64,000 nucleotides of DNA, from assembly GCA_964016885.1 (NCBI GenBank), contig OZ024740.1, positions 368,714,001 through 368,778,000 of the forward strand. The letters run 5' to 3'. Position numbers and translations under genes: made by a program. A model generated the notes under the pieces. It was not told where the DNA came from. It made no database searches and was given only the letters and a program-made list of their open reading frames with translations. Numbering within the stretch: position 1 is the first letter of the stretch; each line of letters starts with the position of its first letter. The stretch comes from Eledone cirrhosa (taxonomy: Eukaryota). Shown piece by piece: positions 1 through 64,000 of the stretch.

Positions 1-324
<324 letters not shown>

Positions 325-2569
325 TCAGTGAGTGTGTTTGTGTATGTATTCTTACTTTCTTATCGATATAATCAGTTTTCAATTCACCCGCTTTACGATA
401 ACGAGTTCGAGTATATTATTATAAACTTTTAGTTTACGTTTTAACTCATACGTCATAAATAAATGTTATGATATCTCTCATGATTGCTGAGCATTTGGAA
501 CTAAAATGTTTAATGCAATTCTCTTTCTATACATATTTCTTTTTTTTAATTTCCATATTTTTTTGTCTGTTGTATTCAGCAGTTTTGCAGTTTACTGTCG
601 TTAACAATGAGCTAAATTTGAGAAAACGAACATCTATCAACGTCGTTCAATGTATCACTTAAAAAATAGTTTAGCGAGAAAATGATTATTATTACATATA
701 TTTACGTTAGGAAGCACTTTACTGATATTTCCCTTGAACGCATTAGTGAATGATCGGTTAGAAAATGTGATGTAAAAATAACACAATATATGTATGCAAA
801 TTTAATAGACACATTATTGACATATGCAGATTTTTGCGCAGTCTATGCAGCTGCGTTATATTCCACTAAATACGTATTTTACATTCAGACATCAGCTGAC
901 AGCTTCAAAGGATTAAAAGAAGAAAATATAATTTTTTATCAAGAAATTATAATCAATATTCAACTAGTAGTTTTCAAAATCTGTTATTTTTTTTCCTTTT
1001 GCGTTTTCTCCTTTTTTAAATATTAAATATATAGGTACCATTTTATTTTTACCCATTTTATTTCGGAAAGGCGACATCAGTTCTAACGACTACCCGTGCA
1101 TGTCCAATTCTGAAATCTTGTGATTCATTATTCAGAAGAGAACAAAAATTACCATAAAACGACTAATAGATGAATAGTGTGTAGCCATCTTCTACATAGT
1201 ATATTAGTTATACAAAAAGACCACCATTGCATGACTTCAAACATCATATTCACTGAGCAGATACAGAAAAGATTCAAAGGCAACAAATGTTTTTGTAGCA
1301 ATACCAAAAGTAATATTTCAGCAGATTTTTTTATGGTATATAAAATCAAATTTCCATCCGAATCAATGCGTTTGATAGAAACTTTTCTCAATGTACATAG
1401 ACCCCTCAAATTAATTTTACGCACAAATAATCTTAACGGCCGCCCATCTTGTATCGGCTGTATCAGTCCATTGTCTGACCCCCCCCCCTAGGATCATGCA
1501 TTACTTCTCAAATTTCTACTGGATAACTCTACGTCCATGCATTTAAATTTGAATTATTAGATCTATTGGAGATTGTGCACACGAAAGCGAAAAATTGACA
1601 GCTATAACAGTAACGTTTTGACCAATCAATGAACGAGAAATAGCCGGTCTAGTGAAGAGTGTTATTCAAATTAGTCTGAAAAATGTGTTTCACACTCTAA
1701 AAGGAACATTCTGTATATTTAAACCTCTTACTTTATTGCATCGAAATATGACACTTATGGGAATTTCCCGATACTATGTTCGTATAATAGGTGAATATTC
1801 ATGCGAAAATCCAGTATTCCTATTCAGAAAAATATTAGGTACTCTTTGTCTACTATTATTTTCCAACATAATTAATCAATCTACACCCTGAGTGGTGTCA
1901 CTGCATCACACAACAAGATTGAAGGTTATATAAAAAATGGTTAAAAACTATATATTGTTTATCTGGTGGCACTATGTCTAGTAGTATTTCTATTTTTCCC
2001 TGAATTCAAGCATAAATATGACAGATTCTGATCTGCTCAACGACTAGGTAAATTCATAGTTACTCTAGTTAAGGTAATTCAACGAATTCATGCAACTTAC
2101 CCATTTAAATTCAGCTGTGTCTCTATTCCAAAATGAACAAATTCATCAATCATTCGTCCTCAAATTACAAACAATTCCTTGACGATATAATACTAGAAAC
2201 TCTGCACAGTTACTTTTCGAGATAATAGAATATCACACGAATGTACATAATTAAGAATTGATTTTCTAACACGACAAATAACCAGTATACATCGTTTTCG
2301 AAACATACGCCATATTTTGCTGCACATAAGCCATCACAATTATAATTTAACCCAAGGAGCAAATTATAAGGAAACAATAAATAAAGCTCAATCAAATAAA
2401 ACACAAAAGTAAGGAAAAACTACAATAAACCCAGAACAAATTAATCAAAGCACATATGAGGACAAAACATATTGACTTATCCAAAGATTGCAATGTGACA
2501 ACATCTGACGAATATGTCGAAGTATCTATTGATACAATCATATCTCGGAGTCTACAACAGCCATAACTG

Positions 2570-2633
2570 CCGCTGCTACTAATACAACTACAACTGCCGC
2601 TACTACTACTTCTACTGATGTTGCTGCTGCTGG

Positions 2634-2707
<74 letters not shown>

Positions 2708-2722
2708 TAATAATAATAATAA
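2570..2722. repeat. (CTA)n/(TAA)n trinucleotide microsatellite
   Basis: A ctactacta run grades into taataataa, directly upstream of the LINE fragment. Confidence 0.95.
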
Positions 2723-2736
2723 GACAGACAGAAAAA

Positions 2737-5070
2737 TGAAATAGTTAAGGAGCCAGAAAAGATACCATCATGGCTAGTTAATGGCATTACATTCCCGCTT
2801 CCGAAGAATGATGAGACAAACAATCCCCAAAATTACAGACCGAAACTTGCTTGACCACAATGTATACGATGTTAACATCAGTCCTAACTAAATATACATA
2901 TGACCACCTGATAACAAATGATCTATTTCCCAATGAGCAGTAAGGGTGTAAACGAGGCTCATATGGCTGTAAGGATCAGCTTTTGGTTAACAAAATGATA
3001 CAGGAAGATTGTCATAATAGACACAAAAATCTATCACTTGCTTGGATAGATTATAAAAATGCATTCGATAGTCTGCCACACAGATGGATTGAAAAATGTT
3101 TAGAGACTTTCAAAATATCTCCCGTTGTCAGGAGGATGTTGTCATTCAGTATGAAGACATGGAAAACGACACTCCTTTTGAATAGTGAAACAAAATAACT
3201 GGAAGCTGGAGAAGTTAATATTAATTGTGGAATTTTTCAGGGTGACTCTTTATCACCGCTTTTATTCTGTATCGCACTTATACCATTAAGTAAAATGCAC
3301 AATGAAACAAAAGATGGATATAAAGTCTATTACCAAACCATTAATCACTTGTTCTACAACGATGACGTGAAACTATTTGCAAAAAATGATGAACAATTGC
3401 ATGGGCTACTATCCACTGTGGATGACATTAAAATTGGTTTGGACTATCCATTGATGACATTAAAATTGGTTTGGACTAGATAAATGCGCCAAAGCAACGT
3501 TCACCAGAGGAAAGCTACTGAAAAGTTCAGACATTAATCTTGATCGGGGGAATGTGATAATAGAACTTGATCAAGAGGAAACTTACAAATATCTAGGTGT
3601 TTGTGAAGGAGACAGAATCAAGCACTCGACAATGAGGGAAAGGATAAGGAAGGAATGTTACAGCAGAGTGAGAGCAATCTTAAGAACGGAATTGAATGCT
3701 AGGATCGATGCCATACCAGTAGTAACCTACAGTTACAATGTCAACAACTGGTCAAGCACAGAGATCCGTAGGCTCGATACAAAAATTAGAAACTTCTTAA
3801 CCATGCACAGAATGCATCACCCTAAGGCAGATACTGATAGAATATATCTCCCTAGGAAAGAAGGAGGGCGTGGTTTAATCCAGTTAGATATTGCGTTGAA
3901 AACTGCAACAATTGGATTATCTACATATCTAAGGGAATCACATGATTGGATGATGAAACTCGTTTTGAAACACGAAAGCATCAAAGAATCATACTCCATT
4001 ACAAAAGATGCACAAAGATAGAGTCATGGAGTACAAATTTCAGAAGTCCCATTTACTGCTGAAATGGAAAACACAGAAAAAGCAAAGCAGGTAAAAGTAA
4101 CTGCAAAGAAAGAACTGCTACCAAAACTGTCTAAGATATGGCAAGAAAAGCCTCTGTATGTAAAATACCCAGAAAGAGCTAACAATCCTGATGTTGACAA
4201 AACCTTAACCCATATCTGTGGCTGGCATCCTCTGGACTGACATCGAAGACTGAAGGACTGATTATATCAGCACAAGATCAGTGTCTGCCAACAAAAAATT
4301 ACCAAGCCAACATAATAAAAAATGGATGCAGCCCATTATGCTGTGTATCTAAAAAAACAACCAGAGACCATTCATCATATAATTTCAATGTGCAGTCCTA
4401 TAGCTCCAACCGAATACCTAAACAGGCATGACAGAGCTGCACAATACATACATGGATAATGTGTAAGCATTTTGACCTGCCACATCAAAAGAATTGGTGG
4501 AAGCATCAACCAGCACCCATACTTGAAAAAGATCACATCTCAATCGTGTAGAACTTTATCATCCAAACAGACCGAAAAATAGATTCAAATAGACCTGACA
4601 TAACACTGAAGGACTTTAAAATGAGGGTATGACTGCTAATTGATATGTCCGTTCCAATAGACAAGAATGTATCTATAAAAATATTTGAAAAATTGAGCAA
4701 GTATAAGGACCTGGAGATAGAAATTGGAAAAATGTGGAAAATGAGGACTAAAACAATACCAGTGGTTGTAGGCGGTCTAGGAATGATACTTAAGGCGTCT
4801 AATGATTACTTATCGCAAATCCCAGGAAACCTGCGTATAGGAGAAATACAAAAGATAGTACTAATGGGAACTGCCCATATACTAAGGAAGATTCTGTCAA
4901 TATAAGTACATCACAAGTCTAAACACCTAAAGATGCATGTGTATGTAAGTACGTTCTTTCATGAACATGGCGGACCTTGTTGTCTCTTGAGGTCACTGAT
5001 TGTGACTTGGTGACAACTCGTATGAACATAAAGCAAGTTAAATGCAACTATAATAATAATAATAATAATA
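2737..5070 (+). mobile_element. 5'-truncated, decayed R4/Dong-like RLE non-LTR retrotransposon, family A copy 1
   Basis: RT motifs ([31 protein letters not shown]), YKYLG, RKEGGRGL and the RLE C-terminus (KLSKYKDL..IPVVVG) are present with many stops. It is colinear with 33557-35866 and ends in a (TAA)n tail. Confidence 0.93.
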
Positions 5071-5230
5071 ATTGTTTCTACTTTAGGCACAAGGCCAGCA
5101 ATCATCCCAGTGTATTACTGGTACTTTATTTTATCGACCCCGTAACGATGAAAGGCAAAGTTAACCTCGGCGGGATTTGAACTCACGCCATAAAGGGCCG
5201 TAACTATTTGCTGCAAAGCATCAAAGAATT
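5070..5230 (-). mobile_element. tRNA-derived SINE (partial)
   Basis: Reverse complement has the B-box GAGTTCAAATCCC and the core CTTTGCCTTTCATC..GGGGTCGATAAAATAAAGTACCAG; same family as 5872, 6431, 21212 and 38904. Confidence 0.85.
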
Positions 5231-5871
5231 ACGGCCCTTTATGGTCTGAATAATAATAATTGCGAATGATTCCTGGTTTACCCTCTCTGCACGAGGTCCA
5301 ACAAATTGTTTTGACTGGTACTCTACACGTATTGAGAAGAGCACTATCTCTGTACGATTGATATCCCTCCTTGTATATACATATGCATATGCACATGTGT
5401 ATACATGTATACTGTCTTTTTTTATTATAATCAATGTGCTGTATTAACCTGCTTAGCAATGCACACTCTGAATTTATTTGCCCTAGGTGTCAGGAAGACA
5501 CTCGGCATATATCACAGAAACAATAATGACAGAAAATAATAATAATATTTTTATTAGCGACAAGGGCCGACATGTAGGGTACAATACGAAAGACAGGGAC
5601 AGTGGTGGTTTTGCCAGAAAATCGAGTAAACAATATCTAACACAATAACAACAAACAAACAAAAAAAAATAAAAATAAAAATTGCCCAATAAGAGGCGAA
5701 GCAGCTTTTGGATGACTGAGGTAACCCATTGATCCTGAACCACATGAAATTTTAAGAGCATCCCATCAAGTGAACCCCTATGTCATCTGAAGACGTCATG
5801 GATTGCATCATGTATCATGAGGTAACCATTTCAACACAGAAATATTTAGCGTGGCTATTGGGGAAATAAAT

Positions 5872-6060
5872 AATTGTTTCTACTTTAGACACAAGGCCAG
5901 CAATTACCCAGTGCATTACTAGTACTTTATTTTATCGACCCCGTAAGGATGAAAGGCAAAGTCAACGACGGCGGGATTTGAACTCAGATCGTAAAGGGAC
6001 GTAACTATGCTGGAAAGCATGGCGTCCGACCCTCTACCGATACTGCCAATCCACCGCCCT
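5872..6060 (-). mobile_element. tRNA-derived SINE, near full length (Meta-domain-like core, resembles an abundant octopus SINE)
   Basis: Reverse complement: GGGCGGTGGATTGGCAGTATCGGTAGAG (A-box-like), GAGTTCAAATCCC (B-box), the conserved core, and tail GTAGAAACAATT. The family name is from recollection only. Confidence 0.88.
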
Positions 6061-6430
6061 TGGGGAAAGAAATAATGAAATCTTGCCTTCTCTTGTATCA
6101 TCTGCATATTTAACTCTGTCCTGTAGTACCCATACTATACGATATGAAACATTGTAGAATACACACGGTGTCGTTTGTTTTTTTTCTTGAACACTATGAT
6201 TCTCCTGATTGAAGCATATGTGTGTGTGTGTGTGTGTGTATGTATAGTATTTTGATGCAAAACATCCGACTGAAGCCTGGGCTTGTCCCCAGGCGAATAT
6301 TTGGATTGCATTGTTTATTTAAATTATGTTTCAAATTACTTTTCATACATTTTGACTGATATGATTCCATCTACACAGTAATACACATATGAGTATTACT
6401 GTGTAAATTCCATTAATTAGAATGACTACC

Positions 6431-6615
6431 GGTGTATTGGTAGTATCGGTAGAGTGTCGGACGCCATGATTTCCAGCTTAGTTACGTCCCTTTGCGGTCT
6501 GAGTTCAAATCCCGCCGAGGTTAAATTTGCTTTTCATCCTCACGGGGTCGATAAAATAAAGTACCAGTAATGTACTGGGTAATTGCTGGCTTTGTGCCTA
6601 AAGTAAAAACAATTA
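6431..6615 (+). mobile_element. tRNA-derived SINE
   Basis: Same A-box, B-box and core as 5872-6060, in the opposite orientation. Confidence 0.88.
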
Positions 6616-7579
6616 ATTACAATGACTACCTAATGAACGATTAATGAATAAAAACTAGCTTCAAATCTTATAATCAATGCGCAATAATTTCTTAATCTGT
6701 GGAATCGCGTCTGGTATCCCTGAATGATTTTAAGTGTAAAAATATATTTGAGGGCACTCAAGTTTGTTTTAATTTCATATGGATTTCAAAAGTCTTCCAA
6801 GAGATTTAATGGCACATACGAATATATATTATTTTAATTTATTTTGTCGAAATCTATTGCAGTTATCATTCGTATTTCACTCTTTTGCAGGAAATTGTTT
6901 TGTAATAATTTGCATTTCAATTGATATAATGAAAGAGTTGACCAGTGAAGGTGGAAAACAAGATGAATCAGAAAATAGTAGATCAATAATGCTAAATATG
7001 CTCAATGGAAAAAGCATTTCTACTAGCATTTGGAACTAACTGTAAAATGATTGTGATTGAAATTAAATGTTTGAACCATATATTCATAACCTATGCACGC
7101 AACCTTCGTACTTATAGCATAGAAGAACTAGGCATCACCCCGTTTTAGATTAAAATACCTTTATGAAAAATTGTGAAGCATACCTGCGACATATTCCACC
7201 ATTTTGAAATTTGTACCATAGGTCCTGTCACGTTAAAACACGCGTCACCAAATAGTATAATTTTAGTCGTGTTTTCATGCATCATATCAAAGAATAGGCG
7301 GGTTGCAACTGCCATATCACACTGAAACAGAAAAGAAAAACAAATAACAAATATTATCTATCGTGTTGATATTTAATATAATATTTAGGAAAGTTGTGGA
7401 AATGAAGCTTAAAAATAAACTAACATCCTGACAGAGATAATTTTTTTTTTTTTTATATTTCGAAAATCATTTTTTTGAGAGGAACATTTGTTATTCCCTA
7501 AATGAATTAATTTATACGCTAGACAATTTATCATGAGTGCTGAATATATATTTCCTTCTCTATATTCCCCTCGCTCTCA

Positions 7580-7625
<46 letters not shown>

Positions 7626-7633
7626 ACGCGCGC

Positions 7634-7668
<35 letters not shown>

Positions 7669-7680
7669 TATAAATATATA

Positions 7681-7721
<41 letters not shown>

Positions 7722-7828
7722 ATCTATAAAGAGGGGAGGATTTCATTTTCAAATAAGGCAAATCTCATCCAAACTATACATATATATCTATGAGTAAACA
7801 AGTCAGTGTGTGAATGTGTGCATACCAA

Positions 7829-7882
<54 letters not shown>

Positions 7883-8204
7883 TTGCATATGTACATAATT
7901 GCGTTTATTATAATTATCTTTAAATGTAAGACAGTAAAAAATTACTTAGGAAATCGTATAAAGTATTTTTATAGACGTCTGCTGGCCACTTTCTTCCCTA
8001 AATAGGCATATTTAATTGATTTTCGAAGCTATTATTTATTGTAAGTAATAGTCTTCACAGTTATGTTCTGCGTTTACGATTTATGCAATTGCAATCACCT
8101 CGATGCACCAATGGTTTATTTACAGATTAGAGCAAACATCACTGGCGCTCTATCTCAACATTATTTTTGATATGCATTAGAAATGCGCAACAGGTGAAAG
8201 CTTG

Positions 8205-8450
8205 AAACTAAAACAGAATACTAACCAATACTTATTACTAATTTATACTTATTCCTAATTAAACTATTTTCAGTGGGAAACATTTGTTAGCATTTTCTTT
8301 TCCTTTTACTAATATATATATATATAAAACTAAAACAGAATACTAACCAATACATATTACTAATTTATAGTTATTTCTAATTAAACTATTTTCACTGGGA
8401 AAAAATTGTCAGCATTTTCTTTTCCTTTTACTAATATATATATATATATA
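8205..8450. repeat. About 122-bp tandem duplication
   Basis: aaactaaaacagaatactaaccaatac...ttttcttttccttttactaatatata occurs at about 8205 and about 8327. Confidence 0.85.
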
Positions 8451-8752
8451 TTGTTATACTTTGGGAGGGTCATGTTGCCAATAAGAAACACACGCACCAG
8501 TTGCTTTCACTTCAATTTATTATATATTTATAAATTTATAAATTTACAAATTTACAAACTTATAAATTTCTGGTTGGTTGGTTGGTTCCACAACCAGATA
8601 GTTGTTTATATATAGTCATAGTCCTTTCGTCACACACTCTGTGACCTCTTCAGTGTGTTTCTTATTGGCAACATGACCCTCCCAAAGTATAACAATATCG
8701 GTTTCAACACACGATTTCAGATAAAGAATCTTGCTAAACAAATTCAGAAACG

Positions 8753-8755
<3 letters not shown>
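8450..8755 (-). mobile_element. Short HHR-bearing pLTR-like foldback insert (same family as 43822-44526)
   Basis: Near identical to 43881-44090. HHR core on the minus strand at 8614-8655 (CTGAAGA GGTCAC..GTGAC GAAA GGAC TA TGACT). The terminus is inverted at 8654-8755 and the insert is flanked by (TA)n. Confidence 0.8.
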
Positions 8756-8792
<37 letters not shown>

Positions 8793-8815
8793 TATTTATT
8801 AAAATAACAGATTAA

Positions 8816-8866
8816 AGTTTAAGCAAAGAATCGCTGCTTTCACCCTTAACGGGATCTTCTGAAACT
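8816..8866 (-). ncRNA. Hammerhead ribozyme-like motif (inverted copy of 11312-11362)
   Basis: Reverse-complement copy of the motif at 11312-11362. Confidence 0.55.
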
Positions 8867-11311
8867 AACAAAGTCAATCTGTAAACGCAGAAGTGGATAT
8901 TTCAAAAAACGTTGCAACTGGGGAACGACAGGAAGATGATACTTTGGTTCGTGGAAACGTTCCCTGGCAAAGAACGGGAAAAAACGAATATAATACGTCA
9001 TTAATAGGAGCGGTGAAAAACAATTACGCGCAAAGACAGAACCACGTTTATGGTATAAAAGAGGTCATAGACTAATGTTCCCTTAGGTGGTTCATAGAGA
9101 CGTTCTCTGGCAATGAACGAAAAAAACGAAGATAATACGTCATATGTGGATCGTGGAGAACAATTGCACGCAAAGACAAAATCACGTAAATGGTATATCA
9201 GAAGTCGTAGACTAAAATTCTAACTAGGAGACCGAATGAATCTCCGCTTCAGAGTTAAGAACAAAATAAATAAATACAATACAGATGTAATAGAAATTAA
9301 ATAAATACATACACGTATACAGGCTTCAACCTCTCTATAGAGATTGAGGCCAATCTCTCGGTCGTTAATTACCTCGACGTTAATTACCTCGACGTTAATT
9401 ACCTCGATCGTTAATTACCTCGACGTTACCCTCAATTTATTGAATGGTTTGTATTAGCCGTGTAGAAAGCCGAATGATACGTTTAATTACATAATTAAGC
9501 ATTCCAACCATCCTGCCAGAATAACCAAGAACCTGGTAAGAAACGATTCGTTGAGGCTTTCTCGTCTATCTACTAACAAGCATATTTTCAACGACCATTC
9601 CACTTATTACAAGGAAGCTCTTGCTCGGAGTGGATTTGTCGATAAGGTAGCATATACAGAGTACGAAAATCGACCTGGAAGAAATAGATCCCGTCGAATT
9701 TGTTGGTATAACCCACCATATAATATGGAGGTGGCCACACCATTAGCTAAGATCTTTCTTTCCCTTATTACGAAGCATTTCCCCCTACACATAAATATAG
9801 TAAAATGTTTCATAGAAATACTATCAAAGTTTCTTACTCTACGACTCCTAACCTTGCACATAACATCACAGCTTCAAATTTAGCTAAACTACCTAGCCAT
9901 AGGAACACGTGCAACCCTGTAGTTAGTACTAACTGTAATTGTAGGACTCGGGTTGATTGCCCCCTATCCGGGAAATGCCTCTCTAGTAACACTGTCTACA
10001 AATATAAGGTTGAAACACCCACGTCCCGTAGGGCCTACATAGGGTTAACCCCCAATAGATTCAAGCAGCGTCTTTACATGCATACCCATTCTTTTCGTTA
10101 CCATCTAAGAAGGAATATGACGTCACTTTCAGCTTATATCTGGAGTCTAAAAGACAACCACACCCAATATAAGTTACATTGCGAGATCCTAGCTAGGGCT
10201 TGATCGTATAACGGAAATAAAAGACCATGTGAGCTCTGCGCCGCTGAGGCCCTGGAAATACTCTACGCCACAGACCCATCTTAAACAAAAAATCTGAGGC
10301 AATTTCGGCTTGTAAACATAAATTGCACAACACTTTCCTGTATTACAGCGCCCCGTTATACCCTAACGGATAGTACGATCTATACGTGGATATGTTTCGT
10401 CTTGAAGTGGTAGCTAAGTATATGTTTTGTTTATACCATTACTTATTTGTATAGGTAAGTATATATTACCTGTATGTTTTGTGAAGGTACGTATACCTTC
10501 TCGTACGCATATTTGATTGTATATGTTATGGCGTATAATTTAATATATTCTGGTACATATGGTTTGGTTATGTGTATACGGGAGTTTTGCTTCTGTGTGA
10601 GTATGCAGGTTCGTACGTATGTAGGGCGTGTGTATATGTGTACTTCATGGTTTGGTTGACTTACGTCTCCGAACATTTGTGTATTTACATGAAGGTATGT
10701 GTGTGCGCTTGTTATATACGTATTTATTTATTTATATACGATTATTTAATTAACTATTTATTTGTATACACGCATACACACACACAGATATTTATATGTG
10801 CGTGGTTTTGTATACCTATGGTATTTGTTTTCGCGTATGCTTCTGTATGTACGTATTTGTATGCGTGTATGTATTTATTTAATTTCTATTACTTCTGTGT
10901 TGTATTTATTTATTTTGTTCTTAACTCTGAAGCGGAGATTCATTCGGTCTCCTAGTTAGAATTTTAGTCTACGACTTCTGATATACCATTTACGTGATTT
11001 GTCTTTGCGTGCAATTGTTCTCCACGATCCACATATGACGTATTATCTTCGTTTTTTTCGTTCATTGCCAGAGAACGTCTCTATAAACCACCTAAGAGAA
11101 CATTAGTCTATGACCTCTTTTATACCATAAACGTGGTTCTGTCTTTGCGCGTAATTGTTTTTCACCGCTCCTATTAATGACGTATTATATTCGTTTTTTC
11201 CCGTTCTTTGCCAGGAAACGTTTTCACGAACCAAAGTATCGTCTTCCTGTCTTCCTCCGGTTGCAACGTTTTTTGAAATATCCACTTCTGCGTTTACAGA
11301 TTGACTTTGTT

Positions 11312-11362
11312 AGTTTCAGAAGATCCCGTTAAGGGTGAAAGCAGCGATTCTTTGCTTAAACT
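11312..11362 (+). ncRNA. Type-I hammerhead ribozyme-like motif, variant core CAGAAGA
   Basis: AGTTT-CAGAAGA-T CCC GTTAA GGG T-GAAA-GCAG CGATTCT TTGC-TT-AAACT. Stems I, II and III pair. It lies about 20 nt from the PLE 3' end. Confidence 0.6.
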
Positions 11363-11457
11363 TTAATCTGTTATTTTAATAAATATTTGCTCTACGGTTC
11401 TTATATATTTGATATATATTTATCCTTATCGAGCCCTCTTTGGATTTTAGTCTTAAC

Positions 11458-11459
<2 letters not shown>

Positions 11460-11490
<31 letters not shown>

Positions 11491-14400
11491 AGTTGCATTT
11501 ATCTTGCTTTATGTTCATACGAGTTATCACCAAGTCACAACCAGTGACCTCAAGAGACAACAAGGTCCGCCATGTTGAAGAAAGAACATACATATTCACA
11601 CATGCATCTTTAGTGTTTAAACTTGTGATGTACTTATATTGACAGAATCTTCCTTAGTATATGGGCAGTTCCCATTAGTACTATATTTTGTATTTCTCCT
11701 ATACGCGGGTTTCCTGGGATTTGCGATAAGTAGTCATTAGACCCCTTAGGTATCATTCCCAGAGCGCCTACAACCACTGGTATTGTTTTAGTTCTCAATT
11801 TCCACATTTTTCCAATTTCTATCTCCAGGTCCTTATACTTGCTCAATTTTTCAAATGTTTTTATAGATACATTCTTGTCTATTGGAACAGACATATCAAT
11901 TAGCAGGCATACCCTCTTTTGAAAGTCCTTCAATATTATATCAGGTCTATTTGCATCTATTTTTCGGTCTGTTTGGATGCTAAAGTTCCACAAGATTGAG
12001 ATGTGATCTTTTTCAAGTATGGGAGGTGGTTGATGCTCCCACCAATTTTTTTGATGGGCAGGTCAAAATGCTTACACATTATCCAATGTATGTATTGTGC
12101 AGCTCTGTCATGCCTGTTTAGGTATTCGGTTGGAGCTATAGGACTGCACATTGAAATTATATGGTCAATGGTCTCTGGTTGTTTTATGCATACACGGCAT
12201 AATGGGCTGCACCCATTTTTTAATATGTTGGCTTGGTAATTTTTTGTTGGCAGACACTGATCTTGTGCCGATATAATCAGTCCTTCAGTCTCCGATTTCA
12301 GTCAAGAGGATGCCAACCACTGATGGGTTAAAGTTTTGTCAACATCAGGATTGTTAGCTCGCTCTGGGTATTTTCCATACAGAGGCTTTTCTTGCCATTT
12401 CTTAGCCAGTTTCTGTAGCAGTTCTTTCTTTGCAGTTACTTTTACCTGCTTTGCTTTTTCTGTGTTTTCCATTTCAGCAGTAAATGGGACTTCTGAAATG
12501 TGTAGTCCATTACTGTATCTTTGTGCATCTTTTGTAATGGAATATGATCTTTTGATGCTTTCGTGTTTCAAGACGAGTTTGATCATCCAATCATGTGATT
12601 CCCTTAGATATGTAGATAATCCAATTGTTGTAGTTTTCAACGCAATGTCTAACTGGATTAACCCACGTCCTCCTTCTTTTCTAGGGAGATATATTCTATC
12701 TATATCTGCCTTAGGGTGATGCATTTTGTGCATGGTTAAGAATTTTCAAATTTTTGTATCGAGCCTACGGATCTCTGTGCTTGACCAGTTGATGACATTA
12801 TAACTGTAGGTTACTACTGGTATGGCAAGCGTGTTTATGGCATCGAACCTATTCCTTGCATTCAATTCCGTTCTTAAGATTGCTCTGACTCTGCGGTAAC
12901 ATTTCTTCCTTATCCTTTCCCTCATTGTCGAGTGCTTGATTCCGTCTCCTTCACAAATACCTAGATATTTGTAAGTTTTTTCTTGATCAAGTTCTCTTAT
13001 CACGTTCCCCCGATCAAGATTAATGTCTGAACTTTTCAGCAGCTTTCCTCTGGTGAACGTTGCTTTGGCGCATTTATCTAGTCCAAACTCCATTTTAATG
13101 TCATCACTGAACTTTTCAGCAGCTTTCCTCTGGTGAACGTTGCTTTGGCGCATTTATCTAGTCCAAACTCCATTTTAATGTCATCACTGAACTGCTTCAC
13201 AGTGGATAATAGCCCCTGCTATTCATCATTTTTTGCAAATAGTTTCAGGTCATCCATGTAGAACAGGTGATTAATGGTTTTGTCATAGACTTTATATCCA
13301 TGTTTTGTTTCATTGAGCATTTTACTTAATGGTATAAGTGCGATGCAGAATAAAAGCGATGATAAAGAGTCACCCTGAAAAATTCCACAATTAATATTAA
13401 CTTCTCCAGCTTCCAGTGATTTTGTTTCACTATTCAAAAGGAGTGTCGTTTTCCATGTCTTCATACTGAATGACAAAAACCTCCTGACAACGGGGGATAT
13501 TTTGAAAATCTCTAAACATTTTTCAATCCAACTGTGTGGCAAACTATCGAATGCTTTTTTGTAATCTGTCCAAGCAATCGATAGATTTTTGTGTCTATTA
13601 TGACAATCTTCCAGTATCATTTTGTTAACCAGAAGCTGATCCTTACAGCCATATGAGCCTCGTTTACACCCTTTCTGCTCAATGGGAAATAGGTCATTTG
13701 TTATCAGGTGGTCATATGTGTATTCAGTTAGGACTGATGTTAACATTTTATACATTGTGGTCAAGCAAGTTATCGGTCTCTAATTTTGGGGATTGTTTGT
13801 CTCATCATTCTTCGGTAGCAGGAATGTGATGACGTTAACTAGCCATGATGGTATCTTTTCTGGCTCCTTAACTATTCCATTGTAAATTTGGGCTAACAGC
13901 TCATGAGACTCTGTGAAGGCATTTATCCAAAAGTTTTGTATTTTGTCTTTTCCTGGGGATTTCCATTTGCTGTTTTTTCTTAGAGCCAAGCGCAACTTTT
14001 CAACTGTTATATTTTCCCATGTTTGTTCCTCAAGGTGAGCTGTATCTTTCATTTGTTTGTCTATCCATGGGGCATGTATGTTATGAACTTTTTCTTCGGC
14101 CCAAATCCTTTCCCAGAATTCTTGCACTTCCTCCTTGTGTGGTATTGATTTAGCAGTTATTGTTGACTTACCAATTTTTCTGTAGAAGTTTCTTTGGTTG
14201 TTTTTGAACATATTATTGTCCTTATAGAATCTAGATCGTTTTTCAAAGCGCCTTATACGAGCAGCTTTGGCCGACACTTTTTGCTTGATTATTTCTATCA
14301 GCATGTCTATGTCACTTGTTGATTTTATACTATACTTTCTTTTCAATTTTCTAAGTTTAGTTTGTTTAACATGTTCACCTACTTTATAGTTTGTTAAAAT

Positions 14401-14626
14401 TTCTATGTCAGATCGGAGAAGGTTTATCTGGCGATTGATGTTCTCTTGCCAAGTAGATTTCTTGTGGGAATTCCTTTGTATTTTCATCTTCACTCCACAC
14501 AAGTGAGTGGTGACTTTAGCCGATGCATAATAGAGATGATTTAAATCAGTAATGTTTAGTTTGTTTGTGATGAGAAGTTTCTTTGGTTGTTTTTGAACAT
14601 ATTATTGTCCGTGTAGAATCTAGATC
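11460..14626 (-). mobile_element. 5'-truncated R4/Dong-like RLE retrotransposon, family A copy 2
   Basis: ORF pieces 13780-14502, 13219-13764 (RT, FYMDDLKLF), 12746-13153, 12302-12733, 11957-12151 (RHD..H) and 11634-11993 (RPD..D..K RLE). There is a 72-bp internal tandem duplication at about 13040-13190 and an (AAT)n tail at 11460-11489. Confidence 0.95.
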
Positions 14627-14627
14627 T

Positions 14628-15028
14628 TATTATTATTATTATTATTATTATTATTGTTCTTTGAGTCTCAGTCATTGATGTTAGTTAACTGGAAAGTTTG
14701 TTGAAATGAATATCAAGCCACTACCTGCAGCCTCAGATATTCAGGACGTATCGGAGGGTTCTTGCTGTTCCCAGCAAGCATGCCTTTTGAAGTGTTCCAA
14801 AAAGCGGGGCGGGCCCAATTTTCTTTAACCATCCCTGGAAAATTTTTGAGATAGTACCTAGTGCGCCTATGACAATCGGGACCACTTTGACTTCATGACA
14901 GTTCCAAATCCTTTTTACCTCCCACTATAAGTCATGCTATCGTGTCGAATGGGCAGGCCACATCCACAATCAGGCACAATCTTTTTTCCTTGTCCAAAAC
15001 CACCACGTCAGGTCTATTGTGTTCCAGT
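14628..15028 (-). mobile_element. 3' fragment of R4/Dong-like family B
   Basis: Homologous to 15065-15470 (LEHNRPD.. through the 3' UTR) with an internal deletion; (AAT)n tail at 14628-14655. Confidence 0.88.
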
Positions 15029-15029
15029 T

Positions 15030-18000
15030 TATTATTATTATTTTTATTATTATTATTGTTGTTATTCCTTGAATCTCAGTCATTGATGTTGGTTAACTGG
15101 AAAGTCCGTTGGAATGAATATCAAGCCACTACCTGCAGCCTCAGATATTCAGGACGTATCGGAGGGTTCTTGCTGTTCCCAGCAAGCAAGCCTTTTGAAG
15201 CGTTCCAAAAAGCGTGAAGGGGCCGATTTTCTTAAACCATCCCTGGAAACTTTGGAGGTAGTCCCCAGTGCGCCTATGACAATCGGGATCACTTTGACAT
15301 CATGGCAGTTCCAAATCCTTTTCACCTCCCACTTTAGGTCCTGGTATCGGTTAATTTTCTCCCTCTCCTTCTCTTGCACTCTCGTGTCGAAAGGGCAGGC
15401 CACATCCACAATCAGACACGATCTTTTTTCTTTGTCCACAACCACCAGGTCAGGTCTATTGTGTTCCAGTTTTTTGTCCGTCTGTATCCTAAAATCCCAC
15501 AGCACCTTCACCTGATTGTTCTCCATCACCGCCTCTGGCCTATGCTCATACCATTTCTCAGAATGTGGTAAATTGTTTACTTTGCACAGGTGCCAGTGGA
15601 TCACCCTGCCCATTACATCGTGTCTCCAGCCCTTATAGTGGGTCTGGGCTAGGTGTTTACACTCGGACACAATGTGGGCCACAGTCTCCTCTCTCTCTCC
15701 ACAGATCCTGCACAGTGGGCTAGCCTCCTCCTTGTAAATATGGTGCTTCAACCACTTCGTTTTGAGGGCCTGCTCCTGCGCAGCCATTAGCATTCCTTCT
15801 GTAGCCTTTTTGAGGTCTCCTCTTCTCAACCAGTTCCATGTCTGTGGATCTCTAAATTCAGTTTTCTCAAAGAAGGTACTATGAAGGGATTTTCCCTTAA
15901 GGCTGCTCTTACTCCTTGATGTTATTTCCTCCTTGGACATCCCCTGGCCTACTGTCCCCTCCTTCAGTACAGTTCTGAGCATTGGCTCCTTACTATAGGT
16001 CACGTATTTGTATAGGTTGTTTTTCTCCATCTGAACACAGTCCTCTATGCTGATAAGACCTCTTCCACCCTCAGATCTCCTTAGGTAGAGTCTATCGACA
16101 TCACTCCTCTTGTGGAACATGTTGTAGATAGTCAATAGCTTCCTAGTCTTCCTATCCATTTCTTTTTGTTCAGCAACATTCCATCTCAGAATTCCCGCAC
16201 TGTACCTAATAATAGACACAGCTCGGGAATTTACTGCGCTTATGGCATTTCTGCTGTTCAGATGTGACTTCAATACGCTCCTTATTCTCCGAATGTATTC
16301 AGTTCTTAACAATTCCTTCATTTTTTTGTTCTGTATGCCATCAGCCTCCAGAACGCCCAAATACTTGTATCCTTCCTCAGAGTCAATTTCCTTTATCATC
16401 TCACCTGTTGGTATCTGGATCCCGTTACTTCTGCTCAACCTACCCCTCTTCATCACAATCACTCCACATTTACTAATACCAAACTGCATACATATATCAC
16501 TGCTGAAAATACGGACAGTTTCAACAAGCACATCCAACTCCTTCTCACTTTTCCCGAAGAGCTTAAGATCGTCCATGAAGAGGAGGTGATTGATGGTAAG
16601 CTCTCCCTTTCCCAACTTGTATCCTGCTCTCACTTTTCGCAGCATAATGGTCAAGGGCATCAGGGCAAGGACAAACAACAGAGGGGACAGGCTATCTCCC
16701 TGGAAGATACCTCTCTTGATCTTCACGCTTCCCAAGGATACTCCAGTTGATGTCAACTCTGTCTCCCAGGACCCCATACTCCTGCCCAGCAACTGTCTGA
16801 TGTTATCTGCCACCCTGAAGATCTCCAGGCTTTTGGTGATCCAAGAATGAGGCACCATGTCAAATGCCTTTCTGTAGTCTATCCATCCCATGGCAAGATC
16901 AGTGTGACTCCTCCTGCAATTCCCCATTACCATCTTATCAATAAGTAACTGGTCCTTTGTACCACGTGACTTCTTTCGGCATCCTTTCTGTTCGTCCGGT
17001 AACAAGTTGTTTGTGTGGAGGTGATGGTAGATTTCCTCAAACACAATGCTCGTCAACAGTTTCCACATTACGGACAGACATGTGATAGGTCTATAGTTGG
17101 TAACATCATTACCCTTGATTCGGTCTTTCATTATCAGAACTGTGGTACCTTTTGTTAACCCTCTGGCACCTCACCCGACACCAAGCACTCATTGAACATG
17201 GCCGTCAGCTTCGGGTGGAGGGATGTTAAATTTTTAATCCAATACCCCTGCACACCATCTGGGCCTGGTGATTTCCAGTTGGTTAGTTTTTTGGCCTGCC
17301 CCTTAAGAGTTTCAACTGTGATACTCAAATCAGTTTGTTGGCGTGCCTGCTCACCGATCTCCCTCTGTACTGTCTCAATCCACCCTGCCTGGACATTATG
17401 TCTAACATCCTGCTCCCATATTCCTTTCCAGAATGTATTAGTTTGCTCCGCCCCAGGGATCAAGTCGTTGACTCTTTCTTTCCCCTCAAGCTGTCCAAAC
17501 AGCATCTTCTGGTTGTTGTCGAACATGCGGTTCTGTTTATACTGACTGACTCTGTTCTCGTATCGCCTGATTTTTGCACTCTTTGCTACAATGCGTTGCT
17601 TCAGTTCCTCTATGATAATATTTAGCTTTTTCCTCCTAGTTTTGTACTTTATTTCCAGTCTATTTTTAGTGCCTATGTTTTTTAGTGTCCCATTCAGTAG
17701 TGACTCAAGCTTTCCTATGTCATTTCTCATTTCCCCGATTTGACCACTCAGTCGTTTCTTCCACCACGGCTCTGCTCTTTCTTGTCTGTTGTTTCCTCTC
17801 GCTTTTATACCAAGTAGTTTCCTCACCGTATTTGCTGTTGCTTTGAGGATATTGTTGCACTGGTGAAGGCTCCTAGCCTCAAGGTATGGGATGACTTTGT
17901 TTACCTTAGCTGTTGTTTCTTTTAACTTTTTCCTGTCTACAAATCTCAGGTTCATAGGTCTCCCACTATCATTGTTCAATTCATCTACCACTAAATTTAG

Positions 18001-18660
18001 GATGTCAACCGAATCTTGTCCTAGCCCGTCAGCATTCATCTCCTCAGTGGCCGTATCTCTGTTCCAGGTATTATTTATCTCAGTATTCAGATCATTGGCT
18101 GCTTCGGGTGGTTCCTCCGTTCTCAGGACCTCTTCACCTTCATTTCCCACTGGCTCGCTTGTCTGGCATACTACACCCGCCATCTCCAAGCCATTCTCTC
18201 TGCTCAGTTCCTCCAGTTCCAGCTCGCTTATCCACCCATTAGTTCTTATTACCCGAGCCTGCCCGGCCAATTTTTGTTCATCCAATTTAAATAGACCAAT
18301 CTCGTTCCAGATGTTATGCATCCGTCTCCTGTAGCCCCTCTCCTTGGGGTTACTTTTCAGGTAACATTGCATAACAGTTCTATTCAATACTTTCGTCCAG
18401 ATGGTTCTGGCCCCTTTCCGTCTTCTTCTTCCTCAAACATCAGCAGTATTTGGTTGACAGTCAGGTTCCTGCTGCTGAGCCAGGGGGCACATGTTGGGTG
18501 AGAGACTGTCACATGACGTTCTACTCTCCATTTCACCGTTATTCGAACTGTTTATGTTCGATATTTAAACACTCCTATCGAGTATTGGCGAATGTATGGT
18601 TACATAGCCATCTGTGGATTCGCCGTTCCACTTGGCTCTTGTGTAGCATTATCACCACGC
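15030..18660 (-). mobile_element. Near full-length R4/Dong-like RLE retrotransposon, family B copy 1
   Basis: ORFs 17155-18387 (N-terminal part, PWWKKRL, KSPGPDGV) and 15149-17131 ([35 protein letters not shown]...C zinc knuckle, RHD, RPD..D RLE), separated by a frameshift. The 5' boundary is approximate. Confidence 0.95.
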
Positions 18661-19588
18661 TGTATACGAACACACATAAACAAACAAACACACAGGCAGA
18701 AAGGGCCCCAAAAATGAATAAGCATAAGTTTCATTGTAATGTAGTGTTCGAATGTCTGACTTAGTTTTTGTTTTTTTTGTTTTAGTTTTTCCCCCCTCTT
18801 CTCTGTCCGTCCGCCTGTTTCTCTCTTCATTCTTATTTTCTTTACGTTTTTTGTTTTTGTTTTTCTCTGTTTGTTTTTCTCGTTTTTTGCTGTTGTTGCT
18901 GTGCTGCTTTGGTTTTGTTGTTTGTTTTTTTCTTTTTTCTTTTGAGTCTATCTATATATTTATTTTGATGCCTTCCTCTTTTTTTGTAGTAGGAATTCTA
19001 TAATGTGGTGGCAGCAGCCAGCTGGTGAAGTGGAGGACTGGTGGCGGTAGCGATACTGAGACAGTGGTGGTGGTGATGTCGATACCGAGGCAGTGGTGGT
19101 GGCGATGTTATCGTATTACTGTGGTGATGGTGTTGTAGCGGTGGTAGCAGTGAAGGAGTGAAGGAGTGGTGATGGGATAGTGGTGGTAATGATGGCAGTA
19201 GTGAGCGGTGGTGGTGAAATTGCCGTTATCTGGCTGTTGTGTTTAGTGTACACAGGTGATGAGGTGGGTGGTGTATCTAGTTTCTGGTGTTGGTGAGTTT
19301 GGCTGTTCTATACAGTGTAGACAGAGGAGAGGAGGGGGGGGGGGGTCTTCTTCCATTTATAGCCATTTTCTTTTTTGGATATACAGTGTACAATACAATG
19401 TTGAATATTTGAATATTTGAGCCTTATAACAATATATTTTGGGTCCGAATTTTTTGGGGCTCAAGCCGGGTGCTTTACGTAGCATTTGTACTAAGAGTTG
19501 TTATTTCACAAATGATTTAAATATGTTAAAAATTCAAAACTTACGGGAGCGATTTCATGACCTCCGCCACCTCGTGCGTCTTCTTCCC

Positions 19589-19752
<164 letters not shown>

Positions 19753-20744
19753 AAGTTATGTAAAGTGCCAAACGCGGAGTCAAGCAGTTTCGGCTTTTGT
19801 GTTCAGAATCCTTTTCCAAGTGTGTAGTAACATCTGTAGGGTATGATCTTGGTACTGTTTTTTGGCTGAGTTTATCAATGTAGTGAAACTGGTCAATTGG
19901 AGAAGTGGGTGGCAGCATACAGTGGGCATGAAAAAATATGTATATATATATATATATATATTAGTGTGTATATATAGATGAGTGTGTATGTGTATAAATG
20001 TGTCAATATGCATCTGATTATAGACGCTTGTATTTACAATCGAAGAAAGTAAATATCAATACATGAAATACACTCCTCTATTTCACTATTATCAGAATAT
20101 GCTGTAATCGCTACCTACGGAAATCTGTTTATATTATCTTCTTTATGGTAACAATTTGTTAAAACATGTGTCTTTCATAAACAGTCAGGGAAGACCGTTA
20201 AGAGACAATGGATGATATAAATAATATTGTGTACTGAATCAAAACGTAAATGCACATATCATTATACATTTTCGTTGTTGCCATTGGTGTTGTTGTTGTC
20301 TATCCCAATATATGACTATCAGAGGAATATTGCGTTAAAATTTAAAGAATCATATACAAAATATGTATAATCTTGAATTAATTACACAAAATATTATATA
20401 GATTATTTAATATTTCATTACTTTAAAAGTCAATATCTCTTTATTGTGTAGAACCTATCAGAAATGGAGTTATGTTTGATAGTTCTACCATTTACTTTGT
20501 CTTATTGCTTATGACGTTCTGGAACACGTGCGTATATATTTAGCATCCTTTTCTATCTAAAATTACGTTGCATACGTTAGAGACGCCTTAGTATGACTGC
20601 TCGCAATAAACTGCATAATTGGTTGGCTATTCCTCAATGCAAATATGTTTTTTTCTTTTTTTTTTAAAGGGTTGATAGTAAATTTACTGTTGTATTGGAT
20701 GGTGTATTATTAGGACAATGGGGTTGATGAGTTAATATCTGTAT

Positions 20745-21185
20745 ACAACAACTACAACGGTACGTGCTGGGGCCCACCCACAGCCCCGGCGGACAGAATG
20801 GAGAAGGCGTTTCCGCGGAGGACGTCAAGGGAGACGCGCTGGAAAAGCCACTCCGACTCGCGGGGCTTAAGCCTTCGGCTGGCCCGCTCAGCGCCTAAGG
20901 TGGTGAGTAAGGAGGTAGCCCTGGGGCCGAGGAAACTAGAAGTGTGCACTGCCAGGGGTACGACCGCAAACCTGTCGGAGAGCGACCGGCATTTGAGGAG
21001 TTTAGCCACCTCAGCCCGACGTGCAGCAGAACCTGAGTCAGTCGCAGACTGCACCAGGTTGCGTCTGCAGAAAGTGTCGATGCCAGTGGCATCCCAGACG
21101 TGGGGTTTACCACCGCGGAACGGGAAGATGGTCATGCCATCTGGCCTTTTGCAGTCCCCTCGATCCAACCCCATCGGCTCGAGCT
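20745..21185 (-). mobile_element. 3' fragment of a GC-rich CRE-like RLE non-LTR retrotransposon
   Basis: EPMGLDRGDCKRPDGMTIFPF..GK..VWDAT..DT..AE..K..PLAV.T...GP..LFQRVS..V.RGNA, ending in a GTTGTAGTTGTTGT tail. Confidence 0.85.
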
Positions 21186-21211
21186 ATAGTTTAAATTGCA
21201 TTATTTCAAGT

Positions 21212-21377
21212 TAGAGGGTCGGACGCCATGCTTTCCAGCATAGTTACGTCCCTTTCCGATCTGAGTTCAAATCCCGCCGAGGTTGACTTTGCCTTTCATC
21301 CTTACGGGGTCGATAAAATAAAGTACCATTAATGCACTGGGTAATTGCTGGCCTTGTGCCTAAAGTAGAAACAATTA
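21212..21377 (+). mobile_element. tRNA-derived SINE (5'-clipped)
   Basis: B-box and core identical in family to 5872-6060. Confidence 0.88.
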
Positions 21378-23715
21378 TTTCAAGTTTCATGAAAATATTC
21401 TTTCATTTACAGTTTTCTACTGTTTTCTCTCAGCATTGGGCCTATACTTGTACATAGAATGTTCTTTGGCAAAGCGCCAGGTTAAATGATTTGTTTTGCT
21501 TCATTTAATATATGCAATTTACCTAACATCCATCTGTTTATTTCACAACTCTAATTTTGACCAAGGGAAAAAGAATTGCGGCAGCACAGAGCAATGACAT
21601 TTTAGGACAACAAAACAATACAAAATGAAAGAGTAAACATAATGATTTCCCCTAACAATTGTGTGAATAACAAATCCTATATATTTTTAGAATTTTCTAC
21701 TTTTTCAAGATTGTTTTATAATGGATATGGAGTAGTGGGTGAAGTAATCGAATCGTAGATAACAAATGCCATTTTTCCCCAAAGTATATATTAAACCTCC
21801 CATCTAATTTTTCGCATACAATTACATCCCACATGATTGTCCCATCTCACTGTCATACCTGCTGTAAAAATATTAACAACACACAAACATGCGGGCATAA
21901 ACAACACACAAACATGCAGGCACTTACCCACATATATAGCAAATATATTGCATCACGAATTTAGAAAATAATAATTGAAATAATGATTGAAAAATAATTC
22001 AAAGAAATTACGTTGCGAAATAATCAAATGCAAATTATATTTCTAATAACAATTGTAATTGTTTCTTAAATGTTAATATGAATGGAATGCTAAAGATAAA
22101 CTTATATTAAACATTTAATTGTAGTTATTAAAAATAGTGTATTGCTTCATAAGAAAACATAACTTTATTGATTTGATTAATTTGATTTGTATCGTGACAC
22201 AAGTATTGAAACTAAGATGTTATTAAATAGTACAAGACTAGCAATATTGACGAATGAAAATGACCACATGTTTTAAACAAGATTTAAATTATAACACCTT
22301 TAGATAAAATAATATAATGCCCAAAGTATAATGAAGAACTCGATTATATTTATGATGAACAAATATTATTTATGAAAATTATAGTGTAACATTACCATCT
22401 AAGTTTTGCATTTTGTAGATCGTTCGTAATTGTAAAAAATGCATCCAAACTATATTACTTTATTCTAAATGATCAATGATTGTTTACATCATTTTAGCAT
22501 GATCAACAACATCAAATATCATTACATATGACTAGAATATTATGTTATACATTAAACTATTGTTTAATGTAAATGTTTTTATTATTTATATGTCCTTGTA
22601 TGATTTTATGTTGTATATTTGTAAACGCAAACATTATATTTAAACGATAAATGCGTAGACAATTTCGTATACGTTTAACGTCGACATTCGGATTTAAATA
22701 TTATCACTCTTATATACATTATGCGCAATTGATTGTCGGATTATATATAGTGGCTTATTTCCTCTCACATTACACTGTTAAATATAACTGATAAATATAA
22801 ATATCGTAACAAAATTACTGTAAAATTCTCTTCGAAATCGTAATATATCTGAGAAAATATTTAGGATATTAAAAGTAAAAAAGCCAGAAACTATATCATA
22901 AGTTATGGGGATCTACAAAACGCTCACTTTTGCTCCAAATTGAGGTCACGGAAAATACTTTTAATGTTTGGAATACTTTGTTTATATTTGGAGATTGTTT
23001 TTAAAGTTGTCTGTACATTTCATGTATTCTAAACGAAGTAAAAATCATCTGAATTGTAGCTTGTCTCAGATACTGAATACAACTTCGAATCAAATTGAAT
23101 AGTACAAGCTTGAACAATTTATTGCTTTCACTTTTCATTATACTATGATTATCATCAAGAACAGTTCAGTGTGTTTCAAAATAGACAATGTTTATTGACA
23201 ACCTATTCGCTAGTGATGTTAATATCATGTTTTAGTAATGCTGACATGTCTAACATTAAGGTAGAAGTTAAATGTTTTAATCATATATAGAATCAGAAGT
23301 GTGTCATTAAAATAAATACTTCGCTACAGAAAACTATCTGGCTAAGTACCTATTTAAACACGTCTGTGTAGGCATTCTGCACTTTACGTTGCAATCTACG
23401 TTACTAAATATTCCAACTGAATATTCTATCAAAGAAATGAAAAGTCTTATTTTTCCTCAGCGTTAAAAACCACATTATACCTAATGTGTCATTTGACATA
23501 AATGAATACTAAAACATAGGGCAACAGTAATATCTTTCCTAACACTAATACAAAACTAATTAATCTTATTTACTTCAAACAGGCATTTAAAATGAATACA
23601 AATACATACATGCACACATACAGATACAAACACACGCGTACACACACACACACACACACACACTAACACACACACACACACGCACACGCACACATATACA
23701 CACACACACACACAG

Positions 23716-23846
<131 letters not shown>

Positions 23847-24106
23847 TATCATTGATTGAATTCAGGCAACTGATAGAAGGTCGCGCATGGAGAAGAGCAG
23901 AGCGCAACTGAGTCAAATGCGGCAATAGAAAACAATGGTAATTACAAAGGCATAGTGATGAGAATTAAAGTAAAATACTCTAGCTCTGTATGGTACATGG
24001 AGTGTTCGATTTCGTTTATCTGTTCTATCGAATAAATCAACCTATATATATTTATGCATGCATACACACATACAAAAATGCATACATGCACACACACACA
24101 CACACA

Positions 24107-24192
<86 letters not shown>

Positions 24193-24303
24193 GGAAGCCC
24201 TCCATCTCAATACTACTTTTAAGAAGCATAAGAGCTGTGAAACCGGTAAAGGAAACAAATAAATATTCTTAAAATTACTCCAGTTGCATTTTCGATTTCT
24301 TTT

Positions 24304-24385
<82 letters not shown>

Positions 24386-24403
24386 ATGTGTGTGCGTGTG
24401 TGA

Positions 24404-24472
<69 letters not shown>

Positions 24473-24902
24473 TGCGTGTCTGTGTGTGTATCGACAGATA
24501 TAGAGAGAAATTTATTATTTCCTTTAGCCATGAATATCAAAGGGAAATTATTATATATTTAATACACTTGAGTAAATTATATCCTCTCACTTTGTATATC
24601 ACGCACCAGTGGCGGGTGCGGAATTAACAAAGAAGGGACAGGACAACGAACGGAAATAAATCTAAACGAAAAACAATATTTTAAGGTGAAAACCATAAAA
24701 CATAATTTTTAAAAAATAAATATAAAAGACGAAGGACACAGAACTCCACTGTCATCGGCAATTGAGATGGACTTGGCTGTTCCGATCCCTACCAACGGTA
24801 CTATGTACATGTATATATGTATATGTGTACACACACACGCACACATATAAATATATCTATCTATATGTGTGTGTGTCTGTTTGTGTGGTGTGTCTGTATC
24901 TG

Positions 24903-24970
<68 letters not shown>

Positions 24971-25618
24971 TACCACTCACTCTCTCTCTCACTTCCTCCA
25001 GTTTTACCTGTGTGAAATCCTTTTCTCGCTCACATCACACCCATGTCGGATGGTCTGTATCTCTCGTCCATGAATTCACCAAGCTTAAGCTTATAGATAT
25101 CATGTACTTGTCTCTTCCTATCTTTCCGTTGCAATATCATCTTTGTTTGTTTACATGTCTCGTTCGCTTCACTAACTTTATTTAGTTATTGCTCGCACCA
25201 ACCAGAAGTATATGATTTTTAAAGCGATGAAATACCAATGAAGGTTGGAAGATCACTGATGAAGGACGGGCAGACTAATTTGCATAGAACGTGAGTCATT
25301 GTACGCACCGGTTCAGGGGAAACGATAAAAACAAATAACGAAACGAAATTAAATTTCGTTTCGCTTCTAACTCACTTTTGTATGACTGACGCTTAAACAA
25401 TTAAGTTAAAGTGTACATCTACATATGTATACGGAAGTACTAGTATGAGTATAAATACACACATGTATACATATGTACATGTACCGAGTTTTTCACTAAA
25501 CACTTTACAGTGAGTGTCCAGCTAGTCTGTATGTAAACAAACAGACGAACCGGGTTTTAAAGTCATACGAGTTTTCAAGGAAACACACTTCCTCCACTCT
25601 CCAGAGAGCCAGACAGGA

Positions 25619-25661
25619 ATATTGGAATAGTTTCGATGTTATTACATCTCATCAGCAATAT
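25619..25661 (-). ncRNA. Minimal type-I hammerhead ribozyme (loop III mutated to CTAT)
   Basis: ATATTG CTGATGA GATG TAATAA CATC GAAA CTAT TC CAATAT on the minus strand. Confidence 0.75.
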
Positions 25662-26088
25662 ATACCCATCTTCCGGCTTCTCTGGAGAATCGTAAAAGCA
25701 CATATCGTTATATGCCTTTTCTATGAAAATCAGTAGTGGGCAGACTACTTTGCATAGAACGTGAGTCATTGTACGCACCGGTTCAGCGGAAACGATAAAA
25801 TCAAATAACGAAACGAAATTAAATTTCGTTTCGCTTCTAACTCACTTTTGTATGACTGACGCTTAAACAATTAAGTTAAAGTGTACATCTACATATGTAT
25901 ACGGAAGTACTAGTATGCATATAAATACACACATGTATACATATGTACATGTACCGAGTTTTTCACTAGACACTTTACAGTGAGTGTCCAGCTAGTCTGT
26001 ATGTAAACAAACAGACGAACCGGGTTTTAAAGTCATACGAGTTTTCAAGGAAACACACTTCCTCCACTCTCCAGAGAGCCAGGCAGGA

Positions 26089-26131
26089 ATATTGGACTAG
26101 TTTCGATGTTATTACATCTCATCAGCAATAT
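26089..26131 (-). ncRNA. Minimal type-I hammerhead ribozyme
   Basis: ATATTG CTGATGA GATG TAATAA CATC GAAA CTAG TC CAATAT: canonical core, 6-bp stem I, 4-bp stem II, palindromic CTAG in stem III, GUC cleavage triplet. Confidence 0.88.
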
Positions 26132-27399
26132 ATACCCATCTTCCGGCTTCCCTGGAGAATCGTAAAAGCACATATCGTTATATGCCTTTTCTATGAAAAT
26201 CAGTAGTGGGCAAATTAGTCTGCAAATTAGTGTGTTTCCTTGAAAACTCGTATGACTTTAAAACCCGGTTCGTCTGTTTGTTTACATACAGACTAGCTGG
26301 ACACTCACTGTAAAGCGTCTAGTAAAAAACTCGGTACATGTACATATGTATACATGTTAAAACCCGGTTCGTCTGTTTGTTTACATACAGACTAGCTGGA
26401 CACTCATGTAAAGTGTCTAGTGAAAAACTCGGTACATGTACATATGTATACATGTGTGTATTTATATGCATACTAGTACTTCCGTATACATATGTAGATG
26501 TACACTTTAACTTAATTGTTTAAGCGTCAGTCATACAAAAGTGAGCTAGAAGCGAAACGAAATTTAATTTCGTTTCGTTATTTGTTTTTATATATATAAA
26601 GATTTACATATACAAACTAAACAAAGTCCCACATATATATATATGTGCTTTGGCAACCATTCACGATGTGACTCAATAAAGAATTAATAAATTAAATACT
26701 CAGAGCAATATACTGTAAAGTATGTCCATAGAATCATGATTCTATGGACATACTCTATAGTATATACATATATATATTTATATAATATATATATATATAT
26801 ATATACATAAAGTTTAATATTGAAATAATTTCTACCGGACTAGAACTGTTTCATTCAAAATAATTCGTAAGCCATCTGTCGCTGTAAAACAGTCATATTT
26901 ATATATGTTCTGGTAGTTGGACTGTGCTCATTGGCCAAATAATTTTAAAGAATAGAGAATCTGTGAAATATTTGTTTGGTTATGTACACAGGAATACAAG
27001 GAAGAAAATTGATGTAAAGATTCACATTCACACATCCGTACACACTCAGGCACACAAACACATCCTCTGAACTCCCACACCATTACACGTGTAGACTGTT
27101 TTCAAGCGGGTATCTATACAAATGCGATTTATGCATGACTGATTATTGTCAGGCTTTGACCAAAAATGATGTTATCATTGAGTTATTACCACCTGTCAAA
27201 TCAATTATTGGTGACAGTAGTTGTATTAACAACATTAGCGGTGATATTAGTAGCAGCAGTGGTAGTTGGGACCAATGTGGCAGTGGTGTTAACGATGAGA
27301 GCAAACAAAATAGTATTTATAGTGGTACAGTAATGTTGATGTTGTTGCTGTAAACATTTATATATATATAATAGATGAGATGATGTCTTCCTGTTTCTT

Positions 27400-28976
27400 C
27401 TACAACTACAACGGTACGCGATGGGGCACACCCACATCCCCGGCGGACAGAATGGAGAAGGTGTTTACCCGGAGGACGGCAGGGTAGACACGCTGGAAAA
27501 GCCACTCCAACTCGCAGGGCTCACACCTGCGGCTGGCCAGCTCAGCGCCCATGGTGGTGAGTAAAAGGTAGACCTGGGGCCGAGGACACCAGAAGTCTCC
27601 ACTGCCAGGGGTACGACCGCAAATCTGACGTGCAGCAGAAACTGGGAAAGTCGAAGGCTGCACCAGGTTGCGGCTGCAGAAAGTGTCGGTGCAAGTGGCA
27701 TCCCAGACGAGGAGTTTGCCACCGAGGAACGGGAAGATGGTCATGTCATCTGGCCTTTTGCCATTCCCTCGATCCAGCCACACTGGCTCGAGCTGGGAAA
27801 GAACGCCTGCAGCGTCCAAGCCATGCTTAATGACCTCGTTGACGGCAGCATGGCGTGAAATGCGGCCAGCACTGTGGCGACAGAAAAGCGGGTGGAGGCC
27901 AAAAGATCCACGGTGGAACTGCATCGACATTGGTGTGGCTGGCAGATCCGGAGGCCGAATATCAGGAAAACGCCGATGCACAGGCTATGGTTGTCTAGCT
28001 GCGTGCCAGTGGAGAAGGGAGGCAGGGCATGGAGCGAGGCACCACTGTGGGGTTTGAGGGCTGCACGAAAACAAGCAAGGGGGTGCTGGTCAAGCTGGGG
28101 CATGAGCCTGTCTGAGGCCAGGCTGCACTGGATAACATCCCAAGTGAGTTGGGGAGACTTGACGTCAGGAGGGGGAGAAGGAAGAGAGGGAAGTCTACTA
28201 GGTTAAGTCCCAGCCGCTCCCACGTTCCACAGGCGGCCTCACGTTCTCTGAACACAGAGGGTTCTGTTATGTTTTGAAGAACCCTGCTGATGAGGACGCG
28301 GAAGTGATTACCGACGAAAGATACTCCGGCAAAGCTAGTGAGATCGGGGACCGGAGGCCAAGGCCGCCATACCTGACAGGTAAAGTGGCCTGTTGCCACC
28401 TTATGTCGTCAAACTTGACGTTGCATATTTCCTCGGCTACCGCGCAGATACAAGTATCGAGGTCGGCAAGGAGAGATGTATGGATGTAGCACGGAGCGCG
28501 GCATTGCGAAGCAGTTCCTCGGCAGAAAGAGAGTTGTGTAGCCGTCAATCAAGCCCAGTCGGCTCGTGAGAGTCTGCAGCTGTTGAAGTCTGGACCTGAT
28601 GGTGGAGCGGATGGCCGGCGGGTGGATCGGCGACGCGAGGATGAGAACATGCTCTTTGGGGGTTACCTGAACCTGGCGGAGAATGGACAGCATGTCTAAG
28701 ACGGAGGCTGCAAAGCTCGCAGCATCGAGGCTGACATTCACCACCTCCGACTTGGCCGAGATGCCCTGGATGCCAATTCCCGCCAGGGCAGGAACCACTG
28801 ATTGAAGGTCATAGCAGACCGTCCGAACGATCCCGCCCAGCGAGCCCGCCCAACGGGTCGCCATGTTGGACCCCAGTAGTCGACGGTATGACCGCATCAT
28901 CAGCAAGGGGCATGCTCGGGGTTCCATAAGACAGGTAGGCCAGAGAGTAGGCAGAGAGGGCTCGGTTGAGGATGCC
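27400..28976 (-). mobile_element. Decayed CRE-like RLE non-LTR retrotransposon (3' half)
   Basis: KSEV..LILASPI, QATLPVRYGGLGLR, SGA.L.A.P..GTQLD, CRC..VD..G.HPL.C..GRISRH..VN, EP..LDRGNGKRPD..IFPF..GKLLVWDAT. Same family and tail as 20745-21185. Confidence 0.88.
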
Positions 28977-31656
28977 TGAGCAGAGAGATTAGGTTGGAAA
29001 TGGAGAGTGGAGTCTGCCAGGCAAACAAGCCAGTAGGAAAAGGAAGGTGAAGAGGTTGAGAGAACGGAGGAACCATCCGAAGCAGACAATGATCTGAATG
29101 CTGAAATAAATAATACCTGGAACAAAGATACGGCCATTGAGGAGATGAATGCTGACGGGCTAGGACAAGAGTTGGCTGATATCCTAAACTTAGTGGTAGA
29201 TGAATTGAACAATGATAGTGGGAAACCTATGAACCTAAGATTGGTAGACAGGAAAAAGTTAAAAGAAACAACAGCTAAGGTAAACAAAGCTATCCCATAC
29301 CTTGAGGCTAGGAGCCTTCTCCAGTGCAACAATATCCTCAAAGCAACAGCAAATGCGGTGAGGAAATTACTTGGTATAAAAGCGAGAGGAAACAACAAAC
29401 AAGAAATATCAGAGCCTTGGTGGAAGAAACGACTGAATGGTCAAATCAGGGTAATGAGAAATGACATTGGAAAGCTTGAGTCCCTACGGAATGGGACACT
29501 AAAAAACATAGATACTAAAAATAGACTGGAAATAAAGTAGAAAACTAGGACGAAAAAGCTAAATATTATCATAGAGGAACTGAAGCAACGCATTGTAGCA
29601 AAGAGTGCAAAAATTAGGCGATACGAGAGCAGAGTCAGTCAGTATAGACAGCACTGCATGTTTGACAACAACCAGAAGATGCTGTTTGGACAGCTTGAAG
29701 GGAATGAAAGAGGCAACGACTTGATCCCTGAGGCGGAACAAAGTTAGACATTCTGGAGAGGAATATGGGGGCAGGATGTTAAACAGAAGGATGTTAAAAA
29801 AGAAGTCCCGTGGTACAAAGGGCCAGTTACTTATTGATAAGATGGTAATGAGGAATTGCAGGAGGAGACACACTGGTCTTGCCATGGGATGGATAGACTA
29901 CAAAAAGGCATTCGACATGGTACCTCATTCTTGGATAACCAAAAGCCTAGAGATCTTCAGGGTGGCAGATAACATCAGACAGTTGTTGAGCAAAAGTATA
30001 AAGTCCTGGAAAACAGAGTTAACATCGGGTGGAGAATTCTTGGAAGGCGTGAAGATCAAGAGAGGTATCTTCCAGGGAGACGTTTGTCCCCTCTGTTGTT
30101 TGTCCTTGGCCTGATCCCCCTGACCATTATACTGCGAAAAGTGAGAGAAGGATCCAAGTTGGGAAATGGAGAGCTTACCATCAATCACCTCTTCTTCACG
30201 GACGATCTGAAGCTCTTCGGGAGGAGTGAGAAGGAGGTGGATGTGCTTGTTGACACTGTCCGTATTTTCAGCAATGATATATGTATGCAATTTGGTATTA
30301 GTAAGTGTGGACTCCTTGTGATGAAGAGGGGTATATTGAGCAGAAGCAACGGAATCCAGGTACCGACAGGTGAGATAATAAAGGAAATTGATACTGAAGA
30401 AGGATACAAATATTTAGGTGTTCTAGACGCTGATGACATCAAGAACAAAAAAATGAAGGAATTGATAAGATCTAAATACTTTCGGAGAGTAAGGAACGCA
30501 TGAAAGTCACATCTGAACAGTAGCAATGACATAAGTGCAGTAAATTCCCGAGCTGTGTCTATTATTAGGTACAGTACGGGAATTCTGAGATGGAATGTTG
30601 CTGAACAAAAAAGAAATGGATAGGAAGACTAGGAAGCTATTGCCTATCTACAACATGTTTCACAAGAAGAGTGGTGTCGATAGACTATACTTAAGGAGAT
30701 CTGAAGATGGAAGAGGTCTTATCAGCATAGAGGATTGTGTTCAGATGTAGAAAAAGAACCTACACAAATACGTGACTGATAGTAGGGAGCCAATGGTCAG
30801 AATTGTACTGAAGGAGAAGACAATAGACCAGGGGATGACCAAAGAGGAAATAACAACAAGGAGAAAGAGCAACCTTCATGAAAAATCCCTTGATAGTACC
30901 TTCTTTGAGAAAACTGAATTTAGAGATCCACATACATGGAAATCGTTGAAAAGAGGACACCTTAAAAAGGTTACAGAAGGAATGCTAATGGCTGCGCAAG
31001 AGCAGGCCCTCACAACGAAGGGGCTGAAACACCATATTTACAAGGAGGAGGGTAGCCCACTGTGTAGGATCTGTGGAGAGAGAGAGGAGACTGGCTCACA
31101 TTGTATCCGAGTATAAACACCTAGCCCAGACTCACTATAAAGGCTGGAGACGTAATGCGATGCGCAAGGTGATCCACTGGCACCTATGCAAAGTAAACAA
31201 TTTACCACATACTCAGAAGTGGTATGAGGATAAGCCAGAGTCGGTGATTGAAAACCATCAATTGAAGGCGCTGTGGGATTTTAGGATACAGACGGACAAG
31301 AAACTGGAACACAATAGACCGGACCTTGTGGTTTTGGACAAGGGAAAAAAGATCGTGCCTGATTGTGCATGTGGCAAGCCCATTCGACACGAGAGTGCAA
31401 GAGAAGGAGAGGGAGAAAATTAACCGATACCAGGACTTAAAGTTGGAAGTAAAAAGGATTTGGAACTGCCATGAGGTCAAAGTGGTCCCGATTGTTTTAG
31501 GCGCAGTATGTACTATCTCGAAGAGTTTCCAAGGATGGTTAAAGAAAAATGGTCCCGCCCCGCTTTTTGGAACACTTCAAAAGGCATGCTTGCTGGGAAC
31601 AGCAAGAACCCTCCGATACGTCCTGAACAACAATAATAATAATAATTATAATAATG

Positions 31657-31705
<49 letters not shown>
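28977..31705 (+). mobile_element. 5'-truncated, decayed R4/Dong-like family B copy 2
   Basis: ORF pieces 29145-29540, 29776-30114, 30084-30503, 30772-31116 and 31073-31630 are homologous to 15149-18210. There is an internal deletion at about 29790 and (AAT)n from 31630. Confidence 0.93.
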
Positions 31706-31777
31706 AAGCCCCGGCACCACCACCGACATAGCCAGCAGCAATAACAGCCAACTACAACAAAAAGTATATTATATTAT

Positions 31778-31828
31778 TGTAATGCACTGGGTGATTGCTG
31801 GCCTTGTCCCTGGAGTGGAGACAATTAT
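31778..31828 (+). mobile_element. SINE 3'-tail fragment
   Basis: gtaatgcactgggtgattgctggccttgtccc..gacaatt matches the tail of the SINE at 21330-21377. Confidence 0.65.
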
Positions 31829-31914
31829 TAATAATTTCATTCTTAAGCCACGCAATGCTCACATTAAGGAACCACTCATGATAATAACAATTTAAAAAAA
31901 ACAACAAAAAGAAA

Positions 31915-34900
31915 ACCCCGTGACCAAGAAATACCGGGATGGCGGCCGGCGGGGAATAGCCATGTCTCTAGGGGAGAACGACCCCTCTACTCATGGTTGA
32001 CACTCGTTCTAGAAGTGGTAACACGAAAAGATTACCCCTTGGCGGATAAGGATAAAACGCGACAAAATAAAGTAGATGTCTAATGATGAAATCTCATACC
32101 GGATCGGCCGTCACCCGGGTAAAAAAGGGCCGCGTCCCTCAGAGAGGAACCAGACTGGGGTCGAAAAATCAGCTAATGGTTCAAACCTTCCCATCACTTC
32201 GGAGCTGGAGACCTCCCATAACCGGAATACTCCTACTGTTGGCCCTCCATGCTCACCACCAAGAAATCCAAAGAAAAAGAGAGAAAAATGGTCAAGGGAA
32301 GATAATAAAGAAGTCCTTGAGGCTTTCTACACTGCCATGTACTACCCATCAAATACATCGAATACAGAGCAAACATATATCAACTGGAAAAAGAAACATC
32401 CCGAAAACAGAGGCTATATTGACAGTAACAAACTAGCCAATATACGAAGAAATATTGTAAGAAAAAAGTTACTAACTGATATAGAAATTGATCAGATCAA
32501 GCTAGTAGCACAAAGTCAGCGAATGGAAAATGAAGCATGTGTCAGTGAAAACGAGGTAAACTGTAACACTTCGAATCCCAGAGTTGGGGCGGAATCACTG
32601 GCAACAGAACAAATTAAAGAAAGGAGCGAAAAAGTGGAGGGAGTGCATGCTCAGGATGAAACTCCAAATGAAAATAATGAGATCGTAAATGATAAAGAAA
32701 TGAATGAGAATGAACTTGCCAACTTGAAGGATGAAATTATGATCGAATGGAGGAAAATGAAAGAATCTGACATGGGGGAACGAGACACCCTCCCTAAGAT
32801 CCAGAACTCCAAACAGAACCAAAAGATAATACACAAGACTAACATAATTCTCAAAAACATTATCATCACAAACAAAATAAACATTACTGACTTAAATCAT
32901 CTCTATTATGCATCGGCTAAAGTCACCACTCACTTATGTGGAGTGAAGATGAAAAAACAAAGGAATTCCCACAAGAAATCTACTTGGCAAGATAACATCA
33001 ATCGCCAAATAAACCTTCTCCGATCTGACATAGAAATTTTAACAAACTATAAAGTAGGTGAACATGTTAAACAAACTAAACTTAGAAAATTGAAAAAAAA
33101 AGTACAGTATAAGATCAACATGTGACATAGACATGTTGATAGAAACAATCAAGCAAAAAGTGTCGGCCAAAGCTGTTCGTATAAGGCGCTTTGAAAAACG
33201 ATCTAGATTCTATAAGGACAATAATATGTTCAAAATCAACCAAAGAAACTTCTACAGAAAAATTGGTAAGTCAACAATAACTGCTAAATCAATACCACCC
33301 AAGGAGGAAGTGCAAGAATTCTGGGAAAAGATCTGGGCCGAAGAAAAAGTTCATAACATACATGCCCCATGGATAGACAGACAAATGAAAGAAACAGCTC
33401 ACCTTGAAGAACAAACATGGGAAAATATAACAGTTGAACAGCTGCGCTTGGCTCTAAGAAAAACCAGCAAATGGAAATCCCCAGGAAAAGACAAAATACA
33501 AAACTTTTGGATAAATGCCTTCACAGAGTCTCATGAGCTGTTAGCCCAACTTTACAATGAAATAGTTAAGGAGCCAGAAAAGATACCATCATGGCTAGTT
33601 AACGGCATTACATTCCTGCTACCGAAGAATGATGAGACAAACAATCCCAAAAATTACAGACCGATAACCTGCTTGACCACAATGTATGAAATTTTAACAT
33701 CAGTCCTAACTGAATACACATATGACCACCTGATAACAAATGACCTATTTCCCATTGAGCAGAAAGGGTGTAAACGAGGCTCATATGGCTGTAAGGATCA
33801 GCTTCTGGTTAACAAAATGATACTGGAAGATTGTCATAATAGACACAAAAATCTATCGATTGCTTGGATAGATTATAAAAAAGCATTTGATAGTTTGCCA
33901 CACAGTTGGATTGAAAAATGTTTAGAGATTTTCAAAATATCCCCCGTTGTCAGGAGGTTTTTGTCATTCAGTATGAGGACATGGAGAACGACACTCCTTT
34001 TGAATAGTGAAACAAAATCACTGGAAGCTGGAGAAGTTAACATTAATTGTGGAATTTTTCAGGGTGACTCTTTATCACCGCTTTTATTCTGCATCGCACT
34101 TATACCATTAAGTAAAATGCTCAATGAAACAAAACATGGATATAGAGTCTATGACAAAACCATTAATCACCTGTTCTACATGGATGACCTGAAACTATTT
34201 GCAAAAAATGATGAACAATTGCAAGGGCTATTATCCACTGTGAAGCAGTTCAGTGATGACATTAAAATGGAGTTTGGACTGGATAAATGCGCCAAAGCAA
34301 CGTTCACCAGAGGAAAGCTGCTGAAGAGTTCAGACATTAATCTTGATCGGGGAACGTGATAAGAGAGCTTGATCAAGAACAAACTTACAAATATCTAGGT
34401 GTTTGTGAAGGAGACGGAATCAAGCACTCGACAATGAGGGAAAAGATAAGGAAGGAATGTTACCGCAGAGTCAGAGCAATCTTAAGAACGGAATTGAATG
34501 CAAGGAATAGGATCGATGCCATAAACACGCTTGCCATACCAGTAGTAACCTACAGTTACAATGTCATCAACTGGTCAAGCACAGAGATCCGTAGGCTCGA
34601 TACAAAAATCCGAAAATTCTTAACCATGCACAGAATGCATCACCCTAAGGCAGACATAGATAGAATATATCTCCCTAGGAAAGAAGGAGGACGTGGGTTA
34701 ATCCAGTTAGACATTGCGTTGAAAACTGCAACAATTGGATTATCCACATATCTAAGGGAATCACATGATTGGATGATCAAACTCGTTTTGAAACACGAAA
34801 GCACCAAAAGATCATATTCCATTACAAAAGATGCACAAAGATACAGTAATGGACTACAAATTTCAGAAGTCCCATTTACTGCTGAAATGGAAAACACAGA

Positions 34901-35884
34901 AAAAGCAAAGCAGGTAAAAGTAACTGCAAAGAAAGAACTGCTACAGAAACTGGCTAAGAAATGGCAAGAAAAGCCTCTGTATGGAAAATACCCAGAGCGA
35001 GCTAACAATCCTGATGTTGACAAAACTTTAACCCATCAGTGGTTGGCATCCTCTGGACTGAAATCGGAGACTGAAGGACTGATTATATCCGCACAAGATC
35101 AGTGTCTGCCAACAAAAAATTACCAAGCCAACATAATAAAAAATGGGTGCAGCCCATTATGCCGTGTATGCAAAAAACAACCAGAGACCATTGACCATAT
35201 AATTTCAATGTGCAGTCCTATAGCTCCAACCGAATACCTAAACAGGCATGACAGAGCTGCACAATACATACATTGGATAATGTGTAAGCATTTTGACCTG
35301 CCCCATCAAAAGAATTGGTGGGAGCATCAACCACCTCCCATACTTGAAAAAGATCACATCTCAATCTTGTGGAACTTTAGCATCCAAACAGACCGAAAAA
35401 TAGATGCAAATAGACCTGATATAATATTGAAGGACTTTCAAAGGAGGGTATGCCTGCTAATTGATATGTCTGTTCCAATAGACAAGAATGTATCTATAAA
35501 AACATTTGAAAAATTGAGCAAGTATAAGGACCTGGAGATAGAAATTGGAAAAATGTGGAAATTGAGAACTAAAACAATACCAGTGGTTGTAGGCGCTCTG
35601 GGAATGATACCTAAGGGGTCTAACGACTACTTATCGCAAATCCCAGGAAACCCGCGTATAGGAGAAATACAAAAGATAGTACTAATGGGAACTGCCCATA
35701 TACTAAGGAAGATCCTGTCAATATAAGTACATCACAAGTCTAAACACTAAGTATGCATGTGTGAATATGTATGTTCTTTCTTGAACATGGCGGACCTTGT
35801 TGTCTCTTGAGGTCACTGGTTGTGACTTGGTGATAACTCCTTAAACATAAAGCAAGATAAATGCAAATAATAATAATAATAATG
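31915..35884 (+). mobile_element. Near full-length R4/Dong-like RLE retrotransposon, family A copy 3
   Basis: 5' UTR, one long ORF split by two homopolymer frameshifts, a 3' UTR shared with copies 1 and 2, and an (AAT)n tail. Confidence 0.96.
32076..35726 (+). pseudogene. RT + CCHC zinc knuckle + restriction-like endonuclease polyprotein (about 1215 aa if two frameshifts are repaired)
   Basis: ORFs 32076-33125, 33133-34359 and 34356-35726: KWSRED N-terminal motif, [31 protein letters not shown]...C, RHD, RPD..D..K. Confidence 0.93.
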
Positions 35885-36077
35885 ATTTCTTTATTAACCA
35901 CAAGGGTTTACATAAAGTAGACATTAATGACAGTACAGGACAATAGAGGAAGGTACAAATGGGCATTTCTGCGTGTAAAAAACAAAAACAGAGGATGTAA
36001 CAAAAAAAATAACAATGAATAATTTCCAAATAGGGAGGACATTTGTGGAGAAAGCCCATTAAAAGGCCACAGTGACC

Positions 36078-36078
<1 letters not shown>
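35885..36078 (-). mobile_element. Short 3'-end fragment of another retroposon within (AAT)n
   Basis: Reverse complement ends ..CCCTTGTGGTTAATAAAGAAAT followed by (ATT)n, and the fragment is bounded by AAT repeats on both sides. Confidence 0.45.
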
Positions 36079-36134
<56 letters not shown>

Positions 36135-37514
36135 GAAGAAGAAGAAGAAGAAGAAGAAGAACTCTCAATTAAAATATGACAATGTAATACTATTTTTCGT
36201 ACTCTATAACTAACCTTTGTTTGACATTCTCCTCACAATGCAAACCTACATAATATTTACACAATAAGAAGCAATGCAGACAATAAAATGTCTATTTATG
36301 AACGATGGGATGAAAAGATTTATAGGCACCAGTCTGCAGATAATACATATAACCATTCTTTAAAAAGCAGGATTGACAATTGTTTAGATTGAAAATCTAA
36401 ATTCACGAGAAGAAATATATCAAACCTTTCCACGAAGAAATTTTCATACAAAATCCAAAAATGTCTTTGTAAAAAAAGAACTGGTTGTTGTCAGCAACGA
36501 CCTAATTCATTTAACATAGATTGAGATCAAGAACAGAAAAAAATCGATTGGCTACGCTCTCTATAGCCGAAGTGACAAATATTTTAATCAACTAAAAAAG
36601 TATCTAAAATGTGGTATTTAAATACACTTATTTGAACGATCAAATGAAGCCAAGACAAACAAGTATAACAGAATCAACTGCAACACATACAACAAAAATG
36701 TATGCAGAAGCACTAGTACAAAAAAATACATGTCACTAAAAGCCCTCATACAACCATACATGATCAAACGTAGAAACACATATACAGATTTCTCTTTCTA
36801 TATATCAAGTTTGAGTGGTTGATCCTGCTCGTGTCCTTTGCTCTCTTCCGGTGCAATGACATCGCCATTCTGTCAGTTGGAACCGGGTGGCTGGCAAACA
36901 AATAAATAGTGAGTCGTACACACACACTTAATATATATCTATTCCTTTATTTTACACTTTTATTATTGTGGTATTCTTATTAGGGTTCATTATTGTGGTA
37001 TTCTTACTAGGGTTGAACATATCAAGCATGGTAACACTAACTTTAGTTCATTTTACTTAATCCATATTCTTTCAATTATTCTCCTCTGTCTTTTACACGG
37101 AAGATCAGTCTTTCAAAATGTTATCCTCTTGATCCTGTTTCTACCGTCTTTGTCATGATATATATATAAATGTATGTATAGACTGAACTTCCTTTTACTA
37201 TTATACAAACATGCATTTTCCATGTCATAGACGTATCCCCAAAACATACTGAAAAGGAATTTGTAGGAATTCCTATCCTATTAACAGACACACTTACATT
37301 GACATTGGCCCATACTATTCAAGCTTTCCAATGACACATACACGATGTTTACGAAAAGTAATCCGAATGTGAATAAGAAAAGAAGCCTGGCATTTTATAA
37401 CGGCATCAACAAATTAAAAAAATTAAACAAAATACTTCTAATATTTTAAATGTTTTCGTTTATTTTATGTTCCGCTAACGTCTATAGGTTGGCAGAACCA
37501 TTGTCATAATCACC

Positions 37515-38790
<1,276 letters not shown>

Positions 38791-38903
38791 TTTAAAGTGC
38801 CCAGAAGTTCCTCTCCTTTGAGCACATTATTTACAGGGAACGGCGAGAGTCTATGGCTCCGTTAATGTATCGTGATATATATATATATTATAAACATGAT
38901 GAT

Positions 38904-39092
38904 AATTGTTTCTACTTTTCGCACAAGGACAGCAATTACCCAGTGCATTACTGGTACTTTATTTTATCGACCCTGTAAGGATGAAAGGCAAAGTTAACCT
39001 CGGCTGATTTGAACTCAGAATGGAAAGGGTTGTAACTCTTTGCGTCAAAGCATGGCGTCCGACCCTCTACCGATACTGCCAATCCACCGCCC
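38904..39092 (-). mobile_element. tRNA-derived SINE
   Basis: Same family as 5872-6060. Confidence 0.88.
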
Positions 39093-39289
39093 TATAATGA
39101 CGGCAATAATAATAAAAATGATAATCAAAAAGAAATAAAGAATATGGAAATAGGAAATATAAAGAAAAAAATGATAAAGAAAGAAGAAACAGAACGGGTA
39201 AGAGAAGGTTTAGCAGGAGCTCTGCTGTTGCAGAAGAGAGGGGGTGAAGGCGGAAGCGGAGGAGGAGTGGGCTAAGGGCAAGAGAGCAA

Positions 39290-39640
39290 TTGCTGCACCT
39301 CGCGGACTGCAAAAGCGGACGATGGCCAGTGAAACGTGCTGCAACAGGCACCCAACCTTGCGGAGCTGCCTCCTCAGATCTTGCGGAAGCTCGTCAGCAC
39401 GGGGTCCACGTACACCTGCGGCCTCGACGGTGTCCTGTGCAAACAGGAAGGTTTCGGACAAACCCCGTTATTTGTTTATTTTACGCTATTCTGTGAGGCG
39501 GGCCGCGATGTCGGGGTTTGTGTCCAGAGCGACTAAGCTGGACGCGGAGACGTGTCACAGCAGGTGGCATCCCAGATGAGGGTACTATTTCCTTCGAATA
39601 GGAAGAGGGTGATTCTGTCGGGGCGATTGCCATCTCCGCA
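39290..39640 (-). mobile_element. Decayed CRE-like RLE C-terminal fragment (distinct, older family)
   Basis: GDGNRPDRITLFLF..LIWDATC.DT and ..VEAAGVRGP..LLQHVSLAIVR. Confidence 0.7.
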
Positions 39641-40287
39641 AAGTTTCACAAATTGTATGGGCGACCATTGGTTTTGGGGTCCAATTAACGCCACCACTGT
39701 ATATTGAAGAGGCACTTTAAAACTGGTCCATCATCGGGTACAGGGTCAGATATATGAAAAGGGAAGACATTTTCACCTTCAATGTTTGCTCTAAACAGCA
39801 GATATATTCATATTTGAAACAAGGGAGGCAAATTTGACATGGAATCAGTTTGTAGGCTAATCTTTTGAGTTTTTGTTTTAATATTTGTTTACTATCTGGT
39901 AAAAAGGTGATGAAGGGAGGTAATACTTTTCTTAAGGTATTTTGTAAGTAGGTTAAGAAATTAATGTAAAATCATATTAGATGAAACATAGAAATAATTA
40001 TATATATGTATATATTAGTAGAACTTAGTAGAACACTGGAGGCTTATATCCGTAGTAGTAGAGCACTCAGTCCATGGGACGAATTTGATAGAAGTAGTTC
40101 CACAACAGTTACTTCACTATACCGAGAACAAATGTTTCACCCTATGCGGATCCTCCGAGCTAAGAATCCGTATAAGGTGAATGCAACAAATTATAAAAAT
40201 AAAATCTTACACAATTATGTACACACGCCCGCTTATAGATGCATACTTATGCACACATCCATAGATACACGTATAGACGCGCACACA

Positions 40288-40393
<106 letters not shown>

Positions 40394-40549
40394 CGTGTGT
40401 GTGTGTGCGTGTGTGTAAGTATTTCAGGGCGAGGCGTCTATATAAGGAGACGTGCAAGTAGAATCCTTGTTTCAACGGATCCTGGATTATAACTACATAA
40501 TTTGCTTGCACTTAAATCAGCAGCGTACATTGCGTCACTTTAGAAAATG

Positions 40550-40910
40550 ACCCCGTGCTGCTAAAAAGAAACTATTCAATGTCAGTATCGGTCTCCACCC
40601 ACGGTGCGTATTGTAACCTCTCTGTTCATTATTTTCATGAACAGGATAGATATGCGCAGCCGTATTAAATGTAGGTATCAGGACTGGCATGTGTGAAATC
40701 AGTCCGCTTGAATTTGTAGACGACATAGTGTTACTTAATTCAACAGAAGTTAATCTCCGACATGCACTTGATGGGTTTGATGCCGAGTGGTAAATGGCTA
40801 GATTGAAAATTAGTGTTGTGAAAACTGAAAGGGAATAAACATAGTTTCCGAAGAAACGTACGGAGAAGCCTTTCGTCATCAGGGAAGTCTATTCTCAGCT
40901 AAGTTTCCAG
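40550..40910 (+). pseudogene. RTE-type LINE reverse transcriptase relic
   Basis: Across frameshifts: FNVSIGLH..CVL.PLLFIIFMNRI, FVDDIVLL, LKISVVKTE. Confidence 0.6.
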
Positions 40911-41288
40911 GCAATGCGTGGACACAGGGAACTTATACAAAAATAATTCAGTGGATGGAAAAAAGCAAAGCGTGGACTAAGTTCCAAGCCATTGAAAAAA
41001 TCACTGCCTACTGCGTTGGTGGCAAATTCAAAAGAATCAATCACGTGACATCGAGGCTAATCAGTGAGGAGTGTTTTGTTAAGAAGACAGCAGCCGAACC
41101 GTTACTATGAACTATAGTAGCAGTTTTGGCCAATATTGGCTCGACAAAATAATTTGGAGATAATTATTTTACGTCTTTCATATTATTATTCTGCATCCCA
41201 TGCATTGAACCACATCGTTACTAAAACAAATCATATATATTTGCTGGCATAGGTATGCATCTGTATATATATGTTAGTAGATATACTA

Positions 41289-41350
<62 letters not shown>

Positions 41351-42059
41351 ACAAGGAACATGTGTGTCATAATCAAATACAGAAATCTTTATCATGCGTG
41401 ATACAAAGCAAGCGGGTATAAGCAAGAGCAAACGATTAGTTTATTGTATGTCAGTACATTTCTAATAATTTTTTACAATGGAGCAAATATGTCAGAATCT
41501 TTACCTATTGATTATATTGATTTCGTGGAATTATTCTATGGAATGTAAATTGTTTAATTGAATTACCTATATTTCCTTTAAGTGTGATTCGAATAATCTT
41601 TGTCAGATTTACTAGCATGTCTAATTAGTACAAACAAACATTTTCCATGTCATAATTGTTAATTTATTTGATGTTACCCCTGAATGTAAGCGAAACTGTT
41701 ATTTACAAAATGTGTTGATGATCACTATGATGCCTTATTTTGCACGGAATATCCGTTGATATGGCTTTTTATTGTGCACTTCTCTTCAAATCAATCGATA
41801 CTAAAGCGGTAGTTAATTATTGTATTATTTTCGAGCTATATATGTGAGAAGTTCTTATTAATTATTTTTTTGTTTGTTGCAACTCGTCATTATTTTATGT
41901 CTTATTAACTATATTTCCATTAATCAATCTCCAGCAAGCAGAACTATGATTTAATTACATGAGCCGTGACCACCTTGTAATGTTTTTTCTGTTTTGAGTA
42001 TCTGCTGTTTCATATCAGCCTTAAAGAAACAGCCTTTTGGTACAAAAAATTAGCAAAAC

Positions 42060-42640
42060 GACGAAGCGCAACGCATAGTTGCATTTCTGCAACGCATAGT
42101 TGCATTTCTGCAACGCATAGTTGCATTATCTTATTCAAAGACATTCTGAAATGCAGTGATGAATCGTACTGTTCGAACATTTAGCTCATTTTCAAATATT
42201 ATGTCGTTTTTGTTACGGTCAGTGGTAGGCTCAATCGTATTTTAAGATCAGTTGTGTAACAGTAGATTCTATAGATGCTATTTATTATCTGTTGACGTTA
42301 AGCCAAAAGAAAATCAACTAGGTTGCCCCGCAACATCAAAGTCATACTGGATGCTACCTTTGACTACCGAGGCGTTGTGCTTTATGAATAGGCACCGAAG
42401 CTAAAACGAATTGTAAAATGGTATTACCAGAAATTCCTCTGAATCTTTGTGATGCACTACGGCGAAAGGCATGGGACCACTGGGAATCGCAACACTAGCA
42501 GTTACATCATAATAAGGAAGCGGTGCACTCGTTACAGCTAATCCAAGGTTTTCAAAGTTTTCGCTCTCCTTCGGTCTCCCTACTCACCAACCTAGACATC
42601 TTTCTCCCTAGCCATGGCTTTTTCTGTTCCTTAGCTAATC
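42060..42640 (+). pseudogene. Mariner-family transposase relic
   Basis: Across frameshifts: IKVIL..FDYRGVV.YE, YYQ, LCDALRRK..W, QLHHN..VHS, PYSP..F. There is a 20-bp triple repeat at 42066-42126. Confidence 0.7.
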
Positions 42641-43536
42641 CGAAACTGGATGATACCACCGAATAGAACCCGCGGTGGTATCGTAGAACGCATATTCTGG
42701 AATGTTAGAATGAAGATGGGAATCAATCCGGACGGATCAGTGAGTTACGAATGTGTTTAGTAATTGAACCCCAGCACATACATATGCTTTCCCGCCTATG
42801 GTCGGATACGTATTTAATCAGACCTAATACATAACGTATTATTGGTAAAACAGATGTATTGACATATATATTTTCTGTACATTAACCACTCTGCTTATTT
42901 GCAATCTATTACTTAAAAACTTTCCCTTTTAATTTATTTTTCATTTGTGTGTTATACTGAATCTTGATAATTGAAATATTTTGTGTTATTACTGCTTCCT
43001 TCATTACAGTGATATTAATGTTTTAATCATGCAGCAATCTTCTATTTTGTTACGCCAATTTTTTAGAACCCAACACAAATTTAACATGTAAATGTGCAAC
43101 ATTACTTCCTACATACTCTCACATTAAATATTCATACCTTTTTCGATGAAAGTTGTATTAGTTCTCTTCTAATTCTAACTGAAGACCTATGAGAAAAATA
43201 TTAGTTTCGCTGCGTTACATTATCATTATTGTGTTTTCATTCCACTACCGGATTAGTGCTCTGCGTGATGAATGTGGTATAAAGTGTGATGTGATACTTA
43301 CAGGAAAAGTCATATCACGAAACAAAAACAGCAATTAACAACATGTCTAAAGAATACGTTTATTAGAAACACAACAGCAACAAATGAAAGAGAACTACCG
43401 TTTTTGAATACGCAATAATGAAATGGGTACAGCCAGAGTCACGATCAACAGAATTCACGAAATAAAAGTCACATGTCAATATTTGAACATGTCAAATATC
43501 ATATGTTAAACGCAATATTTCATGCAGTGTGATACG

Positions 43537-43597
<61 letters not shown>

Positions 43598-43721
43598 GGG
43601 AGGGTCATATTTGCGTAATATTGCCAGAATTAATAACAGAACACACTCACTGTTTGGTTGGTTTTCGCTTCTCGCTGTCTTTTATATATATATATCTGCG
43701 ATCTAACTAATTCATCGCCGC

Positions 43722-43826
<105 letters not shown>

Positions 43827-44047
43827 CGTTTCTGAATTTGTTTAGCAAGATTCTTTATCTGAAATCGTGTGTTGAAACCGATATTGTTATACTTTGGGAG
43901 GGTCATGTTGCCAATAAGAAACACACGCACCAGTTGCTTTCACTTCAATTTAATTTATTAAATATTTATAAGTTTACAAATTTATAAATTTATAAATTTC
44001 TGGTTGGTTGGTTGGTTCCACAACCAGATAGTTGTTTATATATATAT

Positions 44048-44092
44048 AGTCATAGTTCTTTCGTCACACACTCTGTGACCTCTTCAGTGACT
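44048..44092 (-). ncRNA. Minimal hammerhead ribozyme (inverted copy)
   Basis: Reverse complement of 44315-44359. Confidence 0.7.
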
Positions 44093-44314
44093 GGGGATTT
44101 CTTTCTTCGTTTCTGTGCCTTTCCTTTCTTCTATCCTACGCCATTTTGTTTGTGTGTGGGTTGCGTGCTCAGTTTGCGCATGCGCCACATCCGGGTGTCT
44201 GTGTGTGTGTTTGTGTTCATTTTTCTATTTTTCTATTTATATTTTTTTTATATACAAACAAAATGGCGTAGGATAGAAGAAAGGAAAGGCACAGAAACGA
44301 AGAAAGAAATCCCC

Positions 44315-44359
44315 AGTCACTGAAGAGGTCACAGAGTGTGTGACGAAAGAACTATGACT
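44315..44359 (+). ncRNA. Minimal type-I hammerhead ribozyme
   Basis: AGTCA CTGAAGA G GTCAC AGAGTGT GTGAC GAAA GAAC TA TGACT. Confidence 0.75.
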
Positions 44360-44556
44360 ATATATATATAAACAACTATCTGGTTGTGGAACCAACCAAC
44401 CAACCAGAAATTTATAAATTTATAAATTTGTAAACTTATAAATATTTAATAAATTAAATTGAAGTGAAAGCAACTGGTGCGTGTGTTTCTTATTGGCAAC
44501 ATGACCCTCCCAAAGTATAACAATATATATATATATATATCTATATATATATATAT

Positions 44557-44616
<60 letters not shown>

Positions 44617-44861
44617 GTAAGTATGCATGTATAGGTACATACATATATGTATACAGACGTACAGTAGCATGCACATATATATATATATATATATATACAT
44701 ATATACATACATATGCATACAGGTACACATACATATATGCACGTATCAGTTTAGCGGCGCTAACGTCGCTTTGTTCGTTTGTAAACAAACTGAACAGCCT
44801 GAATTTATGCCATACGGTGTTAAGGCAACCACGTCACCTTTTTGTTCAACACTGACACAGG

Positions 44862-44906
44862 AACGATGTACTAGTTTCAAGCTTGTTAGCTATCATCAGC
44901 ACCGTT
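44862..44906 (-). ncRNA. Minimal type-I hammerhead ribozyme, unit 1
   Basis: AACGGTG CTGATGA T AGCT AACA AGCT T GAAA CTAG TA CATCGTT. Confidence 0.85.
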
Positions 44907-45327
44907 TACCCATCTGCCAGATAGTTGAACGTTCGAAAGTATATACTTTCCTTATGAAAATTAACGGCTGAGCAGCCTCATTTGCATATTGAGTGAGTTA
45001 AATCGGTCAGGCATACCGAAAACGATAAATTGAAACAAAATGAAAACGAAATTTCATTTCTCACTCTTAGTATGGCACTTACTTAAATGTAAGTATGCAT
45101 GTATACGTACATACATATATGTATACAGACGTACAGTAGCATGCACATATATATATATATATACATATATACATACATATGCATACAGGTACACATACAT
45201 ATATGCACGTATCAGTTTAGCGGCGCTAACGTCGCTTTCTTCGTTTGTAAACAAACTGAACAGCCTGAATTTATGCCATACGGTGTTAAGGCAACCACGT
45301 CACCTTTTTGTTCAACACTGACACAGG

Positions 45328-45372
45328 AACGATGTACTAGTTTCAAGCTTGTTAGCTATCATCAGCACCGTT
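45328..45372 (-). ncRNA. Minimal type-I hammerhead ribozyme, unit 2
   Basis: Identical motif 466 bp downstream of unit 1. Confidence 0.85.
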
Positions 45373-45793
45373 TACCCATCTGCCAGATAGTTGAACGTTA
45401 GAAAGTATATACTTTCCTTATGAAAATTAACGGCTGAGCAGCCTAATTTGCATATTGAGTGAGTTAAATCGGTCAGGCATACCGAAAACGATAAATTGAA
45501 ACAAAATGAAAACGAAATTTCATTTCTCACTCTTAGTATGGCACTTACTTAAATGTAAGTATGCATGTATACGTACATACATATATGTATACAGACGTAC
45601 AGTAGCATGCACATATATATATATATATACATATATACATACATATGCATACAGGTACACATACATATATGCACGTATCAGTTTAGCGGCGTTAACGTCG
45701 CTTTGTTCGTTTGTAAACAAACTGAACAGCCTGAATTTATGCCATACGGTGTTAAGGCAACCACGTCACCTTTTTGTTCAACACTGACACAGG

Positions 45794-45838
45794 AACGATG
45801 TACTAGTTTCAAGCTTGTTAGCTATCATCAGCACCGTT
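45794..45838 (-). ncRNA. Minimal type-I hammerhead ribozyme, unit 3
   Basis: Identical motif a further 466 bp downstream. Confidence 0.85.
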
Positions 45839-46139
45839 TACCCATCTGCCAGATAGTTGAACGTTCGAAAGTATATACTTTCCTTATGAAAATTAACGGC
45901 TGAGCAGCCTAATTTGCATATTGAGTGAATTAAATCGGTCAGGCATACCGAAAACGATAAATTGAAACAAAATGAAAATGTATATATATATGTATATATA
46001 TATATATATTTGCATGCTACTGTACGTCTGTATACATATATGTATGTACGTATACATGCATACTTACATTTAAGTAAGTGCCATACTAAGAGTGAGAAAT
46101 GAAATTTCGTTTTCATTTTGTTTCAATTTATATATATAT

Positions 46140-46237
<98 letters not shown>

Positions 46238-46274
46238 TATATACTTCCCCATATATATATATATATATATATAT

Positions 46275-47278
<1,004 letters not shown>

Positions 47279-47373
47279 CTATTTATATATATATATGTGT
47301 GGGTGTGTGTGTGTGTGTGTATATATATATGTGTGTATATATATATATATATATACACACAACTCTATTCTTT

Positions 47374-47500
<127 letters not shown>

Positions 47501-47509
47501 GTATATATA

Positions 47510-48983
47510 TAGCCTAGGCAAAGAAATGTACATCTTCAGACCTGTTCGACGTCTCCCTGGGATCGTTTGACAATGCTGACGTATGTGACTTGGTTGGCCT
47601 TTTTATCTTAGACATATTACGTGTTAGATTCCCGGACTTCCACACGGGAATATACCGTGACAATGGACTGACTTTATCGAGCCATAAAAGTGGTCACGAC
47701 CTCGACCGGTTTAACAAATTCTTAGCTTCTACCCTCAATAAGTTAGGCCTTATGATAACAGTAGCCACCAACCTCTCTAGTGTAGATTTCTTAGACATTA
47801 ATTTAGACCTTCGCACACACACCCACAGGCCCTTCCATAAGCTAAACGATATAACGATATAATTACATTCACAAGGACTCATGCCACCGTTCCACTGTTT
47901 TTAGAAACTCCGTTAAGAATATCAGTACTAGAATCTCAAACCTCTCCTCTAATAAGTCTATATTTGACAGGGCGGCACCCTACTATAGCACGGCGTTGGA
48001 TAACAGCGGCTTCTCACAACCTATCACCTACTCTCCAACTAGCAAACAACACCATTAAGAAAAGTAAGCGCATCAATAGACAAACTATCTGGTTCTCTCC
48101 TCCATTCTCACTCAAAGTTAAAGCCAATGTAGGAAAACAATTTCCTGCCCTCTTAGATAGACACTTCCCCATAGGTCATAAATACCGCTCCATCTTTAGC
48201 CGACACAAAGTTAAACTAGGATACTCCTGCGCCGAGAACATGAAGGCCTACATCACCAGCAGCCCTAGGAGCAACACCCCACCAGGGTGCTCTTGCCGTA
48301 ATCCTGAAGCATGCCCCTTCAACAGCAATACAACACACCAGCTGTAATCTATGAAGCTGTGGTCACTTCCAACCGACCAAACGAACCACAGGAGATCAAA
48401 TCCTATGTGGGCATGGCGGAGGGCCGATTCAAGGAGCGTTTTCTTAACCACCAGTCTACCTTCAGATACCCGGACAGACGTTCAACCAGGAAACTCGCGA
48501 GCCACATATGGTCCCTCAAGGACTCAAGTATAGGCTACTCCATTCAATGGAAAGCCATCACTAAGTCCAAGCAATACGCAAGGGGAAATCCGACGTGTGG
48601 CTTATGTATTGACAAACGAACAACTATCCCAAAGAGATTACGCAATAGTGATTGCCTAAACACGAGAAGTGAATTTTACACACGTTGTCCACACGTCACC
48701 AAACGTATGTTGCATAACTACCAGGCTCAGGACTGATTCTTTGTAATTTTATTGCTAATTTTTTTTTTTCAACCTAAAAACTTTTCGGACTTTCGCAGTT
48801 ATGTCCCTTACATCTCCCGCACGCAGTCTAGTATGGCCTGTGTGAAGTGACCGAGTTTCTGCGCATGCGCGTTCGTACGGTTGTCCTTCTTGTTCCTATA
48901 ACCATACACATCCCGAGCTGAAGATCCGCGAAGGTGAAACAATTGTTCTCGGTATGGTGAACTAACTGTTGTGTAACCACTTC

Positions 48984-48985
<2 letters not shown>
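47510..48985 (+). mobile_element. 5'-truncated Penelope-like element (RT C-terminus + GIY-YIG) with a 3' HHR
   Basis: [47 protein letters not shown]...CP, IY..SYVGM.EG.FKER..NH, CGLC; flanked by (TA)n. Confidence 0.92.
48901..48958 (+). ncRNA. Type-I hammerhead ribozyme at a PLE 3' end
   Basis: CCGAG CTGAAGA T CC GCGAA GG T GAAA CAATTG TT CTCGG; stem I can extend with ACCATAC/GTATGGT. Confidence 0.8.
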
Positions 48986-49016
<31 letters not shown>

Positions 49017-49180
49017 ATATATGTGTATATATATATATATATATATGTGTATATATGTGTATATATGTGCGTATATATATATGTATGTATGTGTGTATAT
49101 GTATATGTGTGTGTATGTGTATATGGGTGTGTGTGTGTGTGTATATATATAGTGTGTGTTTATATGTATACATTTGTATG

Positions 49181-49223
<43 letters not shown>

Positions 49224-49238
49224 ATATATATATATATT

Positions 49239-49283
<45 letters not shown>

Positions 49284-49474
49284 ATATGTGTGTATATGTG
49301 TATATGTGTATATGTGTATATGTGTATATGTGTATATGTGTATATGTGTGTGTTTATGTGTATGTGCATGTATATGTGTATATATGCGTATGTATATATA
49401 TATATGTGTGTGTATGTGTGTATAATTATATATATTTATATATATATGTATATATATGTATATATGTATGTGTG

Positions 49475-49555
<81 letters not shown>

Positions 49556-49700
49556 ATATATGTATGTATATGTATATATATATGAATGTGTGCATGTGTA
49601 TATATGTGTATATGTGTGCATGTATGTATATATGTATGTATATATGTATGTATATGTGTATGTGTATATATGTATATATATGTATATATATATATATATA

Positions 49701-49776
<76 letters not shown>

Positions 49777-49810
49777 GAAACACACAGATACATGCGGACA
49801 CACACATATA
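48985..49810. repeat. About 820-bp degenerate (TA)/(TG) microsatellite
   Basis: Directly visible in the sequence. Confidence 0.97.
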
Positions 49811-49931
49811 TACATGAATGCATCCGCACCCAACTGTGAGTTAAGGGTGCCAACTTCACCGATGTTGCTCAATGAATGACTGGGACAGACCAATTCAGTT
49901 TGAACTAGACTGAACCAGTATCAGAGTTAAA

Positions 49932-50538
49932 AATACATTATGAAGAGAGAAGAAACATTTAGATATAATTAGTAATAAAATGTATCATACCTAAACTGCT
50001 CCTAAATTCCTCGACTACGTAGTTTGGTGGCATAAACAAAAACAATATATCAAAGATATAGAGTCCTTGCGAGGTCTGCCGACTTATCAAGAGGATACCT
50101 CATTTTACTAGTCTCAAGAACGCGTCTACACGACGTGAGAAAGAATCCCAAAAGGCGGAGGGGGAGATAGTCACGCGATATAACGGTCGAGAAACAGAGC
50201 TAAGCCTCTTATAACCACGAAGAAAATACCACGGAGGCGGAGGGGGTATTCATATCGAGGCCGTAGAAGAGGTAGTGAAGAAGGCGAGAAGTATGAGTAA
50301 TGGAAGCTTTCCAGTTGTCCCCACACTTCAAAGATTGCTCGACCACAGGGAGTTATTAACAATATATTTAGAAACCTCTTGATAAGTCGGCAGACCTCGC
50401 AAGGACTCTATATCTTTGATATATTGTTTTTGTTTATGCCACGAAACTACGTAGTCGAGGAATTTAGGAGCAGTTTAGGTATGATACATTTTATTACTAA
50501 TTATATCTAAATGTTTCTTCTCTCTTCATAATGTATTA
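49932..50538. mobile_element. pLTR-like insert with about 163-bp inverted ends, each carrying an HHR variant
   Basis: 49932-50094 is the reverse complement of 50375-50538; the right end abuts (TA)n. Confidence 0.8.
50375..50460 (+). ncRNA. Hammerhead ribozyme with a U3-A8 core and long stem II
   Basis: CCTC TTGATAA GTCGGCA..(44 nt)..TGCCAC GAAA CTACGTAG TC GAGG. Confidence 0.7.
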
Positions 50539-50560
50539 TATATATATATATATATATATA

Positions 50561-50680
50561 TAATAGGAAGGAGTAAGACCCCGACGGCTGAGCTCAAACC
50601 GTTTCGACGGCTAATTCTGTCCAAAATTAGCCGTCGAAATTGCTTGAGCTCAGCCGTCGGAGTCTTACTCATTCCTATTA
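50561..50680. repeat. About 55-bp-arm GC-rich hairpin within a (TA)n-flanked insert
   Basis: taataggaa.gagtaagac.ccgacggctgagctcaa..ttcgacggctaatt and its reverse complement. Confidence 0.88.
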
Positions 50681-50805
50681 CCCACTCTACTACCGTAAGT
50701 ATTGAGTACTTTGGTGCGTTATAGTCCACCTGGTTCCTTACCCCATTTCTTTCGTTATATATATATGTGTGTGTATATGTGTATGTATATCTGTATATGT
50801 GTGTG

Positions 50806-50849
<44 letters not shown>

Positions 50850-50854
<5 letters not shown>

Positions 50855-52890
50855 TAAAATAACAGATTAAAGTTTAAGCAAAGAATCGCTATTGATGGTT
50901 ACTTCCCCTCAGTTGCCAGGTTTTGTTTGCAAGGTTAGTTACATAACGAGGCTGGGAATGTTTCATTGCGTAACGGTGTGTATACCAACGGCTTTAAATA
51001 TATTCACAGTCGCTCCGATGTAATACCATTTCTGGTTGTCTGATTCCACTGTGCATTGGTAAACCAGGTTAGACTGCATACATTCATTATGTAATGGACA
51101 GGTTTCATGTAGGTGGCAGTTACAATTCTTGTCATGGGCAACTTTGGCATTATTGTTGGGCTGCGATGCCTGTACAAGTGTGTTACATTTTTTTGGCATA
51201 TTACTGCGTGGTTGTGTATTAGATATTCTGTTGTGTTCTATGGTGATTGTATTGTTATTGTTGTACATTTGTGTTCTGGTGGTGTTATGTATATGTTTAG
51301 CGTTAAACATCTTAATGTGTGCCTCTATATTTGGTGCCGTGGAGTAAGATAGTCTAATAGATATAGTATTAAGTATTTTGCTGTATCTATGTAAATCTGG
51401 AAAGTGCTTATTTATTATTCTAAAGAAGGTAGAGGGTATGTTACTACTAATAGGGGTGTTAAATATGGGGCTATACCAAACATACTTTCTACTGCGTGAC
51501 TTGTTTGATTCCGATGTTGTATTTCTATTTACTGTATACTTTGTAGTTCTATGCGTAAGTGCGTGTGTGCGTGTGTTTCTGGAGTTTGTGTTATGCGTGT
51601 TCGGGTGCGCTTTGCAGAGGCTTTCATCTATATATTCTACTCTATCTAAGTGGCCTGCCTTGTATAATGCGGTATTGTAGTATTCTGCCTGTTCCTCGGT
51701 TAGACGAGAGGCGGGATATCCTAAGGGATATGCTTCGTGGAATGGATTTAATTATGGATAGTGGGTGGTTTGAGTTACAGTTGATGTATGCTAAGTTTTC
51801 ATTAATCTTGTGAAAAGATCTTATACGTCCTGTATTTAGGTTAAGCGTCGCGTCTAGAAAGTTAACCGTTTTAGTGGTATACTCATACGTTATGCTAAGG
51901 CCTAGTTTCCCGAGAATCTTTCTAATATTCTTACGGAGTTTTTCTATGCTCTGGTTATTTAGGAGAAGGGCGTCGTCTCTGTAGATTCCACCGTGAAAGA
52001 CGCTAACCTCACTCTGTAAACTATGGGCTATGTAAATACCTACTAAATCTGTGACTTGAGCCGAGTCGTTAGCCTCCATCGTGATGTCAAAGTTATTTAA
52101 TCTATCCTTACGTTCCCAATAGGCGTTTACAAATTTAATTATTGTTTTCCAAGCAGCTAATATGATTTTTATCTCGTCGTCTGTTAGGACAGAACCGTCT
52201 TTGGCGAATGCTAAGGCTTTATCCAAGGTGTTGGGGGATATAGAAGAGTAATAGTCGTTAATGTCAAATTGTATAAATTTAGATACATTTTTGTTAGCTA
52301 TATTGTTAAACCACTTAATCGTTTCGGTAGCGTTACCCCATAGTTTAATCAATAGTTTATTCTTCATTTGTGCTATCACTCTAATATATGTTTACTAATT
52401 TTCCCGATGTCCGATTTGGACGGGCATATAAGTCTAATTGTGGGGTTATAATCAAAATTTACCTTGTTATCCTTGAGATTAAATGTGGGGGTTCATGGCC
52501 TAAGTGGCTCCGTTCTGTCGTCTATTCATAGGTGTTTGACTATATTGTGTGCCTCGTTGTTGATGTTTATCAGTGCCGCCTCATTAGTGTTTTTGTATTT
52601 CCTATGTAATTATTTCCGTATGAAAATTTTGTATGTAATAATATCCATCGAATACACATTTGAGGTTTTGTCCGCTTTGACAATAATTCCATGGCTGCTA
52701 TTTGCAGTATAGCAATATAAGATTGCACTTACCAATGAAACGGTCGTAAATACCTGGATAAAATCCTTCTCTTAATGCTTACCTGTGTTTTCTCTTTTAT
52801 ACTTTATTCTCCAAGATTGATCGGAATTCTTACAAACTTGTGGAGTTACCCCTAACCGTACGTTGAAGCCGTCCATGAACTAGATCACAA
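50850..52890 (-). mobile_element. Decayed Penelope-like element (RT + partial GIY-YIG)
   Basis: ORF 51642-52379 (FIQFDINDYYSSI, DLVGIYI, GIYRDDAL, VNFLDATLNL, SNHP) and 50963-51310 (CNC...CPL...C...LVYQC...YYIGAT); flanked by (TA)n. Confidence 0.92.
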
Positions 52891-52925
52891 TAAGCAATGT
52901 TCTGCTCCCCTAACGATATATATAC

Positions 52926-53021
<96 letters not shown>

Positions 53022-53028
53022 TTATATA

Positions 53029-53136
<108 letters not shown>

Positions 53137-53167
53137 ATGAATCAAAGAACTGTTCAAAACATTATTG

Positions 53168-53214
53168 TGCTTACAGCTGTTTCCTCCAAACCGAGGTTTG
53201 GATTCTTCGGAGCA
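53168..53214 (-). ncRNA. Hammerhead-like motif, CCGAAGA core (copy)
   Basis: Reverse complement of 54596-54642. Confidence 0.6.
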
Positions 53215-54595
53215 ATTTATTAATGCATGGACAGTTATATGACCTCCTTTTCAGCCGAGAGACATACCAATACATATTCAAACATTGATACATATTCAAA
53301 CATTGTGGGTCAACATTCATTACAGAATTTAGAGTGGCAGTACACACTTCGAGATTACATTTATATTAATAGGTACAATCAAAAAAATCAAAGATATAGG
53401 TTAAAGTACAACATGAAGATAAGTGGTTATATAGTGCAAATGTTATATGTGTGGCACGCATGTGCGTCTTGTTTATATAGTGTGGCAGAGAGATATGTGT
53501 GGTAGAGGCACTTAGGTAGGTAAATAAGAGTGTTAGGTTGGTAGATCTGGTGGCAAAGTCTTTATATGATTGATATAGTCTGTGTGTGGAGAAATATTAT
53601 AAGCATTAAAGATAGTGCAAGCATTAAAAGTGTTATAAGTATTGGAGATGCACAGCGCAGGGATGTCAAGTAATTCATGTACTTCGGTATTTTCATGGTC
53701 AAGGGAGTGTATATTTCGATTATATGCCTTTCACATAATCCACGACAATCCAGTTAGAGATCGTAGTCTGGTGCTCTTTAGTTCGATACAGGTGGTTGTT
53801 ACGTTTCGAGAGACGCCATTGAATACCGGAAGTGTGTGTGTGGCTAAGGGGAGTTAATGCATGCGGGGAGGTAACTCTGGGGTTTCTATATCTAGCCATT
53901 AAAATGTGTCTCAATATAGACCCTAAATTCTATGGTGAGGTGCACCTTCCAAGAGAGACTTTTAAAGCATAAAGTGTACTAACTATAGAGTAGTTTAACT
54001 AAATTATGCTGAAGGTGATCATATTATTATTAGGGTGGATTAACCCATCTTAAGGTGCTACAAATGGAAATTATAGATGATGAGCGAGGATTCTAAATTA
54101 ATGATCTCTATGGTTGTAGTCTGCTCATATGACCAGGCGCGGTGATTGCAGGATTGCTTCAGGACCCAATGATCTCTGGTAAGATCCGGGTCATCGCTTG
54201 CTACATTGGATGTCGACAGATAATCATCCCCAAGCAGGCCAAAGGTCAAGTCGCAGTCCTCGCGACCCCTCTCTGACCGTCAGATCATCCATATACGTAC
54301 AACCCGCACGGCAGTTGCATTGCATTCACTCACTGCGCTCAGCGGCCTGGTCCTACTGGTCAACAGCGCTACTCGATTAAATCATTTTACATCTGTCTAA
54401 GGAAGGTGTTTCCTCTGCCCAACACCATCCAACCGATCAATTGATGCTCAAATTACCCTTAGAGCGGCGTAGTGCCGTCCAGGTGGGTGGATGTTGTCAC
54501 ACCTGCCGTAGAGGTATAAATGGGTATTTTCCCTGCGTATTGGTATGTCTCTCGGCTGAAAAGGAGGTCATATAACTGTCCATGCATTAATAAAT

Positions 54596-54642
54596 TGCTC
54601 CGAAGAATCCAAACCTCGGTTTGGAGGAAACAGCTGTAAGCA
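54596..54642 (+). ncRNA. Hammerhead-like motif, CCGAAGA core
   Basis: TGCT CCGAAGA A TCCAAACC TC GGTTTGGA G GAAA CAGCTG TA AGCA. Confidence 0.65.
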
Positions 54643-54843
54643 CAATAATGTTTTGAACAGTTCTTTGATTCATATATTTCATATAACTGCTCTGTAAATC
54701 ATCTGATGTTTTTACATTGAGCTACTTAACTTACTGGTAATAAGGTAGTAATACATTACTGCCTACCACTATTTAGGGTGTGTGTAAAATACTTACAACT
54801 GCTTAAGGTTTTGTGTTTACATAACCATAAATAGTATAACTAA

Positions 54844-54927
<84 letters not shown>

Positions 54928-55228
54928 ATTTATGTGGGCGTGTGTGGGTGCGTGTGTGTGTGTGTATGTTTGTGAATGTGTCTGTTGTCACCTGGATTTT
55001 AGCTTAAGAGTAATTTGAAGATACTGATATGATAGGCACCCAATCTTTGGAACTGGTCTAAGGAATTCGTTTGGCCTTTGTCACTCTAAATATAACTTAT
55101 AGCTTTAAAGAATTAGCGTTTAATGAATTCCCTTTTCTATCAACCAATGACCTCTACCCATCCCACTGCCTGCCCTCTCCTACCACCTGAACAGACCTAT
55201 ATAGACCACCTTTATTTTTGGATACCCT

Positions 55229-55348
55229 GATTCCTGATGATTTCTAAAGAATGAAGCAGTTCTAGTCGTGTATAATCTCATCTATTAAGACTATATATAT
55301 ATATATTATGATTTCTAAAGAATGAAACAGTCCTAGTCCTGTAGAATC
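55229..55348 (+). ncRNA. Two tandem, individually damaged hammerhead copies
   Basis: Consensus of the two: GATTC CTGATGA T TTC TAAA GAA T GAAA CAG..CTG TA GAATC. Copy 1 has GAAG and copy 2 lacks the 5' half. A related remnant lies on the minus strand at about 26830-26860. Confidence 0.55.
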
Positions 55349-55434
55349 TCATCTATATTAAAACGTTTATACTCTACAATGCATTGAGTACCTTACTTAC
55401 TGTGGTTACCTCCGATTCAACCCTGAATAACGTA

Positions 55435-55486
<52 letters not shown>

Positions 55487-55526
55487 GAGAGTATTGAAGT
55501 TTGCTTAAAGCATTGTGGAATAATAA

Positions 55527-55974
55527 GTAAATATCTTTAAGTCGTTTGAAAGCCTCGACAATGCAAATGGGTAAATCTCCGGGTAACAAGATCCGGTGGT
55601 GGAGAAAGAGATGTAAGTGGGTGTACGTTGAGATGCGTGGTGTGTATAAGACGTGTACAAAAAACAACAAACAGCGGAGGACGCGTTTCGCACCTTTTCG
55701 ACAGACAACGTTTCCCCCACCCCGGAAAAAAACCCCAGTTGATGGCTGTGAATCCGAAATATATAGGGACAATTAAATCTCTCCCAAGGTAACTCTCTCG
55801 TGTTGTTATTTTTATTTAATCCTTTTTACTCTTTCCTTCATTCTTCTACACGTCTTATACACACCACGCATCTCAACGTACACCCATTTACATCTCACTC
55901 TCCAGCACCAGATCTTGTTACCCGGAGATTTACCCATTTGCATTGTTGAGGCTTCCAAACGACTTAAAGATATT

Positions 55975-55977
<3 letters not shown>
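55527..55977. repeat. About 130-bp-arm inverted repeat within a (TA)n-flanked insert
   Basis: gtaaatatctttaagtcgtttg..gacgtgta matches tacacgtc..caaacgacttaaagatatttac. Confidence 0.88.
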
Positions 55978-56031
<54 letters not shown>

Positions 56032-56640
56032 GTGTGAAGCATTATATAAAAAATAAATTACAATGATATTAACGACGATCGATGAGTATGGCGAAATATT
56101 TTAAAGGTGAATTATTAAGCATTTCCTTCCTAATAGCAACATATCATGTCATAATATTCTGAAATGGATTATCAAAGAACTAGAAGGATATAACGAAAGA
56201 GTGACACCAAAAGATAGTGGCTCTACATTCAACACGTAACGTATTATAGAGGGAAATGGTATATCTGTATTCTCCATGCAGCTTGAGAACTAGTATCACA
56301 TGAATACCGCACACACACACTGCAATTCTCGAACAAATCACAGGATGCTATCATTCTACAAGGCAGCTAATAAATAGAATAAAGATATCTAAATTAGGTG
56401 TCAGTTATAGAGAGAAAGAAGAAACAACAAATACTGTGAAAGATAGGATGTGTTCCTAAAAACAGACAGCGAATTCTATCCTAATTTAAAGTTTAAATAG
56501 AAATAAAAGTCACTAATATCTGAGGAAAAATATAAAGTTAAACAGAGAAAAGTTGTAAATGCGCATGTATGTATATTAAGGATGTATGTGTGTATGAGCC
56601 TGACTATGATACATGTGTGTGTACGTAAATGTATCACTAG

Positions 56641-56701
<61 letters not shown>

Positions 56702-56739
56702 AGGAAGTGATAGTTCACTTGAAGCATTGTGTAATGAGG

Positions 56740-56979
56740 TATAAACGTTTGTATATGTATAATAAATCCAACACAATGCAGGTATGGACTTGGAAAGGTA
56801 TTTAGAAGACTGGTCTAAACGCTTTACTTCCCTCCGAAGAAGAGATATTATCTCGAAATTTAAGGACATTTAAATAAATCTAAGGTAAAAGACTAATTGT
56901 CAACAATATCTTTTGCATTTGCATTCTTTATTCTATATCCATACCTGCATTGTTTTGGCTTTATTATACATATAAAAAC

Positions 56980-56986
<7 letters not shown>
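56740..56986 (+). mobile_element. Short pLTR-like insert with about 48-bp inverted ends and a degenerate HHR
   Basis: Arms 56740-56788 / 56938-56986. CCGAAGA A GAGAT ATT ATCTC GAAA lies at 56834-56858, with stem III eroded. Confidence 0.55.
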
Positions 56987-57045
<59 letters not shown>

Positions 57046-57609
57046 GGATGGCCGTTGCCTCTGCTGAGTTTCTCCGCCCTTTGCCAGGTGTTGTATTTCA
57101 TCCCGCAAGTGTTCAAATATCACCCTCCTCACCAAGCAAGCTTGGTGTGGTTGACGGTTTCGAGGCCGACGACCCAACAATGAAACAGGTTATCCGGGGT
57201 TACATGTTACCAGTAGCACTGGAGAGTGATCTGAAATATAGTACCATCTAAATAGTATTTTTGTTTTCTTTTTCACCTGGGAGTGAAAGGCCCACAGTTG
57301 TTGTCACAACACCTTTCTAAGAGGGGGAAACTCTGAAAAAAAGAAAAACCTGCGGCTTCGGATGCATCCGATGATGTTCACCAGTTACTCATTTGGGTAG
57401 TGTTTTCGATGTTCAGAGAGTGGGATTGGTCGAGTGAAAGGCCTTTCCCCACATAAAAAAACATTCAAATCCAAGGTATTGATAGTTCAGGATCTGTTAG
57501 AGGTTCGTGTGGTTGGCCGCAGTCTAAAATCGCACCATCTTCTATAATCTGACAAACGATTGCAATGCTCTTAGCAGAGTTTGGAGCCATCGTATATATA
57601 TATATATAT

Positions 57610-58291
57610 ATATCGGATATTGTTTATCGTTAATTCGTGAGCTGATTTTCCGATACTCGATTATTCTATTATATTTAGCTCTAGACCTAGCTATTGACCA
57701 GTTAATTTTATTGATCAATTTTTGTCGGTTCTATTGACTGATGAATAACTCCTGTTTATTTTAACATGTCTATTGAGCACTCTGATTCGATATGTGATAT
57801 TTTGTATTCCTACATGATTTCCACATTACCGAAATTTTTTTCGCTAATATAGAGGTTATCTCCCTTGCTGGGCACCATGTGCGTGTCTGGCTAAAGGTCA
57901 CTTCTTTATTATCGGACGGAACTCGTTGATAAAGCTCTTCCGGTCCACTCCTTCTCTAGAAGTCTTATATATTTTTATGTTGGCTGATAGTGAACGGATT
58001 AAGGAATTGCAGAAACCCAAGAAGCTAGATTTAACACCCTTCTAGCGGGTCCGGGTAGTTTTTTACATTCATTTAAATTATTGATTTATTGATATTTTAT
58101 TTGAGTGACCCGAACCTTCCTGGTCGTTCTTTTTCCGCTGTACGGGTGATTTTAGGCATAATCTCTATGTGTTGGTAATTTAACGATAGTTATAGCTCTG
58201 ATTTATCCAAATTATTGAGCCCTCTGCCACTCATATCGGATATTGTTTATCGTTAATTCGTGAGCTGATTTTCTGATACTCGATTATTCTA
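57610..58291. repeat. Insert with 59-bp direct terminal repeats (623-bp period) in (TA)n
   Basis: atatcggatattgtttatcgttaattcgtgagctgattttc.gatactcgattattcta at 57610 and 58233. Confidence 0.85.
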
Positions 58292-58349
<58 letters not shown>

Positions 58350-58559
58350 ATGTAACTAAGTATTTGCGCATGGCATGAATGTGTGTGTGTATATATATAA
58401 AAACTTGTATGTGTGTCGAGGAATATATCCGTATGGGGTGGGGGGGGGGGCATATATTTAATTCGCAATATACATATGTAAGTACGCATGTACGAATAAA
58501 AGATCGTGCGGTCAATCCGGTGTTTGACATGTGTTTATGCGATTGTACTAATGTATGTA

Positions 58560-58890
58560 TTTGGTCTGAAGGATCGGATTGTGCTAAGATCAGCCACAGT
58601 GCTACATTTTCCTTCTATTCTGTCATCAATTGGAATCGCATGTTGCTTCACTTGGCTGCTTATATCGTGTTGATGGCCATGATAGTACCGTTCCTATACT
58701 TGTTCTTGATTTTGGCTATATGCTTGAGGAAGAACGAGGATTTTGTTTTTATATGTTCTTTTAATCTGATGTGCAGGTTTCGAATAGTGCTGCGATGTAA
58801 AATTGACTGCCATTGCTACATTATAAACTTTACACTATGTACTTGGCCAGGAAAAGAGTTAGTGTTGTGGATGTGGTAATTGCTCAAAGA
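58560..58890 (-). pseudogene. PLE-type GIY-YIG endonuclease relic
   Basis: Reverse complement reads QFYI(G)STIRNLHIRLKEHIKTKSS..KHI across a frameshift. Confidence 0.6.
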
Positions 58891-60944
58891 ACCCGTTTTA
58901 TCTCCGTTCAGAAATTGTTCTTGAGATAGTCATCTCTGCTGGGATTGTCCCGAGTTGATCAGTCAAATGCCATGGCCTTCTCAAATATTTATAGCTTATA
59001 TGTATTGTTTCGGGATCTTATATACATATTTTTCATAACCAAGCAGATGCAGTTTGAAATGTTCCAAACCGTTACTACTAATAATGAATATTGTATATTT
59101 TCGACGTATAATTAAGTTCCTTTACGTTCAATATAGGTGTTTTCACTGCCAGTTGAGAATATTTTCACATGTGAAAACATCAACGTTTCCCGCTGATAAA
59201 ATACATATAAATTATAGAACAATTGAAATAATATCTCACTAATAGCTGAACAAAAATAAAATCCCAATTTTAATATACAACTGCTACCATTTATGTGGCT
59301 AACTTAATTCCAAGCAACATTTGATAATACATTAATCAACGCAATTTTCTACCAAAGGTAACTGCAGCTCGCTAGTCTCATGGATAAACGACTAGCACTA
59401 TGAATGTATAATTAGATTTCTATAGAAAAATCTACGCGATATATGATTATACAGTCGAAATAAACTTTGATAAATGCTATGACTTTGTTTTTATCGATGT
59501 ATGAAATATTAATAGTATCATTTTAATCAACTTGCTTGTTCAATATACCGAGGTGCCAAATGATTATAAAGCTAGCATTACATTTAAACTATGTATATCC
59601 ATTATAATTTGAATTCTGTTTGGTACAAATATTTCACTTTTTCGCTAGCTATTAAAATGATTTAAATATATTGCAAAATAATGGTTATATCATTCAAAAT
59701 GGGACTAAAAGAATGCTCTACCAATATTTGTATCGGCTACTACTTAAGTACTGATGATTCTCGTGTGATTAGATTAGTCTTCTTCTTTGATAAAACAGCA
59801 GATTGTGTACTCTATCCTGTTTAATAGATCATCATATGTTGCGTAAAATGATAATAATTCAATATTATTGTGATTTCATTTGGAAACAATACGTTTATTA
59901 TTAATCAATGAATGCGAAAATGATGAAAAGGTCGTTACGATGCCCTTTCTAGCAGTGGTATATTTCTTGCTAGCAGGCGGGTTCTACAGGAAAGGTACCC
60001 TGAAACGATAAATGTAACAACATTTGAATTATTCTTAGGGAAGCGATCTCTCTCGCATCCAGTCATAAAGCCCTTTCATTTCAATGATATATGGAGACAT
60101 TATTGCTTCAGCATGGTGCAAATCATTTAATATGAACAAGGAGAATAGTATACATTGTAAATATGTTACATCTATGTTGATACTAACGCATGCTATTTCG
60201 TGTTTGCTCGTTACTACGAGACAGTCTAATGTAAATGATCCAATCTAAATTCATGAATATTTGGATAAACTCTCTAGGAAAGTAAATGAGATTTCGCACT
60301 ATTACGAGGCGGCCAATTAATTCAGAAAATGGCGTTGATTTAAGCTGAGTAATTACGTAACATTGGAAATAAATTAGGTTGCTTTTCTTTCCCAGCATAT
60401 CAAATAAGAATAAAGATAGCTGAATAAAAGAATTTTGTTCTGTGTCAAATATCGACCATCTAACAGGATTTAGTAGAGACATTGTACAGTGATACAAGGA
60501 TTTATACATCTATATAATGTTTCTATATGTTTGCTTATTTTTTTATAACTGATTATATCAAGACTTATTTCAAAACTATACGTGAATGATGACATAATCA
60601 CGTAGATTCGTATACTTTATTTGTTCTACGAATATAAGTTTTCTTATTAAAGATTTGTAACATGCAAAATTAAATTAGGCATAATCAAGGAAGGAAACGT
60701 TATATTGCCAGTTGACTTACAACTAACAGCATACAAAACTTCAAATTTCACTGAACCCTACTTAAACACGAACGAAATATAATAAAATTTAGCTAGATAT
60801 ACTGGAATGAATGTTCTCAAAAACACATGAAATGTATATGGAATAATGTATTACTAATGCAAGTTTGCACACAAACAAACACGTAAACACTCACACACAG
60901 ACACACACACATATACAAATACACATGCATATATATAACGTGAA

Positions 60945-63500
60945 CTTACTAGATCCCAAGTGGATGTCATCCTTGCGGCCAGGAAAACCATAATTGTATT
61001 TGATGATCAATTATAGACCCGCAAAAATACACCTAACAACTTCGATATCACTATGGGATCTAGCGACTCAGCATAGGTCACAAACTTAGTTGGTTTATTT
61101 CTCTTAAACGAAATCCATAAGAATTTACCTACCTTAACGGCGGTTTCTATCGACACGACGCACTTAATATAGAAAGAAGTAGAAAATAATAACATAGCGT
61201 ATTAAAAAACTTCAACTTAGGTATCAACGCAGATAAAAACACCAAAAACGTTAACTTCTTTGGTGTCACCCTTTACTCAGACTTTGAAACATATACATCA
61301 TATCATACACCAAATGAAAAACTTTTTTATGTTAATACCAATTCTAACCACCACAAATTTGTATGAGCTCATTCATTAAGGGGTATCTAATAGAATATCT
61401 AGTCTTTCTTATAACGAGATTATATTTAACCGTAACTCCCAATACTATCATGAAGCCTTAGCTCGCTCGGGCCATAGAGATAAAATAAAATTTCACATAA
61501 TATGGCCATAAATAGAATTATATATTATAATTCTATTCATGGCCATGCTCATTGTATTGAAGATCCTGCCTCCAACACCGAGGGTATCAACAAAGTTAAC
61601 CCACACCACAACAATAGTCTCTGGAAACACCGCATAGAGAAAAAGTATGTTAAAAACGAAAATATAAATAATACTGTACCTAACACCACACGAAATAATA
61701 TAGTTAATCAGAATAATATAAATATAAAGAAAAATCATGAGAAAAAGATAAGAAGAAGTAATACATTTTTTAATCCTCCTTTCAACTTAAATGTCTCCAA
61801 CATACCTAAAGCTTTCTTCTCAATTATAGATAAAAACTTCCCCATTTACCATAAATCCCATAACCTATTTCACAAAAATACTATTAACATCTCTTACTCT
61901 ACCACACCTAACATTGCGGATCATATAGCTAGCAGTAACAAGAAGAAGATTAGTAAATACTTCAAATTAAACCAAGTTAATAATGTCGAACATAGAAATA
62001 ACCTTAATAATAACTCAGAACAGTAGTATATTGCAAGTAATAGTAATAATACTAATATTAATGACATTAATACTTACCATAATCTTAATACTATAAGTAT
62101 AAACAGTAATAACCGTTCAACATCATGCCCCCTTAACCAATATACTATTAAGAATAACAATTGTATGTTTAGACCTAATAGAACTTGCCTATTAAGTAAT
62201 AATTGGCTTATTAAAGACATCATCTACTCCTGTACTGCTAATCAAATTTCGAAAGTGTATATAGGTTCATCATCGAATAGTTTTAAGACCAGATATAACT
62301 CGCACCTTCGTTCGTTTAGAAACCCTAGACTTAGTAATGCCACCTCAATATCAACAACATACACTCATTAAAAACAAGAAGTGTACCATATCCCCTATAG
62401 CGAAGGCCCCTTCTTATAACCCACCTAACAAACTCTGTAACCTTTGCTTCCTTGAGTCTCGCACTACTGTTCATTCAAATCACAACCTACTAAATAGAAA
62501 AGCATAAGTTTTCTCCACGAGTCCACATTGCCACATATAATTACCTCCCTTTGTTATTAACTCCACTTATGAATATCGTTCCCTTTATTTTTTTTTTCAT
62601 TTCATAACGTTAAAACAATTTAACGACATTTTTTACCGTTAGACTTTGTCTAATGACTCTTAATAGAACTCGCACATAATGGAAAGGAAACTACTATTTC
62701 TTAATAGAAAATTTAAGGATAGGAATGCATTGTATAATATATTTCCTATCGCTAGTAATACAATGGAATTTATCTTTACTACACATATTTTTAAACTCTA
62801 CGCATCTCAAACACATTACAACTAAAATTAAAAACATTCCTTGTACACTACATTGGCTTTACATCCAACATATACATTTATACACGAATTCTAATATATA
62901 AATTCTTCAGTGACAATTACCTATCTCATTTACTTACGTTTTATGCATTATACATTACACAACATTTATTTATTTTATCATTACACATTTCTTTACCATA
63001 ATGCATGCCATTTTTACATTTTCAACACTTTTAATATGATATAACATTCTGCATGAAATATGCTTGGTTTATTCATTTTATAACTCTTACCTCATGCATG
63101 CCTTTATTAACTTTTGCATTATATAACCTTCATTTTACCTTATTTTCAATGCTATGATATCTTTTATCTATCTCCTCTGACATCTTTTTTGGTTGGTATC
63201 TTTTGCACATGTATTACCTTAAAGAATATCTTTATATATAATATGCTCAATATTTCGCTTTTCACCATTGCTCCTTATACTGTGATATCTGTAAAATAAC
63301 ATCTTTTTGTAACTCCTGCTTTTCAAAATGATGTCACTGACACTGCCAAGAGTTATGTATCTATCAATGTTGTGAAGACTAGGATTATAATTACTTGTTT
63401 AAACATTGTATGTGCTCCGATGAAGCCAAACATTCGTCTGGAAGAAACAATTGTCAGCAATTGTATTAAACTAAAATGTGATTGTTTTATATTCTGTATA
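60945..63500 (+). mobile_element. Decayed 5'-truncated Penelope-like element with a long 3' UTR and a terminal HHR
   Basis: FDITMGSSDSA..LVGLF, DDAL, VNF..VT, NSNH, FFNPPFN..KNFP..ISYSTTPN, IIYSC..KVYIGSSSNSFKTRYNSH..SF, CNLC. Confidence 0.88.
63413..63459 (+). ncRNA. Hammerhead-like motif, CCGATGA core, at a PLE 3' end
   Basis: TGCT CCGATGA AG CCAAAC ATTC GTCTGG AA GAAA CAATTG TC AGCA. Confidence 0.62.
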
Positions 63501-64000
63501 TATATATATGACTGAATACGAATAAAACAGCTGTGAAAAGATTGCCAATGATAGGTCTGAGTAGAGACGTTAATGTCATATGAAGCTTGTCAACTTGAAG
63601 AATAACAGAAGAACGTATTCTTCATGAAATCAGTTGAATGTAAAACGAAGTCATAATTATCAACACAACAGTATTTCTGCAAACAATCAATGTTTTCATT
63701 GCAGTTTTTGAGCTGGACCAATTACTGTGAGACAATGTAGTTTCAGGACTCACATCATTCCTGATGATTTGGAAAGCTTGACATGCAAGGTCTGTAACTG
63801 TTTCTTTAAAAATGTTGCAGGCCAGAAATTCTGTAAGCGTTTTCATCAAATGGAAAAACGTGGGTAGATATTTTTACATGAAATCAACTGACTGTTTCAT
63901 GGGTAGGATCTGGTATTGCTTTATCCTGTGTTTTTTTTTGTTTTCAATTTAACTCATCTAAACCGAACTGATGAACCGTTGAAGAGAAGCAAATTATTCT

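What the first reader, a model, noticed from the sequence alone, without database searches (positions are those of the whole stretch)
44613..46130. 466-bp non-coding tandem trimer with an intact hammerhead in every unit (retrozyme/circRNA-like)
Seen: three near-identical units, each with AACGGTG-CUGAUGA-U AGCU AACA AGCU U-GAAA-CUAG-UA/CAUCGUU on the minus strand, exactly 466 nt apart, with no ORF. The array ends in an inverted partial unit and sits in (TA)n. Known: a palindromic CUAG stem III is the signature of HHRs that cleave as dimers, which tandem copies allow. Inference: transcripts would be cut into 466-nt monomers that can circularise, and the array could be a rolling reverse-transcription product of such a circle.
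Basis: partly seen in the sequence, partly recalled or inferred. Interest (0 to 1): 0.85.

Follow-up and report, generated by a model that had tools for sequence, protein, structure and literature searches.

The report
Penelope-inserted hammerhead retrozyme array
A 466-base non-coding repeat lies here three times in a row, each copy carrying a predicted self-cutting RNA motif, and was likely pasted in by the enzyme of a Penelope-type jumping gene; it is a new example of a known kind of RNA parasite (a retrozyme), and neither cutting nor an RNA circle has been shown.

Summary
In detail: 2.9 units of 466 bp, 98% alike, each with a type I hammerhead on the minus strand, plus an inverted partial arm, in (TA)n. 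A sister family (470 bp, about 62% identical) 19 kb away changes both partners in 5 of 17 hammerhead pairs, which supports the fold. It meets the sequence-testable criteria of metazoan non-LTR retrozymes (PMC7229834; bioRxiv 2026.07.22.740005). An inverted 5'-truncated arm, two 3' ends 58-59 nt apart, (TA)n targets and nearby Hydra-type Penelope fragments point to Penelope machinery. Neither arm starts or ends at the cut site, so the template crossed it three times: a circle (favoured) or an uncut multimer; one locus cannot separate these. Both families keep an octamer and a TATA-like box upstream of the ribozyme, a possible internal promoter. Against: U·U replaces the usual G-C at the base of helix II, and cleavage, transcription and circles are untested. 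This scan already reported the same kind, including 466-470-bp units, on other DNA of this genome. Verdict: real; new member of a known kind.

The parts
44612..45978 (-). Long arm, family A: 2.9 tandem 466-bp units; starts at monomer position 289, crosses three cut sites, ends at position 251 in (TA)n (position 1 = first base after the cut)
44862..44906 (-). Type I hammerhead, unit 1 (helix I to helix I; predicted cut after 44869)
45328..45372 (-). Type I hammerhead, unit 2 (predicted cut after 45335)
45794..45838 (-). Type I hammerhead, unit 3 (predicted cut after 45801)
45446..45453 (-). Exact octamer motif (also 44980-44987 and 45912-45919), monomer position 348; candidate promoter element
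   Evidence: motif recalled, function untested
45406..45411 (-). TATA-like box (also 44940-44945 and 45872-45877), monomer position 390, 27 nt before the start of the extended helix I
   Evidence: function untested
45556..45676 (-). Alternating purine-pyrimidine tract inside each unit, predicted long hairpin
45978..46131 (+). Inverted 5'-truncated arm, monomer positions 157-310, ending in (TA)n 58-59 nt beyond the end of the long arm
44523..44611 (.). (TA)n target tract, left; shared with the end of a family C insertion
46129..46275 (.). (TA)n target tract, right
25268..26224 (-). Sister family B: two 470-bp units, one hammerhead each (cores at 26096-26125 and 25626-25655; the second has a broken helix III palindrome)
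26229..26591 (+). Inverted pieces of family B; the outer one ends in a TA run at the position homologous to the family A inverted end
46280..46860 (+). Adjacent degenerate Penelope-like fragment (linker and GIY-YIG part); no similarity of its 3' region to the unit
   Evidence: (GIY-YIG E 0.025, below cut-off)
47518..48983 (+). Degenerate Penelope-like element with CxCX5C linker (Hydra type) and its own, different minimal hammerhead at 48918; candidate helper type

Best explanation
This is a young insertion of an abundant non-coding hammerhead repeat (a non-LTR retrozyme) whose RNA is predicted to cut itself into 466-nt pieces and which was likely written into a (TA)n tract by a borrowed Penelope-type enzyme, most likely from a circularised piece. 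Shown by the sequence: tandem units, a hammerhead per unit with compensatory changes against a sister family, an inverted truncated arm, two 3' ends 58-59 nt apart at TTTA(T) sites fused to (TA)n, and arms that ignore the cut site. Inferred: (1) transcription, perhaps from an internal octamer/TATA block (about 0.35) or by read-through; (2) cleavage at GUA mainly as double hammerheads pairing through the palindromic helix III (about 0.7); (3) closure of monomers by a host RtcB-type ligase, as shown for axolotl and mussel retrozymes; (4) a Penelope GIY-YIG nuclease, probably Hydra clade, nicks (TA)n, both DNA ends prime at two fixed sites on the RNA, one cDNA runs 2.9 times round and the other stops after about 155 nt; the two are joined back to back. 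Class assignment (retrozyme moved by Penelope machinery) about 0.8; the circle as template is the weakest step.
For: Array and motifs. Fold: 5 of 17 pairs change on both sides between families A and B, 96% of cells paired, 2 of 500 shuffles as high, slid controls 31-50% (only 3 distinct rows). Monomer folding z -8.6, and -4.1 without the purine-pyrimidine tract (50 shuffles). Canonical rather than Penelope-minimal layout (PMC4209133). Insertion footprint matches the published PLE pattern of an inverted 5'-truncated copy, a tail on one end and (TA)n targets (Craig 2021); the family B inverted arm ends at the homologous site; both family C insertions share two ends about 57 nt apart. Three of six PLE-like peptides examined show the CxCX5C linker of the Hydra clade. 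Each A unit has 2 private substitutions and none is shared between units, as expected if all units were identical at insertion. One run lays 7724 contig pieces on the 2-kb stretch across a range of identities, so the unit belongs to a large family; that run may be the window's own source.
Against: U·U replaces the highly conserved G10.1-C11.1 pair in family A; the axolotl motif with this mismatch cut only 22% as a monomer (PMC7229834), and 8 of 9 predicted Xenopus dimers did not cut. In the predicted ensemble of the full monomer the three inner helix I pairs have probabilities of only 0.18-0.28. Rfam score far below cut-off. The tail is 57-59 nt, longer than the 30-40 nt published for PLEs. 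In family B the long arm ends at position 357, not in (TA)n and not at the site homologous to family A. No A-to-G editing marks: 0 of 6 private changes in A, 1 of 9 differences in B is A/G. Identical units at insertion are equally expected from a homogeneous linear multimer. No target-site duplication can be read in (TA)n. No intact helper ORF is in the window.
Confidence: 0.55

Rival explanations
1. Same element and same Penelope machinery, but the template is an uncut or partly cut linear multimeric transcript primed near a natural 3' end (four T4 runs lie at monomer positions 289-378, around the inverted-arm end at 310); no circle is needed.
For: Weakened helix II base and low predicted occupancy of the active fold; most Xenopus dimers did not cut; autonomous PLEs make partial tandems and inverted arms of the same shape; T4 runs near the ends.
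Against: The hammerhead is kept with compensatory changes over 62% divergence; tested retrozymes of coral, mussel and axolotl all gave circles; all three units descend from one haplotype, although the family is heterogeneous.
Confidence: 0.25
2. The unit is the pseudo-LTR of an autonomous Penelope-like element elsewhere in the genome, and this locus is a truncated insertion that never reached the ORF.
For: Insertion footprint is that of PLEs; 24 of 57 Xenopus retrozyme families match known transposons, nearly all PLE ends; a PLE fragment lies 150 nt away.
Against: Three units follow one another without coding DNA; the unit has no similarity to 5 PLE 3' regions of the window (z -2.4 to 0.7); its hammerhead is canonical, whereas the PLE-linked motif at 48918 and family C look minimal.
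Confidence: 0.1
3. A monomer or dimer was inserted and then grew in place by unequal crossing-over, as a minisatellite (the scenario discussed by Li et al. 2026).
For: Local amplification is proposed in the preprint; the array is short.
Against: No substitution is shared by two units against the third in a way that marks a duplication: every unit carries its own 2 changes; the inverted arm and fixed ends need retrotransposition anyway.
Confidence: 0.08
4. The trimer is an assembly duplication of a single unit.
For: Tandem repeats in (TA)n are hard to assemble; no record laid spans the whole stretch.
Against: Units differ by private substitutions; a diverged family has the same tandem-plus-inverted layout in the window.
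Confidence: 0.02

Closest known systems
Metazoan non-LTR retrozymes (coral, mussel, axolotl; Cervera and de la Pena 2020, PMC7229834; parts 2-4 of 6 read, supplement not readable)
   Same: Short tandem non-coding units, one type I hammerhead each, GC below 50% (35.8%), strongly self-paired monomer, co-occurring PLEs; axolotl HHR_Amex2 has the same U·U mismatch at the base of helix II and a 2-bp helix III.
   Different: Unit slightly above their 150-450 bp range; inverted arm, fixed ends and a conserved octamer/TATA block are not described in the parts read; no expression or cleavage data here.
Retrozymes as non-autonomous PLE derivatives (Li, Clavereau, Pollet 2026, bioRxiv 10.64898/2026.07.22.740005; parts 1-3 of 5 read, supplements closed)
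   Same: Meets their definition (two or more consecutive units with a complete motif; 51-972 bp; most families up to seven units); PLE link.
   Different: Their evidence is co-occurrence and pLTR homology in Xenopus; here the link is the insertion footprint, and no homologous pLTR was found in the window.
Penelope-like elements, Hydra clade (Craig et al. 2021, 10.1101/2021.04.23.441226; passages read)
   Same: Partial tandems, inverted 5'-truncated copy, tail on one end, (TA)n target, hammerheads; neighbouring fragments have the CxCX5C linker.
   Different: No ORF in the unit; tail 57-59 nt rather than 30-40; canonical rather than minimal hammerhead.
Newt satellite 2 (Coats, Zhang, Epstein 1994; paper not held, seen only as cited in PMC2220036; review passages PMC6155905)
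   Same: Tandem hammerhead repeat that cuts as a dimer; reported internal snRNA-type promoter, which the octamer here recalls.
   Different: No sequence relationship tested; promoter activity and a proximal sequence element not shown here; a TATA-like box is present.

Membership tests
Non-LTR retrozyme | Tandem units of a few hundred bp (150-450 in PMC7229834; 51-972 in the 2026 preprint) | tested here: met
   466 bp x 2.9; inside the wider range, 16 bp above the narrower
Non-LTR retrozyme | Complete type I hammerhead in at least two consecutive units | tested here: met
   3 of 3 units, helix I 6-7 bp, helix II 4 bp plus U·U, helix III 2 bp; Rfam score below cut-off
Non-LTR retrozyme | No protein coding | tested here: met
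   48 aa longest on the ribozyme strand; a 100-aa microsatellite-like frame on the other strand is broken in unit 2
Non-LTR retrozyme | No primer-binding site or polypurine tract | not tested
   No LTR-internal-LTR layout is visible, but PBS/PPT were not searched
Non-LTR retrozyme | GC below 50% and a highly self-paired monomer | tested here: met
   GC 35.8%; z -8.6, or -4.1 without the purine-pyrimidine tract; prediction only
Non-LTR retrozyme | Self-cleavage of the transcript | not testable with these tools
   needs in vitro transcription
Non-LTR retrozyme | Expressed as linear and circular monomers | not testable with these tools
   only assembled contigs of runs of unrecorded kind were available
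Non-LTR retrozyme | Target-site duplication longer than 4 bp when present | tested here: inconclusive
   both ends lie in (TA)n
Autonomous Penelope-like element (pLTR) | Repeat attached to an RT plus GIY-YIG ORF | tested here: not met
   no similarity to 5 PLE 3' regions of the window; the rest of the genome was not available
Autonomous Penelope-like element (pLTR) | Minimal hammerhead (extra base between 9 and 10.1, long helix II, short helix I) | tested here: not met
   families A and B have the canonical layout
Penelope-type insertion | Inverted 5'-truncated copy at the 5' end, tail on one end, microsatellite target | tested here: met
   tail 58-59 nt, longer than the published 30-40
Newt satellite 2-like self-promoted repeat | Internal snRNA-type promoter | tested here: inconclusive
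   octamer in 3 of 3 A units and 1 of 2 B units, TATA-like box in both; host snRNA promoters not available; activity untested
Viroid-like RNA replicon | Ribozymes on both polarities, RNA-only existence | tested here: not met
   motif only on the minus strand of the array; element is genomic DNA

The most novel reading that the evidence does not exclude
A self-sufficient RNA parasite in 466 bases: each unit carries its own octamer/TATA promoter that starts just before the ribozyme, the RNA cuts as a dimer and closes into a circle, and a Hydra-clade Penelope enzyme copies that one circle from both ends of a break in (TA)n, at two fixed priming sites about 58 nt apart. This would overturn the statement that retrozymes lack promoters (PMC7761336) and give a readable record of the Penelope integration step. 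A bolder add-on, about 0.05: the unit travels between species, since runs under two other organism labels each hold one unit-long contig almost identical to this array.
Probability: 0.22. Interest if true: 0.72.

Novelty: new member of a known kind. Interest (0 to 1): 0.4.

Why it matters
The class is known, but its life cycle is still a proposal: PMC7229834 names PLEs as 'a strong candidate' helper and the 2026 preprint says the mechanism remains to be worked out. A young, short insertion with two mappable 3' ends, a diverged sister family and a candidate helper clade next door gives exact predictions (cut site, priming sites, start site) that can be tested with a 1-kb construct. If the octamer/TATA block drives transcription, retrozymes are promoter-bearing SINE-like parasites rather than read-through passengers. 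This locus alone adds one more case to many already noted by this scan in the same genome.

Tried and rejected
Rfam: 0 hits at gathering score over the window; E-value scan of 43500-49200 gave 119 rows, nearly all microsatellite-driven miRNA matches, and HH9 at E 0.81 on the three motifs. No whole genome is held, so copy number, end statistics and host snRNA promoters could not be examined. Sequencing runs: no RNA holder listed (6 holders, 3 studies, kind not on record), which says nothing on expression. In one search the two runs under other organism labels gave no real cover of the neighbouring family C edge or the PLE fragment; a hole proves nothing, so I do not use it; whether those runs hold other repeats of this genome, and how family B is covered, stays open. 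Metagenome contigs: 0 matches to the shared motif. Viral contigs: 23 matches to a looser motif, 0 of 23 with helix I of 3 bp or more and no BLAST hit to the unit, so chance. Protein search with the adjacent PLE fragment against longer proteins: 58 candidates, none at E 0.001; Pfam gave only sub-threshold GIY-YIG hits in 2 of 10 peptides, so the Hydra label rests on the linker motif. Editing scars suggested by earlier notes: not seen; among 34 variant rows inside the array, 4 are A-to-G and 4 U-to-C on the ribozyme strand. Conservation of the core among family variants: 1 of 27 distinct variant positions falls in the 17 core positions and it is the free position 7, but about 1 is expected by chance, so weak (7 rows not shown). 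A first stem-check script had an offset error and missed families A and B; corrected. The core-like motif at 40880 fails helix I. Look-up of the unit by sequence and by place in earlier findings gave nothing. Literature searches for a retrozyme promoter: 0 papers with retrozyme + promoter + octamer, 1 irrelevant with hammerhead + proximal sequence element + satellite; octopus + hammerhead ribozyme + Penelope: 2 hold the terms, 1 listed. Coats 1994 and Lunse 2017 are not held; unread supplements of PMC7229834 and of the preprint may list this family or similar ends.

Full report
Observation. The array is there: 44612-45978, period 466, 2.9 copies, 98% matches. Each unit carries on the minus strand a type I hammerhead with the cut triplet GUA ending at 45801, 45335 and 44869, so two complete 466-nt monomers lie between cuts. 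The core pattern matches 4 times in the window, against 0 in 100 shuffles. An inverted partial copy lies at 45978-46131 and (TA)n flanks both sides. GC is 35.8%; the longest ATG frame is 48 aa on the ribozyme strand and 100 aa on the other, the latter mostly purine-pyrimidine repeat and broken in unit 2. Rfam does not call the motif (HH9 18.5 bits, cut-off 52). The setting is an animal-type genome rich in microsatellites and decayed retroelements; earlier scan notes call it a probable octopus genome, which I did not test.

A sister family. A second array, 25268-26224, has two 470-bp units. It aligns with family A over the whole unit: 62% identity by BLAST, E 3e-31, global score 342 against 142 +/- 13 for 200 block shuffles; 309 of 435 aligned columns are identical. 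On the five hammerhead copies (3 distinct rows), 5 of 17 pairs change on both sides, 96% of cells pair, 2 of 500 shuffles reach this and slid controls give 31-50%. With two families this is one comparison, but it is what selection on the fold predicts. One of the two B motifs has a broken helix III palindrome.

The ribozyme. Helix I has 6 bp plus an internal loop and an invariant 4-bp extension, helix II 4-5 bp, helix III 2 bp with a palindromic loop. This is the 'canonical' metazoan layout that cleaves efficiently when two motifs pair, and not the minimal layout of PLE pseudo-LTRs (PMC4209133, passages). Closing helix III in one motif costs about 5.4 kcal/mol in the energy model, and the palindrome pairs between two motifs at -4.8. 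Against activity: family A has U·U where G10.1-C11.1 is usual and family B has G-C; the axolotl motif with that mismatch cut 22% as a monomer and better as a dimer (PMC7229834); 8 of 9 predicted Xenopus dimers did not cut; the inner three helix I pairs have probabilities 0.18-0.28 in the folded monomer, helix II 0.91-1.0. The monomer is strongly self-paired (z -8.6; -4.1 without the purine-pyrimidine tract; -2.8 for the opposite strand; 50 dinucleotide shuffles each).

The insertion footprint. Counting from the cut, the long arm starts at 289, crosses three cut sites and ends at 251; the inverted arm covers 157-310. Both 3' ends fall on TTTA(T) and run into (TA)n, 58-59 nt apart. PLE insertions are described as partial tandems with an inverted 5'-truncated copy at the 5' end and a 30-40-bp tail on one end, and Hydra-clade elements insert in (TA)n (Craig 2021, passages). 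The family B inverted arm ends at the homologous site (B position 300) in a TA run; its long arm ends at 357, 57 nt beyond, but not in (TA)n, which I cannot explain. An unrelated hammerhead repeat, family C (43824-44526 and 8434-8755), has the same two ends in both insertions, about 57 nt apart. Three of six PLE-like peptides examined have the CxCX5C linker that defines the Hydra clade; Pfam support is sub-threshold and all are decayed. The unit is not the 3' repeat of any of them: local scores against 5 PLE 3' regions and family C lie at z -2.4 to 0.7, and a profile of A and B finds only the two arrays and microsatellites. The element at 47518-48983 has its own, different motif at 48918.

Age and family size. 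Each A unit has 2 private substitutions (unit 1 also 6 extra TA bases) and none is shared: about 0.4% divergence, units identical at insertion, and not an assembly stutter. Six public runs from three studies hold 58-79% of 67 sampled words. Four were laid on 44400-46400: X1 gave 7724 contig pieces (2225 at 99% or more, 2554 at 95-99, 2320 at 90-95, 625 below), some on neighbouring repeats, with several sites near 50% alternative letters, so the unit belongs to a large family with subfamilies; X1 may be the window's own source and depth is no copy number. X4 and X5, under other organism labels and studies, each hold one contig of 470 and 486 nt matching 44722-45092 with 1 and 2 differences, one being unit 1's private change. 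Related species, contamination or an abundant RNA could each explain this; the kinds of the runs are not on record.

Possible promoter. An exact octamer (motif recalled) lies at monomer position 348 in 3 of 3 A units and at 340 in 1 of 2 B units; a TATA-like box follows at 390 (A) and 381 (B), 27-29 nt before the start of the extended helix I (417 and 410). Ten other octamers occur in the remaining 61 kb, about 0.08 per unit length, and the octamer block is one of 8 identical blocks of 8 nt or more between A and B, so this is a lead. Newt satellite 2 is reported to have an snRNA-type promoter (cited in PMC2220036; primary paper not held), whereas a review says retrozymes seem to lack promoters (PMC7761336, section 9). 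The TATA-to-helix spacing was prompted by an earlier scan note (e1-8804837).

Mechanism. Shown: anatomy, covariation, ends. Inferred: transcription; dimer-assisted cutting to 466-nt monomers; ligation by a host RtcB-type enzyme, as shown in vitro for axolotl and mussel; nicking of (TA)n by a PLE nuclease and priming from both DNA ends at two fixed sites; 2.9 turns on one side and 155 nt on the other. Because no end coincides with the cut, a cleaved linear monomer is not a sufficient template without template jumps; a circle or an uncut multimer is needed. I favour the circle (0.55 against 0.25) because the ribozyme is conserved, tested relatives make circles and all units derive from one haplotype of a heterogeneous family; one locus cannot settle it. 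Editing marks that earlier notes used as evidence for circles are absent here (0 of 6 changes in A; 1 of 9 differences in B is A/G).

Known or new. It meets every sequence-level criterion of non-LTR retrozymes that I tested (PMC7229834, parts 2-4 of 6; preprint 10.64898/2026.07.22.740005, parts 1-3 of 5); cleavage and expression are untestable here. PLE mobilisation is proposed in both papers. The two-ended footprint and the promoter-like block were not described in the parts read, and searches found no paper on them, but supplements were not readable and most subscription papers are not held. This scan has reported the same kind repeatedly on other DNA of this genome, including 466-, 467- and 470-bp units with two arms and fixed ends; those are unchecked notes, used as leads. 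Verdict: real, a new member of a known kind, interest 0.4.

Noticed in passing
window 25268-26591: Sister retrozyme family B (470 bp x 2, two inverted pieces). Its long arm ends 57 nt beyond its inverted end and not in (TA)n, the mirror of family A; an 8-nt micro-inversion of the octamer block sits at 26209-26223.
   Followed up: partly
window 43824-44526 and 8434-8755: Family C: palindromic two-armed insertions of another hammerhead repeat (motifs at 44320+ and 44087-, extra base before helix II, PLE-minimal type); both insertions share two ends about 57 nt apart. It shares a (TA)n tract with family A.
   Followed up: partly
window 47518-48983, 46280-46860, 9458-10380, 50963-52391, 61484-62371: At least five decayed Penelope-like elements; three show a CxCX5C linker (Hydra type). 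The one at 47518 ends in a minimal hammerhead at 48918 with a palindromic loop III, 40 nt before (TA)n; the one at 9458 is framed by 529-nt inverted repeats (8793-9321, 10858-11385).
   Followed up: partly
window 11468-14580 and 32855-35886; 15035-18207 and 28976-31627; 2735-5072: Several copies of two non-LTR retrotransposon families (RT plus a C-terminal restriction-like endonuclease, judged by eye), one pair about 97% identical, ending in (TAA)n.
   Followed up: no
window 37515-38790, 49932-50680, 52924-57045: Many further inverted repeats with microsatellite centres or ends, possibly more PLE-type two-armed insertions.
   Followed up: no
window 40880 (minus): Hammerhead core boxes with a long helix II region but no helix I; probably decayed or chance.
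   Followed up: partly
runs X4 and X5 on window 44722-45092: Runs under two other organism labels each hold one unit-long contig (470 and 486 nt, depth 7-10) that equals or nearly equals the array consensus; origin unexplained.
   Followed up: partly
window 44621-44971 and 45559-45903 (plus): Stop-free frame of about 115 codons antisense to the ribozyme, mostly purine-pyrimidine repeat, cut short in unit 2; probably spurious.
   Followed up: partly
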